NCBI GenBank assembly: GCA_964556755.1
Contig: CAZKXI010000002.1
Location: 88,263 to 152,262 of the forward strand
Source: an uncultured Eubacteriales bacterium
GTDB lineage: Bacteria; Acidobacteriota; Aminicenantia; Aminicenantales; UBA4085
Length of the DNA stretch: 64,000 nucleotides
Direction: 5' to 3'
The position numbers and the translations under genes are program-made. The notes under the pieces are model-generated. The model was not told the origin of the DNA. It saw nothing but the letters and a program-made list of their open reading frames with translations, and made no database searches. This document shows, in pieces, positions 1 to 64,000 of the stretch. Positions within the stretch are counted from its first letter, which is position 1, and every line of letters begins with the position of its first letter.

Positions 1-425
1 TCATCTTCTACCACAGCTTCGGCCAGACGATCCTCTACCCCTGGGCCTGGACGATCGAGCCGCCTCCCGACCGCGATCTCCTGCGGACCCTGAGCCTCGA
101 TCTGTCCGCCCTCATGGCCCCGGTCGAGGGGCGGACCTATGCGGTCGGCCAATCGGGTCCGGATCTCTACGTCTCCAACGGCGACGCCGCCGACTGGACC
201 TACGGCGGCCTCGGCTCGACGTCCCTGACCATCGAGCTCCCCCCGCTGGATCTGCTCAACGGCGGCTTCTTCAACGCCGAGGCCGACATCGCCTCGGTCT
301 CGGCCGAGAGCTGGCCGGCGGCCCTGGAGATCCTCCGCAGGGCCCTCCAGGACTTCGCCCCGGGCGGGCGGGAGGACGCCAGCCGGATCCGGCGCCCGCC
401 CCCGGAGGGGCTGCAAATCCGCTGA
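1..425 (+). CDS. M14 zinc carboxypeptidase family protein, C-terminal fragment (gene starts upstream of window)
   Basis: Frame 3 is open from the window edge (..HSFGQTILYPWAW..) into the listed ORF (DWTYGGLGSTSLTIEL); these motifs are typical of M14 carboxypeptidases; TGA at 423-425. Confidence 0.55.
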   Translation, partial: IFYHSFGQTILYPWAWTIEPPPDRDLLRTLSLDLSALMAPVEGRTYAVGQSGPDLYVSNGDAADWTYGGLGSTSLTIELPPLDLLNGGFFNAEADIASVSAESWPAALEILRRALQDFAPGGREDASRIRRPPPEGLQIR

Positions 426-474
426 CGCGGTTTGACAAAGTCGCCGAAGTGTATTAAGGACTGTCTGAGGGCCA

Positions 475-1196
475 TGACACCGAGCCTTGCCGCCGCGCTG
501 CAGCCGATCGTGGAGGATCTCCCGTCGCAGGGCCTCCCCTATTGGATCCTCTGGCTCCTGCTCTGCGTCATCCTCATGCTCCTGGCCTTTATCTTCCTGC
601 GGGACAAGGACCTCCGCCAGCGGCTGGATTTCTTTCTCTCCGGAGCCAAGCGGAGGATGAAGCGGACCCGGCTGCGCCTGCGGCTGAAGAAAGCCAAGGG
701 CAGGCGCTCGGACCTCCTCCGCCAGCTGGGCGAAGCCTGTTGGGGCATGCGGCTGCCTATCCCCCGGACGGCAGCCCTTCTGCTGGAGATCGACGGCTGG
801 GAGGCCAAGCGCCTCGCCCGCCAGAGCGGCCTGAAGGACGCCATGACCAGGATCCTGGAGCTGCAGCGTCACCTCGAGGAGACCCGAGTCCGCGTCCGCG
901 GCCTGCTCAAGCTCAAGGAGACGGACCACCCGGCCGAGCCCCGCGAGATCCACCGCTGCAAGGACGAGGAGAGGCGGATCCGCAAGGAGATGCGTGTCCA
1001 GGAGCGCAGGATCCGGACGGACCAAGCGGCCGTCAAGCATCTCGACTTCGAGAAGGGCGTCCGTCTGGAGGCCCTGGGCGACTTGGCCGACGAAGCCCGC
1101 CCGGACCAGCCCGAGCTGCGGGACCTGTTCGCCCAGATCGACGGCGTCAACCGCTCCATCCTCCACTACCTCGACGAGATCGAGAAGCTCTTCTGA
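475..1196 (+). CDS. hypothetical membrane-anchored coiled-coil protein
   Basis: ORF 432(TTG)..1196; first ATG at 475 (MTPSLAA..) preceded by GAGGG; one hydrophobic helix (YWILWLLLCVILMLLAFIFL) then Arg/Glu-rich coiled-coil-like region; no recognisable family. Confidence 0.4.
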
Positions 1197-1198
1197 AC

Positions 1199-1747
1199 GT
1201 GGCCAAGCCCCCGCTGCTCGTTCATATCTGCTGCGCTCCCGACGCGGCCTACGGCGTGGAGGTCTTCCAGCGCGACCATGCCGTGACCGGCTTCTTCCAT
1301 AATCCCAACATCTGGCCGGCCGACGAGTACAGCCTTCGCCTGGCGGAGACCCGGAAAGTCGAAGCCCACCTCGGCTTCCTCCTGCTTGAGGGCCTCTACG
1401 ACCCCGGCGACTGGGAGCGGCGGGTGGCGCCCTGGGCCGCCGAGCCCGAGAAAGGCCGGCGCTGCGACGTCTGCTACGCCCTGCGCCTGGACGCCGCGGC
1501 CCGGAAGGCCCGCGAGCTGGGCTTGCCGGCCTTCGCCACCGTCCTGACCGTCAGCCCCTGGAAGAAGTCCGACGTCATCAACCGCATCGGGAGCCGGCTG
1601 GGGCGCCGCTACGGGCTGAGCTTCCTTCCCGCCGACCTCAAGAAGGGCGACGGCTTCGCCCGCAGCGTCGAGATCAGCCGCCGCCTCGGCCTCTACCGAC
1701 AGAATTATTGCGGCTGCCGCTACAGCCGGCGGTCGCCGCGGCCATGA
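1199..1747 (+). CDS. queH: epoxyqueuosine reductase QueH (DUF208)
   Basis: Only the C-terminal ~183 aa of ORF 542..1747 look real: LLVHICCAPD ... YRQNYCGCRYS, the conserved Cys motifs of the QueH/DUF208 family; GTG start at 1199 inferred, so the start is uncertain; the upstream part of the ORF is an alternate-frame artefact over the 475-1196 gene. Confidence 0.7.
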   Translation: MAKPPLLVHICCAPDAAYGVEVFQRDHAVTGFFHNPNIWPADEYSLRLAETRKVEAHLGFLLLEGLYDPGDWERRVAPWAAEPEKGRRCDVCYALRLDAAARKARELGLPAFATVLTVSPWKKSDVINRIGSRLGRRYGLSFLPADLKKGDGFARSVEISRRLGLYRQNYCGCRYSRRSPRP

Positions 1748-4038
1748 ATGCCCCGGCCCGCCGCATCCTGGTCTCCGGTGTGGTCCAGGGCGTCGGCTTC
1801 CGGCCCTTCATCCATCGCCTGGCCGGGCGGCTCGGCCTGGCCGGCTGGGTCCAGAACACGGCCGCCGGCGTCGAGATCCATATCGAGGGGCCTTCGGCCG
1901 CGGCGCTGGACGGCTTTCTCCGGGCTCTCCGGACCGAGGCCCCGCCGCTGGCCGTCATCGAGGAGGCCGCGGTCCGCCCGGTCCGCGGCGAAGGCCTGAC
2001 CGGATTCGAGGTCCGGGCGTCCCGCGGCGGCGAGGCTTTCGTCTTCATCTCGCCCGACATCTCGGTCTGCGACGCCTGCCGGCGCGACATGGCGGATCCC
2101 CGCGACCGCCGCTACCGCTACCCCTTCACCAACTGCACGGACTGCGGCCCCCGCTACACCATCGTCCGCTCCCTGCCCTATGACCGTCCGGCCACGACCA
2201 TGGCCGCATTTCCCATGTGCCCCGACTGCGCCAGGGAGTACGCCGATCCCGGCGACCGCCGCCACCATGCCCAGCCGACCGCCTGCCCGGTCTGCGGGCC
2301 TTCGATCCGGCTGCGCCGATCGGGCTCGGCCCGGGCCCTCCCCGGCGGCGTCGAAGCGGCGGCCCGGCTGATCCGAAGCGGGCGCATCGTGGCGGTCAAG
2401 GGACTGGGCGGCTTCCACCTGGTCTGCGATCCGCGCAATCCCCGGGCGATCTCCCGCCTGCGCACAATCAAGCAGCGCTCGCGCAAGCCCTTGGCCCTGA
2501 TGGCCCGCGACATGGCCGCCGTGCGGAGGATCGCCCGTGTCTCCCCCCTCGAAGCGGCGCTTCTCCAATCGCCCCGCCGGCCCATCGTCCTGCTGCGCAA
2601 GAGGGTGGATCTGCCGGGCATCGCCCCCGGCTTGGGGGAAGTCGGGATCATGCTGCCCTACACGCCGCTTCACGTCCTGCTGCTCGAGAGCCTCGACCTG
2701 GTGGCGGCCACGAGCTCCAACCCCAAGGACGCCCCGATCATGAAGGACGAGACGGAGGGCATCGACGCCCTCTGCGACTATGTCCTCGGGCACGACCGCC
2801 CGATCCACATGCGAGCGGACGACTCGGTCCTCAAGGTCGTCCTGGGGGCGCCGCTCTTCATCCGCCGGGCCCGCGGCTATGTCCCGGAGCCCCTGCGTCT
2901 CCCGCCCGGCCTCGACCGCGGCCGTCAGGTCCTGGCCGTGGGAGCCGAGCTCAAGGACACCATCTCGGTGGTCAAGAACGGCCGCCTGGTCACCAGTCCA
3001 TTCCTGGGCGACTTGGACGAGTACCGCAATAGGCGCTACTTCGAGGAGACGGTCGCTCACCTTCTCGGGCTCTTCTCCGTTCGGCCGGAGGCGGTCGCTT
3101 CCGATCTGCATCCCGACTTTCACGCCGTCCGCTGGGCCGAGCGCTTCGCCCGGCGCGCGGGCATCCCCCACTTCCGCGTCCAACACCATCACGCCCATGT
3201 CCTGGCCGCCCTTCTTGAGAACGGCGTCCCGGCCGGGACGAGGGTTCTTGGAGCCGCCTTCGACGGCTACGGCTACGGGGCGGATGGATCGGCCTGGGGA
3301 GCGGAGCTTCTGGCCGCCGACTATGGGAGCTTCCGGCGCCTGGCCCATTTCGAGCCCGTGCCCCTTCCCGGCGGCGACCTGGCGGCCAAGCAGCCCTGGC
3401 GGATGGCCCTGGCCTACCTGATGCAAGCGGGATTCTCCGAGGCGGCCGCCGCGGAGGTCCTGAAAGAGGCGCCGGCCGCGGAGCGCAAGGCCGTGGCCGC
3501 CTTGATCGCGCGAGGCGGCTCGCCCCTGTCGTCGAGCTGCGGCCGGCTCTTCGACGCCGTCTCGGCCATCCTCGGCCTGGCTCCCGATCGCAACGACTTC
3601 GAGGCCGAAGCGGCCATGCGCTTGGAAGCCGCGGCGGCCGCGGGACGGGCCGTCCGGCGTTACCCCTACATCGTCTCCTCCGCCGGGCGGGACGGCCGGG
3701 AACCGCGCCGCATCGGCTTCGCGCCGCTCATCCGGGCCGTTGCCGCCGACAAAGCCGCCGGCCTGCCGCCGGCCGATATCGCCGCCTCCTTCCACGCCGC
3801 GCTGGCCCGGATGATCGTCGATATGGCCGAGATGGCCCGGGGCGATCAGGGCCTCGAAACCGTGGCTCTGGTCGGCGGAGTCTTCCTCAACAGAGTCCTC
3901 CTCGAGCGGTCGACGAGAAGGCTCGAAAAGGCCGGCTTCCGCGTCCTTCGCCCGGTCCGGCTCTCGCCCAACGACGAGTCGATCTCCGCCGGCCAGGCCG
4001 CTTACGCCCTGGCCGCGCTCAATCGCCGAGCAGGTTGA
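1744..4038 (+). CDS. hypF: [NiFe]-hydrogenase maturation carbamoyltransferase HypF
   Basis: Acylphosphatase-like N-terminus (VSGVVQGVGFRPF), two CxxC...CxxC zinc-finger pairs (FTNCTDCGPRYT, CPDCAREY..CPVCGP), YrdC-like and Kae1-like C-terminal domains; ATG 1744 overlaps the queH stop (ATGA). Confidence 0.9.
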   Translation: MNAPARRILVSGVVQGVGFRPFIHRLAGRLGLAGWVQNTAAGVEIHIEGPSAAALDGFLRALRTEAPPLAVIEEAAVRPVRGEGLTGFEVRASRGGEAFVFISPDISVCDACRRDMADPRDRRYRYPFTNCTDCGPRYTIVRSLPYDRPATTMAAFPMCPDCAREYADPGDRRHHAQPTACPVCGPSIRLRRSGSARALPGGVEAAARLIRSGRIVAVKGLGGFHLVCDPRNPRAISRLRTIKQRSRKPLALMARDMAAVRRIARVSPLEAALLQSPRRPIVLLRKRVDLPGIAPGLGEVGIMLPYTPLHVLLLESLDLVAATSSNPKDAPIMKDETEGIDALCDYVLGHDRPIHMRADDSVLKVVLGAPLFIRRARGYVPEPLRLPPGLDRGRQVLAVGAELKDTISVVKNGRLVTSPFLGDLDEYRNRRYFEETVAHLLGLFSVRPEAVASDLHPDFHAVRWAERFARRAGIPHFRVQHHHAHVLAALLENGVPAGTRVLGAAFDGYGYGADGSAWGAELLAADYGSFRRLAHFEPVPLPGGDLAAKQPWRMALAYLMQAGFSEAAAAEVLKEAPAAERKAVAALIARGGSPLSSSCGRLFDAVSAILGLAPDRNDFEAEAAMRLEAAAAAGRAVRRYPYIVSSAGRDGREPRRIGFAPLIRAVAADKAAGLPPADIAASFHAALARMIVDMAEMARGDQGLETVALVGGVFLNRVLLERSTRRLEKAGFRVLRPVRLSPNDESISAGQAAYALAALNRRAG

Positions 4039-4873
4039 ATCCCAGGCCGTCCCGATCGGGCGCCGGGCCGCCCTTCCCCTCCCCCGTCGACGTTGCCTTG
4101 GGAGAGGCCGCGCCCGGAGCGGAGAGCTTGAGCTTGATCCCCCCGCTGGCGGCCAAGAGGAGATTGACCAGGCAGGCCAGAACGATCCCGGCCAGGCCGA
4201 GGCCCAGGATGCCCGTCGCGGCCCCGGCCAGGCCGTCGATGAGCGCGCCCAGGAGCTTGCCCTGCTGGCCGGCTATCGCTTCCGGAAGACGGGACGCCGC
4301 GGCCGCCGGCAGGGAGCCCGTCGCTCCGGCGAAGACACCATAGGCGGCGCCCGCGAGGCCGCCCAGCGCGCCCATGAACCGGAAGAGAGAGGCGGGATTC
4401 AAAGAGCGCATGATATAGACGCCGTCGCGGACGGGGAGCGATTCGTCCAGAGGGATGATCTCCACGGTCTTGGCCTCCGATCCCCTGGGCTCGCAGCGGG
4501 GGCAGATCAGGAGGGGCTTCTCCAGGGGACCGCCGCAGTCGGGGCAGCGGTCCGGCGCGCCTTCCGCGGGACCCTCCAGGCTTCCGCCGCAGCGGCCGCA
4601 AGTCCCGGCTCCCTCCTTGTTCTCATGGCCGCAGAAGAGGCAGACCGGACCCTTGTCCTTCGAGATCGGGGGATCGGAGATGACCCAGTCCCGGCCGTCG
4701 AAGAAGTACCACTTGCCCGTCTGGGCGCCGATCATCCAGTACCGCCCCTGGGCGTCCTTCAGGCGAAGCTTCTTCATCTCGTCGATGAACTGCTGGCGCG
4801 ACAGATCGCCGGCCTGGAACCTCTTCTTCAGCTCATCGAACGTCTCAGCCGCGCTCTTGAACGGATCCCGCAT
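4019..4873 (-). CDS. hypothetical protein: SHOCT-like N-terminus, Cys-rich zinc-ribbon region, Gly-zipper membrane C-terminus
   Basis: ORF 284 aa; N-terminal LKKRFQAGDLSRQQFIDEMKKL resembles SHOCT; CxxC pairs (CLFCGHEN..CGRCGG, CPDCGG..CPRC); GxxxG-rich hydrophobic tail; 3' end overlaps hypF end by 20 nt (convergent). Confidence 0.5.
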   Translation of the reverse strand: MRDPFKSAAETFDELKKRFQAGDLSRQQFIDEMKKLRLKDAQGRYWMIGAQTGKWYFFDGRDWVISDPPISKDKGPVCLFCGHENKEGAGTCGRCGGSLEGPAEGAPDRCPDCGGPLEKPLLICPRCEPRGSEAKTVEIIPLDESLPVRDGVYIMRSLNPASLFRFMGALGGLAGAAYGVFAGATGSLPAAAASRLPEAIAGQQGKLLGALIDGLAGAATGILGLGLAGIVLACLVNLLLAASGGIKLKLSAPGAASPKATSTGEGKGGPAPDRDGLGFNLLGD

Positions 4874-5073
4874 GGCCTTCTCTCCCCGAGCCGGCTTCCC
4901 GGCGCAAACCGTGGATTTTCAGACAGTTCATATCTCGCTGATAATAGTGATTTTAAGGTGGCGCCGAAAACCTGTGCAAACCGTCGTAAGTTGAGCAATT
5001 CGGCCTGAATCGGTCTTCCCGCGGCTGGACATATCCACAATTTTTCCACACTTTCTGTGCAAAAGTCCAGCCG

Positions 5074-6054
5074 TCACCGCAGCCCCAGCTCGCCGAGCAA
5101 ATCCATCAGATCGAGGCCCTCGACCGGAGCCGGGATGAAGCAGAGGACGAAGATCGCGACCAAGGCCGCGGCCACGATCGTCCGGCCCCGCCCCAGAGGG
5201 GAGGGCTCGTCCCAGACGCGCGGGTGCTTGAGTCCCAAGACCAGAATGAGGAGTCCCCAGACCCACCAGCCCAGCCAGAACAGCGCCCCCATGACCAGGA
5301 AGAAGACAAGGAAGATTTTCGCCACGTAGCGCGCCCGCGGGCCCAAGACGGCGTAGGCGACATGGCCGCCGTCCAGCTGTCCCAAGGGAAGGAGATTCAA
5401 AGCCGTCACCAGCATGCCCACCCAACCGGCGAAGGCGACCGGATGGAGGATGACATCGAATCCCGGGCCCGTCCCGCGCAGCGTCAGGGCGGTGAGGATG
5501 CGGACGATGAGCGGCTCGCCGAAGACGATGGCCTCGCTGCGCGGCAGGGCCGGGACGACCTTGGACCAAGCCAAGCCGATGGCCAAGGCCGCCAGGGCGG
5601 GCAGGAACCCGGCCAGCGGCCCGGCGGCCCCGATATCGAACAGCTGCCGCTTGCGGGTGATGGGATCGCGGATCTTGATGAAGGCGCCCATGGTCCCGAT
5701 CAGGGTCGGGGCCGGGACGAAGAAGGGCAGCGTGGCGCTGATCCCGTAGCGTCGGCAGGCCCCATAGTGGCCCATCTCGTGGGCCGTCAGGATGAGCATC
5801 AGCACGGCCGCATAGAGGAGGGCCAGGCCGATCGCCCGCGGGTCCCGAAGGGCGGCCCGCAGGCCGCCTTCGAGGAGAGCCGGGCTGGGGCGCCCGGCCG
5901 CCAGATAGCCGACGCCCCAGTCCAGTCCGACCAGGAAAGCCGTTCCGGCCGTCAGGAGGAAGAGCAGGGCGTTGAGCCAGGGACGATCCTTGGCGAAGAG
6001 GCTCCACCTCCGGCGGATCCGGACGGGAGCGGCGACCGGCGGTTGGGGATCCAT
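5074..6054 (-). CDS. site-2 protease family (M50) membrane metalloprotease
   Basis: HEMGH zinc motif in a TM helix, multiple TM segments, LNLLPLGQLDGGH motif typical of M50. Confidence 0.75.
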   Translation of the reverse strand: MDPQPPVAAPVRIRRRWSLFAKDRPWLNALLFLLTAGTAFLVGLDWGVGYLAAGRPSPALLEGGLRAALRDPRAIGLALLYAAVLMLILTAHEMGHYGACRRYGISATLPFFVPAPTLIGTMGAFIKIRDPITRKRQLFDIGAAGPLAGFLPALAALAIGLAWSKVVPALPRSEAIVFGEPLIVRILTALTLRGTGPGFDVILHPVAFAGWVGMLVTALNLLPLGQLDGGHVAYAVLGPRARYVAKIFLVFFLVMGALFWLGWWVWGLLILVLGLKHPRVWDEPSPLGRGRTIVAAALVAIFVLCFIPAPVEGLDLMDLLGELGLR

Positions 6055-6117
6055 GGGCGCAAAAAAGCCCAGGAGGAAGCGGACTTCCTCCTGGGCCTTG
6101 GGGAGGGCGGGTGCGGA

Positions 6118-6369
6118 TCAGCCCTTCAGCTTCTTGTGCTTGGCTTCCAGGGCCTCGCGGGTCTCGACGTGATCGGGGTCGGGAACGCAGGAGTCGACCG
6201 GGCAGACGGCCGCGCACTGGGACGAGTCGTGGCTGCCCACGCACTCCGTGCACTTCTCGGGATCGATGACGTAGCGCTCGTCGCCGGCCGTGATGGCCTG
6301 GTTCGGGCACTCGGGCTCGCAGGCGCCGCAGTTGATGCATTCCTCGGTGATCTTGTAAGCCATGTTCAT
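6118..6369 (-). CDS. fdx: 2x[4Fe-4S] ferredoxin
   Basis: [20 protein letters not shown] ... [18 protein letters not shown]: two CxxCxxCxxxCP clusters. Confidence 0.8.
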
Positions 6370-6432
6370 TCCTCCACGGGAGATTGAAGCCCCATTATAG
6401 CCGAAATCGGACGGGCCGCAAGCGGCCGCGGC

Positions 6433-7089
6433 TCACTGGGAGGCGTCCAGCTTGCTCGCCCTTAGGCCGGCATCGTAGCCGAAGTAGGACTGCGCGTATT
6501 CGGTCTGGACGCGCCGGAAGAGGGCCAAGGCGCCGGCCTTGTCTCCCTTCTTCTCCAAGGCCTCGGCCTTATGGAAAAGGACCGCATCCAGGACGTAGTC
6601 CTTGGGCTTGGCGTCCTCGATGGCTTGCAGGATCTTCAGACCCCCGTCGATGTCGCCTTTGAGGACGGCCACTTGGGCGGCCAGCTCCTTGGCCTGATAG
6701 TAGAAGAAATCCTTGGGCGCGTCCTTCAGCCCGGCTAAGACCGCGGCAGCTTTATCCAGATCGCCGCTCTCGACCCAGTGCGAGGCCAGCTGGGTGGCGG
6801 CCACGCGGGCGTATTTGCCCTTCTTGGCCAGGGCCTCCAGCGCGGCCGCGTTGCCGGGCGTCTTATCCAGCCCGTTGCGCAGCTCCAGGATCCGGCCCAG
6901 CTCGGCGCTGGACGATCGCGTCTGGGCTCCGCGAAGGAAGAACAGCCCGCCGAGAAGGACGGCCAGGCCGGCCAGGACGGCCAGGCCGATCAGGGCCTCC
7001 TGGCGCCAGGACTCGAAGGAGGCCATGATCCGGCCGAATATCGATACGAACTCGTCTTCTTTGAGCTTCTTCTTGATCTCGCGTTTCAT
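6433..7089 (-). CDS. TPR-repeat membrane-anchored protein (YfgM/UPF0070-like)
   Basis: Lys-rich N-terminus, single TM (IGLAVLAGLAVLLGGLFFL), Ala/Leu/Lys-rich TPR-like repeats. Confidence 0.5.
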   Translation of the reverse strand: MKREIKKKLKEDEFVSIFGRIMASFESWRQEALIGLAVLAGLAVLLGGLFFLRGAQTRSSSAELGRILELRNGLDKTPGNAAALEALAKKGKYARVAATQLASHWVESGDLDKAAAVLAGLKDAPKDFFYYQAKELAAQVAVLKGDIDGGLKILQAIEDAKPKDYVLDAVLFHKAEALEKKGDKAGALALFRRVQTEYAQSYFGYDAGLRASKLDASQ

Positions 7090-7165
7090 GGAATGCTTCC
7101 TCTCGGCCGCTTCGGACCAGCGCCCTTTTTACCATAACCGGCCCGGAAAGGGAAGCCGGCCCGCC

Positions 7166-7193
7166 TTGACATCACGGCCCGATTCCCTAAGAT
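7166..7193 (+). promoter_or_regulatory. sigma70-like promoter candidate (TTGACA-N16-TAAGAT) upstream of the HprK-like kinase
   Basis: TTGACA 7166-7171, TAAGAT 7188-7193, in the divergent intergenic region 7090-7210; the predicted TSS would fall at or after the GGAGG RBS (7194-7198), so either a leaderless-like transcript or a coincidental match. Confidence 0.25.
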
Positions 7194-7210
7194 GGAGGCG
7201 GATCCGCGCC

Positions 7211-8134
7211 ATGTCCGCTCCCTCCGCCGTCCGCTTCTTCCGCGTCGCGGGCATCACCCTGCAAGTGGCTTGCCAGGGGCCCGGACCGGCCCTGCCCTGG
7301 CATCCCAAGCTGGCCGCGTTCGAGGTCGACGGCCCCGGCCCGGACACGGTCGTCATCCGGCACCATCGATCGGCCTTTCCCGGGTCCCCGGACGGGCCGG
7401 GTCCGGCGGTCTACGACAGCCCTCCCTACCGGGTCCATGCCGCGGGCGACGGCTGGATCTACCGCATCGGCGGCGGGGGGGATGGGCGCGTCCAGACCGC
7501 CCTCTTCGCCGGAGACTACAGCCGGGCCGATATCTATACGCCGGAGCCCCTGGCGGTCCCCGAGCAGGGCTTCGAAGCCCTGACCCTGCTGCCGACGGAC
7601 CAGGTCCTCCTGGCTCCCCTGCTGGCCCTTCGGGGCGGCTGCCTCCTGCACGCCGCGGGTGTGGTCCGGGCCGGGGCCGGATGGCTCTTCGCCGGCCATT
7701 CGACGGCCGGAAAGTCCACGATCACGCGGATGATGAAGGGAAGGGCCGAGATCCTCTGCGACGACCGCATCGCCCTGCGCCCCGACGGGAGCGGGGGCTT
7801 CCGCATCCACGGGACGTGGAGCCACGGCGACGTGCCCGACATCTCGCCCTCCTCGGCCCCGTTGACGGAGCTGTTCCTGCTGCGCCAATCCGAAGGGGAT
7901 TCGGCGGCGCCCCTGCCCGACCGCCGGGACGTGGCCCGCAGCCTTCTCGATCTGGTCATCAAGCCGTTGGCCACGACCGCTTGGTGGAGCCTGACCCTGG
8001 AGGCGATCGACCGGATCTCCTCTTCGCTGCGGGCTTGGGATCTGAGCTTCAGCCTGAGCGGGGGAGTCCTTCAAGTCCTTGACCGGATCGAAGCCGGGGA
8101 GCGGGGATTTGACTTTTCCGGCCCGAGCCGCTAA
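7211..8134 (+). CDS. HPr kinase C-terminal domain-like P-loop serine kinase (HprK-related kinase)
   Basis: Walker A FAGHSTAGKST (nt ~7693-7722) followed by AEILCDDRIAL, matching the HprK GxSGxGKS...H-RLVADD arrangement; first ATG after the divergent TPR gene, GGAGG RBS at 7194-7198; TAA 8132-8134. Confidence 0.7.
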   Translation: MSAPSAVRFFRVAGITLQVACQGPGPALPWHPKLAAFEVDGPGPDTVVIRHHRSAFPGSPDGPGPAVYDSPPYRVHAAGDGWIYRIGGGGDGRVQTALFAGDYSRADIYTPEPLAVPEQGFEALTLLPTDQVLLAPLLALRGGCLLHAAGVVRAGAGWLFAGHSTAGKSTITRMMKGRAEILCDDRIALRPDGSGGFRIHGTWSHGDVPDISPSSAPLTELFLLRQSEGDSAAPLPDRRDVARSLLDLVIKPLATTAWWSLTLEAIDRISSSLRAWDLSFSLSGGVLQVLDRIEAGERGFDFSGPSR

Positions 8135-8163
8135 GTTAGGGTCAGATCGCCGAGGAGAAGCCT

Positions 8164-8334
8164 ATGAAGAAGCCGTGGACCACCCCCGAGCTTATCGTCC
8201 TGGTGCGCGTCCAGGCCAACGAGATGGTCCTCGGGACCTGCAAATCCCAGTTCGGCCTGGGGCCGGCCCGGACCAAGACCGGCTGCATGAACGTGACCGG
8301 CGACAGGGCCTGCCAGGGCCACGATAAGAGTTGA
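8164..8334 (+). CDS. 56-aa precursor-like peptide (MKKPWTTPELIVLVRVQANEMVLGTCKSQFGLGPARTKTGCMNVTGDRACQGHDKS); putative RiPP/lasso-like precursor with C-terminal Ser
   Basis: Not in ORF track (<60 aa). GAGGAG RBS 8152-8157, 6 nt before ATG 8164; starts 30 nt after the kinase stop; leader-like W-x-x-P-x-L motif, Thr at -2 before Cys41; putative core CMNVTGDRACQGHDKS has Cys1, Asp7 and a C-terminal Ser; followed by a GC hairpin 8357-8372. Confidence 0.55.
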   Translation: MKKPWTTPELIVLVRVQANEMVLGTCKSQFGLGPARTKTGCMNVTGDRACQGHDKS

Positions 8335-8431
8335 CCGGCCTCGCAGCCGCCTCTCTCCCGCCCCCGGGCGGGGAAATTGACTTCCCCATTTCCCTCCCCT
8401 AGAATAGGCCTATCTTTCGCTTCGGGAAACC

Positions 8432-11251
8432 ATGGATACCATCGGCAAATACCAGATCATCGAAGAGCTCGGCCGCGGCGGGATGGGCGTCATCTACAAA
8501 GCCCTCGATCCGGACATCCACCGCACGGTCGCCATCAAGGTCATCCGCAAGGAGCTTCTGTCCGGAAGCGGGCCGCAGAGCGGCAAGGCCTTGAAGCGAT
8601 TCATGGTCGAAGCCCAGGCCGCCGGGCGGCTGACCCACCCCCACATCGCCACCATCTACGAGGTCGGGCGCCACGAGGACCAGACCTTCATCGTCATGCA
8701 GTACATCGCCGGCCAGAGCCTGCGCAAGCGCCTGGACGCCGGCCGGGCCTTCTCGGCCGAGGAAGCCGCGGACTTGGCCGTCCCGATCTGCCAGGCGCTG
8801 GACTACGCCCACCGTAGCGGCGTCGTTCACCGCGATATCAAACCCGACAACATCCTCCTGGACGGGGACGGCAAGCCCTACCTGGTCGACTTCGGCATCG
8901 CCACCGTGGAATCCGTCGACGTGACCAAGACCAGCACGGTCATGGCCACGCCGGCCTACCAGTCGCCCGAACAAGTCTTGGGCGAGCCGATCGACGCCCG
9001 CTCCGACATCTTCTCCTTCGGCATCGTCCTTTACGAAATGCTGGCCGGCCAGCGGCCCTTCGCCGGCCAGAACTCGACGACCGTGGCCCTGAAGATCGTC
9101 AAGGAAGAGCCGCCCGAGCTTGTGCCCAAGGCCGGCGCCCTGCCGGAGGGATTCGCCGCGGTCGTCCTGAGAGCCCTGGCCAAGCGGCCCGAGGACCGCT
9201 GGGCTTCGGCCGGCGAGATGGCCGAGGCGATCCAGGAGAGCGCCCGCTCGGAGCAGGAGACGACCGTCATCAAGACCCAGCCGAGGGCCACGCTGCCGCG
9301 GACGGCGGCCCGCCGCAAGCCCCGCGCCGGGAGATGGCCGGCTTGGCTCCGCTCGCCGGCCGGAACGGCGGCCGGAATCGCCATCGCCGCCGCGGCCCTT
9401 TTCGGCTTGCTGGTCCTGGGCCGCAAGCTGCTCGTGCGCCCGGCTTCCTTCGAGAACTTGATCACGGTCGCCCCCTTCGCCTATAAGACCCGGGACCTGC
9501 CGGACCGCCTCATCGAGTTCGCTCTGGACCGGGCTCTGACCGCATCAACCCGCATCCCCGTTCTCAGCGGCGACGGCCGCGAGCTGGCGGCGGGGGGCGA
9601 TGGCATCCGGGCCCGCAAGCCGCTGGCCAGGATCTCGGGGACGGTGGTCCCCACCCTGACCGGATTCGACGTCGATGTGACGATCGTCCATAAGGGAGTC
9701 AAGAGCCGCAAGGCCTTCCCCTGTAAGGGCAGCCTCGACTTGATCTCGAGCCGAATCGAAGAGATCCTGGCCTTCCTCAAGTCCCGCTCGGATGGGGACA
9801 TCGGCTCGATCGAGGGCGGGCGGAGCTTTGCCGCCATCTGCACCGCCAACTGGGATGCCTTGACCCACTACCTGAAGGCCCGGGCGGCCTGGGACAAGCT
9901 TGAGTCCAAGACGGCCGCGGCCGAGCTCAAGACGGCCCTGGAGTACGACCCGGATTTCGCCCTGGCCCGGCTGAAAGCGGCCGAAGTGGATTTCTTCCAG
10001 GACGATCGCGTGGTCGCCCAGGCCAACGCCGAGGAGGCTCTGGCCGATGCCGGGCGATTGATCGGCTACGACACGCTCCGCCTGAAAGCCCTCCTGGCCC
10101 GCATCGAGTCCCGGCCGGCCGAGGAGAGGGGCTTCCTGATGCAGCTGAAGGAGGCTTTTCCCGGCAGCCGCGAGTACCTCTACGAGTTCGCCGAATCCTA
10201 TTTCCACACCGGCGACGGAGCCGAGGCCATCCCCTACTACGCCAAGGCCCTGGATTTGGACGGGTCCTATGCCCTGGCCCACAACCACATCGCCTTCTGC
10301 TACGCTTGGACGGGCGACCACGCCAAGGCGGACGAGCATTTCCGCCGCTACGTCGAGCTGGACAAGACGGCCAACTCCTACGATTCCATGGCCTCCGGCC
10401 TGATGTTTGCCGGCCGCTACGCGGAAGCGGTCGCGGCCCTCGACAAGGGCAAGGCCCTGGACGACGGCCTCTACTATCTCTACTCCAACTACGCCACGAA
10501 CTTCGCCCTGACCGGAGCCCTGGCCAAGGCCGAGGAGAGCCTGCGCCGGGAAGCCGACGCCGCGACCGGCGACTCCTCCCGCTTCGACATCCAGTTCGAG
10601 AGGGCCCACATCGCCGCCCTGCGGGGCGACGCGGCCAAGGCCGAGGAGCTGCTGCGGCCCGCCCTGGAATACTACGGGGGCAAGGCCTTCGCCGACCGCC
10701 TGGACGAGTCGCCCATCCGCCCGATCTGGCTCTCCGGCTGCCTGGCCGCCAAGCGCGGCGACAAAGGACGGCTGCGGGCGTCCATCGCCGATCTGGCCCG
10801 GCGGGCCGCGGCCAAGGGGCTGAACGCGGCCAACTACTTCCCGGTCCTCAAGTTCCTGGCCCACCTGAGGGCGTGGCAGGCCCGCCTGGAGAGGGACAGG
10901 GACGGCGTCCTGCGCGAGGTCGAGGAGGCCCAGCGCTTCGAGCCCAAGATGGGATACTGGACCTCGCCTTTCGACCGGGCCTACTTCCTGGACGAGTACG
11001 CCCGGCTCATCCAGGAGGTCGACCCGGCTTCGGCCAAGCCCAAGGAGCTTCTGGGAGGCGTCCTGGCCTACAACGCCAGCTATCCTCCGGCCCTGCTGCG
11101 GATGGCCCGTCTCCTGAAAGCGGAGGGAGACGCGGACGGCGCCAAGCGCCTGCACGACCGAGCCCGCGCCGTCCTGGCCGGCGCGGACGCCGATTCTCTC
11201 CTGGCCAAGGAGCTCGGCGCCGTGGGAACGATCCTAGGAGTCCGGCCATGA
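8432..11251 (+). CDS. Hanks-type Ser/Thr protein kinase with TM segment and large C-terminal TPR-repeat domain
   Basis: GRGGMGVIYKA, AIK, HRDIKPDNILL, DFGIA, SPE kinase subdomains; hydrophobic helix AAGIAIAAAALFGLLVLG; ~600 aa TPR-like repeats. Confidence 0.85.
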   Translation: MDTIGKYQIIEELGRGGMGVIYKALDPDIHRTVAIKVIRKELLSGSGPQSGKALKRFMVEAQAAGRLTHPHIATIYEVGRHEDQTFIVMQYIAGQSLRKRLDAGRAFSAEEAADLAVPICQALDYAHRSGVVHRDIKPDNILLDGDGKPYLVDFGIATVESVDVTKTSTVMATPAYQSPEQVLGEPIDARSDIFSFGIVLYEMLAGQRPFAGQNSTTVALKIVKEEPPELVPKAGALPEGFAAVVLRALAKRPEDRWASAGEMAEAIQESARSEQETTVIKTQPRATLPRTAARRKPRAGRWPAWLRSPAGTAAGIAIAAAALFGLLVLGRKLLVRPASFENLITVAPFAYKTRDLPDRLIEFALDRALTASTRIPVLSGDGRELAAGGDGIRARKPLARISGTVVPTLTGFDVDVTIVHKGVKSRKAFPCKGSLDLISSRIEEILAFLKSRSDGDIGSIEGGRSFAAICTANWDALTHYLKARAAWDKLESKTAAAELKTALEYDPDFALARLKAAEVDFFQDDRVVAQANAEEALADAGRLIGYDTLRLKALLARIESRPAEERGFLMQLKEAFPGSREYLYEFAESYFHTGDGAEAIPYYAKALDLDGSYALAHNHIAFCYAWTGDHAKADEHFRRYVELDKTANSYDSMASGLMFAGRYAEAVAALDKGKALDDGLYYLYSNYATNFALTGALAKAEESLRREADAATGDSSRFDIQFERAHIAALRGDAAKAEELLRPALEYYGGKAFADRLDESPIRPIWLSGCLAAKRGDKGRLRASIADLARRAAAKGLNAANYFPVLKFLAHLRAWQARLERDRDGVLREVEEAQRFEPKMGYWTSPFDRAYFLDEYARLIQEVDPASAKPKELLGGVLAYNASYPPALLRMARLLKAEGDADGAKRLHDRARAVLAGADADSLLAKELGAVGTILGVRP

Positions 11252-12171
11252 ACCCTTCCCTGCATCTCGAGATTCCCGGCCGCGAGCCCGTCATCTACGA
11301 AGTCGCCAACACGACGGGGATCGGGCGGGCCTCGTCCAACCAGATCTGCCTCAAGGAGGACGCCGCCGCCTCGCGCCAGCACGCCCTGATCCGCCGCCAG
11401 GGCGAGCAGGAGTACTACCTCATCGACATGGGCTCGGCCAACGGCACGCTGCTGAACTCCAAGCTGATCATCGGCCCGACCCTGCTGCGCAACGGCGATC
11501 TCATCCAGGTCGGCGAGACGACCTTCCGGTTCGAGCTCCCGGGCCCCTCGCCCGAGGAGGTCGCCAAGCTCAGCCAGACGATATGCGAGAAGACCCAGAT
11601 GGCCGTCCATCTGCGGACCATGGTCATTTTGGTCTGCGACATCCGCAATTTTACCCGCATCGGGGAGCTCCTGACGCCGGACCAGCTGGCCCGCTTCCTG
11701 GGCTCCTGGTTCCGCCAGTCCCAGGAGATCATCGCCTCCCAGGGCGGCGTCGTGGACAAGTACATCGGCGACGCCGTGATGGCCTACTGGCCGGTCTCCT
11801 CCCAATCTCCCACGGAAGCGGCCGAGAACGCGGTCAACGCCGCGTTCCGCATCCAAGCCCTGGCCCGGACGACGACCCTTCCGGAGGGGACCGACTTCCC
11901 CTTCGCGGTCGGGGTCGGCATCAACCAGGGCCTCGTCTCCAGCGGCAACGTCGGGACCCAGTCCCAGCGCGACATGACCATCATGGGCGACGCGGTGACT
12001 CTGGCCTTCCGCCTGGAGTCGGCCTGCAAGGTCAAAGGCATGCCGATCGTGGTGGGAGCGGACATCCACCGGGTCCTGGGCGACAAGTTCAAGTTCATCG
12101 CCCTCGGCCAGGTCAAGCTCAAGGGCAAGACGACCAGCCCGGAGGCCTACGGCCTGAAAGTCGAAGGCTGA
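11248..12171 (+). CDS. FHA-domain class III adenylate/guanylate cyclase
   Basis: Only C-terminal 307 aa of ORF 10306..12171 are real: N-terminal FHA (SRQHALIRRQGEQEYYLIDMGSANGTLLN), then CHD cyclase (ILVCDIRNFT, DKYIGDAVMAYW, GNVGTQ..DMTIMGDAVTLAFRLE); ATG 11248 overlaps kinase stop (ATGA). Confidence 0.8.
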   Translation: MNPSLHLEIPGREPVIYEVANTTGIGRASSNQICLKEDAAASRQHALIRRQGEQEYYLIDMGSANGTLLNSKLIIGPTLLRNGDLIQVGETTFRFELPGPSPEEVAKLSQTICEKTQMAVHLRTMVILVCDIRNFTRIGELLTPDQLARFLGSWFRQSQEIIASQGGVVDKYIGDAVMAYWPVSSQSPTEAAENAVNAAFRIQALARTTTLPEGTDFPFAVGVGINQGLVSSGNVGTQSQRDMTIMGDAVTLAFRLESACKVKGMPIVVGADIHRVLGDKFKFIALGQVKLKGKTTSPEAYGLKVEG

Positions 12172-12174
12172 GTC

Positions 12175-12756
12175 ATGCGCCGAGCATCCAGAACGGGGCG
12201 GGGGGGCGTCGTGGCGCTGGGGCTGTTCGCTCTCTCTTCCTTCAGCCCGGCGGCCCAGGCTCCGGACGCGCGCTTGGCCGCCATCCGGGAGCATTCGGCC
12301 AGGGTCCAGTCGCTCATCGCCGAGGCGGACAAGGAGGCGGAGGGCGGCGGATTCTCCGGCCTCTATTGCACCGAAGTCGCCCTCAACAGCCGCAACGGAT
12401 CCTGGCGGGCGGTCGGGAACTACTACCAGAAGACGGCCTTCTGGCACAGCGACCAGCCGGAATTCGCCGAGGAAGGGCGGTCTGGCGCCTCCGTCCTGAT
12501 CAAGGCCGAGGTCCAGGAAGGCGCGGCTATTCGTACGTCTTACCGGGACTACCTCTTCAAGGACGGCCGCCTGGTCTTCGCTTACGTCAAGGAGAAAGCC
12601 GGCGACGGCCCCTTCGAAGAACGCCGATACTATTACGACGGCGGCAAGCTGTTCCGGGTCCAGATCGGCCAGGACGTAAGAGCCCAGGCGCCCGACGCCG
12701 ACATCGTCCGCGAGGCCGCCGCGCTGCAGGCCCGGTTCCTGGCCCTCTACCGCTGA
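12175..12756 (+). CDS. hypothetical secreted protein (signal peptide)
   Basis: Starts 3 nt after cyclase stop; N-terminal signal peptide VVALGLFALSSFSPAAQA; no recognisable domain. Confidence 0.45.
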   Translation: MRRASRTGRGGVVALGLFALSSFSPAAQAPDARLAAIREHSARVQSLIAEADKEAEGGGFSGLYCTEVALNSRNGSWRAVGNYYQKTAFWHSDQPEFAEEGRSGASVLIKAEVQEGAAIRTSYRDYLFKDGRLVFAYVKEKAGDGPFEERRYYYDGGKLFRVQIGQDVRAQAPDADIVREAAALQARFLALYR

Positions 12757-12808
12757 TCCGCTCGGGGCGCCGCGGACGCCGCATCGCCCTCGGGCCGCAC
12801 CGGTCCGG

Positions 12809-14839
12809 TCAGCGCCGGCGGTACTTGATCAAAAGCGAGCCGCGGGGCTCGGCGATCTTGATATCCAAGCCGGCCGCAAGCTCTCTCCCCTTCTTGATCA
12901 GCGCCAGCCCGTAGTCCTCGAAGGAGACCTCGTAGTCCCCTTCCGCCTCGAGTCCGCGCAGGGCCGGCCGGATCGAGGATGCCTCGGCCTTATCCCGGCG
13001 GAAGGCCAGGATGAGGCCGTCGCCTCTCTCCGGCCGATTCCATTGGAAGGCCGTCCAGGTGTCGTCCGAGGTCGCGTACTCGGTCAGGGGGTAGAAGTCC
13101 GCCGAGAGGAACGGACGCACGGCCCGGAAGTCGGCGATATCGGCCTGGGCCAGATCCGTTCGGAAGGCCGGCTTGTCGAAATCCCAGGCCAGGACGACGG
13201 CCCCGCCGGACAGGGCGGCCCGGAAGGCGTATCGGCTCGGATCGTTGTTGCCGGTCCCGCTATACGGGAGATAGAGCTGCAAGCCGTAGCTGTGGCCCAG
13301 CTCGCCGTTCGGCTCGCAGGGCTCGGAGTCCGTCCGCCACAGGGGGATGCTCCGGCCGACGGTCTCGAGGTCGAGCCGGCGGCCGCCTCCGGCACAGTTG
13401 TCGATCATCAGCCCCGGCACCCTGGCGAGGAGAGAGTCCCAGTAGTCGTAGAGCCCTTCGATATGCCGGATCTCGGAGATGCCGAGCCGGTCGGCGGCGT
13501 CCCGGGACTGCCAATAGGGCGCGGCGTTGATGTTGATGTCCTGGCGGTAGATGGTCACCCCCGATTCGAGGAGGAGGCGCGCCACCTCGTCGATGAGCCA
13601 GGCCCGGGCCCGTGAATTGCCGAGATCGAAGAGCCGGTCGGGCCTGTCAGGAAGGCGGATCAGCCATTCCGGATGCTCCCGGTCGAGACGCGTCCCCTGA
13701 AAGACGCGCTCGGGCTCGAACCACAGGACGAAGCCCTTGCCGCGGCGGCGGGCCTCGTCGCCGACCGGCTTCAGGCCGCGCGGGAAGCGGTCCGGGTCCG
13801 GCCGCAGGGAGCCGACGGTATCCCACCAGTATTGGCCGGGATTGCCCTCGAACCATCCGGCGTCGATCCAGTAGGCGTCGGGATCGAGGCCGAATTGGGC
13901 CAGCCGATCGATCATGGCCAGGACCCGGATCTCGGTGGCGCAGGTGTACTCGCTGCAGGGGGCCGGGCCGCCATAGCCGACGCCGTGGGAGATCGGCGGC
14001 ACGACGGGCGCGCCGCCGGGACGCGGCGCATGGTGGTCGCGGAGAAAGCGGCGAAAGAGATTATGTCCGTCGATTCGGTCGGCGCTCTTCCAAAAGACGA
14101 GGGCCATCGACGGCGAGCGGACCTCCTCGCCGGGATGAAGGCGGAAATGGGTCTTCTCCATCCCTGCGGCCAGGCTGATGGAGCCGCCCGCTTCGCCGCG
14201 GACGACCGCCTTCCAGCGGCCGGTCCAGCCGATGGCGGCCATGATCCCGCGATCGGATCCGGCGATGTTGAAGAACGGCAGGGCGTTGTCGGAGGACCGG
14301 CCGCCGCGGGGGCCGAAGGAGACTTCGGATCCGGCCCGAAGGGTATCGGCGATGGGCGCGAAATCCGATCGGGCGGCGTCGCTGCCGCGGGCCCGATGGA
14401 GCGTGGCGGGCCCCTCGATCAGGCCTTCGAGGCGCAGCGAGGCGATGAGAATATCGCTGAGAACGGGCGAATCGGCCGGACCTTCGTTCTTGAAGCGGAC
14501 AATCCATTCCACGGCCGGGTAGTCCGCATAGAGGGTATAGGCCACGGTCACTCTGAGCTTCGTCGCCGGATCGGAGTAGACGACCGTCTTCAGCGTCTTG
14601 TTCCCGTTCGTCTCGGCCTTGGAGTCAACGCGCCAGCGGCTCAGGAAAGAGGCCGAGGAGCGATCCCCATAGACGAAGGAAAAGGGCGGCGCGGCGGTTC
14701 GCTCGACCCGGGCAGCGACGAATCGGGCCAGGCCGGCCCGGTCATGGAACGCGGCCGGCTCATAGCTCAGGGCCGAAGACACCGCCGCCAGAAAAATCCC
14801 GGTCACTCCCAACGCCGCCGCCGTCGCTCTTCGGATCAT
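12809..14839 (-). CDS. glycoside hydrolase family 36-like alpha-galactosidase (secreted)
   Basis: YWIDAGWF, FVLWFEPERV and DNCAGGGRRLD resemble GH36/GH27 (clan GH-D) catalytic motifs; signal peptide after internal Met (MIRRATAAALGVTGIFLAAVSS) so start set at 14839. Confidence 0.65.
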   Translation of the reverse strand: MIRRATAAALGVTGIFLAAVSSALSYEPAAFHDRAGLARFVAARVERTAAPPFSFVYGDRSSASFLSRWRVDSKAETNGNKTLKTVVYSDPATKLRVTVAYTLYADYPAVEWIVRFKNEGPADSPVLSDILIASLRLEGLIEGPATLHRARGSDAARSDFAPIADTLRAGSEVSFGPRGGRSSDNALPFFNIAGSDRGIMAAIGWTGRWKAVVRGEAGGSISLAAGMEKTHFRLHPGEEVRSPSMALVFWKSADRIDGHNLFRRFLRDHHAPRPGGAPVVPPISHGVGYGGPAPCSEYTCATEIRVLAMIDRLAQFGLDPDAYWIDAGWFEGNPGQYWWDTVGSLRPDPDRFPRGLKPVGDEARRRGKGFVLWFEPERVFQGTRLDREHPEWLIRLPDRPDRLFDLGNSRARAWLIDEVARLLLESGVTIYRQDININAAPYWQSRDAADRLGISEIRHIEGLYDYWDSLLARVPGLMIDNCAGGGRRLDLETVGRSIPLWRTDSEPCEPNGELGHSYGLQLYLPYSGTGNNDPSRYAFRAALSGGAVVLAWDFDKPAFRTDLAQADIADFRAVRPFLSADFYPLTEYATSDDTWTAFQWNRPERGDGLILAFRRDKAEASSIRPALRGLEAEGDYEVSFEDYGLALIKKGRELAAGLDIKIAEPRGSLLIKYRRR

Positions 14840-14896
14840 GGGGCCACTATAATGATTCTCCGCCGCCTCTTCAATCCTGCCGGGGCGCGGAATCTG

Positions 14897-14939
14897 GCGC
14901 GCCTGGGGTGACTCGAACACCCGACCAACGGTTTAGGAA
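14897..14939. repeat. attL: 43-bp direct repeat (3' portion of tRNA-Arg)
   Basis: gcgcgcctggggtgactcgaacacccgaccaacggtttaggaa identical to 28384-28426. Confidence 0.85.
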
Positions 14940-14956
14940 GGCGGGATATGCTGGAT

Positions 14957-16105
14957 TTAATTATAGCGTATTGAATCACTTGGGAGCCGCTTGATTTTTA
15001 CGGTGTCGACTTTTTGACGGGATGGATCCATGATTTCGCCCAGCCGCTCAACGGCCCGGCGCATGTTCTCCGGCGTCGGATGGCAATAGCGCATGGTCGT
15101 TTGAATCGACGCATGCCCGAGCACCTTGGAGACCGTGACCAGGTCGACGCCGGCCTCGACCATCTTCGAGGCCGCGGTATGCCTCAGGTCATGGAAGCGG
15201 ACTCCTGTGATCCCCGGATCATCCTCATCGTTGAGATCCGTCTTCGCCTTCCTGCAGGCCGCATGGAAGGCCGTCTTCACGTCCTGGACTGGCTTCGTCG
15301 GATCGGCGCCGGGGAAGACGTATTCCCCCTTCCTGGGAAGGACGGCCAGGGCCTCCATGACAGCGCTGTTGACGGGCACCTTGCGGCCCCTGCCGCTCTT
15401 GGAGTCCTCGATATTGATATAGCCGCGGACCAGGTCGACGTTTGTCCATCGGAGGCCCAGGATCTCGCTCCGCCGCATGCCCGTGTTCAAGGCCACTATG
15501 AGGACAGGGCGGAACGTGTTCGACGCCGACCGGAGGAGCCGATGAGCCTCTCCCGCCGACAGGATCCGCTCTCGAGCGTTGGCCTCTTTCAGCCTTCGGA
15601 CGCGTCGGATGGGGTTCTTCTCGATTCTCCCCCACTCCTCAGCCTTGTTGAAGAGGGTCTTCAGGCATGTCAGCTCTCGGTTGACCGTCGCCGGCGAGAT
15701 CGGAGCGGACTTCTTCGCGTTGTAGTGCTTGACCCGCTCGGCCCGCCGGCCGGCCTTGAACCGCTCCACGTCCTCGGAGCCGATCCCCTGGAGGGAGCGC
15801 CCGGAGAAGTAGCGCTTGAGGTTGTCCAGAAGGATCTCGTCCCGCTTCCAGGAGCGCTTGTTCTGCTTACAGTAGACCTCGAGGAATTCGTCTGCGAAGG
15901 CATCGAAGGGAACGGGATCCCCGCCAGCCTTCTTGAAGCCGAGCCGCTCATTCAGGAGCTCGATGCGGAGCTTCGCCAGGGCGTTCCGGGCCTGTTCCTT
16001 AGTGTATCCCCCGAGCTGACGGATTCGCTTCCCTCGGAAGGTGAAGTCGATATGCCACCTCCCATCCTTTTGGATTAGGTTCCGGTCATTCTTCGGTTTG
16101 ACCAT
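14957..16105 (-). CDS. int: tyrosine-type site-specific integrase (phage integrase family)
   Basis: C-terminal catalytic region RFHDLRHTAAS..LGHASIQTTMRYCH (R..HxxR..Y) and N-terminal SAM-like/arm-binding region; lies immediately inside attL. Confidence 0.85.
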   Translation of the reverse strand: MVKPKNDRNLIQKDGRWHIDFTFRGKRIRQLGGYTKEQARNALAKLRIELLNERLGFKKAGGDPVPFDAFADEFLEVYCKQNKRSWKRDEILLDNLKRYFSGRSLQGIGSEDVERFKAGRRAERVKHYNAKKSAPISPATVNRELTCLKTLFNKAEEWGRIEKNPIRRVRRLKEANARERILSAGEAHRLLRSASNTFRPVLIVALNTGMRRSEILGLRWTNVDLVRGYINIEDSKSGRGRKVPVNSAVMEALAVLPRKGEYVFPGADPTKPVQDVKTAFHAACRKAKTDLNDEDDPGITGVRFHDLRHTAASKMVEAGVDLVTVSKVLGHASIQTTMRYCHPTPENMRRAVERLGEIMDPSRQKVDTVKIKRLPSDSIRYN

Positions 16106-16315
16106 CGCGTCCTCCCCCTCCCGCTCACGCGTTAGGATTGGGAGAGGGAGCCGAAGCCCCCTCTCCTGGTCGACCTTGTCGCCCTCGCCTTACCTCTTCC
16201 AGCACCTTGACGGGCAAGGATTCATCAACGCGGATCCGGCCGAACAGCAGATAATTCTCGATCATCATCTGAATCATCTCCGACTTCCGTTCGTCCATGA
16301 TCCGGATTGAACCTC

Positions 16316-16498
16316 TCAGGCCGTCTTCCCGGCCTTGACGCGAGTGATGGCCTTGCCCAGCCCGTCCGCGATAGTCTGGAGGCGGGTCCGCTCCGAAGGG
16401 CGCATGATCCAAGACAGCTCTTCGATCATGCCCAAAATTGCCCGTCTCATTTCCTCGGCCACATCGACCAGCCCTGCCATCGCCTCAGGATCTGTCAT
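16316..16498 (-). CDS. small hypothetical phage-like protein
   Basis: 60-aa ORF overlapping the next gene's end by 14 nt; no domain recognised. Confidence 0.25.
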   Translation of the reverse strand: MTDPEAMAGLVDVAEEMRRAILGMIEELSWIMRPSERTRLQTIADGLGKAITRVKAGKTA

Positions 16499-16928
16499 TG
16501 TTCCCCGTCCCGGCTACGTAGACCTTGCCGAGCCGGCTGATGGCGCCGTGTGCTTCGACATAGGCGGTCAGCAGCTCAGCTGCAGCCTTGGCCTGATCGA
16601 TGGAGAGGACAAGCTCGAGCCCGCCCCCGGCCTTGTCCTTGAAGAAGACGGCTGTGGTTCCGTCGACGGTTCGCTCCCCGTCTGTCGATACCTCGGACGA
16701 GATGGTGGCCTCAGCGTCGCAGAGCCAGGCCATGATATCGGCCTTCTCCAGCGCCGGCTTGCAGTCCTCGAACTTGATCTCGAGATCGAGCTCGATTCCA
16801 GGGCCATCCTCAACCTCGAGGGCAAGCCCCTTTCCCCCATCGACCAGGGCCCGAGGGCCCTTCGCCTTGATTGCCCCGCCGAAGCGGAATGCTCCCGCGG
16901 CTCCAGTTGGTTCTGCTTTCTGTTTCAT
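16485..16928 (-). CDS. hypothetical phage-like protein
   Basis: Start at internal Met (MKQKAEPTG..) with AAGAGG RBS; 147 aa; no family recognised. Confidence 0.4.
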   Translation of the reverse strand: MKQKAEPTGAAGAFRFGGAIKAKGPRALVDGGKGLALEVEDGPGIELDLEIKFEDCKPALEKADIMAWLCDAEATISSEVSTDGERTVDGTTAVFFKDKAGGGLELVLSIDQAKAAAELLTAYVEAHGAISRLGKVYVAGTGNNDRS

Positions 16929-16947
16929 GAATGACCTCTTGGGAGCT

Positions 16948-17253
16948 TCAGCTGGCAGCCGTAGCGGCCCGGCCATCCAGGAACAGGTCCGACAATCCAT
17001 CCAGGATTTCAGCAGCCAAAAGCCGACGCGACGCGGTCGCCATATCCGCGCTCATTTCGCGCCATACCTTGCCGAAGAGCAGCATCCCCCTCCTTGCTTC
17101 AGCGCTGTCCCTGAGCATCCGAGCGAACTCCTCCGCCGCCAGCTGCAGCTTCTCGTTGCCCGGCATGGGCCCCCGGGCAGACGCTACCCCCACTTTGCGC
17201 CGGCGCTTGATTGCCGGAGCGGCCTTGACCACCGCGGACTTCTTGGACTTCAT
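16948..17253 (-). CDS. hypothetical Lys/Arg-rich small protein
   Basis: Start at MKSKKSAVV with AGGAGG RBS; basic N-terminus. Confidence 0.4.
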   Translation of the reverse strand: MKSKKSAVVKAAPAIKRRRKVGVASARGPMPGNEKLQLAAEEFARMLRDSAEARRGMLLFGKVWREMSADMATASRRLLAAEILDGLSDLFLDGRAATAAS

Positions 17254-17275
17254 CGATCCTCCTTGAAGGGAAAAT

Positions 17276-17482
17276 TTATTTACGACGCCTCGAGGCGCTC
17301 GTAGCGGTTTCTTCGACGCGGCCTTGGAGGTACTGACCAAGGTCGGCCGGATCGATTCGGACCAGACGGCCGACGCGGTACACCTTCAACCGGCCGGAAT
17401 TGATGATCTTGTACGCAGTCGCTCGACTTACCTTGAGGATCCGCCGCAAATCCTGCGGACTTAACAGCTCCATCGTGTTCAT
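17276..17482 (-). CDS. excisionase/AlpA-like helix-turn-helix DNA-binding protein
   Basis: MNTMELLSPQDLRRILKVSRATAYKIINSGRLKVYRVGRLVRI: HTH typical of the excisionase-family DNA-binding domain; AGGAGAA RBS. Confidence 0.55.
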   Translation of the reverse strand: MNTMELLSPQDLRRILKVSRATAYKIINSGRLKVYRVGRLVRIDPADLGQYLQGRVEETATSASRRRK

Positions 17483-17542
17483 CGTTTTCTCCTGTGGAGT
17501 GATGGGGGCGGTCCCGCCCGCCCCCTTCCTCCCTTCCATTGC

Positions 17543-17788
17543 CTAGCGTCCCCGGACCGGGATCAGATAGCCGCAGAGGGCCCTCCGGTTCCCGCGTCGG
17601 ATCAGCACCGAATGACGGAGGGAACGAAACATCCCGCCGTCTTCGTGGAGCGCCTCGAAGTGAGCGCGGAAGCGATGAGCAGCGGGCTCCGATCCGCGCA
17701 TCACCTCGGCCTGGAGGCAAGCCATGCACTCCTCGGCCTGGAAGTCCGCCGGGATTGGCTCCGGCCGGCGCTTCCTTCGTCCGAACAT
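17543..17788 (-). CDS. hypothetical protein
   Basis: 81-aa ORF in island, Cys/His-containing, no family recognised. Confidence 0.25.
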   Translation of the reverse strand: MFGRRKRRPEPIPADFQAEECMACLQAEVMRGSEPAAHRFRAHFEALHEDGGMFRSLRHSVLIRRGNRRALCGYLIPVRGR

Positions 17789-17933
17789 GTCAGACCTCCT
17801 CAGGGCAAGTCTTATGACCAGCCCTCTGTATTCCTTACTATAACATTATATCACTTAATAGCACTTTGTCAAGTGGCATTGTGGCGTCGGATTCGCCTTC
17901 GTTGTAGAATCAATCCTGCGCTGGGATTAGAAA

Positions 17934-18140
17934 ATGCCCGACAAGAAAACCTCAAATGATCTCATGACGAAACAAGAGGTCATGGCATATCTCAGGATCA
18001 GCCATCAGACCCTCTTCCGGATGATGAAATCGGGAGCTTTCCCCTACTTCAAGCTCGAGCGGAAGGTACTGTTCCGGAAGTCTGACGTCGACGCTTACCT
18101 GGAAGCCCACCTAGTGACCCCGACGCGGTCCCGGAGATAG
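17934..18140 (+). CDS. excisionase-family helix-turn-helix DNA-binding protein
   Basis: LMTKQEVMAYLRISHQTLFRMMKSGAFPYFKLERKVLFRKSDVDAYL: canonical excisionase-family HTH; low-GC context. Confidence 0.6.
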   Translation: MPDKKTSNDLMTKQEVMAYLRISHQTLFRMMKSGAFPYFKLERKVLFRKSDVDAYLEAHLVTPTRSRR

Positions 18141-18550
18141 CTCCTATCTTCCTTTGCCCCCTGCCTCCTTTGGCCGAGCTCCTGGAGATCGCCAGTCCTG
18201 GGCCGCAGGATGCACGCTGCGGGCCTCTGTGGCCGATAACTTGAGCCGGGGATGGGTAGGGTACAGGGGAGGCGGAGGGCAAAGCCAGCAGTGCTGGATT
18301 TGCCGGCTCAGGAATTGAGCGCGGGAGCTTTCCTTCTTCGTCAGGCCAAGTTCGGATAAGGTCGGGGCGTCATCACGCGGTTCCACGTAGGCACCGCGTG
18401 GCCCCGTTTTCGTTCCGCCGGCCTTTGCGCCCTGCGCCCGATCTGTAGCGGCCAGCAACTCCCCGAGCTTGCGCTCGGCCCGTAGGGCGTTCGGCCAGGG
18501 CGTCCTCGCCGGCAGGACAAGAGCGGGCGCTTGACCGGTCATCGCTCCGG

Positions 18551-20659
18551 CTATCCATTCCATTTCTTCACGCTGAACTTGCCCACCTCGCCGGCGTCCT
18601 GGACCGTGTCGACGATGAACTCCGACACCTTGCGCCCTCCAATATCGAAGTGAAGGTGATACGTCGCCTTCATTCCACGCCGACGATCTCCCAGCATGGA
18701 CTTTCCACGCGGCGAATCGAGCGGGATGATGGCCTCGGGGCCCGCTTCGCCGGCCAGGAATCCGCCGCCCCGCGAGACAGCCGGTCCGTCGAGAATACCG
18801 CCCTCGGCCAGCGGCGCCGGCTGGGCCTTGATCGCCGCGATCTGGATCGCCCCCTGCGCCAGCGCCAGCGCCAGCATGATCGGCCCCAGGGGCAGGAAGG
18901 GCTTTGTCGCCAGCGCGGAGGTAGCCGCCATCGCGGTATTGATCATCGCCTCGGCGATGGCCCATGACTTCTCTTTGTTCCACGCCTCGCGCTTTGCCGC
19001 CGCCTTCTTGCCCTCGAACTCCTCATCGAGCGCTTCGAGCGCCGCCGCTTTCTCCTCCTCGCTCATCAGGCTGTCTTCGATGGCCTTCTTTCGGGCCTCG
19101 TACTCGGCATTGAGACGCTCTAGATCCCGGTCCAGGTTGGCCTGGTGCAAGGCGTCGATGGCGCCGAAGACGCCGGAGGCGGCCTGGCCGAGGTTCTGCA
19201 TGTCGGAGAGGATCTTGTTGATCTTGGTCTCCCAGGCCTGCTTCGCCGTCTCCGCCGCCTCAACCGCCGCTTGCCCGGCGGCCAGGAAGCCCATGCGCAT
19301 GGGGCCGAGGATCTCATTCTGACCTTCCTCCATCGCCTGGAACACGCCCTTCCAGCCATCATCCGTTTCCTCGATGATGCCGGGGATCTCATCGTCGAGA
19401 GTCTTTGTCAGCTTGAGATACTTCTTAATCTCATCGTTCACATCATCGACGGCCTTGGCTTGGGCCTTCCAGCCTTTATTGATCTCGCCCAGGGTCTTGC
19501 TCTGCTGCTTGATCGGCCCGTCGCTGGCGCGCCCGACTTCGTTGACACCGCCGGCCGCCTCACGCGCCGCGCTTCGGAACGCGTCAAGGATAGCCGGGCC
19601 CTTCTCGGTCTCCATAAGCAGGGCCTTCAGCTTGATCCCGTTGACCTCGTAGGAGGCCCCGGTCGAGTCAAGGAGCGCGACAAGCTCGGCCTGGCTCTTG
19701 CCCTCGCGTACATGGAGCGGGATCGACTTGACGACCTCGTCCGAGTATTCGCGGGCGCTGAACGCTAGCCGGCCGAACTGCGCCGAGGTCATGCCAGCCG
19801 AAAGCGCCGCGTCGCGCAACCGGTTGGAGAAATCGACATTCCTTTCCGTCGCCTCGGCCGTTGCCCTCCGGACCTCATCTTGGGTTGCAATGAGATCGAG
19901 CAACGTATCGGCCGCGTCTTTCACCTTGGAGACAAAGGGGCCCAGGGCATCCTTCAAGACGTTGCCAAGCGCCTCCTTGAGCTCGCCGATGGATTTTGTC
20001 GCCTGGCTTAGCTGCCCGCCGAAGGTATCGGTCTCCGCCGTCGAGCGCTGATACATCGTCTCCAACTGGCGAAGCAACTCGGCCTGCTTCTCCATCGGAG
20101 ACAGGCTCTCGTCGACCTTGATACCGACGCGGCCGAGGGCCTGGTAGCTCCCTTCGAGCCCCTTTGTCACCATCATGGTCGCCGAGTGAAGGTCGGTCCC
20201 CATCGTGGACGCCAGCCCCATCGCGCCCTTCATAGCCCGGTCAATGCCCTGCTGGTCAAGGTCCGTCAACTGGAGCATCAGCGCCTGAGCGGCCTCGATC
20301 TCGTCATCCGTGTAGCGCGTCGCCCGCTGTTGCGCCGAAGCCCAGGCCGTGTAATGCGCCAGGTTGCCTTCGACCGTCCGGCCCGTGGATTCCAGCGCCG
20401 CCCTCAGATTCCGGTCGGCCTGCTCCTGCTCCATCGCGCCCTTGATCGAGTCGCGGAACAGGTCCACCACCTCGCGCCCGGCCCGCTGGAACAGCTGCGC
20501 CGCGATCTGCCCGGCGGCGAACTGCTTCCACAGCCCCCCGAGCGCGGAGTCGGTCTTCGGGGCCTGGCCGCTCATCTCCTCCAGCGAGGCGTTCACGTCG
20601 CGGATCTTCTTGGCGCTATCTCCCGTATTGGCACGAATGTCGAGGTTTACATCGGGCAT
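18551..20659 (-). CDS. phage tail tape measure protein
   Basis: 702 aa, long Ala/Glu/Lys/Leu-rich coiled-coil, internal hydrophobic segment (LPLGPIMLALALAQGAIQIAAI), typical of a tape measure protein. Confidence 0.6.
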   Translation of the reverse strand: MPDVNLDIRANTGDSAKKIRDVNASLEEMSGQAPKTDSALGGLWKQFAAGQIAAQLFQRAGREVVDLFRDSIKGAMEQEQADRNLRAALESTGRTVEGNLAHYTAWASAQQRATRYTDDEIEAAQALMLQLTDLDQQGIDRAMKGAMGLASTMGTDLHSATMMVTKGLEGSYQALGRVGIKVDESLSPMEKQAELLRQLETMYQRSTAETDTFGGQLSQATKSIGELKEALGNVLKDALGPFVSKVKDAADTLLDLIATQDEVRRATAEATERNVDFSNRLRDAALSAGMTSAQFGRLAFSAREYSDEVVKSIPLHVREGKSQAELVALLDSTGASYEVNGIKLKALLMETEKGPAILDAFRSAAREAAGGVNEVGRASDGPIKQQSKTLGEINKGWKAQAKAVDDVNDEIKKYLKLTKTLDDEIPGIIEETDDGWKGVFQAMEEGQNEILGPMRMGFLAAGQAAVEAAETAKQAWETKINKILSDMQNLGQAASGVFGAIDALHQANLDRDLERLNAEYEARKKAIEDSLMSEEEKAAALEALDEEFEGKKAAAKREAWNKEKSWAIAEAMINTAMAATSALATKPFLPLGPIMLALALAQGAIQIAAIKAQPAPLAEGGILDGPAVSRGGGFLAGEAGPEAIIPLDSPRGKSMLGDRRRGMKATYHLHFDIGGRKVSEFIVDTVQDAGEVGKFSVKKWNG

Positions 20660-20711
20660 GATCTTGCTCCTGTGCTTGGTGTCTGACTGTCATCCGATTC
20701 CGGGCAACGGC

Positions 20712-21170
20712 TCACCCGCGGCCCAGGATTTTCATGATCTCATCGTCGAAATACTTCTTCAGGAGATCGCGCTTCGCCGTGTCTGAGAGGTTCATGAACA
20801 TCCGCTGCGGGATCTTCCCGCCGGCTGTGCCCATGTTGTGGAAGTAGGCGATCAGCTCCATGCGCCCCTTGACGGATACCCGGCCATGATGCGGACTCAG
20901 TACCTCCGTCAGGATGGAATCCAGCATCTCGCCGGTCCTCCGGAGGTCGACGCTTCCGGCGCTGACCCCCTTGCGCTTCGCGTAGGCCTCTGAGTAGGGC
21001 TTGAACTTCTTCCCCATGTAATCGACCCCTCGAGCGGTCTTGCGGAGGATGATCCTCTTCACCTCTTCGACGAGCTTCTGCATGGGTTCGGCGGACTCCA
21101 GGAATTCCTCGATCCGCCGCAGCTGGCCGATGGACGCGGCCAGCCCGCGGATGTTGACAGAATCGCCCAC
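20712..21170 (-). CDS. phage virion morphogenesis (tail completion, Mu gpG-like) protein
   Basis: 152 aa; size and composition resemble the phage virion morphogenesis family; adjacent to tape measure. Confidence 0.4.
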   Translation of the reverse strand: MGDSVNIRGLAASIGQLRRIEEFLESAEPMQKLVEEVKRIILRKTARGVDYMGKKFKPYSEAYAKRKGVSAGSVDLRRTGEMLDSILTEVLSPHHGRVSVKGRMELIAYFHNMGTAGGKIPQRMFMNLSDTAKRDLLKKYFDDEIMKILGRG

Positions 21171-21195
21171 CTGATCGCTCCGCTGCCGTTGCGCT

Positions 21196-21522
21196 TCAGT
21201 CGGAACGATCCGCCCGCGAGAAATGGAACTGAATCAGGCCCTGAAAGTCCCGGTCCCCGATCTGGTGCAGATCGTGGAGCACGGCCGCCCTCCGGTCCGC
21301 GAAGTCCCGATTCAGGGCCGTCAGCTCGTTCTTCGCCTCGGAGATCGCGCCGAAGTCCGTCACGTCCGGATCCGCGATCGTCGCCCGGCATCGTCTCATC
21401 TTGGCCAGGATGACGTCGCATTCCTTGACGGCCGCCTCGATCTTCTGCTTCTTCTCCTCTTCCCCCGCCGTTATCCCCGCCGCGATTCTTTCAAGTGGGT
21501 CCATGTTGTTCTCTCCTATCAT
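21196..21522 (-). CDS. hypothetical phage protein
   Basis: Acidic coiled-coil-like 100-aa ORF. Confidence 0.3.
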   Translation of the reverse strand: MIGENNMDPLERIAAGITAGEEEKKQKIEAAVKECDVILAKMRRCRATIADPDVTDFGAISEAKNELTALNRDFADRRAAVLHDLHQIGDRDFQGLIQFHFSRADRSD

Positions 21523-21755
21523 TCCTTGTTCGTCTGCCCCTGCCCGCCGGTGCTCGTATCGACCCGAAGGCAGACACCGCTCCGGATCAGGGCATCCCAG
21601 GCCGCCCGGTCGACCGCCGTCTCGATGGTCTCGAAGATCGCCAGCGGCCGCGGTGCATGCCTTGTCATGTCCACCAGGAAGCGCCGGCCGTCCATGAGGC
21701 CGACGTGGATCTGGCCGTCATCGTCGAGACGCAGCTCGACAGCCTTGGTGCGCAT
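21519..21755 (-). CDS. hypothetical phage protein
   Basis: 78-aa ORF, 4-nt overlap with the downstream gene. Confidence 0.3.
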   Translation of the reverse strand: MRTKAVELRLDDDGQIHVGLMDGRRFLVDMTRHAPRPLAIFETIETAVDRAAWDALIRSGVCLRVDTSTGGQGQTNKE

Positions 21756-21765
21756 GGCCGACCAG

Positions 21766-22164
21766 TTACCCGATCAGCGCTTTCGCCGCCGCGTCATAGT
21801 CGGGCGTCACGTCCAGCCAGCCCAGCTGCCGAATCCCGTTCAGCGCAGTCAGCCGGTCGGTCGTGCTCCCGACGCCGTTGGAGAAGTCGACTCCGGCAAC
21901 GGCCCCGTTGAGGCCGGCGCCGCCCTGCAAGTGCTGAACGTAGTAGACGACGGGCCGGCCGTCGATCAGCCGCACGTGGCCGGGGACGTACATCTCGGCC
22001 AGGGAAGAGGTCGGCCCGGCGCAGGTGTCCTCGCAGCCGTGACTGTGAACCGCCGTCCATGCCGTGTAGCGGGAGGACGTGGTCCCCATTCCGCCGACGA
22101 AGTCGATCCCCCAGGCCGTCCCGGTGTACCCGGCAACCGGATGCTTCAGAGTGTAGGTCTCCAT
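21766..22164 (-). CDS. hypothetical phage protein (G[IV]DF..G.G.TSS motif, paralog of 22181-22537)
   Basis: Start METYTLKHP at 22164 with GGAGG RBS; motif GIDFVGGMGTTSS. Confidence 0.4.
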   Translation of the reverse strand: METYTLKHPVAGYTGTAWGIDFVGGMGTTSSRYTAWTAVHSHGCEDTCAGPTSSLAEMYVPGHVRLIDGRPVVYYVQHLQGGAGLNGAVAGVDFSNGVGSTTDRLTALNGIRQLGWLDVTPDYDAAAKALIG

Positions 22165-22180
22165 GATAAACCTCCAATGT

Positions 22181-22537
22181 TTAAGATTCACGGCCCGCCA
22201 AGGCCGAGTTTTGCGATGCCGATTCCGCGGGCTTCGGGGTCCGCTCTGCCTCATCCGAAATATCAACGCAACCGAGCTCATACACCATCCAATCCCGATC
22301 GAGGATGCTGGAGGTCGAGCCCCTTCCATCGCTGAAATCGATCCCCCCGAAAACGCCGGTAAACCCCGGCCGGGGATGCCTCAGACAATAGACCAGCCGC
22401 TTGATCCTGGGAGCCCCGCCTACGCCCGGAAATGCCTTGCGCTCCTCCAGCCGCTTCTGCAACCGTCGCAGCTCATCGAGCAGCTGCAGATAGTGGGTCT
22501 TTAACAGGCCCATCCGCTGGTCTTCTTCATAGAGCAT
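22181..22537 (-). CDS. hypothetical phage protein (paralogous motif GIDFSDGRGSTSS)
   Basis: Shares the G[IV]DF-x-GxGxTSS motif with the neighbouring gene; start uncertain (22537 or 22564). Confidence 0.35.
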   Translation of the reverse strand: MLYEEDQRMGLLKTHYLQLLDELRRLQKRLEERKAFPGVGGAPRIKRLVYCLRHPRPGFTGVFGGIDFSDGRGSTSSILDRDWMVYELGCVDISDEAERTPKPAESASQNSALAGRES

Positions 22538-24086
22538 GGCTTTCCTCGCTCCGGAGCTGGGCAAGCTCCCCCTCGAGCCGCCTCGTCCAGGCCCGGATCT
22601 CCTCGGCCGCCATGCCCTCGAGCTGGGTCGGGTAGGGCATCGACAGATCGAAGGGATCCGTCAGCCATTGGGACGGCGACCCATTCCATAGGGCCGTTAT
22701 GACTACCCCTCGATTCGCGCCACAGCCGACGCAGACCCCTGCCGCGGCGTTGGCAACGTCATCCTGGGCATTCGGGAAATGGTCGACGGAATCCTTGCCG
22801 CCCGCCCTGGCCCGACGCTCCAGGCTCCGCAGCTGCTCCCGCAGCCGGGCATTGTCCAGGAGCTCGACCCGGTTCTGCATGACCAGCGGGAGAAACTCCA
22901 GATAGATAGCGCTCTTGTCCTTGTCCGATGGGATGTAGCGGATCCCATACTTCCGGAAGGCATCCGCCGGCCACTCTCCCCCGTAGCGGTCTCCCGTCAC
23001 CCTCTCGATCCCGTAGGATCGAAGGAGCTGGGCGTAGTCGGACACAACCGACTCCGGGGCGAAGGGCGGACGCCTCTCCTCGAGGGCGTCCAGGATCACC
23101 TTGCCGCGGGGATCTCGATGGGCTATGGCCAGCGTGAAGCTGTCCCGGCGCCCGCCGCTGGGATCTACGAAGGCCTCGTAGATGCCGCGGTATGCCCGCG
23201 GGAGCCGCGTCCGGTCGGGCACTATGACGGACTCGATCGCCTCGGACGTCAGGTAGCTCTCGAGGTCCGACCTGAAATTGGCATTCCATTCCGATTCAGC
23301 GGCAGCAGCGTCGGCGCGGAAGGCCCGCTCGATCAGCCGCTCCTTGATGGTCGGATTCATGGCCCTGGTCGGGGCCTGCCATACCAGGGCGTCCTCATCC
23401 TCGCGCCCCCACTTGTCGCGGAAGGCCTCGTACAGGACGCCCGATTTCGAGTAGGGGCTCGAGATGCCGAAGATCATCCCGCCGGGGATCGTCGCCAGGG
23501 ACGGCCGCAGAGCGTTCAGCACCTCCGCCGCCGGATTCGTACCCTCGGCCCGCCAGAAGGCCAGCTCGTCGCAGATCGCGGCGACGACGGTATAGCCCCG
23601 GAGGGCGCGGTAGCTGCATGTTCCGATCTTGATGCCGACCTGATTCCGAAGGCTGATCTCCCAGGCCAGGTCACTCTCGACCTCCTGGCCCAGGATCTTC
23701 GAGGAGCTCAGGATTCCCTTGATGTAGCCCAGGATATTCCGGGCCTGATCACGGTCGGTGGCGATGACCATAACCCAGGCCGTCTCGCCGGCCGCCAGGT
23801 AGGGGCGCCAGTCATGGAAGAGCGCCAGATAACAGGCCAGGATCGCGGCCATGAAGCTCTTCCCCCCGCGGCGCCCGACGATCGCATAAACCTCGGCAGG
23901 CATGCGCTCGGGGAGATTCTCCCGCCCGGTGTACCTCCGGAAGGCCTCGAGCTCATCGGGGTCCATCGGCAGACAAAAGACGGCCTTCAGGAAGACGATC
24001 CAGTTGCGCCAGGTATCCATGTCCTTGAACATCCGGCCGAACAGCTGCCGATCGCCTAGGGCGTCCAGGATCGTGAATTCGCTCAT
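22527..24086 (-). CDS. terL: phage terminase large subunit
   Basis: 519 aa; N-terminal ATPase with Walker A-like VGRRGGKSF and downstream nuclease-like region; typical terminase_6-type architecture. Confidence 0.75.
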   Translation of the reverse strand: MSEFTILDALGDRQLFGRMFKDMDTWRNWIVFLKAVFCLPMDPDELEAFRRYTGRENLPERMPAEVYAIVGRRGGKSFMAAILACYLALFHDWRPYLAAGETAWVMVIATDRDQARNILGYIKGILSSSKILGQEVESDLAWEISLRNQVGIKIGTCSYRALRGYTVVAAICDELAFWRAEGTNPAAEVLNALRPSLATIPGGMIFGISSPYSKSGVLYEAFRDKWGREDEDALVWQAPTRAMNPTIKERLIERAFRADAAAAESEWNANFRSDLESYLTSEAIESVIVPDRTRLPRAYRGIYEAFVDPSGGRRDSFTLAIAHRDPRGKVILDALEERRPPFAPESVVSDYAQLLRSYGIERVTGDRYGGEWPADAFRKYGIRYIPSDKDKSAIYLEFLPLVMQNRVELLDNARLREQLRSLERRARAGGKDSVDHFPNAQDDVANAAAGVCVGCGANRGVVITALWNGSPSQWLTDPFDLSMPYPTQLEGMAAEEIRAWTRRLEGELAQLRSEESHAL

Positions 24087-24451
24087 CGGGGCTGTCCCTC
24101 GCCACGGCCCCCATCGTCGACGTCCCAGGAGGGCCGGGAAGGGCCTAGGCGCCGCTTCCAGAAGGATTCCCGGCGGGAGGTCAAGGATTCGGCATCCAGG
24201 GCCTCTCTGCGCTCGTCAAAGTAAGGCTTTGCAGCCTCCAGCGCCGCCAGGAGCTCGGGGAGCATGCGAAGCTTCACGGTCACGCCGCGGCCCGTAGGCG
24301 CAACCTCGTCTCTCCCTTCCTCCGGGCAGGGCAGCTTGTAGACGCGGACGTCCAGGTAATCGACCCCGTTGTGCACGACGCCGGCGATCTGCACCTCCTC
24401 GTAGCGGTTCTTTCGGAGTACGGCCAGGATTTCGCGGCTGTCGGGCCTCAT
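24083..24451 (-). CDS. hypothetical phage protein
   Basis: Start MRPDSREIL at 24451 overlapping the upstream gene's stop (ATGA); no family recognised. Confidence 0.35.
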   Translation of the reverse strand: MRPDSREILAVLRKNRYEEVQIAGVVHNGVDYLDVRVYKLPCPEEGRDEVAPTGRGVTVKLRMLPELLAALEAAKPYFDERREALDAESLTSRRESFWKRRLGPSRPSWDVDDGGRGEGQPR

Positions 24452-24966
24452 GACTGGACTCCTTCGGGGGCCGGCTGCGGGGCCCGCTTCTCTTCCTTCT
24501 TGGCGTCGATGTAGCGGCCCAGGTCCAGGCACTCGGCGGACTTGCGCTTGTCGATCCCCAGAGCCTGCAGCTCCAGGCGGAGGGAATTCGTATAGGCCAG
24601 ATAGAAGTCTCGGAGCGCCGGATCCAGCTCGCCGCCCTTGAAGATGCCTGTCTCCCTGGCATGCTCCTCGATCACGCGTAGAACCCCGAGCTTGGTCACG
24701 GCCCGGTCGATCAGGATCCGCTGGGCAGTCGTCAGATCCTGCTCGAGCGGGCCCAGGTCTCGGACCAGGCCGCAGCGGGCCTCGGCCAGGTAGGCCCGGA
24801 GCCATCGCCGACGCTCGGGGAGCTCGCCCCTGGTGAGGTAGGAATACCCGCCATGTACCGGAGGGCGCCCAATCCTTCCCTTGACCTTCAATTTTTGATC
24901 CGTTTTCGCGGTCAGCTGGTCGTTTTTCATCATGTTGATTTCATTAAAGATATGATTTTGGGCCAT
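24448..24966 (-). CDS. putative terminase small subunit / DNA-binding packaging protein
   Basis: ~160 aa basic protein upstream of terL with a putative HTH near the N-terminus; AT-rich start region, start uncertain (24930-24966). Confidence 0.35.
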   Translation of the reverse strand: MAQNHIFNEINMMKNDQLTAKTDQKLKVKGRIGRPPVHGGYSYLTRGELPERRRWLRAYLAEARCGLVRDLGPLEQDLTTAQRILIDRAVTKLGVLRVIEEHARETGIFKGGELDPALRDFYLAYTNSLRLELQALGIDKRKSAECLDLGRYIDAKKEEKRAPQPAPEGVQS

Positions 24967-25104
24967 TGGAAAACCGCCCCAAAAGTCGACAAATGCCCAG
25001 TTTTACAGGGGAAAACGGTGGTTTTATAGACCGTTGGTTTAGGGCAATTCCGGGGCATTCCAGGGGGTCCAGGAGGGGTACTCGGCCGAGAATTTCGTCT
25101 CAGA

Positions 25105-25319
25105 ACCTGTTCCCGCCCACTCCGTTTTTTTCGACCCTCGGGAACAGGTTTTTGCCCTATACCAGTCTCCGACCTGTTCCCATGTCGGGAACAGATCCAA
25201 CAGGGGGAAAGCGTCGATCTGTCCGACCTGTCCGGACCTGTTCCCATACCTCCGGAACAGATGGTCAACCTGACTTGTTCCATTGTTCCCCCCCCTAGGG
25301 GGGAACATGGGAACAGGTC
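25105..25319. repeat. iteron array: >=9 copies of GGAACAG(G/A)T or ACCTGTTCCC, several as inverted pairs, plus the near-palindrome GTTCCCCCCCCTAGGGGGGAAC
   Basis: Seen directly at 25105, 25140, 25172, 25188, 25236, 25254, 25274-25290, 25301, 25310; sits immediately downstream of the replication ATPase gene and upstream of terS. Confidence 0.7.
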
Positions 25320-25332
25320 GACTTGGGCCAGA

Positions 25333-26706
25333 TCAATCATGGATTGCCTCATAGAGCCTGCGGCGGCCTTCCAGGCGTGACCGCCAGCTGGCGCCCTCCC
25401 CGCGAAGGAGTAGCGCCAGCGCCTTCCCTCGCCGGCCGATCTCGAGCTCCTCCTTGATCCACTCGATGAGGGCGGATTGCGTGAGCGGTCCTGGGGCTTG
25501 TCTGAGATGGTCTGCAATCGCGTCGATCCGGTCCTGGTCGGGGCTTGCGGCCAGCGTGAACAGCCCTTCCGGCGTCCGCTGCAGGAACGTCTGGGCCGGG
25601 GCGAAGCGGGACTTCTCCCCCGTCCCCAGCCGATAGAGCGCGTCGGGATCCGGTTCGCCGTCGTCCTCGATCTTCTGAAACGTCGAACGCTTGACGGGGT
25701 ACAGGCTCAGGGCGCAGTCGGCCAGGTCGACGATGGTGCTTGATCCCTTGCTTACGCGCTCGTTCGATTTCGGCGTGTGATGCGCCGCCTGAACGGTGAA
25801 GCCGCAGCTGGTCAGCTCGCGGAGGCGCCCCATGACCAGGCTCATGATCTCGTCGTCATTCTGCGTCCCGCTGTGGGAGCTTCTGAGGGTATCGAAAACG
25901 AGAAGGCTCCCAGCGGGGAGGCGCTTGTAGACGTCCCATCGGTCGGAGTCGAGCTTGGGAGGCGGCGTCGAGAAAGAGTAATGCCACAGGCTGATATCGT
26001 TGGCTCCGATCAGGCGGATCCTGTCGGCAACCCATGCGATCGGATTCTCATAGTCGATGATGACGACGGGGCGGCGCTTCGTCGGCAGGGAGAATATTGG
26101 ATTGCCGGAGGCGACGGCCTGGCCCGATTGCATGAAGAAGGTCGACTTGCCGGTGCCGCCTCGGGAGATCACAACCGTGACGGCCTTGTCGACCACGAGC
26201 TGATCGACGACGTACTCGATCGAGACGTCCAGGGCGGCAACCTCGCTTCCCGACATCAGGAAACGCGCCGGGTCGACCTCAGCCGGGCCCTTCGCAAGCT
26301 CCTCAATCTCTCGGTCGAGGATGCCGAGCAGCGCCTGGGCTTCGGTGTCCCAGGTTCCCGTTGCCTTGTAGTTGCGGATCTCGCGCTCGAGCAGCTTGGC
26401 TCGTTCCGAGTACTTCCGCTCGAGGCGCAGGGCTTGCACCTTAGCCTCGAATCCCGCCGGCGGCAGGAGATAGCAGCCGGAGAGCTCTTTGAATAGGGCC
26501 TCGAGGGAGCTGCCGCATTTGGCCGAGAGAAGGCCGTCCTCTACGGGCTTGGTCGGATCGTCCTCGCTGAGCTCAAGGATGGCCTCGGCAATCTTCCGCC
26601 GCGGCCCGGTGAAGAGGCCGACCGCGTAGCCTTCTGCGCGCTGCCGCTCGGGCTGCTCCTTGGCCGTGAAGAGAAGCTCACGTTCTAGAGTAATAGGGGA
26701 ATTCAT
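25333..26706 (-). CDS. RecA-fold AAA ATPase, replicative helicase/primase-associated (RepA/DnaB-like) protein
   Basis: Walker A VVISRGGTGKSTF, Walker B-like LLVFDTL; start MNSPITLE at 26706. Confidence 0.55.
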   Translation of the reverse strand: MNSPITLERELLFTAKEQPERQRAEGYAVGLFTGPRRKIAEAILELSEDDPTKPVEDGLLSAKCGSSLEALFKELSGCYLLPPAGFEAKVQALRLERKYSERAKLLEREIRNYKATGTWDTEAQALLGILDREIEELAKGPAEVDPARFLMSGSEVAALDVSIEYVVDQLVVDKAVTVVISRGGTGKSTFFMQSGQAVASGNPIFSLPTKRRPVVIIDYENPIAWVADRIRLIGANDISLWHYSFSTPPPKLDSDRWDVYKRLPAGSLLVFDTLRSSHSGTQNDDEIMSLVMGRLRELTSCGFTVQAAHHTPKSNERVSKGSSTIVDLADCALSLYPVKRSTFQKIEDDGEPDPDALYRLGTGEKSRFAPAQTFLQRTPEGLFTLAASPDQDRIDAIADHLRQAPGPLTQSALIEWIKEELEIGRRGKALALLLRGEGASWRSRLEGRRRLYEAIHD

Positions 26707-26786
26707 GCGCCGCTCCCGCCGTCCGGGAGCAGCCAATCACTCGTCTTTGTTGCCATGCTGACCTACCGGGAAAAAGATGTATGCGA

Positions 26787-26990
26787 CTACCTCGGTTTCC
26801 TCTTCGTGGGGATGGAGCTTTTCTCGAGCTCGCGCTCTACGGCGGCCCAATCGACTCTGAGGCCGAAATGGGGCGGCCGCGAATGCGGGAGCTGGCCGGC
26901 CGAGATCAAGTTGTAAATGCGCTTGACCGAAAGCCCCAAGCGCTCGGCCGCCTCGGCGGGACGCAGCCAGCGGCGGACTATTTCAGACAT
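26787..26990 (-). CDS. excisionase/MerR-like helix-turn-helix DNA-binding protein
   Basis: MSEIVRRWLRPAEAAERLGLSVKRIYNLISAGQLP: HTH; ATG overlaps the upstream gene's stop. Confidence 0.5.
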   Translation of the reverse strand: MSEIVRRWLRPAEAAERLGLSVKRIYNLISAGQLPHSRPPHFGLRVDWAAVERELEKSSIPTKRKPR

Positions 26991-27240
26991 GGGCCGTCTC
27001 CTCGTGTTTGGAGTCGCCGGGCTCGATGGCCGGAAGAGGGCCTGGAAAGAGAAACCCCTCGGAGACGCCGAGGACGGCCGCGAGCCTAGAGGCCTGAGCA
27101 GCAGTCGGCAGCTCCCAGCCCCGCGAGATTCTGCTGAGGCGTGACGGGTGAAGCCCCGCGAGCGCCGCAAGCTGAATCTGGGGTAGGCCGCGGAAACGCA
27201 AAAGCTCTGCGATTCGGTTGGTTGGGGCTTCGTTCCTCAT
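26983..27240 (-). CDS. XRE/Cro-CI family HTH transcriptional regulator
   Basis: IAELLRFRGLPQIQLAALAGLHPSRLSRISRG: canonical XRE HTH; palindromic operator-like sequence just upstream (27305-27333). Confidence 0.6.
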   Translation of the reverse strand: MRNEAPTNRIAELLRFRGLPQIQLAALAGLHPSRLSRISRGWELPTAAQASRLAAVLGVSEGFLFPGPLPAIEPGDSKHEETAHV

Positions 27241-27304
27241 ACCCCAAATATAGACCGACAGAAGGAACTAATCAATGCTCATCTTATTTATTTACAACTA
27301 TTTA

Positions 27305-27333
27305 GACACTTTTTCTCGACGAGATAAAGTGTC
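27305..27333. promoter_or_regulatory. operator-like inverted repeat GACACTTT-N13-AAAGTGTC upstream of the Cro/XRE-like gene
   Basis: 8-bp perfect arms at 27305-27312 and 27326-27333 in an AT-rich intergenic region; a TTGACA (minus strand, 27330-27335) overlaps the right arm. Confidence 0.4.
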
Positions 27334-27355
27334 AATAAGACCGGAGGGCGAGGTT

Positions 27356-28096
27356 TTATATGCAGCCAGCAAGCGAGATTAAGTCGGCGATTGTCTCTAC
27401 ACCCTTCCTGATATGCGTCATAGAACACGGGCCCAAGCCACCCCATCGGCGCCAGTTTTGAGCTATGTATTGATAGCTTGGGCGAGTCGGCGTTTCCCTG
27501 AGATCGTACCAGCAGAGGTTTCTAAAGAAAGCGGGCTTGGTCCGTTCCTCTTTCTCGACCGCGTAGACTCGACCGATTTCGGATTTGATCCCCCCCCACA
27601 TGCCCTCCCATTCTCGCTGATTGGTCCAAGGGCTGATCCGAACATAAATGAACGCCTCTTCACGCCCGACGAACTCCTGCCAACAGTCGCCGCGACGATC
27701 CACCATCGACGCGGCATCCGGGCTCTGCATGACCTCGGCCAGGCTTCTCGGTCGCCCCGGACGTTTCGGCGCTGGATGGATAATATACTGACGAAGCTCG
27801 GGCCCTTCGGGGCCTTGGGGCCGGAGAGGACGACGGCAGATGATCTCGCTCCGGTAGACGAATCGCTCGATCGTCGCCAGGTCTCCGCTCCATTGCAGAT
27901 TGATCCTCCACCTCGAGCAGAAGTCGCCCCACTCATCAGAATATGAAAGTCCCCGGCTCTCCCCGCAGTGATCGAGCTGGCGGATGAATTCTTTGTTTCG
28001 TCGAAGCAGCTCGGCTCGCGCCAGGATCGGATCGAATGGGCGTTTGCTCTCCTCGATCTTGCGATTACGGAGATCAGGATCGATCTGAATAGCCAT
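27356..28096 (-). CDS. hypothetical cargo protein (no recognisable domain), in low-GC segment next to attR
   Basis: 246-aa ORF, Trp/Arg-rich, in distinctly AT-richer DNA between the repressor genes and the att site. Confidence 0.4.
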   Translation of the reverse strand: MAIQIDPDLRNRKIEESKRPFDPILARAELLRRNKEFIRQLDHCGESRGLSYSDEWGDFCSRWRINLQWSGDLATIERFVYRSEIICRRPLRPQGPEGPELRQYIIHPAPKRPGRPRSLAEVMQSPDAASMVDRRGDCWQEFVGREEAFIYVRISPWTNQREWEGMWGGIKSEIGRVYAVEKEERTKPAFFRNLCWYDLRETPTRPSYQYIAQNWRRWGGLGPCSMTHIRKGVETIADLISLAGCI

Positions 28097-28383
28097 GTCC
28101 GCCTCCCTGTGGCAGATCCCCGATTAAATAGAACCGGGCCAAGCGGTCAGGGATGATCCGCCGTTCGGGAGCGACCCTAGGCCCGGCTGATGTCATGGAT
28201 AGGTTCCTTCCTCAAACATAGGGTCCGCAACGGAGCAACGCAAGCGTCAATTTTGAGTGTCGACTTTTATGACGTGTTTTTTCGGTTTGGGCGGGATTTG
28301 GCGGGAATTGGCGGGAATGAGCCCCAAGGGCAAGGCTACGCGTAATGCGTTGATTTCTCAAGGTTTTAAGGGGTAAAAGGCAA

Positions 28384-28426
28384 GCGCGCCTGGGGTGACT
28401 CGAACACCCGACCAACGGTTTAGGAA
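28384..28426. repeat. attR: 43-bp direct repeat within tRNA-Arg 3' half
   Basis: Identical to 14897-14939. Confidence 0.85.
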
Positions 28427-28458
28427 ACCGCTGCTCTATCCGACTGAGCTACAGGCGC
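28385..28458 (-). tRNA. tRNA-Arg (anticodon CCT)
   Basis: Minus-strand cloverleaf: acceptor GCGCCTG/CAGGCGC, D-arm GCTCAGTCGGATAGAGC, anticodon loop TTCCTAA, T-arm GGGTGTTCGAGTCACCC; 74 nt without CCA. Confidence 0.85.
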
Positions 28459-28503
28459 GCCCCGTCGATGGGGCCATCACTATAAGGCTTCGCCGACCCT
28501 TTT

Positions 28504-30165
28504 TCAATCCTCCGGCGGCGGCGCCGTCTCCTCGTCGGCCCCCGTCTCGCGGCCGCCGCGGATGCCGATGAAGCGCTTGAGGTAATCCAGGATGCGGCGC
28601 TTGCTGGTCCCGGCCTGCACGTCCTTCTCCGAGAGGTCCTTGATCTTCAGAAGGCTCTCGCGGTTCTGCTCGTTGCGGGCGCTGACCAGCTCGGCGATGA
28701 CTTCGGCCAGATCGGGATTCTTGGCCAGGACCGGGCCGAAGTCCTCGGCCCGGATCTTCAGCAGGACGGCCTCCTCCTCGATGACGCCGGTCGCGGTCCT
28801 CGGCATCCCGGTAAAGAGCGACATCTCGCCGAACAAGCCGCCCGGGCCGACGCTGAACGAGGACGTATAGGACCGGCCCTCGTCCTGGGTCACGATCTCG
28901 CCGCGGATCCGGCCGCGGACGATGACATAGGCGCTGCGCCCCTTGTCGCCCTGGCGGAAGAGGACCTCGCCCCTGGCGTAGACGGCCGGGGTGACGACCG
29001 CGGCCAGATCCCGGACGTCGTCCTCGGGCACCAGGAGCTCCCCCGGGCCCCCGGCCTTGGGGCGGCGCAGGAAGGCCGACTTCATGAGCGCCGCATAGCT
29101 CTCCTCGGCCGCCTCCCCCGCCGGCCCGGCCGCCCCGGTCGGGACGGCTCGACCCGTCCCGGCCGCGATCCCGACCATGGCCTTCAAGCCCTCGGCCGCC
29201 GGCACGGCGATCTCGAAGCCCTTGCGGCGAAGCTTGTACCAGGCCAGCCGGCCGACGTCGGTGATGATGCTGTGCTTGCGGGCGTAGTCCGTGACCCAGA
29301 ACTTCAGAAGGTAGGAGACACCCATCTCATCGAAGCTCTGCAGGTAGGCCAGCGGAGCCGGATCGCACACGACCGCCGGGCAGTCCCGGGCGGCTTCGAC
29401 CAAGACGGCCAGCACCTCTCCCGCCGGAGCCTGGGGGCTCAGCTTAAAGGGCAGGAAGAGGGCCGTCCGGCCGTCCGGCTGGGCGTAGTTGATGATTCTC
29501 TCCGAGGCCACGATCGTGTTGGGCAGAACGATGATGTTCGAGGCTCGGTCCAAGATGCGCGTCTCCCGCCAGTTCGTGTCGACGACGATACCCTCGTGCG
29601 CTCCGATCTGGACCCAATCGCCGCGGCTGATGGAGCGGACGAAGTGCAGCGAGGCCCCCGAGAGGATGTTGCCCAGCACGCCCTGCAGGGCCAGGCCCAG
29701 GACCATGGTCAGGATGGCCGAGGCGCCCAGGATCGGCGAAAGATCGATCTTCAGGATGGCCTTGAGGACGATGAAGAGGACGGCCAGCTCCATGATCCCC
29801 AGCACCAGGTTGCGCAGGACGCCCGGCATGGGAAAGGACTTGTGCGACCGGCCATACCAGATCGAGAGCAGGGCGTCGAACAGGCGGATGAGAAGGAAGA
29901 AGACGAAGAAGACCACGCCCGCGTCGACATAGGGCTGGAACGCCGCCGGCACCGGGAGGAAGGCGGACATTCCGGCGAAAGCCAGGCCGAAGACGGCCGG
30001 AAAGCTCAGGCGGGCCATCAGGATCCGCCCGGTCCGGCCCATTCCGGCGGCGAAGCGGCCGGCCAGGAAGCGCGTGATCAGATACAGCAGGAGAGCCCCG
30101 GCGACGATCAGGAGATAGACCGACAGGGTCCCGTAGATCGAGCGCGGCGCCGAGGCGTCCATCAC
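28504..30165 (-). CDS. mechanosensitive channel MscS family protein with C-terminal cyclic-nucleotide-binding domain
   Basis: MscS TM3/beta-domain region (LGLALQGVLGNILSGASLHFVRSISRGDWV), then cNMP-binding motif FGEMSLF..PRTATGV. Confidence 0.8.
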   Translation of the reverse strand: MMDASAPRSIYGTLSVYLLIVAGALLLYLITRFLAGRFAAGMGRTGRILMARLSFPAVFGLAFAGMSAFLPVPAAFQPYVDAGVVFFVFFLLIRLFDALLSIWYGRSHKSFPMPGVLRNLVLGIMELAVLFIVLKAILKIDLSPILGASAILTMVLGLALQGVLGNILSGASLHFVRSISRGDWVQIGAHEGIVVDTNWRETRILDRASNIIVLPNTIVASERIINYAQPDGRTALFLPFKLSPQAPAGEVLAVLVEAARDCPAVVCDPAPLAYLQSFDEMGVSYLLKFWVTDYARKHSIITDVGRLAWYKLRRKGFEIAVPAAEGLKAMVGIAAGTGRAVPTGAAGPAGEAAEESYAALMKSAFLRRPKAGGPGELLVPEDDVRDLAAVVTPAVYARGEVLFRQGDKGRSAYVIVRGRIRGEIVTQDEGRSYTSSFSVGPGGLFGEMSLFTGMPRTATGVIEEEAVLLKIRAEDFGPVLAKNPDLAEVIAELVSARNEQNRESLLKIKDLSEKDVQAGTSKRRILDYLKRFIGIRGGRETGADEETAPPPED

Positions 30166-30980
30166 AGCTTGACCGTCATCCCGGCCGCGGCGACCTCAAC
30201 GTGGCGGAAGTTCGCCTTGGCCGCCCGCTTCATGCCGCCGATCGTCCGGTCGTCGTAGTTGGGATTCAGATGAGACAGCAGGAGCCGGCCGACCTTGGCC
30301 GCCTTGGCGATCCGCACGCCCTGCTCCCAGGTGCTGTGGCCCCAGCCCTTGCGGCCGGACTCGTACTCCTCCGGCGTGTACATGGCGTCATAGACCAGCA
30401 GCGAGGCCTTCTGGGCCAGCTCGGCCAGCCGGCTGTCGATCCCCTCCTCGGGATGCTCGGTGTCGGTGGCGAAGACCGCGCTGCGCTTCCCGTCGTCGAA
30501 GCGGTAGGCCATGCAGCCCTGGGGATGGCGGAGCTGGGTCCTCTGGACGCGCAAGCCGGCGATCGTGGCGCCCTCGGGGCCGATGCGTTGGAAGACCTTC
30601 TTGGAGGGCGTCTCGTCGAAGCCGACCGGGAAGAGGGGGGCCTTCATCAGCCGGGCCAGGACCTCGTGAGCCTCCTCCGGATCGATCCAGGATATGAAGG
30701 TGATCTCCGTGTCCGGCCGGTAGAGGACGTCGAAGAAGGGCAGGCCCAGGACATGGTCCAGGTGGAAGTGGGTGAAGAGAAGGGTCGCCTTCAGCGGCCC
30801 GCGGCCGGCCGCCGCCATCATCCGGGCCCCCAGCGTGCGCAGGCCGGTCCCCGCGTCCAGGATGACATCCTCCCCCGTCGTCGACTTGATCAGGGCGCAG
30901 GGCGTCGCGGCCCCGTATTGGGATTCGCACCGGCCGGCGGCCGGGAACGACCCTCGCACGCCGTAGAATTCGATCCGCAT
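30162..30980 (-). CDS. MBL-fold metallo-hydrolase (possible class II cyclic-nucleotide phosphodiesterase)
   Basis: Only the C-terminal 272 aa of ORF 30162..32990 look real (THFHLDHVLGLP beta-lactamase-fold His motif); AAAGGA RBS before ATG 30980; the rest of the ORF is an alternate frame of the cyclase gene. Confidence 0.65.
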   Translation of the reverse strand: MRIEFYGVRGSFPAAGRCESQYGAATPCALIKSTTGEDVILDAGTGLRTLGARMMAAAGRGPLKATLLFTHFHLDHVLGLPFFDVLYRPDTEITFISWIDPEEAHEVLARLMKAPLFPVGFDETPSKKVFQRIGPEGATIAGLRVQRTQLRHPQGCMAYRFDDGKRSAVFATDTEHPEEGIDSRLAELAQKASLLVYDAMYTPEEYESGRKGWGHSTWEQGVRIAKAAKVGRLLLSHLNPNYDDRTIGGMKRAAKANFRHVEVAAAGMTVKL

Positions 30981-30994
30981 GATGGCTATCCTTT

Positions 30995-33070
30995 CTATTT
31001 GGTCTTGAGGTCGAAGACGAGGTCCCAGTCCGCCGGGGGCGGGGCGGCCAGGAACTGGGCGCAGCGCGCCGCGTAGACGGCCGCGACGGGATCGCCGGCC
31101 AGGGCCGCCGCCCCGGCCGCCGCCTCGGCCCAGGACCGGCGGCGATAGGCGTCCAGGACGCCCCGGAAGGCGTCCAGGCGGGCCGGGACGTCCGCCCCGA
31201 TCCCCTCCCGCAGGCCGACGACTTCGAAGATCCGGGTCGGACGGCTCTTGCCGACGACCCGCAAAAGATCGATCTCCCGGGACAGGACGGCCGGGCCGGC
31301 CGCGGCGATCGTCCCTTCGCCGGCCAGAATGGAGATGCCGAAGGGCTTGCAGGCGCCCTCCAGCCGGGCCGCCAAGTTCACCGTGTCGCCCATGGCGGTG
31401 TAGTCGAAGCGGCGGCTGCTGCCCATGTTGCCCACCACGGCCGGCCCGGTGTTGAGGCCGATGCGCATCCGGAGCTTGTGGCCGAAGCGGGCCTCCAGCC
31501 CGGGGCCCATGGCGGCCAGCTTGGCCTGGCAGGCCAAGGCCGCCCGGCAGGCCCGCAAGGCATGGTCGGGCGTGTCGAGCGGGGCGTTCCAGAAGGCCAC
31601 GATGGCGTCGCCCTCGTACTTGTCCAGCGTCCCGGCCTCGTCCAGGATGATGTCCGACATCGCGGACAGCAGCTCGTTGAGCAGGGCCACCAGCCCCTCG
31701 GCCCCCAGCGATTCGGAGATCGTCGTGAATCCGGCCACGTCCGAGAAGAACGAGGTGATCTCGCGCCGCTCTCCGCCCAGCCGCAGCAGGGCCGGGTTCT
31801 CGGTCACCCGCTCGACGACGTGGGGGCTGAGGTACTGCCGGAAAGCCGACTTCAGGAAGCGTCGCTGGCGCCCCTCCGAGGCATAGCTCCAGACGGCCGC
31901 CGCGATCACCGCAAAGAGGACGCCGGCGGTGGGAAGGACCAGTCCGACCCATCGGCCGGCCCAGAATCCCAGACCGGCCGCGGCCGCGGGCAGGACCAGG
32001 AAGCCGGCCGAGGCCGCTCCCAGGGCGGCGGGCTTGCCGATCCGCGAGACCGCCGTGGCCGCGCCGATCGCCAGCAGCAGCGCGAGGAGGAGGTCGAGCC
32101 AGAGCGAGGGGGGGCGCAGGAAGCGCCCGCGGAGGAGCGTGTCGAGCGCCGCGGCCTGGATCTCGACGCCGGGAACGGCCCGGCTGATCGGCGACGTCTT
32201 CATGTCCAACAGGCCGACGCCGCTGAGCCCGATCAGGACGTTCTTGCCGGCGAAGGTCCGCAAGGGAAGGGTCGGCTCTTCCCCCTCGGACATCTTCAGC
32301 CAGCCGTCGATGACCGTGGCCGCCGGGTAGGCCGGAAAAGCCCGGCCCGCGCGGTAGCGGATCAGCATGGCCCCGTCGTCGTCCAGCGGCGGAGCCTTCG
32401 CCTCGGTCCCGGGCGTCGGCGCCAGGCGGGACAGGGACAGGGCGACTGAGGGGATCGTCCGGCCGCCGATCGAAGAAGCCAGGGGCATCCGGCGGTAGAT
32501 CCCGTCGGCGTCGGGATCCACGTGGACCTCGGCTCCGCCGCGGGCCGCCTCGGCCAGGATTGGGAGGGGTGTGGTGGCCGAGCGGAAGGTCCGGCTCGCC
32601 GGCGGCGCGGCATCGCCCTTGAGGTCCGATCTTGCGAGAAAGGCCTCCGCCCCCTCGGAAGAGGGACCGTCCTCGCGGCTGAGGAAGATCGGCAGGATGA
32701 CATGGCCCGACTCGCTCAGGGCCGCGGCCAGCGCCTCGTCGTCCTCCACGGCATAGGGGGAGGCCTCGCTCATCATGATGTCGATGAAGACCGAGCGGGC
32801 GCCGGCGTCCTTCAGGAAGCCCAGGATCGGCGCATACATCTCGCGCGGCCACGGCCAGGAGACCTGCTGGGCCTTGAAATGATCCAGGCTGTACTGGTCG
32901 ACGAGGATGAGGGCGATGTCGGGAGCGGGATCGCGGTCGGCGAAGAGGCGGAGGCGGGCGTCCCAGCTCTTCAGCTCCAGGCCCCGCCATAGGCCCAAGG
33001 CCCCCAGGGCGGCGGCCATCAGGAAGGCCCCGGCGCCGGCCAGGACGCCGCGGCGAAGCTTCTTGTCCAC
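30995..33070 (-). CDS. CHASE2 sensor domain-containing class III adenylate/guanylate cyclase
   Basis: Periplasmic CHASE2-like region between two TM segments, then CHD cyclase (ITSFFSDVAGFT, DKYEGDAIVAFW, RIGLNTGPAVVGNMG, GDTVNLAARLE); start uncertain (GTG 33070 chosen; ORF extends to 33208). Confidence 0.75.
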   Translation of the reverse strand: MDKKLRRGVLAGAGAFLMAAALGALGLWRGLELKSWDARLRLFADRDPAPDIALILVDQYSLDHFKAQQVSWPWPREMYAPILGFLKDAGARSVFIDIMMSEASPYAVEDDEALAAALSESGHVILPIFLSREDGPSSEGAEAFLARSDLKGDAAPPASRTFRSATTPLPILAEAARGGAEVHVDPDADGIYRRMPLASSIGGRTIPSVALSLSRLAPTPGTEAKAPPLDDDGAMLIRYRAGRAFPAYPAATVIDGWLKMSEGEEPTLPLRTFAGKNVLIGLSGVGLLDMKTSPISRAVPGVEIQAAALDTLLRGRFLRPPSLWLDLLLALLLAIGAATAVSRIGKPAALGAASAGFLVLPAAAAGLGFWAGRWVGLVLPTAGVLFAVIAAAVWSYASEGRQRRFLKSAFRQYLSPHVVERVTENPALLRLGGERREITSFFSDVAGFTTISESLGAEGLVALLNELLSAMSDIILDEAGTLDKYEGDAIVAFWNAPLDTPDHALRACRAALACQAKLAAMGPGLEARFGHKLRMRIGLNTGPAVVGNMGSSRRFDYTAMGDTVNLAARLEGACKPFGISILAGEGTIAAAGPAVLSREIDLLRVVGKSRPTRIFEVVGLREGIGADVPARLDAFRGVLDAYRRRSWAEAAAGAAALAGDPVAAVYAARCAQFLAAPPPADWDLVFDLKTK

Positions 33071-33072
33071 TC

Positions 33073-33981
33073 CTATTTCAGCCCCGCCGTGGCCGCCTTG
33101 AAGCGGATCGTCCGGACGGCTTGCAGGACGGGCAGCGGGCCCAGGCCGGCCACGGTCTTCTCGGACCGTCCGATCCTCTGCTCCGGCGTCGGGTGGGTCT
33201 TGAACCATCCCGAGCCGGAGGAGGCCGCCGCGCCGCCGGTCATGGCCTTCAGGAAGCGGAGGAGTCCGTTCGGATCGAAGCCGGCCCGCCGGCTGGTCCC
33301 GAGGGCCAGCTCGTCGGCCTCGTACTCGTACTTGCGGTCGTAGCCTTTCTCGACCAGGCTCTCGGCGATGTCGCCGAGGGCTTCCTCGAACAGCCCGGTC
33401 AGCTTGTCCAGCTCGGCCGGGGCGTATCTCTGCAGGGTGCCCTGCTCCATGATCTTGAAGGCGTCCACCAGGCGGGACTTCTTGATCGACTGCAGGCCGT
33501 GCCGGGCGGAGACGTGGCCGATCTCGTGGGCCAATATGGCGGCCAGCGCGTCCTCGTCGGAGCAGAGCCTGATCAGCCCCTTGGTCAGGAAGATCATCCC
33601 GCCGGGGGCGGCCAAGGCGTTGACCTCGTCGGAGTCCAGGACCTGGAAGTGGTAGCCGGCATAGGTCTCCGGCCTTTCCGAAGACAGAGCCACCGCCTGG
33701 CCCAGCGTGTTGATGTACTGGCTCAGGGCGGGATTGTTCAGCGGCGCATAGCGCGACAGGATCAGGGCGGCCACGCTTCGACCTATGTAATACTCTTCCT
33801 CCTCGCTGATGTCGCCGAAGGTGCTGCGGACCGTCTTGACCGTCTTCTCGACCTTCTCGACCGCGTCCTTGGCGCCCTTGACCTTGTTGAGGATGCCGCC
33901 GATCCCTTGAGCGGAGGCCGATCCGACCGCCAGGACGAGCAGGAGGGCCAGGACCAGCGGCAACCGGCGCCGGGCGCTCAT
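33073..33981 (-). CDS. M48 family zinc metallopeptidase (secreted)
   Basis: Signal peptide, HEIGH zinc motif (LAHEIGHVSARH) with downstream Glu. Confidence 0.75.
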   Translation of the reverse strand: MSARRRLPLVLALLLVLAVGSASAQGIGGILNKVKGAKDAVEKVEKTVKTVRSTFGDISEEEEYYIGRSVAALILSRYAPLNNPALSQYINTLGQAVALSSERPETYAGYHFQVLDSDEVNALAAPGGMIFLTKGLIRLCSDEDALAAILAHEIGHVSARHGLQSIKKSRLVDAFKIMEQGTLQRYAPAELDKLTGLFEEALGDIAESLVEKGYDRKYEYEADELALGTSRRAGFDPNGLLRFLKAMTGGAAASSGSGWFKTHPTPEQRIGRSEKTVAGLGPLPVLQAVRTIRFKAATAGLK

Positions 33982-34463
33982 CGGGCGCCTCCGAAGGGCG
34001 GCAGCAGGCCGCGTTTGAGGAAGTCTTGCAGCTGGGCCGGGGACACTTTGACCTGGAGCAGCCGATCGACGGCGGCGAAGGCGAGCGACGGGTTCTTGGC
34101 CTTGTAGCTGTCCTCGACCTGCTTGTTGAAGCCCTTGCCGGCCAAAGCCACTTCGGAGGCCGAGGCCTGGGTCTTCATGGCCGAGCCGGAGGAGGCCAGG
34201 GCCAGGCGGGGCGCCGCCACGGCGCCGGCGTGGATCCAGCCCGAGGCGCCGGCGGCCGACTTGACCTGGAGCCAGCCGTTGGCCTCGGCCAGCTGGACCA
34301 GCTTGTCGCCGGCCTTGACCGCGGCCACTACCGGGGCGAAGAACTGCGGCGCCTGGCGGATGGCCGAGCTCTGGACCTTGACCACGACGGTGTCGGCCGC
34401 CGAGGCCAGCAGGACCAGGACGAGCAGCCCGACGAGGGCGGCCCGGGTGCGGATGTTCCTCAT
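33978..34463 (-). CDS. secreted SH3b-domain protein
   Basis: Signal peptide; GWLQVK..GWIHAGAV bacterial SH3-like motif; stop overlaps M48 start (ATGA). Confidence 0.45.
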   Translation of the reverse strand: MRNIRTRAALVGLLVLVLLASAADTVVVKVQSSAIRQAPQFFAPVVAAVKAGDKLVQLAEANGWLQVKSAAGASGWIHAGAVAAPRLALASSGSAMKTQASASEVALAGKGFNKQVEDSYKAKNPSLAFAAVDRLLQVKVSPAQLQDFLKRGLLPPFGGAR

Positions 34464-34505
34464 GGGCTCCTCCTTGTCCGTCCTGGACCCATGATAGGGG
34501 TTCGA

Positions 34506-36707
34506 TCAGGCCAAGTCAAACCCGGACGGCCGGGCGGCCGCCTCGAGGAGCTTCTCCTTCAGACGGCTGTTGCGGTGGACCGGCTTGTCGTTCTTGATGG
34601 CGATGTAGAGGGCCTTGTAGGAGCCGATGATCACGCTCAGCTTCTTGGCCCGGGTCAGGGCGGTGTAGAAGAGATTCCGCTGGAGCATGATGAAGTGCTG
34701 GGTCAGCAGGGGCATGACCACGGCCTGGTACTCGGAGCCCTGGGACTTGTGGACGGAGACGGCGTAGGCCAGGGCGATGTCGTCCAGCTCGTCCCGCTCG
34801 TAGACGACCGGCCGCCCCTCGAAGCCGACGACGACCCGGAAGGAGGCCTTGTCGACGTGGAGGATGTGGCCGATATCGCCGTTGAAGACGTCCTTGTCGT
34901 AGTCGTTGCGGACCTGCATGACCTTGTCCCGGACGCGCAGCTCGCGGGCGCCCAGGCGCAGCCCCTCGCTGCGCCCGTTCAGCCGGCGCTGCATCTCGAT
35001 GTTCAGCCTCTCGATGCCGACGAAGCCCTTGTACATGGGGCTGATGACCTGGATCTGGTGCGACAGGGGCGGCAGGCCGAAACGCTGGGGGATGCTCCAT
35101 CCGACCAGCTTCATGATGGTCGAGAAGACCTTGGCCTCCTCCTCCTGGCGGATGAAGTAGAAGTCGGCGTTCTTCTCGCCGCGGGGGGGGTAGATCAGCT
35201 TCTCGCCCTGGTTGATCCGGTGGGCGTTCTGGACGATCAGGCTGTCGGCCTCCTGGCGGAAGATGCGGTCGAGGCGGACGACCGTCTCCGGACGGGCCTC
35301 GATCAGATCGCGCAGGAGCTGGCCGGGGCCGAGAGCCGGGAGCTGGTCCTTGTCCCCCACCAGGATCAAGCGCATGGACGGCGGCACGGCCTTGATCAGG
35401 GAGTGCATCAGGGCCAGGTCGACCATGGAGAACTCGTCGATGATGACCGCCTCGCCGGCCAACGGGTGGCGGGCGTCGCGGCGGAAGGAGCCGAGCTTGG
35501 GATTGAACTCCAGCAGCCGGTGGAGGGTCTTGGCCTCCAGGCCGGTGCTCTCGGACAGGCGCTTGGCGGCCCGGCCCGTCGGCGCCCCCAGGAGGACCGT
35601 CTTGCCCCACTTGGCGAAGACGGCCGTGACCGCCTTGATCAGGGTGGTCTTGCCGGTGCCCGGGCCGCCGGTGACGACCACGATCTTCTTGCCGACGCTG
35701 TCGGCGATGGCCTTCCTCTGCAGGGGCGAGAACTCCACCCGGAGCTCCCGCTCGACTTCGGCTACGACCTTGTCGATCTCGAGGGAAGGAGCCTGGAAGG
35801 GGGCCCGCGAGAGCCGCTCCAAGGCTTGGACGACCTCCTCCTGGGCGTCATAGTAGAAGGGCCGATAGACCGCCGTGTCGCCCTCCACGGCCTCGCAGAC
35901 CACGGCCCGCCTCCCGGCCAGGGCCTCCAAGGCCGCCTCGACCGCCGGCCGGCCGACCCCAAGCTCCTGGCAGGCCGCGGCCAGAAGGGCCCCGCGCAGG
36001 GAGAAGACGTGGCCCTGCTCGTTGTCCTTCTCCAGGAGATACAGAAGGTAGGCCTTGATGCGCTCGGGCGAGGCCGGGTCGGTGCCCAGCTTGAGGGCGA
36101 TCGCGTCGGCCGTCTTGAAGCCGATGCCCCAGATGTCCAGGCAGAGCTGATAGGGGTTGGACTTGAGGATCTCGTAAGAGCGCGGCCCATATTGGCGGTA
36201 GATCTTGTTGGCCAGGCTGGTCGAGACGTCGTGCTCCTGGAGGAAGATGATCAGGTCGCGGACGTCGCGGTGCGAGGCCCAGGAGGCCTTGATGTCGACC
36301 AGCTTGGAGGCCCCGATGCCGCTGATCTCGGTCATCCGCTCGGGCTGCCGCTCCAGGATATCCAGGGTCCGGTCGCCGAAAGCGGCCACGATCCTGCCGG
36401 CCAGGGCCGGGCCGATGCCCTTGATCAGCCCGCAGGAGAGATACTTCTCGATGCCTTTCAGGCCCACGGGCAGGACCGGCTGAAAGCGGGCTACCTTGAG
36501 CTGGGGTCCGTACTTGGCGTTGGCCTCCCACTCCCCTTCGACCTTGAGCCGCTCGCCGGGTGCCAGGGGGGGGAAGGCGCCGACGATGACCATCTTGTCC
36601 CGGCCGTCGGCGGCGAAGCGGAGGACCGAGTAGCCGTTGTCGGGATTGAAGAAGAGGACGGATTCGATCGTCCCTTCGAAGGCTTCCATGTCGGCCCATT
36701 TTAGCAT
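34506..36707 (-). CDS. recD2: ATP-dependent RecD-like DNA helicase (RecD2)
   Basis: N-terminal HhH/OB region, SF1 helicase motifs VVTGGPGTGKTT, DEFSMVD, C-terminal UvrD-like domain (AVSVHKSQGSE). Confidence 0.85.
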   Translation of the reverse strand: MLKWADMEAFEGTIESVLFFNPDNGYSVLRFAADGRDKMVIVGAFPPLAPGERLKVEGEWEANAKYGPQLKVARFQPVLPVGLKGIEKYLSCGLIKGIGPALAGRIVAAFGDRTLDILERQPERMTEISGIGASKLVDIKASWASHRDVRDLIIFLQEHDVSTSLANKIYRQYGPRSYEILKSNPYQLCLDIWGIGFKTADAIALKLGTDPASPERIKAYLLYLLEKDNEQGHVFSLRGALLAAACQELGVGRPAVEAALEALAGRRAVVCEAVEGDTAVYRPFYYDAQEEVVQALERLSRAPFQAPSLEIDKVVAEVERELRVEFSPLQRKAIADSVGKKIVVVTGGPGTGKTTLIKAVTAVFAKWGKTVLLGAPTGRAAKRLSESTGLEAKTLHRLLEFNPKLGSFRRDARHPLAGEAVIIDEFSMVDLALMHSLIKAVPPSMRLILVGDKDQLPALGPGQLLRDLIEARPETVVRLDRIFRQEADSLIVQNAHRINQGEKLIYPPRGEKNADFYFIRQEEEAKVFSTIMKLVGWSIPQRFGLPPLSHQIQVISPMYKGFVGIERLNIEMQRRLNGRSEGLRLGARELRVRDKVMQVRNDYDKDVFNGDIGHILHVDKASFRVVVGFEGRPVVYERDELDDIALAYAVSVHKSQGSEYQAVVMPLLTQHFIMLQRNLFYTALTRAKKLSVIIGSYKALYIAIKNDKPVHRNSRLKEKLLEAAARPSGFDLA

Positions 36708-36749
36708 GATCTTGCCGGTCTTTCCCGTTCATGCTAACGTGACGGCGCC

Positions 36750-38420
36750 ATGTCCCTCCTGCGGACCCTGACCAACGCCCTTCTGGCGGCCCTGCTCTTC
36801 GCCATGCTCCTGGCCCTCCTGGTCGTCGACCTCAACGTCAACCTGACCGTGACCCCGCGCGTCCTCCTGGTCCTGAGCGGCTGGATGGCCGTCACCTACG
36901 GCGTCCTGGCCGCCCTGCTCGTCGTCCTGCTCGCCTCGGCCTTCCGCTTCCTGACCGGCGGCCGGCCGGTCGAGGGCTTCCTCAGCCCGTCCTTCCTGAT
37001 GCTGGCCACGGCCTTGGAGACGCTGGCCGCCCTGGTCATCATCCGCGAGAACACCGCCTACTTCGCGTCCTTCTTCTCGGCCGACGCCCGGGCCCATCTG
37101 AACGTCCAGATGATCGCCCTCTTCGCGGTGGCCGTGATCGGCCTGCTGGCCCATTACGGGTACCGCCAACGCCGGCCGCGCCGGGCGGTCTGGATCGCCT
37201 ACTTCGCCCTGCTGGCCGGAGTGGTCGGCCTGGCCGTCTACGAGAGGCTGAGCCTCGAGCCCCCGCCCCGGGAGCGCCGGACGGGACTCTACCGTCCGAC
37301 CGAGACGGACCGCCGGGTGACGCTGATCGGCATTGACGGATTGAGCCTGGACTTCATCCAGCCCCTGGCCGCGGAGGGCCTGCTGCCGAACTTCTCCGCC
37401 CTGATGGAAGGCGGCGCTTGGGGCCGCGTCGCCGGATTCACCCCCAGCGATCCCTTCGTCCTGCGGCGCAGCCTTCTGACGGGCCGGATGCCCGCCCACC
37501 ATCGCCAGATCTCGGACGTCCGCTACTCCCTTCCCGGCCTCCCCCACCGGCTCGAAGTGGTGCCCCGGTTCATCCTCTTCCGCCAGATGACCCGTCTCCG
37601 CATCCTGTCGATGGAGTCCCATCCCCTCCCGGCCCGGATCAAGGACCTGGTGCGGATCGCCGTCGACTCCGGCCTTCCCGTCCTGGACGCTTCCGCGGCG
37701 ATCCCGGCTCCCCCCGCCGAGGCGCCCGCCGGGGCCGAGGCCGCCCCGGAGTCCTTCTTCCAGGTCATCTTCCAGGACTTCGAGTCCGAGACGTCGCGTC
37801 TCTTCGAGCCGGTCCGCCGGGCCCTGCGGGCCGACGACGAGTCGTTTGGCCGGACCTTCCGGATCAAGGCGGCCGGCCAGCCCCGCTTGACCGTCCTCTT
37901 CCTGGACGGGCTGAGCCCCGTCCAGAGCCTCTTCTACAAGTACAGCCAGCCGGAGGCCTTCGGCGAGATCCGCCAGGAGGACATCCTCCGCTACGGCCCG
38001 GTCATCCGCAAGGCCTACCAGCTCTATGACCGCATCCTGGGCCGGGCCATGGCCGCGCTCAAGGAGGGCGAGCTCCTGGCCGTCGTCTCGACCCACGGCG
38101 TGGAGCCGCTGCCCTTCTGGAAGCGCATGGTCGAGTGGGCCCTGGGCAATCCCGACGTCTCCGCCTACCACGAGCGGGCGCCGGACGGGGCGGCTTTCTT
38201 CTTCGGGGGCGGAGTGGCCAAAGGCGTCCCGCTCGACGCGGTCGAGCTCGTCGACGTCCTGCCGACGATGCTGTACTACCTGCGGCTGCCGGTGGGGCGG
38301 GACATGGACGGCATCGTACGGGTGAAGGTCTTCGACCGCGCCTTCACCGAGGCCAATCCGGTCTTCACCATTCCCTCGTACGACGATCTGGAGATCCGGC
38401 CGGCCCGGATCAATGAATGA
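36750..38420 (+). CDS. membrane protein with alkaline-phosphatase-superfamily (type I phosphodiesterase/nucleotide pyrophosphatase-like) domain
   Basis: ~6 N-terminal TM helices, then VTLIGIDGLSLDF motif resembling the metal-binding start of AlkP-fold enzymes. Confidence 0.45.
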   Translation: MSLLRTLTNALLAALLFAMLLALLVVDLNVNLTVTPRVLLVLSGWMAVTYGVLAALLVVLLASAFRFLTGGRPVEGFLSPSFLMLATALETLAALVIIRENTAYFASFFSADARAHLNVQMIALFAVAVIGLLAHYGYRQRRPRRAVWIAYFALLAGVVGLAVYERLSLEPPPRERRTGLYRPTETDRRVTLIGIDGLSLDFIQPLAAEGLLPNFSALMEGGAWGRVAGFTPSDPFVLRRSLLTGRMPAHHRQISDVRYSLPGLPHRLEVVPRFILFRQMTRLRILSMESHPLPARIKDLVRIAVDSGLPVLDASAAIPAPPAEAPAGAEAAPESFFQVIFQDFESETSRLFEPVRRALRADDESFGRTFRIKAAGQPRLTVLFLDGLSPVQSLFYKYSQPEAFGEIRQEDILRYGPVIRKAYQLYDRILGRAMAALKEGELLAVVSTHGVEPLPFWKRMVEWALGNPDVSAYHERAPDGAAFFFGGGVAKGVPLDAVELVDVLPTMLYYLRLPVGRDMDGIVRVKVFDRAFTEANPVFTIPSYDDLEIRPARINE

Positions 38421-39141
38421 TCTTGAACATCCGGCGCCAGCGGGCCTTGGGCAGGAAGGAGACGAACTTCTTCAGCCGGTCGCGCAGGCCCGTCTTCAGG
38501 TAGGCGTCGCGCTCGGCCTGGTAGGAGAAGTAGATCATCCAGGGCCGGCCCTTGAGGTAGCTCAGGGGCAGGAAGCCCCAGTAGCGCGAGTCGGCGCTGT
38601 TGTCCCGGTTGTCGCCCATGACGAAGATGTGGCCTTCGGGGACCGTCACCGGGCCGTAGTTGTCGCGGATGGAGTCGGCGTACTGGTAGTAGTCGTTCTT
38701 GCCGATGACCTGGCTGTCGTTATGGACCTTGTAGGGCTCCGGAAGGGGCTGGCCGTTGATCGAGACCGCCTTGGCGGTGATCTCGACCGTCTCGCCGGGC
38801 AAGCCGATGACGCGCTTGACGAAGTCCTTGTTCAGCTCGTTCGGGTACTTGAAGACGACGATGTCCTGGCGCCGCACCTGGCGCCGGGGCAGGACGATCT
38901 TGTCGATGGGATTCTGGGTGTTGGTATAGACCAGCTTGTTGACCAGCAGAAAATCGCCGACCAGGAGCGTCGGCTCCATGGATCCGGTCGGGATTTGGAA
39001 GGCCTGGACGACGAAGGTCATGACGAAGAAGACGAAGACCGCCGTCTCCGCGATGAGCTCGAAGTACTCGCGAAAGACGCTCCGGTCCCGCTTCTTGCCC
39101 TTCTTCCCGCCGTCTTCTTCAGTCTCTGATGAGTCTTTCAT
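38410..39141 (-). CDS. lepB: signal peptidase I
   Basis: IPTGSMEPTL (Ser nucleophile), VKRVIGLPGE, GDNRDNSADSRYWG boxes. Confidence 0.85.
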   Translation of the reverse strand: MKDSSETEEDGGKKGKKRDRSVFREYFELIAETAVFVFFVMTFVVQAFQIPTGSMEPTLLVGDFLLVNKLVYTNTQNPIDKIVLPRRQVRRQDIVVFKYPNELNKDFVKRVIGLPGETVEITAKAVSINGQPLPEPYKVHNDSQVIGKNDYYQYADSIRDNYGPVTVPEGHIFVMGDNRDNSADSRYWGFLPLSYLKGRPWMIYFSYQAERDAYLKTGLRDRLKKFVSFLPKARWRRMFKIIH

Positions 39142-39323
39142 GTCCTATCCTGTGCCAAAAGAAGCCACAGCATAGCCTAAAACCCCGGTCGCTTCAAGAA
39201 GGTTGCCGGCCCTGTCCATGCCACGCGAAAATGTCCTATCCTCATCCCGGGCGACGAGCGGAGGGGTCCGCTCTCGGGGAGGCCGAGGCAAAAGCGTTGA
39301 AATGCCGCGGCCGGTATGCTTAA

Positions 39324-40921
<1,598 letters not shown>

Positions 40922-40966
40922 CCCCCCTATTCCCGCCAAGGCCATCCGCCTGAAAAGAGAGATCCG

Positions 40967-42502
40967 ATGAAGAAAGGACTCAACTGGAAAGTGCCGCTCA
41001 TCGCGGCCGTCGTCGGGCTGTGCCTCTTCCTGGCCACCCCCCTCAGCAAGAAGATCAAGCTCGGCCTGGACCTGAAGGGCGGCATCCACCTGCTCATGCA
41101 GGTCATGACCGAGGACGCCCTGACGGCCGAGACCGACCAGGAGCTGACCCGCTTCAGCGAGCTGTTCAAGAAGAACGGCGTGACCTTCGCCACCGCGGTC
41201 AAGGAGAAGGCCGGCCTGTTCGCCTTCACCGGCACCGACGCCAACCAGGAGGGCAAGGTCAAGGAGCTGGCCGACCAGTACACCCGCGATTGGACCGTCT
41301 CCTTCATGGCCGACCGGGCCGTCTTCAGCCTGACCCCGGCCGCGGCCCAGATCCTGCGCGAGATGGCCGTGACCCAGACCCTGGAGACGATCCGCAACCG
41401 CGTCGACCAGTTCGGCGTAGCCGAGCCGCTCATCCAGAAGCAGGGCTCGGACCGGATCGTGGTCGAGCTGCCCGGCGTCGATGATCCCGATCACATCAAG
41501 AATCTGATCAAGGTCACCGCCGTTCTGAAGTGGCGCCTGGTCAAGGGCGGCCCGGCCGCCGACGAGGCCACCCTGCTGCAGCCCTTCAACGGGGTCGTGC
41601 CCGAGGACGCCGAGATCGTCCGCGGCGACGCCAGCCGCGGCCACCCGGGCCTCTACCTCCTGGAGAAGGTGGCCGCCGTGTCCGGCCAGGACCTCCGCTC
41701 CGTGCGCGTCTCGCAGGACGAATGGGGCAATCCGGCCGTCGCCTTCCAGCTCAACACCGAGGGCGGCCGCCGCTTCGAGCAGGTCACCGCGGCCAACATC
41801 AACCGGGCCCTGGCCATCGTCCTGGACAACAAGGTCCAGTCGGCGCCGAACATCAACGCCCGCATCGGCGACAGCGGGATCATCGAGGGCCGCTTCAGCC
41901 CCGAGGAGGCCAACGACCTGGTCATCGTCCTCAAGGCCGGGGCGCTGCCGGCCGGGATCAAGTACCTCGAGGAGCGGACCATCGGCCCGTCGCTGGGCTC
42001 GGACTCGGTCAAGCAGGGCCTTTTTGCCGGGCTGGCCGCCATCCTGGCGGTGATGATCTTCATGATCATCTACTACAAGCTGTCCGGGATCAACGCCGTC
42101 CTGGCCCTCATCCTCAACGTGGTCGTGCTGTTCGGGGCCCTGGCCTACTTCAAGGCCAACCTGACCCTGCCCGGCATCGCCGGCATCATCCTCTCGATCG
42201 GCATGGCGGTCGACGCCAACGTCCTGATCTTCGAGCGGATCAAGGAGGAGCGGGCCGTGGCCAAGAGCGTCGGATCCTGCATCTCGGCCGGCTTCAGCAA
42301 GGCCTTCTCGGCCATCTTCGACTCCAACCTGACGACCATCATCTCGGCCGTCTTCCTGTTCCAGTTCGGCACCGGGCCGATCCGCGGCTACGCCGTGACC
42401 CTGACCATCAGCCTGATGGCCAACCTGTTCACGGCCGTGTTCGTCTCCCGGGTCATGTTCGACCTGATCGTCCCCAAGACCGCCAAGACTTTGAGCATCT
42501 GA
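40967..42502 (+). CDS. secD: protein translocase subunit SecD
   Basis: LGLDLKGGIHL start, periplasmic domain, C-terminal 6-TM with LTLPGIAGIILSIGMAVDANVLIFERI. Confidence 0.9.
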   Translation: MKKGLNWKVPLIAAVVGLCLFLATPLSKKIKLGLDLKGGIHLLMQVMTEDALTAETDQELTRFSELFKKNGVTFATAVKEKAGLFAFTGTDANQEGKVKELADQYTRDWTVSFMADRAVFSLTPAAAQILREMAVTQTLETIRNRVDQFGVAEPLIQKQGSDRIVVELPGVDDPDHIKNLIKVTAVLKWRLVKGGPAADEATLLQPFNGVVPEDAEIVRGDASRGHPGLYLLEKVAAVSGQDLRSVRVSQDEWGNPAVAFQLNTEGGRRFEQVTAANINRALAIVLDNKVQSAPNINARIGDSGIIEGRFSPEEANDLVIVLKAGALPAGIKYLEERTIGPSLGSDSVKQGLFAGLAAILAVMIFMIIYYKLSGINAVLALILNVVVLFGALAYFKANLTLPGIAGIILSIGMAVDANVLIFERIKEERAVAKSVGSCISAGFSKAFSAIFDSNLTTIISAVFLFQFGTGPIRGYAVTLTISLMANLFTAVFVSRVMFDLIVPKTAKTLSI

Positions 42503-42503
42503 C

Positions 42504-43664
42504 ATGGACATCTTCAAGAAAACCCCGCACATCAACTTTATGAAGTACAAGTACGTCGCCCTGGCCGTCACCTTGACCATCATCCTGGCCGGGGTCCTGA
42601 ACGTCTTCGTCTTCAAGGGACTCAAGCTGGGCGTCGACTTCGGCGAGGGCACCCTGATCCGGGTGGCCTTCAAGACGCCCCAGAAGATCGGCGACATCCG
42701 CGGCCTCCTGGCCGGCGTCGGCCAGGGCGGCAGCTCCATCCAGGAATCCGGCAAGACCGGCCGCGAGTTCCAGATCCGCGGCGTCGAGGTCCGCAGCACC
42801 AAGGACGCCGTGGCCGACCTGGAGAGCCACCAGGCCCTCAGCGACCAGATCATCGCCGCCCTGCGCGGCGGGGACGGCCAGGCCGAGGCCGCCCAAGGCC
42901 TGCGCGACCTCAACGATCTCGACCTCAAGAGCCTGACGGCGCTGCTGGAGCCGGCCTTCCTGGACAAGGCGGCCGGATACGCCGAGAGCGTCTTCGAGCT
43001 GCGCAAGAAGAACGCCATCTTCTCCGACTTCACCGAGCTGGAAGCGGCCGGCCTGCCGGCCGAGGCCGTCTCCTATCTCAAGGGCAAGACCTACTTGGGC
43101 AAGCTGACCGTCCTGAGCCGCGAGAGCGTCGGCGCCCAGGCCGGAGCCGAGCTGCGCAAGAAGGCCGTCCAGGCCACCATCTGGTCGCTGCTGGGCATGC
43201 TCGTCTACATCGCCCTCCGCTTCAAGCTGGCCAACGGCGTCTCGGCCATCTTCACCCTGGCCCAGGACGTCCTGATCACCATGAGCCTCTACTCCTTCTC
43301 CGGCCGCGAGATCAACCTGCCCATCATCGCCGGCATCCTGACCATCGTCGGCTTCTCCATCAACGACACCATCGTCATCTTCGACCGCATCCGGGAGAAC
43401 CAGAAGCTCAACCGACGGATGCCGCTCGAGGACATCATGAACCTCAGCCTCAACCAGATGCTGGGCCGGACCTTCATCACCTCGGGCACCGTCCTGATGA
43501 CCGTCCTGGCCCTCTTCCTCTTCGGCGGCAAGGTCATCAACGACTTCGCCTTCCTGATGCTGCTCGGCACGATCGAGGGCGTCTACTCGACCATCTACCT
43601 CAGCTGCCCCATCGTCCTGTGGTGGACCAAGCTGTTTGGCGCCAAAACGACGGCCCGGAGATAA
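42504..43664 (+). CDS. secF: protein translocase subunit SecF
   Basis: LGVDFGEGT, 6-TM C-terminal region with SINDTIVIFDRIREN. Confidence 0.9.
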   Translation: MDIFKKTPHINFMKYKYVALAVTLTIILAGVLNVFVFKGLKLGVDFGEGTLIRVAFKTPQKIGDIRGLLAGVGQGGSSIQESGKTGREFQIRGVEVRSTKDAVADLESHQALSDQIIAALRGGDGQAEAAQGLRDLNDLDLKSLTALLEPAFLDKAAGYAESVFELRKKNAIFSDFTELEAAGLPAEAVSYLKGKTYLGKLTVLSRESVGAQAGAELRKKAVQATIWSLLGMLVYIALRFKLANGVSAIFTLAQDVLITMSLYSFSGREINLPIIAGILTIVGFSINDTIVIFDRIRENQKLNRRMPLEDIMNLSLNQMLGRTFITSGTVLMTVLALFLFGGKVINDFAFLMLLGTIEGVYSTIYLSCPIVLWWTKLFGAKTTARR

Positions 43665-43745
43665 AAATGTTGCGGCCGAGACTTGCCTTGCGGCGGCTTT
43701 TCTTCTATACTTACCTCCTGTCTCGGTACATCATCACCCTAACAT

Positions 43746-44540
43746 ATGAGGTCTGACATGGCTGAAGTGAAGAAGCCGGGCTCCTCAGGGAAGGAAGCGA
43801 TTCCCGAGATCTTCCGCGATTCGATCATCGCCCGCGAGAAGGGCTCGGGCCGGAAGGCCGTGGCCTTCCCCATCGCCTTCGTCCTGCACGCGGCTCTGAT
43901 CGCCGCCCTGGTCGTCATCCCGCTGATGTCGGCCGGCAATCTCCCCAAGATCGAGATCACCAGCGCCTTCCTGGCGCCCCCGCCGCCGCCTCCCCCGCCG
44001 CCGCCGCCGCCGGCCAAGAAGGCCAGCAGCTCCACGGCCAAGCGGATCAAGCCCGTCCAGGCCCAGACCTCGTTCGAGGCCGGCAAGCTGGTCGCCCCCG
44101 TCGAGATCCCCGACCAGATCGCCGAAGAGCAGATCTCCGACATCGGGATCGAGGGCGGCGTTGAGGGCGGCGTCGAAGGCGGCGTCATCGGCGGCGTCCT
44201 GGGCGGCGTCGTCGGCGGCGTCCTGGGCGGCGTCGTCGGCGAGGTCGAGGCTCCCGTCCGGGCCATCGGCGAGATCAGGGCCCCCCGCCTGGTCAAGGAA
44301 GTCGCCCCGCTCTACCCGGAGATCGCCCGCCAGGCGCGGGTCGAGGGGATCGTGATCCTGGAGGCCCAGACCGACATCTACGGCCGGGTCCAGAACATCA
44401 AGATCCTGCGCTCCATCCCCCTGCTGGACCAGGCGGCCATCGACGCGGTGCGCCAGTGGGTCTACGAGCCGATGATCATCAACGGCCGGCCCCGCGGCGT
44501 CATCTTCACCGTCACCGTCCGGTTCACCTTGAAGAGCTAG
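43746..44540 (+). CDS. tonB: energy transducer TonB family protein
   Basis: N-terminal TM anchor, poly-Pro tract (P13), (xGGV)n linker, C-terminal TonB domain (QARVEGIVILEAQTDIYGRV..); start 43746 or 43758. Confidence 0.75.
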   Translation: MRSDMAEVKKPGSSGKEAIPEIFRDSIIAREKGSGRKAVAFPIAFVLHAALIAALVVIPLMSAGNLPKIEITSAFLAPPPPPPPPPPPPAKKASSSTAKRIKPVQAQTSFEAGKLVAPVEIPDQIAEEQISDIGIEGGVEGGVEGGVIGGVLGGVVGGVLGGVVGEVEAPVRAIGEIRAPRLVKEVAPLYPEIARQARVEGIVILEAQTDIYGRVQNIKILRSIPLLDQAAIDAVRQWVYEPMIINGRPRGVIFTVTVRFTLKS

Positions 44541-44595
44541 GCCGAAAAGCGAACAGCTTTCGATAAACATCTAAGGAATCTAAGGAGGTACGTCG

Positions 44596-45270
44596 ATGCA
44601 ATTTGGTCTCGTAGAAATGTGGCAGGCGATGAGCGCGGTCGCCAAGATCGTGTCCATCCTTCTGATCGCCCTCTCCATCATCTCCATCTACTTCTTCATC
44701 GAGCGGAACCTGTTCTTCCGCAAGGCCCACAGCAAGTCCCGCGCCGTGGCCCCCAAGCTGGCCGACCTGCTCAAGACCGGCCAAGTCAAGGAAGCCCTGG
44801 CCCTGGCCACCAAGAAGGACTATAAGGGCAGCCACCTGGCCCGCGTCACCGCGGCCGGCATCACCGAGTTCCTCGGCGGCAAGGAGTCCGGGCTGGGCTT
44901 CGAGCAGCAGATCGAGACCGCGTCCCGCGGCTGCGACCGGGCCGCTTCGATCTACAACCAGGAGCTGAAGCGCGGCCTGCCCCTGCTGGCCACGATCGCC
45001 ACCTCGGCCCCCTTCATCGGCCTGTTCGGCACCATCACCGGCATCATCAACGCCTTCCGCGGCATGGCCCTGACCGGCTCCGGCGGCATCGGCGCCGTCG
45101 CCTCGGGCATCGCCGAAGCGCTCGTCACGACCGCCTTCGGAATCCTGGTCGCCGTCATCGCCCTGTGGTGCTACAACTCCCTGAACACGAAGACCGAAGT
45201 CTATGACGCCGAGATGAGCAACACCGCCTCCCAGGTCATCGACTTCTTCGTCCGCAAGCAGGCCAAGTAA
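44596..45270 (+). CDS. exbB: MotA/TolQ/ExbB proton channel family protein
   Basis: 3 TM helices, LLATIATSAPFIGLFGTITGII motif. Confidence 0.8.
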   Translation: MQFGLVEMWQAMSAVAKIVSILLIALSIISIYFFIERNLFFRKAHSKSRAVAPKLADLLKTGQVKEALALATKKDYKGSHLARVTAAGITEFLGGKESGLGFEQQIETASRGCDRAASIYNQELKRGLPLLATIATSAPFIGLFGTITGIINAFRGMALTGSGGIGAVASGIAEALVTTAFGILVAVIALWCYNSLNTKTEVYDAEMSNTASQVIDFFVRKQAK

Positions 45271-45301
45271 GCTCCCGGATTCGGGAGCCTGAGGCAAAAC
45301 C

Positions 45302-45724
45302 ATGAGTATCTCCATCAGCAGCGGCAAGGGAGGGACGGAGGCCACGCCGAACGTCGTTCCCCTGTGCGATGTCCTGCTCGTCCTGCTGATCATCTTCATG
45401 GTCGTCACGCCCCTGGTCCAGAAGGGTGTCGACGTCCGGCTGCCCGCGGCAATGAACACCACGAACATGCCGGACAATCCCGAAGTCGTCGTCTACCTCA
45501 AGAAAGACGGGACCATCTACCTGAACCAAGACAAGATCACCAACCAGGACGCTCTCCAGGGCATGCTCGAGGAAGCGTTCCTGACCGTCACCGAGAAGAA
45601 GCTCTATCTCAAGGCGGACGGCGATCTTGAATACGGGACGCTGATCGACCTGTACGAGAAGATCCGCGCGGCCGGGATCGAGAACATCGCCATCATCACC
45701 GAGAAGAAGACGGAGAAGGGATAA
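45302..45724 (+). CDS. exbD: biopolymer transport protein ExbD/TolR
   Basis: NVVPLCDVLLVLLIIFMV TM and periplasmic domain. Confidence 0.8.
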   Translation: MSISISSGKGGTEATPNVVPLCDVLLVLLIIFMVVTPLVQKGVDVRLPAAMNTTNMPDNPEVVVYLKKDGTIYLNQDKITNQDALQGMLEEAFLTVTEKKLYLKADGDLEYGTLIDLYEKIRAAGIENIAIITEKKTEKG

Positions 45725-45869
45725 CCCCTCCTGTCCCTGGCTTGGCTCGGGCCAAGGCCGGTGCTCCGGCGCCGGTCTTGGTCCGGCCTTCTTTTCCGGG
45801 CCGCTTCCTTCCCCCTCCCTCTTCCCTTTTCCTTAGCCTTCTCCCGCCGGACAGGTCTCTGGCTCCGTC

Positions 45870-46766
45870 TCACCTCGAGGAGGCCGGCCGTCTTTTGGGG
45901 ACGCCGCCGGGCCGCTTCCCCAGCGCCTCGTTGAGGCTGCCCGTCCGATACCCCCCCAGGTCCAAAGCCACATAGAGATACCCTAAGCCCCGCAGGCCCT
46001 TCTCGGCTCTTTTCCTGATCCGTGGCTCGATCATCCTTCCAAGATCCGCCGGCGCCACCTCGATCCGGGCCACGTCGCCGTGGTGCCGGACCCTGACCAG
46101 CCCGAATCCCAGGCGCCCCAGCATCTCCTCGGCTTGACCGATCCTCTCGAGGGCCTCTCGCGTGATCGGCGTCCCATAGGGGATGCGCGACGCCAGACAG
46201 GCCATCGAAGGCAGGCTCCAAGTCGGCAAGCCCCACCGGCGGGACAGGACCCGGATGTCGGCCTTGGTCAGGCCGGCCTCACGCAGGGGCGAACGGACGC
46301 CCAGCTCAGCCGCCGCCTGGGCTCCGGGACGGAAGTCCCGGCCGTCGTCGGCGTTCTGACCGTCCGCCACACAAGACAATCCCTTTTCCTCCGCCAACTT
46401 CCGCAAGCGGGCCATGAGGTCCTTCTTGCAGTGATAGCAGCGCAGAGGCGGATTGGAGACGTAGTCGGGATTGTCCATCTCGGCCGTCGCGATCACCTCG
46501 TGCCGGACCTTCATCCCGCGAGCCAAGCGGCGGGCCAGCCTCAGCTCCCGCGCCGGATAGGACGGCGAGGCGGCGGTCACCGCCTCCACCCGTCCGCCCA
46601 GGACCTCGACGGCCGCCTTCAAAAGGAAGGTGCTGTCCACTCCGCCGGAGAAGGCGATCAGGACCGAATCCATGTCGCGGAGGATCCCCTTCAGACGGGC
46701 CAGCTTGGCCGCCGGGCCCGGGCGGGCGGGCCGCCGGGATCGCGTCGTCGCTTGGCCTTGCCTCAT
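45870..46766 (-). CDS. PP-loop ATP pyrophosphatase, LarE-like sacrificial sulfur transferase family
   Basis: SGGVDS PP-loop (LIAFSGGVDSTFLL), conserved Cys (CYHCK); N-terminal start uncertain. Confidence 0.6.
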   Translation of the reverse strand: MRQGQATTRSRRPARPGPAAKLARLKGILRDMDSVLIAFSGGVDSTFLLKAAVEVLGGRVEAVTAASPSYPARELRLARRLARGMKVRHEVIATAEMDNPDYVSNPPLRCYHCKKDLMARLRKLAEEKGLSCVADGQNADDGRDFRPGAQAAAELGVRSPLREAGLTKADIRVLSRRWGLPTWSLPSMACLASRIPYGTPITREALERIGQAEEMLGRLGFGLVRVRHHGDVARIEVAPADLGRMIEPRIRKRAEKGLRGLGYLYVALDLGGYRTGSLNEALGKRPGGVPKRRPASSR

Positions 46767-46806
46767 GGTCTGGACTCTCTTTCCGCGGCCCGGCCGCCGC
46801 GAGGCC

Positions 46807-47883
46807 TCAGATCCGGCCGCCGCCGATGACCCGCAGCAGAGCCGGGACGATCTCCCTCTCCGGCACCTTGCCGAGGACCTTCCCGGCCCGGAAGATCGTC
46901 CCGGTCCCGCGGCCGCAGGCGACCCCGTAGTCGGCCTCCCTGGCCTCGCCGGGGCCGTTGACCATGCAGCCCATGACGGCCACGCGGATCGGGCGGTCGA
47001 GGCCGGCCAGGGCCTTCTCCACCGCCGCGGCCGTGCGGGCCAGGGCCGTCTCCGAGCGCCCGCAGGTCGGACAGGAGACGATCTCGACGCCCCGCCGCCG
47101 CAGGCTCAGCGCGGCCACGATCTTCCAGGCGACCTTGACTTCGAGCTCGGGCGGGGCGGTCAGGCTGACCCGGATGGTATCGGCCAAGCCTTCGCTCAAC
47201 AGGAGGCCCAGCCCCACCGCGGACTTGACGGATCCGTCCAGGGGTCCTCCGGCCTCGGTGATGCCGGCGTGAAAGGGGTAATCGCAGGCCGAGGCCAGCC
47301 GGCGGTAGGCTTCCAGCGTTCGGGTCACATCGGAGGCCTTCAGGGAGACCTTGATGAGTCGGTAGTCGAGGTCCTCCAGGATGCGGATATGGCGCAGGGC
47401 GCTGGCGGCCATGGCCTCGGCAGTCGCTCCGCCGTGGCGCTCCAGAAGGTCTCTCTCCAGCGAGCCGGAGTTGACGCCGATCCGGATCGGGACCGAGCGC
47501 TCCCGGGCCGCCCGGACGACCTCCTCCACCCTGGCCCGGCCGCCGATGTTTCCGGGATTGATGCGCAGGCCGTCCACGCCCGCCTTCAGGCAGGCCAGGG
47601 CCAGCCGGTGGTCGAAGTGGATGTCGGCGACCAGGGGGAGGCGCGTTCGGGCCTTGATCCGCGCCAGCGCCGCGGCCGCCTCCGCGTCCGGGACGGCCAG
47701 GCGGACGATCTCGCAGCCGGCTCTCTCCAGCCGGCGGATCTGGGCCAGCGTGGCCCGGACGTCGCGGGTGTCCGTCTTGGTCATGGACTGGACGGAGACG
47801 GGGGCGCCGGCGCCGATCCGGACCGAGCCCAGCCGCAGGCCGACCGTGGAGCGGCGGGGCGGAGCCGGCGTCGGGCTTGTCAT
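46807..47883 (-). CDS. ispG: 4-hydroxy-3-methylbut-2-en-1-yl diphosphate synthase
   Basis: PVSVQSMT, TIM-barrel region, C-terminal Fe-S Cys (CPTCGR..GCMVNGPGE). Confidence 0.9.
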   Translation of the reverse strand: MTSPTPAPPRRSTVGLRLGSVRIGAGAPVSVQSMTKTDTRDVRATLAQIRRLERAGCEIVRLAVPDAEAAAALARIKARTRLPLVADIHFDHRLALACLKAGVDGLRINPGNIGGRARVEEVVRAARERSVPIRIGVNSGSLERDLLERHGGATAEAMAASALRHIRILEDLDYRLIKVSLKASDVTRTLEAYRRLASACDYPFHAGITEAGGPLDGSVKSAVGLGLLLSEGLADTIRVSLTAPPELEVKVAWKIVAALSLRRRGVEIVSCPTCGRSETALARTAAAVEKALAGLDRPIRVAVMGCMVNGPGEAREADYGVACGRGTGTIFRAGKVLGKVPEREIVPALLRVIGGGRI

Positions 47884-47952
47884 ATTCCGACCGATTATAT
47901 CAGAAAAGATCCGCCCGCCAAGCGGCCCCGGCCGGCGCCCGCCTCGCCTCCC

Positions 47953-49284
47953 CTAGAAGGGCCACAGGCTGGCCCAGCCGTGGGGCATCTTCTTGACGAT
48001 GTCGTTCAGCAGGACGAAGCCGATGAGGAAGACGAAGATGACGAACCCGATCTGCATCCAGATCTGGCGGGCCTTGGGCCCCAGGTCGCGGCGGACGAGG
48101 CCTTCGATGGCCAGGACGAAGAGCTGGCCGCCGTCCAGGACGGGGATCGGGAAGAGGTTCAGGATTCCCAGCTGGAGGCTGATCAGGGCGATCCAGCTCA
48201 TCAGGGCCAGGAAGCCCATCTTCAGCGCGGCGTAGGAGAAGTTGGCGATCTCCAGGGGGCCGCCGATCTGGCGGGCCGAGGTCTGGCCGGTGACGACGCC
48301 CTTGAGGAAGTCCACGACCAGGAAGACCAGCCGCTTGTTCTCCTTGTAGCTCTCCCCCACCGCGGCCAGGAAGCCGAACTTCTTGGTCGCCGACTCGGCC
48401 GCCTGCAGCACGCCGACCTTGCCCACTTGGCCCTCCCGCCGCGGGGTGATCGTCAGGGCCACTTCGGCCCCGCCGCGCCGCACCAGGAAGGCCAGGGGCG
48501 TCTCCGGATGGCTCTCGATGGTCTTGATGAACTTGTAGAAGTAGGCCGGCTGGCCGTCGATGGCCAGGATGACGTCTCCGGCCCGGAGGCCGCCTTTCTC
48601 CGCCGGCGAGCCCGGAGTGACCATGCGGATCTGGGTCAGGACCTTGCCGTAGAAGCCGGCATAGCCCATGTCGTACTTGGTCCGGCTCTCGGTCGTCAGG
48701 GATACGGGCATCGCCACGCCGTCGCGGCGGATCTGGAGCCTTAGCTCCCGCTCGGGCTTGGTCCCCACCGCCACCTCGACGTCGCTCCAGGTCTTCACCG
48801 GCCGGCCGTCGATGGCCAGGATGAGGTCGTTCTCCCGCAGGCCGGCCTTCTCGGCCGGCGAGCCGGCGTCGATCCAGCCGATGTCGGGAGCCTGGTCCTG
48901 GTAGACCGGCGACTCGACGCCGGCCATGTTGATGCCGGCCACGATGACCACGGCCAGCAGGATGTTCATGATCGGGCCCATGGCGATGATCAGGAAGCGG
49001 GCCCAGCGAGGCTTGGCCCCGAAGTCATCGGGCTCCAGCTGGCGGCCGGGATCGAAGACGCCCTCGCCGAGGAAGCGGCAGTAGCCGCCCAGGGGCAGCA
49101 GGCTGACCCGGTAGTCGGTATGGCCCCTCTTGAAGCCGAACAGGCGCTTGCCGTAGCCGAAAGAGAAGACCTCGACCCGGACGCCCATCAGCTTGCCCAT
49201 GAAGAAATGGCCGAACTCGTGGACGAAGACGAGCACGCCGAAGACGATGACGAAAGCCAGGATGGTCCCGAGCAGATTGATCAT
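47953..49284 (-). CDS. rseP: RIP metalloprotease RseP (M50, PDZ domains)
   Basis: HEFGHF zinc motif in TM1, two PDZ-like regions, C-terminal LDGG motif. Confidence 0.85.
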   Translation of the reverse strand: MINLLGTILAFVIVFGVLVFVHEFGHFFMGKLMGVRVEVFSFGYGKRLFGFKRGHTDYRVSLLPLGGYCRFLGEGVFDPGRQLEPDDFGAKPRWARFLIIAMGPIMNILLAVVIVAGINMAGVESPVYQDQAPDIGWIDAGSPAEKAGLRENDLILAIDGRPVKTWSDVEVAVGTKPERELRLQIRRDGVAMPVSLTTESRTKYDMGYAGFYGKVLTQIRMVTPGSPAEKGGLRAGDVILAIDGQPAYFYKFIKTIESHPETPLAFLVRRGGAEVALTITPRREGQVGKVGVLQAAESATKKFGFLAAVGESYKENKRLVFLVVDFLKGVVTGQTSARQIGGPLEIANFSYAALKMGFLALMSWIALISLQLGILNLFPIPVLDGGQLFVLAIEGLVRRDLGPKARQIWMQIGFVIFVFLIGFVLLNDIVKKMPHGWASLWPF

Positions 49285-50444
49285 GAAGGATTCCTCGATT
49301 CGATGATTCGGGCCGCCTCAGCCCGGGCTTCGCGGTCGGCGGCGAAGACCGCCCGCAGCCCGCCCAGCTCCGCCCTCCGGTGGCGGCGCATGGCCTCGGC
49401 CACGACCTCGGCGATCCCCAGGTAGCCGATCCTCCCGGAGAGGAACGCCTCCACCGCCGCCTCGTTGGCGGCGCTCAAGGCGGCGGGCGCCGTCCCGCCG
49501 GACTCCAGGGCAGCCCGGGCCAGCCCCAGCAGGGGGAAGCGGTCCGCGTCCACGGCCAGGAATTCGAGACGACCGGCCGCGGCCAGGTCCAGCCGGGCCG
49601 GAGGGGTCGGGCGCCGGTCGGGATAGGTCAGGGCGTATTGGATGGGGATACGCATGTCGGTCGGCCCCAGCTGGGCCAGCATCGAGCCGTCGCGCATCTC
49701 GACCAGGGCATGGACGAGGCTCTGGGGATGGATGATCACGTCCAGCCGGGCCGGCTCGATGTCGAAGAGCCAGCGGGCTTCGATCAGCTCCAAGCCCTTG
49801 TTCATCAGCGTCGCCGAATCGATGGTCACCTTGCGCCCCATCCGCCAGCGGGGGTGGCGCAGGGCCTGAGGCACGGACCGGGTGCCCAGCCTCTCCAGAG
49901 GCGTTCTCAGGAAAGGGCCGCCGGAGGCGGTCAGGATGACCCGCCGGACGAGCCGCGCGTCCTGGCCGGCCAGGCACTGGAAGACGCCGCTGTGCTCGGA
50001 GTCGACCGGCAGGAGAGCGGCCCCGGAGCGGGCGGCCGCCCGGCGCAGGAGCGGCCCGGCGGCGACCAGGGATTCCTTGTTGGCCAGGGCCACGGTCTTG
50101 CCGGCCCGGACGGCGGCCATGGTCGGCGCGAGCCCGGCGATGCCGGTGATGGCCGAGACGGCCAGATCGGCCTCGGGCCAGGCGGCGGCCCGCTCCGCTC
50201 CTTCCGGGCCGGAGCCCAGCTCCACGCGCAGGCCGCCCAGAAGGGCCTTCAGCCGGGCCTCATCCTCGGGCTTGGCGACGGAGATGAAGCGGGGCCGGAA
50301 CTCGGCCGCCTGCTCGGCCAGACGGCGCAGGTTTCCCCCCGCCGCCAGGGCCGCCACGCGGAAGCGGCCGCGGTCGCGGCGGATGATGTCCAGGGTGGAC
50401 AGCCCGATGGAGCCGGTCGAGCCCAGGAGGGAGATGGACCGCAT
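49281..50444 (-). CDS. dxr: 1-deoxy-D-xylulose 5-phosphate reductoisomerase
   Basis: LGSTGSIG NADPH-binding motif, LANKESLV, full-length Dxr signature regions. Confidence 0.9.
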   Translation of the reverse strand: MRSISLLGSTGSIGLSTLDIIRRDRGRFRVAALAAGGNLRRLAEQAAEFRPRFISVAKPEDEARLKALLGGLRVELGSGPEGAERAAAWPEADLAVSAITGIAGLAPTMAAVRAGKTVALANKESLVAAGPLLRRAAARSGAALLPVDSEHSGVFQCLAGQDARLVRRVILTASGGPFLRTPLERLGTRSVPQALRHPRWRMGRKVTIDSATLMNKGLELIEARWLFDIEPARLDVIIHPQSLVHALVEMRDGSMLAQLGPTDMRIPIQYALTYPDRRPTPPARLDLAAAGRLEFLAVDADRFPLLGLARAALESGGTAPAALSAANEAAVEAFLSGRIGYLGIAEVVAEAMRRHRRAELGGLRAVFAADREARAEAARIIESRNPS

Positions 50445-50450
50445 CGGGGC

Positions 50451-51257
50451 TCACTTCCAGAAGTGGAGGGCGAAGTAGTAGAAGAAGGGCGCGGCCAGGA
50501 GGTAGCTGTCGATCCGGTCGAGAAAGCCGCCGTGGCCGGGAAGGAGATTGGAGGAGTCCTTGACCCCCGCGGCCCGCTTGAAGAGGGATTCGAAGGGGTC
50601 GCTGATCTCGGCCGCGGCCTGGGTCAGGACGCCGCACACGGCCGCCGCCAGCGGGCCGACCGAGGGGAAGAGGAGAGCTCGTCCGGCCAGGGCGCCCAGC
50701 AGCGAAGCCGCCAGGCCGGCCAGGGCGCCTTCCCAGGTCTTGCGCGGGCTGGCGATCGGCGTCATCGGATGGCGGCCGAAGCGCTTCCCGATCAAGAAAG
50801 CGCCCGTGTCGCCCATGAAGACGACGATGAGCAGGAAGAGGATGCCCTCCCTCCCCTGCTCGACGCGGATTCGGTAGAGGAAGTCCATCGGCAAGGCCAC
50901 GTAGAGCGCCCCGAACAGGGTCAGGGAGATCGCCGAAGGGAAGACGGCCAGCTTGTCCAGGGTGTTGAAGGACCAGACGAAGCTGACGGCCGCGGCCAGG
51001 AGGCCCAAGAACAAAGCCATGGCCAAGGGAACGGCCGGCGTCAGGAAGGAGGCCCCGATCAGGGCCGCGGTGGCCAGGCCGACCCAGCGCTGAGGCCTCA
51101 GGCGGCGGCGCCGGGCCAGATTGTAGAATTCCCAGAGAGCCGCCGCGATGAAGACCTGGAGGAAGACAAAGAGGGTCCAGGCCGGGGCCCAGACCACGAT
51201 CGACAGGAGGACGGCCAAGAGGACGACGGCCGTAGGGACGCGCTGGCGGTCGCTCAT
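50451..51257 (-). CDS. cdsA: phosphatidate cytidylyltransferase
   Basis: Multi-TM, C-terminal SxLKRxxGVKDSSNLLPGHGGxLDRxDS signature. Confidence 0.85.
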   Translation of the reverse strand: MSDRQRVPTAVVLLAVLLSIVVWAPAWTLFVFLQVFIAAALWEFYNLARRRRLRPQRWVGLATAALIGASFLTPAVPLAMALFLGLLAAAVSFVWSFNTLDKLAVFPSAISLTLFGALYVALPMDFLYRIRVEQGREGILFLLIVVFMGDTGAFLIGKRFGRHPMTPIASPRKTWEGALAGLAASLLGALAGRALLFPSVGPLAAAVCGVLTQAAAEISDPFESLFKRAAGVKDSSNLLPGHGGFLDRIDSYLLAAPFFYYFALHFWK

Positions 51258-52027
51258 GGGACCGACCGGATTCCGCCGAAGCGGCGGCGGCGAGCCTGAA
51301 AGTCGATGAGGGCCTGGAAGAAATGCTCCTTGCGGAAGTCCGGCCAGAGGACGTCGGTGATCCAGATCTCCGCGTAGGCGGCCTGCCAGAGCAGGAAGTT
51401 GGAGATCCGCTTCTCGCCGCTCGTCCGGATCATGAGGTCGGGATCCGGCAGCCCCGCCGTATAGAGGCGGCTCGCGATCTCCTTCTCGTCGACTTGCTCG
51501 GGCCGGAGGCGGCCCTGCGCCAGGATAGACCGCACGGCGTCGACGATCTCGGCCCGGCCGCCGTAGTTGAGGGCCAGCCCGACGGTCATGCGGCGGTTGG
51601 CGGCCGTCACGGCCTCGACCCGGTCCAGCTGGCGGAGGAGGCTGGCCGGCAGGCCCTGACGCTGGCCAAGGACTTTCAGCCGCAGATCATTTCGGATCAG
51701 CAGCTTGTCTTCCCTGACCAGATACTGCTCCAGGGCTCGAAACAGAGCCGAGACCTCGCGCCGGGGACGCTGCCAGTTCTCCTTGGAGAAGGCGTAGAGG
51801 GTCAGGACCTGGATGCCGGTGCGGGCGGCGGTCTCGACGATCTCCTTGACCGACTTCAGCCCGGCCCGATGGCCCTCGACCCTCGAGCGTCCTCTGGCCT
51901 GGGCCCAGCGGCCGTTGCCGTCCATGATGACGGCCACGTGGGCCGGGATGCGGGCCGGGTCGATGTTCTGCATCAGGCGGTCCGCCTCGCCGCCGGGGGG
52001 GAGGACGCCCTTCCATGATTCGAGCAT
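51254..52027 (-). CDS. uppS: isoprenyl transferase (undecaprenyl diphosphate synthase)
   Basis: HVAVIMDGNGRWA, FSKENWQRP, ISNFLLWQ motifs; start uncertain (ORF extends to 52066). Confidence 0.8.
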   Translation of the reverse strand: MLESWKGVLPPGGEADRLMQNIDPARIPAHVAVIMDGNGRWAQARGRSRVEGHRAGLKSVKEIVETAARTGIQVLTLYAFSKENWQRPRREVSALFRALEQYLVREDKLLIRNDLRLKVLGQRQGLPASLLRQLDRVEAVTAANRRMTVGLALNYGGRAEIVDAVRSILAQGRLRPEQVDEKEIASRLYTAGLPDPDLMIRTSGEKRISNFLLWQAAYAEIWITDVLWPDFRKEHFFQALIDFQARRRRFGGIRSVP

Positions 52028-52134
52028 AAGGCGGTCATTATAGGCCGTCCCGCAGCCCCCGGTCAACCCGATTTCCTACGGATTTGGTAGACTATAGGGG
52101 CCGATTCTGATATCCTGGCCGGGAGAGCCTCATC

Positions 52135-52374
52135 ATGTGCCTGGGCATTCCATCCAAGATCGTGGAGATCGACTCCGCCTCCAAGACGGGGCGGGTGGAT
52201 CATCTAGGGACCAAAGTCGCCGCCGATTTTGCGCTCCTGGAGGAGCCGAAGGTCGGCGACTGGGTCATCCTGCACGCCGGCTTCGCCATCTCCCGCCTGG
52301 ACGAGGATGAGGCCCGCAAGACTCTGGATCTGCTCCGCGAAGTGACCGAGAAGGACCCCTCGTTCCTGTCCTGA
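52135..52374 (+). CDS. hypC: hydrogenase maturation factor HypC
   Basis: N-terminal MCLGIP (Cys2) signature, ~79 aa. Confidence 0.85.
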   Translation: MCLGIPSKIVEIDSASKTGRVDHLGTKVAADFALLEEPKVGDWVILHAGFAISRLDEDEARKTLDLLREVTEKDPSFLS

Positions 52375-52375
52375 C

Positions 52376-53485
52376 ATGGCCAAGGCCGATCCCTTTCAAG
52401 ACCGGGCCGCGATCGAGGCCCTGCTCCGCCAGGCAGCCCGCCTGCGCCGCGAGGCCGGGCCGGATTGCCGCCTGATGGAGGTCTGCGGGACCCACACCAT
52501 GGCCGTCCACCGCAGCGGGCTCAAAGCCCGCCTGCGCCAGGCCGGCATCGAGCTGGTCGCGGGGCCCGGCTGCCCCGTCTGCATCACTCCCGGCGACATC
52601 CACGAGGCGGCCGTCGGGCTGGTCGCGGAGCGGGAGAACCTGATCCTGGCCGCCTTCGGCGACATGACCCGGGTCCCCACGCGGCGCGGCTCCCTGCAAG
52701 CGGCGGCCCCGGCGCGGGGATCGTCGGTCCGGGTCGTCTATTCGCCCCGCGAGTCGCTCGACTTGGCCAAGCGCCACCCGGACAAGGAGATCGTCTTCTT
52801 CGGGGCCGGCTTCGAGACGACCATCCCGGGCATCGCCCTGACCGCCCGGCAGGCGGCTCGGGAGGGCTTGGGCAACTACTCCGTCCTGACGGCCTTCTGG
52901 CTCATCCCGCCCCCCCTGCGGACCATCCTGAGCGCGAAGGACGCCCGCGTCTCGGGCTTCCTCTACCCGGGCCATGTCTCGGCCGTGATCGGCCCGCGCG
53001 CCTACGATTTCGTGGCCGGGGAGTTCGGCAAGCCGGGGGCCATCGCCGGCTTCGAGCCGGCGGATATACTCCTGGGGATCGTCTCCATCCTAAAGCAGCT
53101 GGTCGAGGGCCGGCCCCGGGTGGACAACGCCTACGCCAGGGTCGTCGCCCCGGAGGGCAATCCCCTGGCCCGGGCGGCCATGGCCGAGATTCTAGAGGAG
53201 AAGGACGCCGTCTGGAGGGGGCTGGGGCGGATTCCGCGAAGCGGGCTGCGGCTGCGGGACGAATACGCCGGCTGGGACGCGGAGAGGCGGTTCGGCTTGA
53301 AGCTGGGCGGCGAATCGTCCGACCTGCCCGGATGCCGCTGCGGCGACGTGCTCAAGGGCCGCATCGAGCCGCCGGGGTGCAAGCTGTTCGGGCGGAGCTG
53401 CCGGCCCGACCTGCCGCAAGGCCCCTGCATGGTCTCCTACGAGGGCGCCTGTCTGGCATTCTACAAATACGGGCGGAATCTATGA
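52376..53485 (+). CDS. hypD: hydrogenase maturation factor HypD
   Basis: MEVCGTHT, GPGCPVC, C-terminal Cys cluster. Confidence 0.9.
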   Translation: MAKADPFQDRAAIEALLRQAARLRREAGPDCRLMEVCGTHTMAVHRSGLKARLRQAGIELVAGPGCPVCITPGDIHEAAVGLVAERENLILAAFGDMTRVPTRRGSLQAAAPARGSSVRVVYSPRESLDLAKRHPDKEIVFFGAGFETTIPGIALTARQAAREGLGNYSVLTAFWLIPPPLRTILSAKDARVSGFLYPGHVSAVIGPRAYDFVAGEFGKPGAIAGFEPADILLGIVSILKQLVEGRPRVDNAYARVVAPEGNPLARAAMAEILEEKDAVWRGLGRIPRSGLRLRDEYAGWDAERRFGLKLGGESSDLPGCRCGDVLKGRIEPPGCKLFGRSCRPDLPQGPCMVSYEGACLAFYKYGRNL

Positions 53486-54474
53486 GCATCGATCGGATCG
53501 GTTTGGACCTCGGGAGCGGCGGCAAGGCCATGCGCGACTTCATCGCCGGGCGGATTCTGCCGGCTTTCCGCAATGCCCTGCTCGAGCCTCTCCTGGACGC
53601 CGGGCGCCTGCCCGAGGGCCTGGCCCTGACGACGGACAGCTACGTCGTCGATCCGCCGGTCTTTCCCGGGGGCGACATCGGGACGCTGGCCGTCAACGGG
53701 ACGGTCAACGACCTTGTCGTGTCCGGGGCCAAGCCGCTCTACCTGTCGCTGGGGCTGATCCTGGAGGAAGGGCTGGAGTGGACCCTGCTCGACCGCGTGC
53801 TGCGCTCGCTGCGCCGGGCGGCGGACGCGGCGGGCGTGCGCGTCGTCACGGGCGACACCAAGGTGGTGCGGCGCGGCCAGGGCGACGGGATCTACATCAA
53901 CACGGCCGGCCTGGGCAAGATCGTGGCCGAGCCGCGGCCCCGAAGCATCAAGACGGGCGACGCGATCATCGTCACCGGTACCCTCGGCGAGCATAGCCTG
54001 GCCATTCTGGCCGCTCGAGGCGAGTATGGATTCGACAGCCCGGCCCGCAGCGACTGCGCTCCCCTGGTCTTCCTGCTCCCCATCTGGAAGGCCGGAGCCC
54101 TGTGGATGCGCGACATTACCCGGGGCGGCCTGGCGACCGTCCTGTCGGAGCTGGCCGAAAGCCTGCCCTTCCCCGTGCTGATCGAAGAGGCCGACGTTCC
54201 CCTGTCCAAGCCGGTCCGCGCGGCCGCCGCGATCCTGGGCATTGACCCGCTCTACTTGGCGTGCGAGGGGCGGGCGGTCATCGTCGCTCCCAAGGCGAGG
54301 GCGGAGGCGATCCTGAAGAAGATCGCCGCCCATCCCCTGGGGCGGCGGGCCCGGATCATCGGACGGGTCGGGGGAAGCGAAGGGCGGCCGGGGGAACTGC
54401 TCCTGCGCACTTCGTCGGGCGGCCTGCGCCTCCTGGAGCCCCTAACCTCCGAGCTCCTCCCCCGAATTTGTTGA
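53482..54474 (+). CDS. hypE: hydrogenase expression/formation protein HypE
   Basis: PurM-like fold, C-terminal PRIC motif; ATG 53482 overlaps hypD stop; rest of ORF 52465..54474 is an alternate-frame artefact. Confidence 0.9.
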   Translation: MSIDRIGLDLGSGGKAMRDFIAGRILPAFRNALLEPLLDAGRLPEGLALTTDSYVVDPPVFPGGDIGTLAVNGTVNDLVVSGAKPLYLSLGLILEEGLEWTLLDRVLRSLRRAADAAGVRVVTGDTKVVRRGQGDGIYINTAGLGKIVAEPRPRSIKTGDAIIVTGTLGEHSLAILAARGEYGFDSPARSDCAPLVFLLPIWKAGALWMRDITRGGLATVLSELAESLPFPVLIEEADVPLSKPVRAAAAILGIDPLYLACEGRAVIVAPKARAEAILKKIAAHPLGRRARIIGRVGGSEGRPGELLLRTSSGGLRLLEPLTSELLPRIC

Positions 54475-54612
54475 TAGGGGTCAGGTTGATAGGGGTCAGG
54501 TCTCAAGATTCAAGTTAAGCCAACGTTTGTCTACGAGACGACTCCGTTCGTTGGCGATAATGCAGATAACTTGAATCTTGAGACCTGACCCCTATTTGAT
54601 AAAATAGGGGCG
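54471..54612. repeat. low-GC nested-palindrome element: tandem TTGATAGGGGTCAGG x2, 27-bp perfect inverted repeat with inner 7-bp hairpin, terminal CCCCTATTT/AAATAGGGG palindrome
   Basis: Arms AGGGGTCAGGTCTCAAGATTCAAGTTA (54491-54517) and its exact reverse complement (54567-54593), 49-nt loop with GCCAACG..CGTTGGC; starts at the hypE stop codon and ends 1 nt before the next gene. Confidence 0.6.
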
Positions 54613-56274
54613 ATGCTAAGCCGTCTGATCGCCGGGATCGCATGGGCGATCTTGTCGCTTGGCGGCGGCCCGACCCCCGTTCCAATCCAGACGCCGTCGC
54701 CGGATTCCCTTCTCGCGCCCGGCTCCTTCACCAGGATCGAGAGCGGCCTTCCGGAGATCGAGCGCCTCTTTCTCTACGCCCGCGCCACCCTGGACCGCAA
54801 CAAGACCGCCTTCCGGGGCCAGATCGGACTCGTCCGCGGATTCGCCGCCGGGACGGCCTACCCTCAGATCTGGCTCCGCGACGCCGCCACCATCATTCCC
54901 GCTTCGCGACTTCTCTATCCCCTGCCCTATCTGCGCAGCGGTCTGCTCGAACATTTGGCCATTCAGAAGGCCAACGGCGAGCTGCAGGACTGGCTGGCGC
55001 CCGACGGCCGGGCCGACAAGAACACCACTGAGACGGACCAGGAGACGAGCGCCGTTCACATCGCCGCTCAGATCACCGATCTCGTCGGACCGGCGTGGCT
55101 GGGCCAGCCGGTTCGCGGCGCCTCGGTCCTGTCGCGCCTGGAGCGGGCCCTCCAATTCGTGTGGGACGAGCGCCGCGATCCCCGCACCGGCCTCATCATG
55201 GGGGCTCACACCGTCGATTGGGGCGACGTGGAGATGGAGGAGCCCGATCAGCGGGCGATCTATGCCGGGCCCGGGACGCACTGGACGGCCGACACCTATG
55301 ACCAGGCCCAATTCCACCGCGCGGCCCAAGCCCTTGGCCGGATGCTCCGTCTCCAAGGCAAGGGATCTTCGGCCTCGCTCTGGGAGGCCCGGGCCCACGA
55401 CATCCGCCGCCGGACCGACCAGCACCTGTGGCAGGAAGCGCGGGGCTACTATCGCGTCCATATCCACTTGACGCCCCTCGAGCACGGCTTCGACGAGAGC
55501 TCCATGTTCGCCATGGGCGGCAACGTCGAGGCGATCGACGCCGGCCTGGCCTCGCCCCGCCAGATCCGGCGCATCCTGGCCGCCGCCCTGGCCAAGCAGA
55601 AGGAATTCGGGATGTCCACCATCAGCGGCGTCCTGCTGCCGCCCTACGCCAAAGGCGTCTTCAAGCATCCCATGGTCGACGATCCCTACGAGTATCAGAA
55701 CGGCGGCCAGTGGGACTGGTTCGGCGGCAAGCTGGTCCTGGCCCTCTTTCGCGACGGCGGGCGGGGGCAAGGCGAGACGGCGCTCCTGGAGATCGCCCGC
55801 AAGGCGATCGCCAACGACGGCCTCTTCGAATGGGACGACCCCAAGGGCCGCGGCCGGGGCAGCCCGACCTATTCCGGCAGCGCGGGCAGCCTCACCCGGG
55901 CTATCGTCGAGGGCTATTACGGGCTTGAGGCCTCGGCCGACGGCCTGCGCATCGAGCCCCGCCTGGGCGCCCGCGCCGGGGCCATCCACCTCTATTTCCC
56001 GTCCAACGGGCGCTACGCCGCCTATCGCTACCGCTTCGATTCGGCGGCGGCCCGAATCGACTTGGCCTGGGCCTCGGACGGACCGGAGCCGACCCTCATC
56101 CGCCTTCCCTGGCCCGTCAGCGGCTCGGCGGCCCTCCAGAGCCGCTTTCAGGTCCGCCTCGACGGGCGGCCGACCGAGTACCAGGTCGATCCCGGCCTGG
56201 ACGGTCCCGTCGTCGCCGTCCAAACCGGGCCCGGCCCGCACGCCGTCAGCGTCCAGGCGATCAAGACCCCCTGA
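54613..56274 (+). CDS. secreted (alpha/alpha)6-barrel glycoside hydrolase-like protein
   Basis: Signal peptide; QIWLRDAA and acidic residues reminiscent of glucoamylase/GH63-like six-hairpin glycosidases; family assignment uncertain. Confidence 0.45.
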   Translation: MLSRLIAGIAWAILSLGGGPTPVPIQTPSPDSLLAPGSFTRIESGLPEIERLFLYARATLDRNKTAFRGQIGLVRGFAAGTAYPQIWLRDAATIIPASRLLYPLPYLRSGLLEHLAIQKANGELQDWLAPDGRADKNTTETDQETSAVHIAAQITDLVGPAWLGQPVRGASVLSRLERALQFVWDERRDPRTGLIMGAHTVDWGDVEMEEPDQRAIYAGPGTHWTADTYDQAQFHRAAQALGRMLRLQGKGSSASLWEARAHDIRRRTDQHLWQEARGYYRVHIHLTPLEHGFDESSMFAMGGNVEAIDAGLASPRQIRRILAAALAKQKEFGMSTISGVLLPPYAKGVFKHPMVDDPYEYQNGGQWDWFGGKLVLALFRDGGRGQGETALLEIARKAIANDGLFEWDDPKGRGRGSPTYSGSAGSLTRAIVEGYYGLEASADGLRIEPRLGARAGAIHLYFPSNGRYAAYRYRFDSAAARIDLAWASDGPEPTLIRLPWPVSGSAALQSRFQVRLDGRPTEYQVDPGLDGPVVAVQTGPGPHAVSVQAIKTP

Positions 56275-56288
56275 GCCAGGAGACCGAG

Positions 56289-56792
56289 ATGGACTTCTCC
56301 GATCTTATCCGAGCCCGCTACAGCGTCCGTTCCTATCGCCCCGATCCCGTCGAGCCGGACAAGCTGGAGCGCGTCCTGGAGGCCGCCCGGCTGGCTCCGA
56401 CCGCCTGCAACCGCCAGCCATTCCGGATGCTGGTCGTCCCCACGGCCGGCCGCGAGGCCGATCTGGCCCCCGTCTATTCCCGCTCTTGGTTCCTCCAGGC
56501 GCCTCTAATCATCGCCGCCTGCGGCGTCGCCTCCGAAGCCTGGGTCCGCCGCGACGGGAGGACCTACGTGGACGTGGACGTGACGATCGCCATGGACCAC
56601 CTGATCCTGGCGGCGGCCAATGAGGGATTGGGGACGTGCTGGATCGCGGCCTTCGACCCCGACGCCGCGCGCCGGGCGCTGAGGCCCGATCCGGGCTGGG
56701 AGCCGCTGCTCCTCACGCCGCTCGGCTATCCGGCCGACTCCCCGCGCCCCAGACAGAGGAGGCCCTTAGCCGATCTGATCAAGAGGACCTGA
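56289..56792 (+). CDS. nitroreductase family protein
   Basis: RYSVRSY (FMN-binding start motif), APTACNRQP. Confidence 0.75.
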   Translation: MDFSDLIRARYSVRSYRPDPVEPDKLERVLEAARLAPTACNRQPFRMLVVPTAGREADLAPVYSRSWFLQAPLIIAACGVASEAWVRRDGRTYVDVDVTIAMDHLILAAANEGLGTCWIAAFDPDAARRALRPDPGWEPLLLTPLGYPADSPRPRQRRPLADLIKRT

Positions 56793-56988
56793 GCGACCCC
56801 TCGGGAACAAATTTTCGCGGCTTTCGTCGTCGGTCGTTATCCCGGACCGAGATCGGGTTCCCGAAGATGGGGAGAAAATTCCCCTCATAATGAGCGCCTT
56901 GCCCGCACGGCCCCCCCTTCGGGACCCCTTTCCTAAAGCCGGAGAAGGGCCTGAAGAAATAGGGAACTACGTATACTGTACCCCTATT

Positions 56989-58308
56989 TCAGGCCTTGAC
57001 GACGTTCTTGCGGGGGCGCTTGACGGCGTTGCGGCTGTCCACGACCAGCTTGGCGTTCTTGACGATCCAGGCGTAGTCGTAGCAGCTGTGGTCCGTGGCG
57101 ATGATGACCGCGTCGGCCCCCTTCAGCCTCTTCTCCGTCAGCGGAACGGACTTCATATCCATGGCCGGATACTCGCGGTGCCCGCGGCTCTCCGGCACGT
57201 AGGGATCGTTGTACTCGACCTTGATCCCCTTCTTCATCAGCAGGTCGATGATCTTCAGCGACGGCGACTCGCGCTGGTCGTCGATGTCCCTCTTGTAGGC
57301 GATGCCCAGCACCAGCACCTTGGCCCCCTTGATCGACCGGCCCCGCTCCGACAGCGCCTCCACCATCTTATTGATCACGTAATAGGGCATCTCGGTGTTG
57401 ATCTCCCCGGCCAGCTCGATGAACTTGGTCGAGTAGTCCACCTCCCGCGCCTTCCAGGTCAGGTAGAACGGGTCGATCGGGATGCAGTGCCCGCCCAGCC
57501 CCGGCCCGGGGTAGAAGGGCATGAAGCCGAACGGCTTGCTGGAGGCCGCCTTGATGACCTCCCAGACGTCGATGCCCATCCGGTCGAAGATCATCTTCAG
57601 CTCGTTGACCAGGGCGATGTTGACGCAGCGGAAGATGTTCTCCAGCAGCTTGGTCGCCTCCGCCGCCCGGGTCGAGGAGACCGGCACCGTCTTGACCACT
57701 ACCTGGCCGTAGAGCAGGTTGGCCACCCTCATGCAGTCCGGGCTGTACCCGCCGACCACCTTGGGCGTGTTGGCCGCCGAGTAGACCGGGTCGCCGGGAT
57801 TCTCCCGCTCCGGCGAGAAGGCCAGGAAGAAGTCCCGGCCCGCTTTCAGCCCCCCCGCCTCCAGGATCGGCAGCATGTCCTCGTCGGTCGTCCCCGGGTA
57901 GGTCGTGCTCTCCAGCACCACCAGCTGCCCCCGGCGCAGATACTTGGCGATCGTCCGGGTCGTGTCCAGGACAAAGGACAGGTCCGGATTGCGATGCGCG
58001 TCCAGCGGCGTGGGGACGCAGATGATGACCGCGTCGGCTTCCGGCAGCCGGGCGAAGTCGGTCGTCGCCCGGAGCTTCTTGGCCCGCAGGTAGCTCCTCA
58101 GCTCGTCGGTCGAGACGTGCTTGATGTAGCTGCGGCCCTTGTTCAGCATCGCTACCTTGCGCCCGTCGACGTCGAAGCCGAGCACCCGGAAGCCCTTGTT
58201 GACGAAGGCCTTGACCAGGGGCAGCCCGACGTAGCCCAGTCCGACGACGCCGATGACCGCCTTGCGCTCGAGAATGCTGGCCTCGAAGGCCCGGCTCTGC
58301 TGGCTCAT
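56989..58308 (-). CDS. nucleotide-sugar (UDP-N-acetyl-D-hexosamine) dehydrogenase
   Basis: N-terminal Rossmann VIGVVGLGYVGLP, catalytic GGHCIPIDP, UDPG_MGDP_dh C-terminal domain; start MSQQSRAF with AAGGAGAG RBS. Confidence 0.8.
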   Translation of the reverse strand: MSQQSRAFEASILERKAVIGVVGLGYVGLPLVKAFVNKGFRVLGFDVDGRKVAMLNKGRSYIKHVSTDELRSYLRAKKLRATTDFARLPEADAVIICVPTPLDAHRNPDLSFVLDTTRTIAKYLRRGQLVVLESTTYPGTTDEDMLPILEAGGLKAGRDFFLAFSPERENPGDPVYSAANTPKVVGGYSPDCMRVANLLYGQVVVKTVPVSSTRAAEATKLLENIFRCVNIALVNELKMIFDRMGIDVWEVIKAASSKPFGFMPFYPGPGLGGHCIPIDPFYLTWKAREVDYSTKFIELAGEINTEMPYYVINKMVEALSERGRSIKGAKVLVLGIAYKRDIDDQRESPSLKIIDLLMKKGIKVEYNDPYVPESRGHREYPAMDMKSVPLTEKRLKGADAVIIATDHSCYDYAWIVKNAKLVVDSRNAVKRPRKNVVKA

Positions 58309-59246
58309 GATGGGACTCTCTCCTTGTACCACTGGATGGTCCGCTTCAGTCCCTCGTCGAAGAGGATCTGCGGATGGAAGCTCATCCGGGCCACGGCCCG
58401 CCCGATGTCGGCGAACGAGTGCTTGATGTCGCCGGGCCGGGGCGGCTCGTAGACCGGCTCGACCGGCCGGCCCAGAAGCTGGCCGATGCGCGCCGTCAGG
58501 GCGTTGACCGTGATCCGCTCGGCGCAAGCCACGTTGAAGGCCTCGCCGCTCAGGCCCGGCGCCTCGGCCGCCCGCAGGTTGGCCTCGACGATGTTGTCGA
58601 CGAAGGTGAAGTCGCGCGACTGCTCGCCGTCGCCGTAGATGACGGGGGCCCGGCCCTCCAGGATGCGGGTGATGAAGAGCGGGATGGCCGCGGCGTACTG
58701 GGAGAAGGGGTCCTGGCGGGGGCCGAAGACGTTGAAGTAGCGCAGGCTGACGGTCGACAGCCCGAAGGTCTTGGCGAAGGTCTGGAGGTACTTCTCGCCC
58801 ACGATCTTGCTGACCGCGTAGGGCGACAGCGGCATGCCCTCCACGCCTTCCACCTTGGGCAGGCTCGGATCGTCGCCGTAGACCGAGGAGGACGAGGCGA
58901 AGACCAGCCGCCGCACGCCGCCCTTGGCCGCCGCCCAGAGCATGTTGAGGGTGCCGCGGATATTGATCTCGTTGGTCGTGAAGGGGTCCTCGACCGAGCG
59001 CGGCACGGACGGCAGGGCGGCTTCGTGGAAGACCACCTCCATCCCGTCCACGGCCCGGCGGCAGGTCTCCAGGTCGCGGATGTCGCCCTCGACGATCTCC
59101 ACCGCGTCGCCCAGGTGGGCCAGGTTGGCCCGCTTGCCGGTCAGGAAGTTGTCCAGGACCCTGACCCTTTGGCCGCGCCGGACCAGCCCTTCGGCCAGAT
59201 GGGAGCCGATAAATCCGGCTCCGCCGGTGACGAGATAGGCGCTCAT
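58305..59246 (-). CDS. NAD-dependent epimerase/dehydratase (UDP-sugar 4-epimerase-like SDR)
   Basis: VTGGAGFIGSHL Rossmann motif, YAVSK catalytic motif. Confidence 0.8.
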   Translation of the reverse strand: MSAYLVTGGAGFIGSHLAEGLVRRGQRVRVLDNFLTGKRANLAHLGDAVEIVEGDIRDLETCRRAVDGMEVVFHEAALPSVPRSVEDPFTTNEINIRGTLNMLWAAAKGGVRRLVFASSSSVYGDDPSLPKVEGVEGMPLSPYAVSKIVGEKYLQTFAKTFGLSTVSLRYFNVFGPRQDPFSQYAAAIPLFITRILEGRAPVIYGDGEQSRDFTFVDNIVEANLRAAEAPGLSGEAFNVACAERITVNALTARIGQLLGRPVEPVYEPPRPGDIKHSFADIGRAVARMSFHPQILFDEGLKRTIQWYKERVPS

Positions 59247-59273
59247 GACGTCCCCCCTCTCAAAGGGTGCATC

Positions 59274-59816
59274 TTATTCCAAGTAGCCGGCCGCCTGCAA
59301 GGCCCGCAGCAGCCGCTCGGTGCTCTGCTCCAGGGTCTCCTTGTCCGTCTCGATGACCAGCTCGGGCGCCCGGGGCTCCTCGTAGGGATCGGAGACGCCG
59401 GTGAACTCCTTGATCTGGCCGGCCATGGCCTTCTTGTACATGCCCTTGACGTCGCGCTGGGCGCAGACGTCCACGGGGCACTTGACGTAGACCTCGAAGA
59501 AGCTCCCCATCTGGCGGCGGGCCGCGTCGCGCATCTCGGCGTAGGGCGAGATGAACGAGGTCAGGACCAGGACGCCGTTGCGGGCCAGCAGCTTGGTGAC
59601 GAAGGTCACCCGGCGGATGTTCTCGTCGCGGTCGGCCTTGGAGAAGCCCAGGTCCCGGGTCAGGTCCTGGCGGACGATGTCGCCGTCCAGCCGCTCGACC
59701 CGGTAGCCGCGGTCCTTGAGGATGGCCGCCGCCCGATCGGCGATGGCCGACTTGCCCGAGCAGGGCAGGCCGGTGAACCACACCGCCGCGCCCTTGTGAT
59801 CATGTCCTTCGCACAC
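59274..59816 (-). CDS. cysC: adenylyl-sulfate kinase
   Basis: P-loop WFTGLPCSGKS, LDGDIVRQ, typical APS kinase length. Confidence 0.85.
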   Translation of the reverse strand: MCEGHDHKGAAVWFTGLPCSGKSAIADRAAAILKDRGYRVERLDGDIVRQDLTRDLGFSKADRDENIRRVTFVTKLLARNGVLVLTSFISPYAEMRDAARRQMGSFFEVYVKCPVDVCAQRDVKGMYKKAMAGQIKEFTGVSDPYEEPRAPELVIETDKETLEQSTERLLRALQAAGYLE

Positions 59817-59844
59817 GTGAAGCTCCTTTGCCGGCTCGGCCCTC

Positions 59845-61215
59845 CTAAAGGACGGGCCGGCCTCTCATGTCGGATGGGACGGCGAGCCCCATCCGGGTCA
59901 GGATGGTGGGCGCCAGGTCCAGGATGTCGATATCCCGCCGGATCGAGGTCCGGTCGGCGGGGTCATACAGGATATACATGCCGTCCTGGGCATGGACGGC
60001 GTCGTCGGGGCCGGTGTCGTTCTCGTCCAGGTACATGGTCCCCCAGCCCAGCGTTCCGGCCGACCGCCAGGACAGGTCGTCGAAGTAGACCATCAAGTCG
60101 GGGTAGTCGCCGCGCAGCTCGGGGTAGAACTCGTTGGGCTTGATGACCCGAGTGGCCCAGGCTTCGCCGTTCGGCCCGCGCACGCCGCGCAGCCGCTCGG
60201 CCAGGGCTCCCCGCTCGGTCTCGTAATCCTCCGGCTTGATCAGGCCCTGCGGCTCGCGGCCCTCGACGTTGAGGAAGATGCGGGCGTAGTAGCCGCCCCA
60301 GCCCCAGGCCTTGGTCCGGCTCCAGTCGATGGGGGTCTTCTCGATGTTGGCCCCCCGCCGGGGCTCTTCCTTGAGAATCAGGTCGCCCTGGCGGATCAGC
60401 CACTCGTTGACGCAGAAGGCGCCTTTCATCCGCTTGGCCCCGTGGTCGGAGACCGTCAGGACCACGGTGTCGTCCGGCACCGCCTCCAGCAGGCTGCCGA
60501 TCCGGCCGTCCAGGAACTTGTAGTAGTCCAGGATGGCCCGCTCGTACTTGTTCCCCGGCTCGTGCTTGTGATGGGCCGGGTCATGGAACTTCCAAAAAGC
60601 GTGCTGGATGCGGTCGACGCCGATCTCGACGAACCAAAACAGGTCCCAGGGCTTCTCCCGGGCCAGCCAGGTCAGGATGTCGAAGCGCTTGGCGGTCATC
60701 TCGTAGAGGGCCCGCAGGATCTCGTCCCGGTCGTCGGTCCGAAAGACGACGTCGAAGGGATAGGGCCCGAAGCGCTCCTCGATCTCCGCTTTCAGCCCGG
60801 CCGGGTAGGTGTACTCCTTGTCCGCGCCCGGAGTGATGAAGCAGCCGACCAGCTGGCCCGGCACCGGGTGCGGCGGGTAGCTGGGCGGCACGCTGACCAG
60901 GACGCTCTGCCCTCCCCGGGCTCCCAGGATGTCCCACACGGCCGGCTCCTTGATCGACTGCGAGGTGGCGATCCACATCTTGTCGTAGGTGTAGCCGTTG
61001 CGGTGCCGGAATCCGTACAGGCCCAGCCGCCCGGGGTCCTTGCCCGTGGCCATGACCATCCAGGCGGGAATGGTGATCGGCGGGTCCGAGCTGCGCATCT
61101 TGCCGTAGCGCCCGCCGGCGATCAGCCGGTTGAGGACGGGGAAGTCGAGCCTGCGCTCGAGGACGATCTCGGGCGGAGCGCAGTCGAGTCCGATCACCAT
61201 CAGTTTGCGTGTCAT
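59845..61215 (-). CDS. alkaline phosphatase superfamily (type I phosphodiesterase/nucleotide pyrophosphatase-like) protein
   Basis: N-terminal VIGLDCAPPE metal-site motif, TVSDHG; cytoplasmic (no signal peptide). Confidence 0.55.
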   Translation of the reverse strand: MTRKLMVIGLDCAPPEIVLERRLDFPVLNRLIAGGRYGKMRSSDPPITIPAWMVMATGKDPGRLGLYGFRHRNGYTYDKMWIATSQSIKEPAVWDILGARGGQSVLVSVPPSYPPHPVPGQLVGCFITPGADKEYTYPAGLKAEIEERFGPYPFDVVFRTDDRDEILRALYEMTAKRFDILTWLAREKPWDLFWFVEIGVDRIQHAFWKFHDPAHHKHEPGNKYERAILDYYKFLDGRIGSLLEAVPDDTVVLTVSDHGAKRMKGAFCVNEWLIRQGDLILKEEPRRGANIEKTPIDWSRTKAWGWGGYYARIFLNVEGREPQGLIKPEDYETERGALAERLRGVRGPNGEAWATRVIKPNEFYPELRGDYPDLMVYFDDLSWRSAGTLGWGTMYLDENDTGPDDAVHAQDGMYILYDPADRTSIRRDIDILDLAPTILTRMGLAVPSDMRGRPVL

Positions 61216-61259
61216 GATCTCTTCCTGCCCGAGGCCCCCGGCGGGGGCCGCGCCGGGCG

Positions 61260-61475
61260 TCAGTCGATGTATCCGAGAGCCTTCAGGCGCTCTTTGACTT
61301 TCTCTTCATCCTCCTGGGAGAGGGGGTCGCTCTTTCCGGGACCCTTGGACAAGGCCTCGCGGACGGCCCCGACGATATAACTGGATACGGTCTTGATCTC
61401 GGTCCCCTTGATGGCGCACTCGATCTCCTCGATCAAGGCGGTGGGGATCGATACCGTGGTGAATTCCTTGCCCAT
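61260..61475 (-). CDS. ribbon-helix-helix (CopG-like) small protein
   Basis: Start MGKEFTTVSIP with AGGAGAG RBS; beta-strand then two helices pattern. Confidence 0.35.
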   Translation of the reverse strand: MGKEFTTVSIPTALIEEIECAIKGTEIKTVSSYIVGAVREALSKGPGKSDPLSQEDEEKVKERLKALGYID

Positions 61476-61680
61476 GGGCTCTCCTAGGATCGCGGCTAAA
61501 ACCCGCAAAAGTACAGCCTTATATACACGATTCGGGCTCTCTTTTCAATGCCCGACCGGTCCCCGCCCCCGCCCAGGCCGCCCCTCCCCGATCGCCTCTC
61601 CCGGACAACCGTTTGACAAGCCCGGCCGAAAGATGTTTATAATCAGTCCCCCATGAGCCAAGGCTGCTGACCCGCCCGAA

Positions 61681-62631
61681 ATGGAAATCATCACCTACCC
61701 GTTTGTCAAGAAGCCCGCCTTCCTGGGCGTCCTCGACCGCAATCTGAAGAAGATCGAGTCCCGCCTGGGCCTCAGCCTCAGCCTGCGCGGCGACAGCCTG
61801 TACATGGAAGGCGACCCGGTCAAGCTAGCCGGGGCCAAGGACTATTTCCAGAAGATCCAGGAGCTCGAGGAGCGCGGCTACGACCTCAAGGAGAGCGATT
61901 TCCACATCGTTCTCGACCTGATCGAGGACGGCCGGCCGAAGCCCCTGGAGCGGTACTTCCCCTCCGAGCCGCTGACCCTGTCGCGCAAGTCCGTGGCCCC
62001 CAAGAGCCTGAACCAGAAGGAATACATCCAGGCCATCCGCGACCACGACGTGGTCTTCGGCATCGGCCCGGCCGGCACGGGCAAGACCTACCTGGCCATG
62101 GCCATGGCCCTCTCGTTCTACCAGGCCAAGCAGGTCGCCCGCATCGTCCTGACCCGGCCGGCCGTGGAGGCCGGAGAGCGCCTGGGCTTCCTGCCCGGCG
62201 ACATGCTCCAGAAGGTCAATCCCTACCTGCGGCCCCTCTACGACGCCCTCTTCGACCTGGTCCAGGCCGACCAGGCCCAGCGCCTGATCGAGAAGAACAT
62301 CCTCGAGATCGCCCCCCTGGCCTACATGCGGGGCCGGACGCTGACCTCGTCCTTCATCATCCTGGACGAGGCCCAGAACACGACCCGCGAGCAGATGAAG
62401 ATGCTCCTGACCCGGACCGGCTTCGACTCCAAGCTGGTCATCACGGCCGACATCACCCAGATCGACCTGCCCCAGCCCGCCAAGTCCGGCGTCATCCATG
62501 CCATGAAGGTCCTGGCCCCGGTCAAGGAGATCGCCTTCTGCCGCTTCACGGACAAGGACGTCGTCCGCCATCCCCTGGTCCAGAAGATCATCAAGGCCTA
62601 CGAGAAGGCCGAGACCCGGACGCGCGAGTAG
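61681..62631 (+). CDS. phoH: PhoH family ATPase
   Basis: Walker [14 protein letters not shown], Walker B IILDEAQN, conserved C-terminal region. Confidence 0.85.
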
Positions 62632-62640
62632 GTCCCGGCC

Positions 62641-64000
62641 ATGCCTCTCATCTCGTTCCGCAACGTCCGCCTTTTCAAGGCCGGGCCCGCCCGTCCCGCC
62701 GTCCGCGAGGACAAGGCGCGCCGGCCCTTCTACGAGGCGCCCGTCGTCCTGATCCTGGCTTTCGGGGCCGGCCTGGCCGCCCTGACTTCGACGCGGCCCC
62801 TGCGGCCCCTGCCGGTCCTGCGCGAGGGGCAGGCCGCGCCGGCCGACATCGTGGCCCCCGAAGACGTCCAGATCGAGGACGCCGAGACCACCGACCGCCG
62901 CCGGCGCGCGGCCGAGGACCAGATCCTGCCCGTCTACGGCTTCGATCCCAACGTCTTCCTGGACGCGGAGGACAAGGTCCGCCGCTTCTTCGCCATGGGC
63001 CGCCAAGCCGCCCAGGCCGGGACCCGCGACTTCGCCGAGATGCAGAGGCTGGTCTACGACCGCTTCGGCATCGAGCTGGGGGCGGCCGATCTGGAGGCCT
63101 TGGACAAGACCGGCTTCGGCAGCGACCTGGAATCCGCCCTGGTCGACATTCTGGACCGCTACGCCCGCCGAGGCGTGCTGCTCTCCAAGAGCCTGTTCAG
63201 CGAGCGGGGCCACGCGGCCGGGATGGCCAGCCTGCGCGGGCCCGAAGGCGAACGAACCGTCCGGGTCGAGGACGTCCTGGACGTCAAGGAGGCCAAGTCC
63301 CGCATCGTCCTGGACGTCAACGCCCTCGAGCTGACCCCGCGCAAGAAGGGCCTGCTGATCAGCCTGGCCTACGGCTTCCTGGCCCCCAACATCACCTTCA
63401 ACAAGGTCGAGACCGAGTCGCGCAAGGCCAACGCCCGGGCCCAGGTCGAGTCGGTCTACTACACGGTGGCCAAGGGGCGGACCATCCTGCGCAAAGGCGA
63501 GAAGGCCACGGCGGAAGCCGTCCTGAAGATCGCGGCCGTCAACCACATGCTGCGCCCGGCCCGCACCTGGCCGGCCGGGATCGGCGCCTTTCTCCTCTTC
63601 AGCCTGCTGCTGACGGCCCTGTGGTTCTACCTCCTGTCGCTGCATTCCTTGCGCGGCGCCTTGAAGCACTTCCTCATGGCCGGGCTGACCTTGGGCCTGT
63701 CCCTGCTGCTCTACCGCCTCGGATCGATCCTGGCCGAGGCGGCCAGCCTGAACACCGGCTTCTTCCTCTTCCAAGACTCCACGAGCTCCTCCTTGGCCAT
63801 CCCCTTCCAGTTCGGCGTTCTGCTGTTCGCCTTCCTGACGACCAACCCGGTGGCGCTGATGTTCGCCGTCCTCAACTCCCTGCTGGCCGGCTACCTCCTG
63901 GGCGCGGACCTGCTGCTGGCCATCTTCGGCCTGGTCGGGGGCATCGCCGCCATCTACGGGGTCAAGTTCTACGGCAAGGCCAAGCGGACCTCCGTCCTGA
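62641..64000 (+). CDS. 7TM receptor with intracellular HD hydrolase (PgpH/YqfF-like), N-terminal part (continues beyond window)
   Basis: Open frame from ATG 62641 to window end (not in ORF track as no stop); signal-anchor, large extracytoplasmic domain, then multiple TM helices beginning ~63580; canonical neighbour of phoH. Confidence 0.65.
   Translation, partial: MPLISFRNVRLFKAGPARPAVREDKARRPFYEAPVVLILAFGAGLAALTSTRPLRPLPVLREGQAAPADIVAPEDVQIEDAETTDRRRRAAEDQILPVYGFDPNVFLDAEDKVRRFFAMGRQAAQAGTRDFAEMQRLVYDRFGIELGAADLEALDKTGFGSDLESALVDILDRYARRGVLLSKSLFSERGHAAGMASLRGPEGERTVRVEDVLDVKEAKSRIVLDVNALELTPRKKGLLISLAYGFLAPNITFNKVETESRKANARAQVESVYYTVAKGRTILRKGEKATAEAVLKIAAVNHMLRPARTWPAGIGAFLLFSLLLTALWFYLLSLHSLRGALKHFLMAGLTLGLSLLLYRLGSILAEAASLNTGFFLFQDSTSSSLAIPFQFGVLLFAFLTTNPVALMFAVLNSLLAGYLLGADLLLAIFGLVGGIAAIYGVKFYGKAKRTSVL

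Follow-up and report, generated by a model that had tools for sequence, protein, structure and literature searches.

What does a dense cluster of short repeats do when it lies between the gene for a RecA-fold ATPase and a terminase-like gene pair? The question is raised by positions 25105-25319 of a 64-kb stretch of DNA from an uncultured bacterium, the whole of which is referred to below as the window. An initial annotation, made from the sequence alone, had seen in these repeats either a replication origin bound by the adjacent Rep protein, a partition site, or an operator array for the neighboring HTH regulators. The first of these accounts best fits the evidence: the array is tied to the 3′ end of rep, and its repeat word co-varies with a predicted winged helix in Rep. 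From the sequence comparisons and a structural model, we consider it likely that a 13.5-kb island has its replication origin in this array and that the repeats (iterons) are read by Rep's own C-terminal winged helix.

The window has a G+C content of about 67%, which drops in a stretch around 14-30 kb. A 43-bp sequence repeated directly at 14897-14939 and 28384-28426 corresponds to the 3′ end of a tRNA-Arg(CCT) gene (28384-28458, minus strand); the two copies are the att repeats that bound the island (14897-28426), which is integrated in tRNA-Arg and is flanked by ordinary chromosomal genes (GH36 melibiase, MscS/cNMP channel, CHASE2 cyclase). Every recognizable island gene is on the minus strand. 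In the order of transcription, the island carries a gene for a 246-aa protein without assigned function (27356-28096); an HTH_17/excisionase-family (AlpA-like) gene upstream of rep (26787-27170; Pfam HTH_17, 3e-8; TIGR01764, 8e-6); rep itself (25333-26706; 457 aa; Pfam AAA_25, 1.2e-17); the array; a terS-like gene (24448-24966; 172 aa); the gene for the large terminase subunit, terL (22527-24086; PHROG 2, 3e-23, with a weak Pfam TerL_ATPase match); a tail-completion/Neck1-like gene; a gene for a 702-aa protein with weak tape-measure similarity; and, beyond about 2.4 kb in which no domain matches were found, a tyrosine integrase gene at the far end (14957-16105; Pfam Phage_integrase, 1e-33; PHROG 1, 2e-78). 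Domain searches of the island detected no portal, capsid or lysis genes, and the island has no primase gene; such a set of genes characterizes a phage-satellite-like island rather than a full prophage. The array had been placed between terS and the RecA-fold ATPase gene, and its position is as described, but the identity of terS is not borne out by any profile. The label is positional, given for size, a place upstream of terL and conserved synteny with it; queried as a single protein or as an alignment of 8 members, the terS-like protein matched nothing in Pfam, PHROGs, NCBIfam or PDB by sequence or by profile.

The repeat array itself is real, with the sequence at 25105-25319 as originally described. 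The exact word GGAACAGRT, sought on both strands, occurs nine times in the 64-kb window, against 0.61 ± 0.86 expected and a maximum of four in 100 dinucleotide-preserving shuffles. The initial annotation had proposed motif enumeration as a check; over the whole window, it places seven of the nine exact matches within 25105-25318. With the core relaxed to GGA(A)CA[GAT], the array holds 12 copies besides a GC-rich palindrome, five on the plus strand (starting at 25141, 25188, 25254, 25302 and 25310) and seven on the minus strand (25107, 25174, 25219, 25228, 25238, 25275 and 25283), those at 25219 and 25228 being GGACAG variants. The repeats are 7-10 nt long, run in both orientations, start about 8 to 66 nt from one another, and begin 17 nt past the rep stop codon. 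Three head-to-head pairs had been claimed: ACCTGTTCCC-N5-GGGAACAGAT is found at 25172-25196 and ACCTGTTCCC-N8-GGAACAGAT at 25236-25262, while the members of the third (25105-25114 and 25140-25149) are separated by a gap of 25 nt. The array contains no DnaA box at up to two mismatches, and no sigma-70-type promoter was found in it or in the spacer before the terS-like gene.

Four sub-blocks can be distinguished. Block A (25272-25319) is a long inverted repeat in which two iteron cores (25310-25316 and 25302-25308), a palindrome and two inverted cores (25283-25289 and 25275-25281) follow one another. The near-palindrome GTTCCCCCCCCTAGGGGGGAAC reported earlier is present at 25285-25306 (C8-TA-G6) and forms the core of this inverted repeat, whose 22-nt arms (25272-25293 and 25298-25319) are 86% complementary; as single-stranded DNA, 25272-25319 folds with -18.8 kcal/mol (z = -4.4). 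Block B (25219-25260) consists of one plus-strand iteron (25254-25260) and then three tandem minus-strand iterons spaced by 9-10 bp: GGAACAG at 25238-25244 and GGACAG at 25228-25233 and 25219-25224. Block C (25174-25194) is an inverted pair, 25188-25194 on the plus strand and 25174-25180 on the minus strand. Block D (25107-25147) is the last inverted pair (25141-25147, plus; 25107-25113, minus); its 23-nt spacer contains a T7 run (25125-25131). A+T content within the array is highest at 25115-25171, a segment with A/T tracts that is a candidate site of first melting.

Several more familiar kinds of element were considered and rejected. Three ORFs overlap the array (24930-25517, 24966-25298 and 25039-25308); their GC3 is 0.52-0.57 as compared with about 0.8 in real genes nearby, and the region is therefore non-coding. 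The initial annotation rightly set a CRISPR array aside: such an array would show direct repeats of 24-48 nt at regular intervals, with unique spacers of similar length, and the repeats found are 7-10 nt in mixed orientation at spacings of about 8-66 nt. As for a known structured RNA, Rfam gave only sub-threshold hairpin (miRNA-model) matches of at most 27 bits, against thresholds of 37-98. Nor is the palindrome an intrinsic terminator of rep: neither in the window nor in relatives does a T-run come after it, and a scan for terminators reported none at this place.

Homologues of Rep are few (26 in an index of 5.8 billion proteins); genome and metagenome scans yielded 120 loci from MAGs of Aminicenantes, Nitrospirota, Syntrophorhabdus, Eubacteriales and others. 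All recovered full-length Rep homologues (30+ distinct loci, Rep identity 35-61%) bear an array after the stop codon; the first iteron lies 5-35 nt past rep in 35 of the 37 array-bearing loci, and the relatives have 8-16 iterons, as compared with 12 in the window. Most of the larger Rep relatives (650-700 aa) are without an array directly downstream. The irregular 20-50-bp spacing claimed earlier gives way to a positional layout that is the same in 30+ related loci. Counted from the palindrome centre, with < and > for the two orientations, its proximal part reads < -17, < -11, palindrome, > +11, > +17, < +36, and its distal part > +43/52/62/71, < +101, > +116, an A/T-rich stretch, < +167, > +182. 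On this scale, the window copies fall at -18, -10, +10, +18, +38, +54, +104, +118, +152 and +186, with the GGACAG variants at +64 and +73. Block B corresponds to 3-4 tandem copies in relatives, at +43, +52, +62 and +71, about one helical turn apart; Block C occupies the family positions +101/+116, and Block D +167/+182.

The layout is kept at Rep identities of 35-61% even though the repeat word differs between loci: GGAACAG, GGACAGA, AGAACAG, GGAAAAG, GGAAATAC, GGAAAAAC, TGGGCAA and GGAAAACT are all found. The arms of the palindrome, compared by stem detection in each locus since the MAFFT alignment was too poorly registered for pair counting, also vary yet stay complementary around a T/A-rich centre, e.g., C-run/G-run, CCACAC/GTGTGG, CCTCTC/GAGAGG, TATATATA cores and GGGGGGTATATATATACCCCCC. 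The family shares a peak of A+T excess of +0.15 to +0.19 (mean of 23 loci) at +135 to +160 from the palindrome centre; it lies between the last iteron pairs and maps to about 25131-25165 in the window, adjoining the T7 run. This stretch is short and only moderately A+T-rich (50-60%) against a 67% G+C genome.

What the array belongs to can be read from natural mosaics, recombinant pairs of loci in which neighboring segments have diverged to different extents. The window and locus L001 carry the words GGAACAGGT and AGACAGA; their Rep proteins are 62% identical overall, 52% in the last 70 residues and 64% in the rest, while the terS-like proteins are 98% identical (84 aa). In DNA, identity is about 95% over the terS-like gene plus the ~70 bp preceding it and 37-75% over the block that begins inside rep at -925 and extends to +300, with the junction near window position 25040. 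The pair L083/L088 (GGAAATAC and GGAAAAAC) has Rep proteins that are 60% identical in the last 70 residues and 79% in the rest, with terS-like proteins 99% identical; all eight iterons are position-matched and differ by one base in each copy, and the diverged block extends from -199 to +270. L056/L059 share the iteron core but not its 3′ flank and have terS-like proteins 93% identical: DNA identity is 97-100% until 88 nt before the stop codon and 90-100% beyond +270, and the sole diverged block (-58 to +242, 47-78%) comprises the last ~20 rep codons, encoding the wing, and the array.

In L119/L101, the arrays are 97% identical and so are the last 70 residues of Rep, against 66% for the rest of Rep; in L005/L066, the corresponding values are 89% (arrays), 80% (last 70 residues) and 59% (rest of Rep), with terS-like proteins 61% identical. 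In L059/L071 (GGAACAG vs. AGAACAG; terS-like proteins 45% identical), rep DNA is 80-98% identical save for a valley of 42-58% at -135 to -78, which corresponds to helices 2-3 of the winged helix. From these pairs it follows that the array travels and changes with the Rep C-terminus, not with the terS-like gene; part of the co-variation may be linkage, because related sequences inherit linked features together.

The Rep protein offers a plausible reader of the iterons. A profile built from 13 Rep homologues matches the hexameric helicase RepA of RSF1010 (PDB 1g8y, 2e-14) and, in the N-terminal half, the DnaB-like helicase 3bgw (1.5e-5). The AlphaFold (AF2) model, at pLDDT 77, retrieves full-length DnaB with Foldseek (2q6t, 4e-12) as well as RepA (TM 0.66 on the target). 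The predicted architecture of Rep thus runs from a DnaB-like N-terminal domain through a RecA-fold ATPase of the SF4 type to a winged helix at the C-terminus; this winged helix (residues ~391-454; 25345-25536, minus strand) is the proposed iteron reader. Such a C-terminal domain is rare: of 1.84 billion cluster representatives, 132 belong to its family at E ≤ 1e-3, and in these it is almost always C-terminal in proteins of ~450 or ~600-700 aa. The start of its putative recognition helix is class-specific: [KNQ]K[GA]K goes with GGACAGA, R[RK]xx with GGAACAG, and MR[SQ][SR] with AGAACAG. Among cultured relatives, a phage collection gave one partial match to Rep (27%), and in a plasmid collection Rep matched only IncQ RepA, at ~26% identity over the ATPase.

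Since the array is upstream of the terS-like/terL pair in the window and most relatives, it might instead be a packaging recognition site (cosB- or pac-like) bound by the terS-like protein, with the island terminase packaging island DNA. Lambda cosB is a precedent: it comprises repeated binding sites for the small terminase just upstream of the small terminase gene. The repeats, however, do not co-vary with the candidate small terminase; they differ although the terS-like proteins are 98-99% (window/L001, L083/L088) or 93% (L056/L059) identical. The distance of the array to rep is fixed at 5-35 nt, whereas that to the terS-like gene varies from about 140 to >380 nt across loci, another gene being inserted between the two in L083/L088, and no terS-like or terL homologue is detectable downstream of the arrays in L047/L053 and L062. 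The terS-like protein also has no recognizable terminase or DNA-binding signature, and a packaging site is, all in all, very unlikely. A partition (centromere) site of the plasmid type, or a copy-control (handcuffing) array without origin function, was also considered, since clustered short repeats in mixed orientation are found in parS/parC-type centromeres as well. We regard it as extremely improbable: for the partition site of the initial annotation, scanning the island ORFs turned up neither a ParA nor a ParB gene, nor any ParA/ParB/ParR-type domain at a meaningful threshold, the sole hint being a SopA match of the HTH_17 protein at E = 0.028; the element is a 13.5-kb chromosomally integrated island, and the array is coupled to the C-terminus of a helicase.

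An operator or enhancer for the HTH_17/AlpA-like regulator, controlling the late terS-like/terL operon or read-through from rep, has more to be said for it. An HTH_17 gene is always close to the array: in the window, L001 and L002 it precedes rep, and in L083/L088 it comes after the array. The array itself separates two transcription units that run in the same direction, and the HTH_17 protein also differs in two informative mosaic pairs (56% identity in window/L001, about 85% in L083/L088). Yet in L056/L059 the diverged block contains the last ~20 rep codons and the array but no other gene, the alignable upstream segment being ~92% identical, and in L119/L101 and L005/L066 the array tracks the C-terminal 70 residues of Rep, a coupling that the operator suggested in the initial annotation leaves unexplained. 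The presumed promoter region, conserved with the terS-like module, is outside the array, at window positions <25040, and 12-13 sites within 210 bp, arranged in a fixed layout around a central palindrome and a spacer rich in A/T, resemble described origins (PMC9371898, PMC6092414), not typical operators. The operator reading is thus disfavored, and we judge it unlikely.

If the array is indeed an origin read by Rep, its architecture suggests how initiation might proceed. After excision of the island, Rep subunits would dock on the iterons GGAACAG(G/A)T via their winged helices. Rep assemblies would be set in opposite directions by the 2+2 inverted iterons that surround the GC-rich, TA-centred palindrome and by the three inverted pairs beyond, and the tandem iterons at one-helical-turn spacing could favor cooperative Rep binding. 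The DNA may first open in the A/T-tract spacer (about 25115-25171) or at the extruded palindrome. Rep would then load itself as the replicative helicase (SF4, DnaB/RepA-type, hexameric), and its DnaB-like N-terminal domain may recruit the host primase; the latter is plausible because the island lacks a primase and, in DnaB, the N-terminal domain is the part that contacts DnaG. That the twelve sites stand for the winged helices of two hexamers is only a suggestion. DnaB-family helicases normally require a separate initiator and loader, so self-loading by Rep would be an extrapolation from unrelated SF3/SF6 Reps; we infer binding, melting, self-loading and primase recruitment by Rep from sequence comparison and the predicted structure.

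[quoted passage not shown] Their Rep is both an initiator and a self-loading helicase that reads the iterons via a C-terminal winged helix (PMC9371898, PMC6092414). In the locus described here, the array likewise directly follows the initiator/helicase gene (by 17 nt in the window); the iterons are short, with counts of 12 in the window and 8-16 in relatives alongside the 6-12 with a 5-8-nt core of SaPI/PICI; the iteron sets flank, in opposite orientation, a region that in absolute terms is only modestly rich in A+T; and iteron specificity would be set by the C-terminal winged helix, to judge by its predicted fold and the co-variation. The resemblance to SaPIs and to Gram-negative PICIs such as EcCICFT073 extends to the whole element: an integrase-bearing island of ~10-15 kb in which rep is preceded by an alpA/xis-like gene and followed by packaging genes, here with att repeats, int, rep, a putative ori and no full virion or lysis set.

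The motor is of another kind. SaPI Reps are SF3 or SF6 (AAA+) helicases (PMC9371898), whereas the ATPase here is of the AAA_25/RecA-fold type, SF4 and RepA/DnaB-like, and is joined to a DnaB-like N-terminal domain; on account of this motor, Rep does not qualify as a homologue of SaPI Rep/PriRep, and SaPI Rep is absent from its PDB sequence matches. The island also departs from SaPI/PICI in lacking a primase gene, in having a cruciform-capable, GC-rich palindrome within its first block of iterons, in the placing of its integrase at the far end, in carrying terL and tail-related genes, and in its hosts, which are uncultivated lineages.

In the satellite phage P4, ori and crr are built of short octamer repeats that occur in both orientations. 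As in P4 alpha and pRN1 ORF904, a single polypeptide here combines a helicase with a (predicted) C-terminal winged-helix origin-binding domain, and an essential non-coding region is located downstream of the rep gene in pRN1 as well (PMC2777425). Unlike these primase + SF3 helicase fusions, Rep has no primase domain and possesses a RecA-fold ATPase; no sequence similarity of Rep to P4 alpha or pRN1 ORF904 was detected. The closest solved and annotated relative of the Rep ATPase is RepA of RSF1010 (IncQ; 1g8y, 2e-14, about 26% identity), and the putative origin, like RSF1010 oriV, contains iterons. RSF1010 leaves the reading of its iterons to a separate protein, RepC, its RepA being without a domain that reads DNA sequence; here, by contrast, helicase and predicted winged helix form one protein, and iterons of 7-10 nt in both orientations take the place of ~20-bp direct repeats.

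The origins of classical iteron plasmids have 17-22-bp direct repeats, DnaA boxes and a non-helicase initiator. The array departs from this plan, with cores of 7-10 nt in mixed orientation, no DnaA box at ≤2 mismatches and a putative initiator that is the helicase itself. What these plasmids (pPS10, F, R6K, RK2) share with it is a winged-helix initiator that binds repeats beside an A/T-rich unwinding element (PMC4980987), a role that here would fall to Rep. In the portion of the literature covered, no characterized SF4 helicase with a fused origin-reading winged helix was found. On the best reading of the sequence and the model, the PICI/SaPI-style principle of an iteron origin is known, and its pairing with a DnaB/RepA-type helicase that bears its own predicted winged helix would be new.

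The island is one of a family, not described before, of terminase-encoding islands that are integrated in tRNA genes of uncultivated bacteria, and the array and rep supply a concrete candidate origin and initiator pair for this family of integrated islands, found so far only in such bacteria. Whether the argument can be carried further is finely balanced: Rep would then be a self-loading, sequence-specific SF4 initiator-helicase that dispenses with a separate initiator and loader and acts at a rigid 12-13-site origin with a cruciform-capable core, an independent, convergent case of a design (a helicase, a C-terminal winged helix and iterons downstream) that has so far been described for SF3/SF6 enzymes (SaPI Rep, P4 alpha, pRN1 ORF904), in an undescribed family of terminase-encoding, tRNA-integrated satellites of uncultivated anaerobes (Aminicenantes, Nitrospirota and others). 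As a practical rule, finding this layout of repeats after a rep stop codon flags an origin and helps to mark off such satellites in metagenomic data. A different helicase class, an unusually rigid layout of 12-13 sites and the natural specificity swaps together make for a good experimental system, and the natural specificity classes suit swap experiments, e.g., with the single-base change that is concerted across eight iterons and accompanied by changes in the C-terminal domain. If Rep does read its own iterons, a DnaB-type helicase has gained origin recognition as unrelated SF3/SF6 satellite helicases did; this would be a clear-cut instance of convergent design and would offer a simple model of how a bacterial-type replicative helicase can be loaded without a loader.

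The island spans 13.5 kb and is bounded by 43-bp direct repeats (14897-14939 and 28384-28426) identical to the 3' end of tRNA-Arg(CCT) (28384-28458, minus strand), with the integrase gene (14957-16105) at the end distant from the intact tRNA; outside the repeats lie ordinary chromosomal genes, encoding a GH36 melibiase, an MscS-cNMP channel and a CHASE2 cyclase. In the ~2.4 kb adjoining the integrase gene (16105-18551, minus strand), the ORFs are all of low GC3, and a domain search of them returned no matches. The 702-aa protein encoded at 18551-20659 (minus strand) is weakly similar to tape-measure proteins (PHROG 1272, 4e-8; RcGTA tape measure, 7e-5), and no portal, capsid or lysis genes were detected within the island. 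Two back-to-back matches to sigma-70-like promoters, TTGATT-17-TATATT on the minus strand and TAGACA-16-TAAAGT on the plus strand, fall between the HTH_17 gene and a gene for an unknown 246-aa protein. This interval, 27247-27330, is a candidate for the island's regulatory switch.

Away from the iteron array (25105-25319), the window contains nine exact GGAACAG heptamers; five are within the 13.3 kb of the island (15992, 16980, 18069, 20455 and 20488) and four in the other 50 kb. Those at 16980 and 20455 are the only full 9-mers outside the array, each reading GGAACAGGTCC, as in the array copies. The island excess could be an effect of composition, or these heptamers could be secondary Rep sites. 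Around the central palindrome of many relatives (L005, L048, L056, L059, L066, L075 and L084, among other loci), an additional conserved inverted flank, GACCGTGAT ... ATCACTTCA, lies outside the four iterons nearest to that palindrome; the window lacks it, and GTCGAC ... GTCAGG is found at the same place.

Longer relatives, 600-700 aa (L006-L043 and many of L054-L123), have the ATPase, and often also the C-terminal domain, in common with Rep; one carries a precomputed Toprim-like Pfam domain. Most of them have no repeat array directly 3' of the gene, and the origins of these array-less loci may be located elsewhere. The exceptions are L030, with 7-11 copies of AAACACTG, and L038, with ~10 copies of TTACAAAAC.

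The small gene upstream of terL (24448-24966, minus strand) has homologues in L002, L004, L005, L066, L075 and L104. Together they form a conserved family with an N-terminal GRPPxHGG(Y/F)S motif. Searches against Pfam, PHROG, NCBIfam and PDB profiles gave no match, including when an 8-sequence alignment served as the query, and the genes may represent an undescribed family of small terminases. In L083 and L088, the array is separated from the terS-like gene by a 63-aa HTH_17/excisionase-like gene, which lies about +173 to +365 past the rep stop; in the other loci, the HTH_17 gene precedes rep. Two metagenome loci, L046 and L052, resemble minimal islands. There, rep and the array are followed by the terS-like gene, terL and the integrase gene within about 3-4 kb; because of this compact gene run, the family may have alpA-rep-ori-terS-terL-int as its conserved core.

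Follow-up and report, generated by a model that had tools for sequence, protein, structure and literature searches.

The locus at positions 28504–34463 of the window (the whole stretch of DNA analysed, 64,000 nucleotides) raises the question of whether a CHASE2 cyclase, an MBL-fold hydrolase and a channel with a cNMP-binding domain, which are encoded side by side with two secreted proteins, constitute a single signalling circuit. It is reasonably likely, though well short of certain, that the locus is one operon for a complete and self-contained circuit, which leads from a periplasmic signal through cAMP to a channel and has its own eraser. According to this proposal, the CHASE2 domain of the receptor cyclase would sense a periplasmic cue that is probably bound, generated or removed by the SH3 protein and the M48 metallopeptidase. 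In the cytoplasm, the class IIIb domain would produce cAMP, which would bind to the C-terminal cNMP-binding domains of the MscS-like (bCNG) channel and change its gating, so that ions or solutes would cross the membrane. The MBL-fold enzyme, encoded between the cyclase and the channel, would hydrolyse cAMP and reset the system. The novelty of this circuit is a new combination of known parts. Its role in envelope-stress or osmotic signalling, which was proposed in the first-pass annotation, is speculative.

Arrangement of the five genes

The region 28504–34463 is filled exactly by five consecutive ORFs, all of which are located on the same strand, as previously described, which is the minus strand. 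These genes encode, in the 5'-3' order, the SH3 protein (33978–34463), M48 peptidase (33073–33981), CHASE2 cyclase (30995–33070), MBL hydrolase (30162–30980) and MscS/cNMP protein (28504–30165). The domains that had been called for these five proteins are all identified when the Pfam gathering scores are used as the threshold for assignment: SH3_3; Peptidase_M48; CHASE2 and Guanylate_cyc; Lactamase_B_2; and MS_channel_2nd/3rd and cNMP_binding, respectively. The junctions are different from those described, because ATGA overlaps had been claimed for three of the four junctions, but only the SH3/M48 junction has one. The MBL/MscS junction is GTGA, or alternatively TGATG when the next ATG is the start codon. 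The M48 and cyclase genes are separated by a 2-nt spacer (TAG-GA-GTG), and the cyclase and MBL genes by a 14-nt spacer that contains AAAGGA. With these overlaps and with no spacer longer than 14 nt, the five genes are tightly packed and probably co-translated.

The ATG of the SH3 gene is preceded by a ribosome-binding site, AAGGAGG. A promoter-like site (TTGACT-17 nt-TATCAT; 34491–34519, minus strand), which is a consensus match only (10 of 12 positions), overlaps the recD2 stop codon, and the SH3 start codon follows ~28 nt downstream. Two sigma-70-like sites are detected in the 8.8 kb scanned, as compared with 0.4 expected from shuffles, and terminator-like sites are no more frequent in the scanned region than chance predicts (4 observed versus 4.0). 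An integrated phage-like element adjoins the locus; it is a tRNA-Arg insertion distinct from the locus and has att repeats of its own.

Cyclase, channel and secreted proteins

The receptor adenylate cyclase (691 aa, minus strand, GTG start; PF05226, E 6e-47; PF00211, E 3e-17) contains TM1 (aa 9–27), a periplasmic CHASE2 domain (aa ~17–334, nt 32069–33022), three more TM helices (aa 323–393) and a class IIIb cyclase domain (aa 436–580, nt 31331–31765). When the cyclase domain is aligned to those of the experimentally studied CyaB (3R5G) and CyaC (1WC0), Lys484 and Thr558 form an adenylate signature of class IIIb, and the residues for the metal and the transition state are intact as well. The position of the specificity lysine is occupied by Glu in Cya2 and by Lys in its E-to-K variant. 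D444, D488, K484, T558, N565 and R569 are invariant in an alignment of 19 orthologues. Thus, the assignment of this protein as the writer, a CHASE2 class III cyclase, holds, and the residues by which its substrate was to be judged are of the adenylate type. Because this signature and the catalytic residues are invariant in the 19 orthologues, the messenger is predicted to be cAMP rather than cGMP. The CHASE2 sensor is likewise fused to a class III cyclase in CyaD1, CyaD2 and CyaK of Sinorhizobium meliloti, in which the cyaD1 locus also groups the PDE SpdA and the Crp-like receptor Clr. However, the output of the S. meliloti systems is a transcription factor, whereas that of the present system would be an ion channel; the S. 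meliloti PDE belongs to another fold than the MBL protein; and the accessory proteins of the present system are an SH3 protein and an M48 protease, both of them secreted.

The bCNG-type channel (553 aa, 28504–30165, minus strand; PF00924, PF21082 and PF00027, E 2e-18) contains ~five TM helices, a pore-lining helix among them (aa 145–163), which are followed by the MscS beta-domain (aa 163–228, nt 29482–29679), the MscS C-terminal domain, a linker and the cNMP-binding domain (aa 395–483, nt 28717–28983; cassette FGEMSLFTGMPRTAT). The cassette is canonical (FGE...RTA) with intact ligand-binding residues, and this domain matches those of Epac, PKA-R and SthK. These results agree with the earlier assignment of the effector as an MscS channel with a cNMP-binding domain, and both the gating of the channel by cAMP and its direction are predictions. 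The channel is a member of the published bCNG (bacterial cyclic-nucleotide-gated) family of MscS-like channels (Caldwell et al. 2010; Malcolm et al. 2012; both cited in PMC13591265). According to a 2026 review (PMC13591265), overexpression of bCNG channels left E. coli unprotected against hypoosmotic shock, the physiological roles of these channels are not understood, and no structures reveal the role of cyclic nucleotides in their gating. Unlike these channels, the present one, from Acidobacteriota/Aminicenantia, is encoded at the end of a conserved operon that also supplies a cyclase and a putative PDE, and this operon suggests a testable job for the bCNG family. In the literature, no paper was found that links CHASE2 with mechanosensitive channels.

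The SH3-domain protein (161 aa, minus strand; PF08239, E 3e-8) is predicted to be secreted from its signal peptide, an N-terminal hydrophobic segment. Its SH3_3 domain spans aa 35–82, and its C-terminal half (KTQASASEVALAGKGFNKQVE...) is highly conserved in the alignment of 19 orthologues. The M48 zinc metallopeptidase (302 aa, minus strand; PF01435, E 8e-30) also has a signal peptide, together with the HEIGH (aa 152–156) and EYEAD (aa 219–223) motifs. It shares a secreted M48 domain and HExxH with the periplasmic M48 proteases BepA and LoiP, its best NCBIfam matches, but scores far below their cut-offs (97 versus 570 bits and 53 versus 365 bits, respectively), has neither a TPR domain nor a lipobox, and is translationally coupled to the SH3 protein within a cyclase operon. 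The SH3/M48 pair with the 4-nt overlap is kept in all three relatives that were compared by their called genes. In Terriglobia, a different secreted protease (caspase C14 and TPR) occupies the same position of the operon. It is plausible that the SH3 protein and M48 peptidase are the signal-input module that links the circuit to its presumed physiological trigger.

Conservation of the gene order and linkage to cyclases

The full five-gene order is present in ~19 of 80 species-level genomes and in several metagenome contigs, in which the MBL protein is 75, 56, 50, 49 and 48% identical to that of the window. The order is thus strongly conserved, and the combination that was held to speak against the circuit, a non-PDE match of the MBL protein together with unconserved synteny, is not what is found. 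The chromosomal neighbours, recD2, a PF01663 protein and signal peptidase, are the same in three relatives (L001, L002 and L007), whereas the five-gene cluster persists with different flanks in L005, one of the metagenome contigs, and in L006. Most of the full clusters are from one class, Aminicenantia, or from MAGs with the same flanking genes, and part of the synteny therefore reflects shared ancestry. In Terriglobia, Bryobacteraceae and an alphaproteobacterium, members of the cluster are combined anew, with changed order and orientation.

The link of the MBL family with cyclases and signalling domains is strong and recurrent. In 43 of 80 species loci, the MBL gene has a class III cyclase ORF no more than 5 kb away, and the density of cyclase ORFs (44 in 682 kb near MBL genes, 1 in 421 kb of the outer flank) corresponds to a 27-fold local enrichment. 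The gene arrangements in which this linkage is seen number at least four: cyclase > MBL > channel; CHASE2 cyclase > secreted caspase-TPR > MBL; MBL convergent with a large cyclase; and MBL > cyclase. In Bryobacteraceae and a further Acidobacteriota MAG (L027, L029, L066 and L071), the MscS-cNMP gene is still close to the MBL gene and is oriented differently. Some members of the MBL family carry fused PilZ, STAS, GAF-histidine kinase and PAS domains, and one (P0286) is fused to a receiver domain and a class III cyclase. Neither a cyclase nor another recognisable messenger gene is located near the MBL gene in ~19 of 80 loci.

MBL-fold protein and alternative explanations

The MBL protein (272 aa, 30162–30980, minus strand; PF12706, Lactamase_B_2) was proposed as a candidate eraser because its MBL fold (HFHLDH) is that of class II 3',5'-cNMP PDEs. 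This motif is present (nt 30753–30770), within THFHLDH (aa 70–76, nt 30753–30773), and is accompanied by H152, D173, GWGHSTW (aa 212–218) and H237 in a protein whose AF2 model has a pLDDT of 94. However, a search at E≤10 gives no match to PF02112, the model of class II PDEs, and the protein is therefore not a typical class II PDE. Its place in PF12706 is between RNase Z on one side and the "atypical class II" cAMP PDEs of the YhfI/Rv1339 type on the other. Rv1339, CpdA and YhfI, all of them such atypical PDEs, are assigned to PF12706 (PMC9293780), and YhfI, the top PDB match of the MBL protein in Foldseek, is a PDE that prefers cAMP/cGMP (PMC9117128). The MBL protein shares [T/S]HxHxDH and a size of ~250–275 aa with Rv1339 (M. 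tuberculosis), CpdA (C. glutamicum) and YhfI (B. subtilis), but is only ~20% identical to these PDEs, and its C-terminal half with GWGHSTW is nearer to RNase Z than to YhfI. In the family, an RNase Z-like HST motif takes the place of GH(M/L)N of YhfI. We know of no report that Rv1339 or CpdA is embedded in a cyclase operon or fused to a signalling domain.

These features allow an alternative in which the route from cAMP to the channel holds, but the MBL protein, instead of degrading 3',5'-cAMP, acts as an RNase Z/BN-like nuclease, as a phosphodiesterase (PhnP-like 2',3'-cyclic or other) or as a hydrolase of a different small molecule, and would sit in the operon for another reason, such as downstream output. 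This alternative is rather unlikely, but deserves serious consideration. The HxHxDH, HST-like and C-terminal motifs are common to RNase Z/RNase BN (ELAC family), homologues are annotated at JGI as 'RNase BN' or 'phosphoribosyl 1,2-cyclic phosphodiesterase', and RNase Z models score best in all 35 family members tested (E down to 7e-28), better than the curated cyclic-nucleotide PDE model NF041851 (1e-16; 52 bits versus a cut-off of 400 for the MBL protein). The PhnP model is also matched. However, the best match of the MBL protein, to RNase Z, is weak (78 bits versus a cut-off of 293), all RNase Z and PhnP scores being 3–4 fold below the curated cut-offs; the flexible arm of RNase Z, a tRNA-binding exosite of ~42–45 residues, is absent; and no phn genes are located nearby. 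Housekeeping RNA processing also leaves unexplained the cyclase enrichment, the multiple operon arrangements and the fusions to PilZ, STAS, GAF, kinase and REC-cyclase, which indicate a context of signalling rather than RNA processing. Thus, the proposal of an eraser stands on genomic context, the YhfI match and the fusions, while its original reason, a class II PDE fold, is imprecise. The MBL protein is probably a cAMP eraser, and remains a candidate whose putative PDE activity is supported by context only.

A Pycsar-like abortive infection system, in which phage would trigger the cyclase, the cyclic nucleotide so produced would open a membrane pore that kills the cell, and the MBL protein would serve as a safety brake, is extremely unlikely. 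Pycsar likewise encodes a cyclase together with a cNMP-binding TM or TIR effector, and Apyc1, by which phages counter it, is an MBL-fold cNMP PDE; the effector of the present locus differs in being an MscS channel. The PADLOC PycC model PDLC00734 matches the cyclase domain (99.6 bits) and PycTIR models match the cNMP-binding domain of the channel, but these matches are at the domain level only, and none is to the MBL, SH3 or M48 protein. Precomputed Pfam tables give PF23023 (Anti-Pycsar Apyc1 MBL PDE family) for several MBL homologues, but this is not reproduced in the Pfam profile search, and viral fold matches are weak. The adjoining phage-like element is a separate insertion, the locus, unlike mobile defence islands, keeps its chromosomal neighbours in three relatives, and the cyclase has an extracytoplasmic CHASE2 sensor and a purine (Lys/Thr) signature. 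It is very unlikely that the five genes are adjacent merely through shared ancestry in one class without functional coupling, as the predominance of Aminicenantia and of MAGs with the same flanks would suggest, because the cluster persists with different flanks, its members are reassembled in other lineages, its junctions are tight, and a direct MBL-REC-cyclase fusion exists.

Layout and surroundings of the operon

The five minus-strand genes occupy exactly positions 28504-34463, as the first-pass annotation had it, and each domain predicted in their products is above the Pfam gathering threshold. In the direction of transcription, they encode the SH3 protein (33978-34463, 161 aa), the M48 peptidase (33073-33981, 302 aa), the CHASE2 cyclase (30995-33070, 691 aa, GTG start), the MBL-fold protein (30162-30980, 272 aa) and the MscS/cNMP protein (28504-30165, 553 aa). 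Three of the four junctions had been read as ATGA overlaps, but only the SH3/M48 junction is ATGA. The MBL/MscS junction is GTGA, and the other two are spacers, of 2 nt between the M48 and cyclase genes (TAG-GA-GTG) and of 14 nt, containing AAAGGA, between the cyclase and MBL genes. The GTG at 33070 is chosen as the cyclase start rather than the ATG at 33208, because the called orthologues start 13-70 nt past the M48 stop codon and because the longer ORF (737 aa) would overlap the M48 gene by 136 nt. A promoter-like site (TTGACT-17-TATCAT, 34519-34491, minus strand) separates the 3' end of the recD2 helicase gene from the start of the SH3 gene, and terminator-like sites are not above chance in the scanned region around the operon. 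Long ORFs on the plus strand, such as that at 34026-36704 (892 aa), are rejected as antisense artefacts of high GC content, because their GC content peaks at codon position 1 rather than at position 3.

The upstream neighbours encode a RecD2-type helicase (34506-36707, minus strand), a membrane-anchored protein of the PF01663 phosphodiesterase/pyrophosphatase family (36750-38417, plus strand) and signal peptidase I (38413-39141, minus strand). They are also present in three Aminicenantes contigs with homologous loci (L001, L002 and L007), but absent in a fourth locus (L005), and are therefore placed outside the module. Downstream of the operon lies a tRNA-Arg(CCT) gene (28384-28458) with its own promoter-like site. 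Also directly downstream is a 13.5-kb integrated phage-like element (14897-28426), with a direct repeat of 43 nt, identical in both copies, at its two ends (14897-14939 and 28384-28426), representing the 3' part of tRNA-Arg(CCT). This element encodes a tyrosine integrase (14960-16105) and an AAA_25 protein (25336-26736), and its GC content at codon position 3 is below that of the flanks. Its 519-aa ORF at 22530-24086 has no match in Pfam.

Cyclase, channel and secreted proteins

CHASE2 is a common bacterial sensor domain. In the cyclase of this operon it spans residues 17-334 (PF05226, E 6e-47), N-terminal to the catalytic domain and between transmembrane helices. Hydropathy locates the transmembrane segments at residues 9-27 and 323-393, with a single helix at the N-terminus followed by the periplasmic CHASE2 domain, three more helices and the catalytic domain. 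The metal-binding aspartates (D444 and D488) and the transition-state residues (N565 and R569) are all present, and N565, R569 and the motif containing D488 (DKYxGD) are invariant in 19 of 19 orthologues, as are Lys484, which lies in this motif, and Thr558. When the cyclase is aligned to solved cyclases, Lys484 corresponds to the lysine of CyaB and CyaC, at a position occupied by Glu in Cya2 and by Lys in its E-to-K variant, and Thr558 corresponds to the threonine of CyaB and CyaC. Adenine specificity is associated with Lys and Thr or Asp, and GTP specificity with Glu and Cys or Gly. The first-pass annotation named cAMP/cGMP as the messenger; Lys484 and Thr558 form the adenylate pair, which is a class IIIb signature. 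Because of this signature, the messenger of this operon should be cAMP.

The channel shows homology to MscS (PF00924, E 1e-13; PF21082, E 4e-6), its residues 116-323 are covered by the MscK, MscM and MscS models together, and its hydrophobic helices include the pore-lining segment. Its cNMP-binding domain (PF00027, E 1.6e-18) contains the canonical cassette FGEMSLFTGMPRTAT, which aligns to those of Epac, PKA-R and SthK and is recovered by pattern in 17 of the 19 channel orthologues. The best matches in the PDB are Epac, a Crp-type regulator domain, PKA-R and SthK. As judged from its sequence, the architecture is that of a bCNG channel, with an MscS pore, beta- and C-terminal domains and a cNMP-binding domain. 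The bCNG channels were reportedly described in 2010. According to a 2026 review, they gave E. coli no protection against hypoosmotic shock upon overexpression, what they do physiologically is not understood, and structural data are lacking (PMC13591265).

Both the SH3 protein and the M48 peptidase have signal peptides that look cleavable, and neither has a lipobox cysteine. The M48 peptidase contains the motifs HEIGH and EYEAD. It is not a BepA-type periplasmic protease, because it scores 97 bits against a cut-off of 570 with the BepA model (NF052400), covers only positions 39-252 of the 483 profile positions and has no C-terminal TPR domain reported by Pfam; its score is also far below the NCBIfam cut-off for the periplasmic protease LoiP. 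A search for its homologues gives only close relatives from Aminicenantes, with identities of at least 54%. Across 19 orthologues, the SH3 protein is less conserved in its SH3 domain than in its C-terminal half (residues 100-161 approximately), for which Pfam reports no match. The stretches SEVALAGKGFNKQVE and KTQASASEVALAGKGFNKQVE of this half are almost invariant, and the region EVALAGKGFNKQVE is invariant. The conserved C-terminal stretch could serve as the place where the co-translated M48 protease binds or cuts. The two genes are called as a single fused ORF in two long-read-derived assemblies (L001, 4507-5895; L022, 5369-6814), where the fusion is either natural or the product of a 1-nt indel in the ATGA overlap.

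The MBL-fold protein

MBL-fold cAMP phosphodiesterases, namely Rv1339, CpdA and YhfI, have been recognised in bacteria recently. The first-pass annotation proposed a class II phosphodiesterase as the candidate eraser. By profile, the MBL protein does not belong to this class in the literal sense: PF02112, which represents the typical class II enzymes such as yeast PDE1 and CpdP, gives no match at E<=10, and the protein is assigned instead to PF12706 (E 5.5e-17). The metal motif HFHLDH is located at residues 71-76. With its preceding threonine, which is conserved at 90% or more, it fits [T/S]HxHxDH, but this pattern is not discriminating, because RNase Z sequences fit it as well. The longer, PROSITE-type form of the motif is not matched in full. 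Rv1339, CpdA and YhfI define the atypical class II phosphodiesterases within PF12706, carry [T/S]HxHxDH and are believed to have evolved from RNase Z (PMC9293780). YhfI, to which the MBL protein is approximately 20% identical, prefers cAMP and cGMP (PMC9117128).

The NCBIfam models give weak matches, far below their cut-offs, for all 35 family members tested. The MBL protein scores 78 bits against a cut-off of 293 with the RNase Z model (TIGR02651), 52 against 400 with the model for cyclic nucleotide-degrading phosphodiesterases (NF041851, a full-length match), 33 against 564 with the true_RNase_BN model and 30 against 272 with the PhnP model (TIGR03307). Alignments with B. subtilis and E. coli RNase Z skip approximately 42-45 residues between two matched blocks, and the residues skipped are those of the tRNA-binding flexible arm (exosite). 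In the window and the related loci, the neighbours inspected include no phn genes. Scores below the cut-offs, the missing arm and the missing PF02112 match lead us to reject a true RNase Z, a PhnP and a typical class II phosphodiesterase as its identity. The AF2 model shows a compact MBL core (pLDDT 94), for which Foldseek ranks B. subtilis YhfI first, followed by RNase Z, BA1088, ELAC1 and PhnP; a viral structure library yields weak MBL matches only. Precomputed tables list PF23023 (Anti-Pycsar Apyc1, a phage MBL-fold cNMP phosphodiesterase) for some homologues, a hint that is not reproduced with the local Pfam. The MBL protein sits in the RNase Z/PhnP/YhfI phosphodiesterase branch, within which homology and fold do not decide the substrate. 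Its role is indicated more informatively by the gene context.

Gene context, proposed circuit and alternatives

The five-gene synteny, which the first-pass annotation regarded as a check on its reading, is conserved. Contigs encoding MBL proteins 75, 56, 50, 49 and 48% identical to that of this operon all carry the SH3, M48, CHASE2 cyclase, MBL and MscS/cNMP genes, one of them with different flanks, and the nearest relatives are labelled Aminicenantes or Acidobacteriota. The context was surveyed in 80 species genomes by gene calling and with domain profiles built for this survey. The cyclase-MBL-channel core is found in about 19 of the 80 loci, all from Aminicenantia except one from another acidobacterial MAG. 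In about 11 loci from Terriglobia and Bryobacterales, a CHASE2 cyclase gene is tightly coupled to genes for a secreted FecR-like/caspase C14/TPR protein and an MBL protein. The MBL gene is convergent with that of a large cyclase in 9 loci, has an MscS/cNMP gene nearby in other orientations in 4, precedes a cyclase gene in 1 (an alphaproteobacterial MAG) and is fused to PilZ in about 13 (one confirmed by Pfam, the others inferred from ORF length), and about 19 loci have nothing recognisable nearby. In 43 of the 80 loci, a cyclase ORF lies no more than 5 kb from the MBL gene (44 hits in 682 kb, as compared with 1 hit in 421 kb of outer flanks), although these loci, while differing in arrangement, are not independent. 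At E<=1e-30, a library clustered at 50% identity contains 2,534 representatives of the family, and in long members the MBL part is joined to PilZ, STAS, GAF-histidine kinase or PAS domains.

The three-gene operon of Terriglobia and Bryobacterales (L035, L039, L041, L043, L047, L056, L058 and L062; about 4250-9820 in most) is a second case in which a secreted protease gene lies beside a CHASE2 cyclase gene. Its middle protein (930-950 aa) has a FecR-like N-terminus and TPR repeats, and a caspase C14 domain is detected in most of these proteins.

In the most likely circuit, a periplasmic cue would reach the CHASE2 domain, the cyclase would make cAMP, cAMP would bind to the cNMP-binding domains of the channel and alter its gating, and the MBL enzyme would hydrolyse it. 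Gene context and domain fusions point indirectly to 3',5'-cAMP hydrolysis by the MBL protein. It is a reasonable conjecture that the SH3 and M48 proteins bind or process the cue, because a secreted protease is encoded beside a CHASE2 cyclase in both operon types and because the one CHASE2 signal that our search found described, in S. meliloti, is itself a protein: plant uL2, which is sensed via NsrA (PMC13001267).

The scores of the MBL protein lean to RNase Z, as expected if its substrate is other than cAMP, but the fusion pattern fits a second-messenger enzyme and not an RNA-processing enzyme, and such a substrate is rather unlikely. A Pycsar-like antiphage defence system would consist of a dedicated pyrimidine cyclase and a cNMP-binding transmembrane or TIR effector in a defence context. 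PADLOC reports matches to PycC (99.6 bits) and PycTIR, but at the domain level only, and the cyclase has K/T residues of the purine type and carries a CHASE2 sensor, while the relatives keep the same chromosomal neighbours, so that a defence system of this kind is very unlikely. Inherited synteny as the mere reason why the five genes stand together is very unlikely as well, because alternative arrangements and a fusion protein exist.

The preferred reading is a cAMP circuit that is complete in itself and has a channel as its output. None of its parts is of a new kind (a bCNG channel, a CHASE2 class III cyclase, a phosphodiesterase-like MBL protein of PF12706 and an M48 peptidase), and nothing in the circuit is mechanistically unprecedented. 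Our literature search found no paper on this operon and none joining CHASE2 with mechanosensitive channels. Because a bCNG channel, a CHASE2 cyclase and an MBL-fold phosphodiesterase candidate share one conserved, predicted transcription unit, each provides hypotheses that can be tested on the others: the cyclase would supply the channel ligand, the MBL enzyme would remove it, and the secreted proteins encoded upstream would indicate the source of the signal. The operon makes the questions on bCNG and CHASE2 more testable, in host organisms that are mostly uncultured. The survey also supports the assignment of a large, uncharacterised MBL family to cyclic-nucleotide signalling, both in Acidobacteriota and outside them. 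The joint claim that this family represents unrecognised cAMP phosphodiesterases and that CHASE2 cyclases are paired with a dedicated secreted protease making or removing their ligand is put forward tentatively, as possible rather than probable. If it is true, the family (approximately 2,500 clusters at 50% identity) would be an eraser dedicated to class III cyclases, with and without CHASE2, and modular enough to occur in fusions with PilZ, STAS, GAF, kinase and cyclase domains. In Aminicenantia, the partner protease of CHASE2 would be M48 with the SH3 protein, and in Terriglobia it would be caspase C14-TPR; the receptor would be gated by proteolysis, and its output in this operon would be direct gating of an MscS-like channel by cAMP. 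The bCNG channels would then have their first physiological pathway, and there would be a lead to the CHASE2 signal.

Several loci show further associations. A 666-aa protein from a 3.9-kb ENA metagenome contig (P0286) combines a domain of this MBL family with a response-regulator receiver domain and a class III cyclase domain (PF00211, E 1e-50), but the sequence is the only one of its type and its contig is short, so that it may be an artefact of gene merging. The Aminicenantes chromosome CP070750 (L017) has a second cluster at 12891-17326, approximately 1.5 kb downstream of its five-gene operon, in which a cyclase gene stands between two genes for cNMP-binding proteins. The MBL ORF of Acidiferrales-type MAGs has a length of approximately 390-440 aa (about 9001-10150 in L045, L050, L057, L064, L069, L073, L074, L076 and others), and its extra C-terminal part is PilZ, a c-di-GMP-binding domain, in L057. 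Genes for CDF cation-efflux transporters (PF01545) are common, representing 11 of the 111 immediate neighbours surveyed.

Follow-up and report, generated by a model that had tools for sequence, protein, structure and literature searches.

A likely internally deleted, non-autonomous TIRtron derivative downstream of hypE in an uncultured member of the Acidobacteriota

Short elements made of inverted repeats are widespread beside bacterial genes and differ in the transposases on which they depend. The Correia/NEMIS and ERIC elements are transcribed MITEs of 60-250 bp that lie beside coding regions, form a strong hairpin and may carry promoter hexamers; their movement is attributed to DDE transposases and taken to produce target duplications. 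Both are among the elements listed in PMC3733652. In REPIN-RAYT systems (Bertels & Rainey 2011, PLoS Genet 7:e1002132), by comparison, two inverted units form one hairpin and are tied to a single-domain Y1 transposase. The system closest to the locus reported here is the TIRtron, a unit of ~1.1 kb in which two terminal inverted repeats (TIRs) of ~29 nt surround the gene for a TIRYT, an IS200/RAYT-like Y1 HUH tyrosine transposase with a C-terminal DnaA-C-like helix-turn-helix (HTH) domain. The family, with the TIR motif GGGGWSAS, was described by Di Nocera, De Gregorio & Rocco (2013, BMC Genomics 14:522; PMC3733652) and is subclass 2.1.2 of TnpA-Y1 in Quentin et al. (2018, BMC Genomics 19:475). 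TIRYTs are documented in Acidobacteria (Koribacter) and in the PVC group, the repeats are also recorded as extragenic dimers, and subclass 2.1 was found in ~15% of the strains sampled (PMC6006769). Within the Y1 (IS200/RAYT) transposase superfamily, TIRYT/TIRtron ranks among the largest branches; for the TIRYT clade, 288 representatives were counted at E<=1e-30, rising to 7,700 when the limit was E<=1e-10. Our literature search found no biochemical or experimental characterisation of any TIRYT, and the name is rarely mentioned.

The window, that is, the whole stretch of 64,000 nt that was analysed, contains an inverted repeat directly downstream of hypE. The features of this region are as follows.

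53476-54474, plus strand: hypE open reading frame, which comes after hypC and hypD and encodes AIRS/AIRS_C domains
54470-54501, plus strand: strain-specific 15-nt tandem duplication, TTGATAGGGGTCAGG x2, seen as a periodic stretch
54472-54474, plus strand: hypE stop codon TGA (the protein ends PRIC)
54489-54517, plus strand: left arm ATAGGGGTCAGGTCTCAAGATTCAAGTTA, a complete TIRtron-type terminal inverted repeat, half of a perfect 29-nt inverted repeat
54518-54566, plus strand: AT-richer loop of 49 nt with an inner hairpin, evolving freely
54567-54595, plus strand: right arm, the reverse complement of the left arm
54597-54605, plus strand: predicted extended -10 box TGATAAAAT of the downstream glycoside-hydrolase-like gene (promoter scan 10/12 matches, with TG)
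54602-54610, plus strand: 3' half of a 9-bp palindrome, CCCCTATTT/AAATAGGGG, holding the fourth ATAGGGG motif

The preliminary description had reported 27-bp arms. The pairing is perfect as stated, with a 49-nt gap that holds a 7-bp hairpin (54519-54525/54549-54555), and the true arm length is 29 nt. It had also placed the element between the hypE stop codon and the next ATG at 54613; both landmarks are correct, but the mobile-element part spans only 54489-54595 (107 bp) and the last 17 nt are promoter. The terminal palindrome that it listed is present (9 bp, 54589-54597/54602-54610), but does not belong to the mobile element. The conspicuous AT-richness was borne out, with a GC content of 0.44-0.51 against ~0.68-0.72 in the surroundings. 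The arm internally holds a 7-nt direct sub-repeat (TCAAGAT/TCAAGTT), lacks self-complementarity within the unit and bears no GTAG/CGTC tag. Its sequence occurred in none of 100 shuffles, and the predicted folds of the element are very stable both as RNA (-69.8 kcal/mol, z = -9.4) and as DNA (-38.6 kcal/mol, z = -12.3). A genome-wide count of copies had been proposed; within the 64-kb window the element is single, since neither the 29-mer nor the 15-mer, with 3 mismatches, nor a PWM built from 46 repeat tips found a further copy. In the PWM scan, the two arms scored 49.1 bits and the next best site 0.1, leaving one dimer. No TIRYT gene was found within the window, and an exact-match query with HypE hit no record. 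The covariance-model scan that had also been suggested matched no Rfam family: nothing relevant appeared in the whole window at gathering thresholds or in the element region at E<=10, where the best match was mir-981 (14.2 bits, against a gathering threshold of 51). An attC reading was rejected by direct reading, the GTTRRRY core being absent from the element.

Searches of other genomes revealed that the arms are TIRtron terminal inverted repeats. The consensus TIR of the ~1.1-kb TIRYT units begins ATAGGGGTCAGGTCTCAAGATTCAAG, a repeat that was not found by literature text search, and the window arm agrees with the consensus of 46 tips from other genomes at 27 of 29 positions. Both arms begin (ATA)GGGGTCAG, which fits the motif GGGGWSAS, and the ATA belongs to the repeat, being present in that consensus. 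The arm 20-mer was located at 10 genome loci and 18 metagenome loci belonging to several phyla, and in every case the similarity ended sharply on the outer side at (ATA)GGGG; the repeat is found in Verrucomicrobiota, Lentisphaerota and Kiritimatiellota as well as in Aminicenantes; a degenerate-repeat scan of viral contigs gave 0 matches. Inward of 14 of the 35 repeat ends (12 of 28 loci) there is TIRYT-coding similarity, and a Y1_Tnp protein is the sole gene type seen between such repeats. Five complete TIRtrons of 1090-1154 bp were present in other genomes (L010, L022, L024, L029 and L044), and the protein of L010 possesses Y1_Tnp and Bac_DnaA_C domains. Internally deleted derivatives form a graded set: one of 244 bp (L008) retains the first 23 and the last 26 transposase codons, while others measure 59-242 bp, the window element among them. 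The suggestion of a MITE/REP-like repeat, one of several in the preliminary description, is thus the one that the comparison upholds.

The repeat also overlaps the transposase gene. In the complete unit L022, the final codons of this gene fall inside the right repeat, and the C-termini of 120 TIRYT homologues mostly read xLN[VL][EK]T. The right arm in the window, read in frame with its internal TGA, encodes D-N-L-N-L-E-T-stop; as judged from the sequence, it is a fossil of the last codons of a TIRYT transposase. The orthologous arms of related genomes read ILNLKT-stop in L040 and MLNVKT-stop in L033, and the L033 arm matches the repeat of L044, a MLNVKT-type TIRtron, at 23 of 28 positions. Variants in the inner part of the arms correspond to E/K and L/V alternatives that occur naturally in the transposase coding sequence, and the differences between orthologous arms follow natural TIRtron subtypes.

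The window element therefore adds to a known, poorly characterised kind of repeat: it starts with GGGGWSAS and, in other genomes, the repeat flanks a Y1/HUH transposase gene with a Bac_DnaA_C-like HTH. Four aspects are absent from the consulted passages on TIRtrons: the repeat is nearly identical across phyla, its right copy overlaps the last transposase codons, a dimer has persisted at one orthologous site, and tip duplications occur. Like a REPIN, the element consists of two inverted units in one hairpin, is gene-less, lies just 3' of a gene and has arms that stay complementary, and as in REPIN-RAYT systems the associated Y1 transposase, a single-domain protein in those systems, lies between inverted copies of the same repeat. 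Unlike REP/REPIN sequences, however, its unit repeat is not itself palindromic and has no GTAG tag, and the copy number seen is low. The TIRYT-associated protein scored 64.2 bits against NCBIfam REP_Tyr_transpos, below the cut-off of 80, and has the extra HTH domain, so it is not a bona fide RAYT. With IS200/IS605 elements (IS608, ISDra2) the TIRtron has in common the Y1 HUH transposase (Pfam Y1_Tnp) and a presumed single-stranded DNA substrate with hairpins; those elements have subterminal hairpins and no terminal inverted repeats, and their transposases are without the HTH, whereas TIRtron ends are true inverted repeats. The window element differs from Correia/NEMIS and ERIC in deriving from a tyrosine-transposase unit.

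The hairpin occupies the same intergenic site in relatives whose neighbouring-gene proteins are 61-98% identical to those of the window (L042/L043, L040/L032, L031 and L033-35). Only a right-arm remnant is left in L036, where the hairpin has been lost, and L037 and L039 are without it, the gene order being otherwise intact in all three. In an alignment of 26 stem pairs, 98.1% were paired (21-51% in slid controls): 18 pairs were invariant and 7 had changed on both sides, with no one-sided change and no G-U pair. All variation was from one Watson-Crick pair to another, the outer 12 nt of the arms were invariant, and every inner difference was mirrored in the opposite arm. The mirrored changes, taken by themselves, fit selection for a hairpin and equally two sites co-evolving with one protein; the invariant outer 12 nt together with the lack of G-U pairs apparently reflect a constraint at the protein/DNA level rather than on a free RNA helix. 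Between strains 98% identical in their flanking genes, 0 of 58 nt had changed in the arms and 3-5 of 49 in the loop. Loop length ranges from 21 to 123 nt among orthologues and the loops of more distant ones are mostly unalignable; L031 alone has the loop sequence CGTTCGTTGGC...GCAGA in common with the window, and inspection by eye found no loop homology beyond this pair. In P0002, the closest orthologue (76% identity), the spacer is 118 bp.

A non-orthologous Aminicenantes locus, L012, has 30 nt of right arm plus loop in common with the window, evidence that one subfamily inserted at least twice in the phylum. In that MAG the exact 20-mer occurs at only one locus, and one 24-bp mini-palindrome is also present; copy numbers may accordingly be very low. 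The transposase unit itself appears to be multi-copy in some genomes, as suggested by the many short contigs of ~1.1-1.4 kb among TIRYT homologues. No consistent target-site duplication or conserved target was found, L031, L033, L012 and L044 showing no duplication. The flanking triplets TTG/TTG (window) and CTG/CTG (L040) nevertheless hint at one.

The 15-bp tandem repeat noticed in the preliminary description is indeed there (54470/54471-54499/54500). The duplicated unit takes in 6 nt of flank together with the 9 nt that directly follow ATA at the tip of the left repeat, and there is GT microhomology at the boundaries. L042 and L043, whose flanking genes are 98% identical to those of the window, read TTGTTGATAGGGGTCAGGTCTC without the duplication, which marks it as a recent strain-specific event. 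In the ancestral, unduplicated arrangement, the final base of the hypE TGA is the first base of the terminal repeat. Comparable tip-straddling duplications were observed at 6 of 50 independent repeat tips, against 0.36% of random positions. The duplication may have arisen by replication slippage, with the polymerase stalling a few bases into the stem.

Taken as a whole, we consider it likely that the element is a non-autonomous, internally deleted TIRtron derivative whose arms have been kept through recognition by a TIRYT. Two repeats and a short loop would remain of the unit, folding on single-stranded DNA or in RNA into a perfect 29-bp hairpin, so that the element is to TIRYTs what a REPIN is to RAYTs. 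Recognition by a resident TIRYT, probably of the arms folded as a single-stranded DNA hairpin, would keep the arms intact and could allow mobilisation, re-templating or re-insertion of the element in trans; as TIRYTs are biochemically uncharacterised, this mechanism is proposed by analogy with RAYT/REP and IS608. At its present site the element probably doubles as a 3' hairpin for hypCDE, the transcribed hairpin ending or stabilising the message. A more tentative proposal, which we regard as possible with the balance against it, is that the hairpin is a long-lived, vertically inherited TIRYT partner in Acidobacteriota, REPIN-RAYT-like, its site being kept occupied while the arms are repeatedly re-templated on, or exchanged for, the current TIRtron subtype; the window lineage has NLNLET, L040 has ILNLKT and L033 has MLNVKT. 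On this proposal, nicking by the transposase ~5-10 nt into the repeat tip would have left the tandem duplications that recur across tips. The locus leads to three predictions: that cleavage falls near GGGGTCA^GG, that the repeat overlaps the transposase C-terminus and that arm subtype tracks the resident transposase. The locus and its relatives offer a natural series, from the complete unit through derivatives of 244, 107 and 61 bp to a solo-arm remnant, with one orthologous site traced through ~40% protein divergence.

The arms could instead be an exapted relic of a TIRtron repeat pair, unlinked to any transposase and kept by the host as a stem-loop at the 3' end of hypCDE, where it would terminate or protect the transcript and insulate it from the next promoter. 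This we hold to be rather unlikely, even though the element is a single copy with no TIRYT within 64 kb, has kept its intergenic site across the whole range of neighbour identity, folds very stably as predicted RNA, begins within the stop codon and stops right before a conserved promoter, and even though REPs and MITEs are known as mRNA stabilisers (PMC3733652). A purely structural RNA stem is expected to drift in sequence and to go through G-U pairs, of which there are none; moreover, the invariant outer 12 nt are identical to the TIRtron repeats of other phyla, the inner variants are those of transposase coding, no conserved U-tract follows the stem, and the hairpin can be missing from an otherwise intact gene order. 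The small structured RNA of the preliminary description is at odds with the lack of G-U pairs and with the invariant outer 12 nt and matched no Rfam family, yet a role for a transcribed hairpin is compatible with the data. An ordinary intrinsic terminator or a chance palindrome with no link to mobile DNA is scarcely credible: the position straight after the stop codon would suit a terminator, but no terminator-like site was called, each orthologue has a different sequence beyond the stem, and the 26-29-nt arm is identical to repeats at 28 loci of other phyla and occurs in none of the shuffles. A bidirectional terminator, as had been proposed, also disagrees with both flanking genes lying on the plus strand, with no U-tract terminator detected and no conserved T-run after the stem.

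The variable arm spacing makes a regulator binding site unlikely, and this earlier suggestion is not sustained. Perfectly symmetric, sequence-conserved arms adjoining a promoter, with four ATAGGGG motifs, would suit a palindromic operator bound by a dimeric regulator that controls either the hyp operon or the downstream gene. Against this, the repeat is found on either side of transposase genes in phyla and contexts that are unrelated, and hairpin-less orthologues retain the promoter; we think an operator very improbable. A MITE of a DDE transposase, either of IS630/Tc1 type with a TA duplication or a Tn3-derived TIME, seems more improbable still. In the window TA stands on both sides of GGGG...CCCC, and the repeats of the Tn3 family start with GGGG. 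These readings were dropped because the ATA lies within the repeat and the enclosed gene is always Y1_Tnp, never a DDE transposase; other copies are without TA or a 5-bp duplication.

The 9-bp palindrome has no conserved equivalent in L040, L031 or L033, and its 3' half is lineage-specific and probably fortuitous. A -35-like TTGAGA lies at 54578-54583, inside the right arm, which may thus supply this hexamer to the extended -10 promoter; the promoter box itself (54597-54605) is outside the mobile element. For annotation, the TIRtron reading accounts for the odd AT-rich palindrome and tells it apart from the real promoter of a leaderless gene. The predicted box sits 7 nt 5' of the ATG, which implies a leaderless mRNA for the downstream gene, and TGnTAnAAT is found 7-8 nt 5' of the start codon in all orthologues read, including the hairpin-less L037 and L039.

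The feature downstream of hypE is real and non-random, and its components in the window are listed below.

Components of the hypE-downstream region (positions in the window)
53476-54474: hypE, with AIRS and AIRS_C domains and hypC and hypD upstream; protein C-terminus PRIC
54472-54474: hypE stop codon, TGA
54470-54501: periodic stretch of a 15-nt tandem duplication, TTGATAGGGGTCAGG x2
54489-54517 and 54567-54595: perfect inverted repeat of 29 nt around a 49-nt loop
within the 49-nt loop: inner 7-bp hairpin
54589-54597 and 54602-54610: 9-bp palindrome
54613: start codon (ATG) of the downstream gene, encoding a 553-aa MGH1-like glycoside-hydrolase-like (GH) protein

The tandem repeat and the terminal palindrome reported in the preliminary description were both recovered, as was the perfect inverted repeat with its 49-nt spacing and 7-bp hairpin, whose arms measure 29 rather than 27 nt. 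The intergenic GC content of 0.44-0.51, against ~0.68-0.72 in the surrounding DNA, agrees with the AT-richness described there. The arm sequence occurred 0 times in shuffled controls, and the region was predicted to fold strongly both as RNA (-69.8 kcal/mol, z = -9.4) and as DNA (-38.6 kcal/mol, z = -12.3).

A 20-nt piece of the arm, searched against 185,579 species genomes, gave 10 loci, which belonged to Verrucomicrobiota, Lentisphaerales, Victivallales, Pontiella (Kiritimatiellota) and one Candidatus Aminicenantes MAG. A metagenome scan with a degenerate 23-mer revealed 18 additional loci, and there was no match to the degenerate repeat in the viral contigs scanned. In all of the genome and metagenome loci, similarity began sharply at (ATA)GGGG and extended inward. 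At one of the loci outside the window, L010, two inverted copies of the repeat lie 1,156 bp apart and enclose an ORF of 320 aa, whose product possesses the Pfam domains Y1_Tnp (IS200-like) and Bac_DnaA_C; its best NCBIfam match was 'REP-associated tyrosine transposase', at 64 bits, below the cut-off of 80. Other complete units of 1090-1114 bp were found at L022, L024, L029 and L044, and coding sequence for such a transposase lay inward of 14 of 35 repeat ends (12 of 28 loci). L008, a 244-bp derivative present in multiple copies in a Lentisphaerales MAG, preserves the initial 23 and the final 26 codons, and the remaining short derivatives span 59-242 bp. Measuring 107 bp between its tips, the window element falls within this deletion series, and its arms matched the consensus of 46 independent repeat tips, ATAGGGGTCAGGTCTCAAGATTCAAGATT, at 27 of 29 positions (49.1 bits with the derived position weight matrix). 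The window element is a TIRtron-derived repeat dimer, and among the options raised initially it was the MITE/REP-like one that was supported. No other site above 0.1 bits was found when the 64 kb were scanned with the matrix, and no TIRYT gene was found in the window or at the orthologous loci.

Di Nocera et al. (2013) described RAYT-like genes bounded not by REPs but by long terminal inverted repeats; they named such a unit a TIRtron and its protein a TIRYT. They reported that the repeats have a GGGGWSAS motif in common and are also found singly, as dimers and in clusters, one example being the acidobacterium Koribacter (PMC3733652). The start of the window arm, GGGGTCAG, agrees with this motif. 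Quentin et al. (2018) placed most TIRYTs in TnpA-Y1 subclass 2.1, with Bac_DnaA_C-like or HTH C-termini in group 2.1.2, and emphasised that TIRYT function is wholly unknown (PMC6006769). A literature text search found the name TIRYT only in these two papers and did not find the repeat sequence itself. The window element belongs to a known but scarcely investigated kind of repeat, the TIRYT/TIRtron dimer, an analogue of the REPIN. New leads for the TIRtron family are the identity of the repeat across phyla, its overlap with coding sequence, its persistence at one site while the subtype switches, and the duplications at its tips. Many TIRYT homologues (P0121-P0240) were located on short contigs (1.1-1.4 kb), roughly one TIRtron in length. 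Assemblies typically break into such contigs at multi-copy repeats. Because the homologues are so often found on contigs of this size, the autonomous unit seems to proliferate in some genomes.

The right repeat of the TIRtron overlaps the end of its gene. In L022, this repeat, TTCTTGAATCTTGAGACCTGA-CCCC (1222-1246), encodes the transposase end F-L-N-L-E-T-stop, and the C-termini of 120 homologues were mostly xLN[VL][EK]T; the repeat comprises these last ~6 codons, the TGA stop and CCCC, as also in L044 (2335-2364). The miniature derivatives keep this reading. In the window (54567-54592), the right arm and adjoining loop read ...A-D-N-L-N-L-E-T-stop in the same frame, and a non-orthologous Aminicenantes element (L012), which has 30 nt in common with the window, reads E-D-N-L-N-L-E-T-stop. 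At the orthologous sites L040 and L033, the arms read I-L-N-L-K-T-stop and M-L-N-V-K-T-stop, respectively. The L033 arms matched the repeats of L044, an MLNVKT-type TIRtron, at 23 of 28 positions, whereas they matched the window arms at only 19 of 28. On these readings and matches, the arms are fossils of transposase 3' ends, with the left arm a mirrored copy. The coding overlap may contribute to the cross-phylum conservation of the repeat.

Taxon names on homologues of the GH gene put the window in Acidobacteriota/Aminicenantes. The gene order hypC-hypD-hypE-GH-nitroreductase is conserved in relatives, and in the orthologues bearing the hairpin it starts within the hypE stop codon or 1-6 nt past it.

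Hairpins at orthologous sites (GH identity to the window; structure)
L042/L043: at least 90% (protein), 98% (DNA); window-identical arms, 3-5 loop substitutions, without the 15-nt duplication
L040/L032: 82%; 21-nt loop
L031: 72%; 43-nt loop, CGTTCGTTGGC...GCAGA common to the window
L033-L035: 61%; 123-nt AT-rich loop, own 11-nt tip duplication, TAAAGCGGGGG x2

No hairpin was found in L037 (GH 56%) or L039 (GH 58%, different upstream gene). In one lineage the hairpin was lost by deletion: in L036, which is sister to L033 (79% identity), all that is left is a remnant of the right arm, TAAGACCTAACCCC (2555-2575), reading TGT TAA GACCTAACCCC, which now provides the hypE stop codon. Its left arm and loop look to have been removed by microhomology-mediated deletion. 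The Logan (SRA-derived) contigs with the downstream gene (L001, L002, L035 and L041) all have a hairpin arm boundary as position 1 (4/4), probably through an assembly break at the inverted repeat or a drop in coverage at the hairpin.

Pairing was analysed over 26 base pairs in four distinct arm pairs. Complementarity was 98.1%, with 18 invariant pairs, 7 two-sided changes, no one-sided change and no G-U, compared with only 21-51% in controls in which the partners were slid by 1-3 columns. The outer 12 nt, GGGGTCAGGTCT, were invariant across the four pairs. Constraint at the sequence level acts on the arms and not on the loop. The inner differences are not free compensatory drift, because they coincide with natural TIRtron variants (E/K and L/V codons). 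They can be read in two ways: the arms were re-templated from, or selected to match, a resident TIRtron, or different subfamily members inserted independently at the same site. A hint of separate insertions is that the flanks, TTG...TTG in the window and CTG...CTG in L040, change together with the third position of the hypE Cys codon; however, other copies are without a flanking duplication. The 3-nt flanks are identical on both sides in the window lineage (54486-54488 / 54596-54598) and in L040 (2905-2907 / 2983-2985), which could be due to chance or to separate insertions that each duplicated a 3-bp target.

The 15-nt duplication is absent in strains 98% identical to the window. Tandem duplications straddling the tip were found at 6 of 50 distinct tips, compared with 72 of 20,000 random positions (0.36%).

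Tip duplications
Window, 54470-54501: 15 nt x2
L022, 1232-1266: 15 nt
L033, 3814-3835: 11 nt
L010, 4489-4506: GGGGTC x3
L019, 2981-3162 and 3296-3329: five-unit array

The duplicated unit combines flanking sequence with the outermost ~5-10 nt of the repeat, the inner boundary always lying at this depth, and in the window it is flanked by GT microhomology. We favour putative replication slippage, with stalling at the stem entry or at a protein-bound tip; the alternative is a putative transposase nick ~5-10 nt inside the repeat. An apparent RHS/YD-repeat gene in L019 contains a truncated TIRtron (2960-3460), which has several repeat tips as well as GCGATAGGGGTC units in arrays.

The preliminary description had the element extend from the hypE stop to 1 nt before the next start. 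The final 17 nt of this stretch are promoter sequence and lie outside the mobile element. An extended -10 (TGnTAnAAT) was present 7-8 nt upstream of the GH start codon in every orthologue read, including those that are hairpin-less.

Extended -10 regions
Window: 54597-54615
L040: 2982-3003
L031: 380-400
L036: 2575-2598
L037: 3990-4015
L039: 690-713

Because of this spacing, and because no Shine-Dalgarno sequence was conserved upstream of the GH gene in these orthologues, the GH mRNA is probably leaderless throughout the clade, in line with established promoter geometry. A promoter scan of the window placed the -10 at 54600-54605 and its TG at 54597-54598, paired with TTGAGA (54578-54583) within the right arm of the element (10/12 matches). 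The 9-bp terminal palindrome is confined to the window lineage.

By analogy with RAYT/REPIN and IS608, the substrate of a TIRYT might be the dimer folded in single-stranded DNA. Given its position, the transcribed hairpin could also mark where the hypCDE transcript ends, or stabilise that 3' end. The bidirectional terminator proposed initially was not supported, as a scan detected no U-tract terminator at the site.

In the L012 contig, the longest ORF upstream of the first element (1503-1565) crosses the left arm and has its stop codon in the loop. A further palindrome on this contig, a minimal one of 24 bp, GGGGTCAGGTC-GA-GACTTGACCCC (5877-5902), lies directly 3' of the stop codon of an ORF whose C-terminus looks tyrosine-recombinase-like by eye. 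Elsewhere in the window, GC dips to 0.60-0.65 over ~14-30 kb (14000-30000), an ORF with an AAA_25 domain lies at 25333-26736, and a tRNA-Arg(CCT) gene (28384-28458, minus strand) adjoins an int-alpA RNA match (28118-28187, 43.5 bits); the ~14-30 kb segment is probably an island integrated at the tRNA gene.
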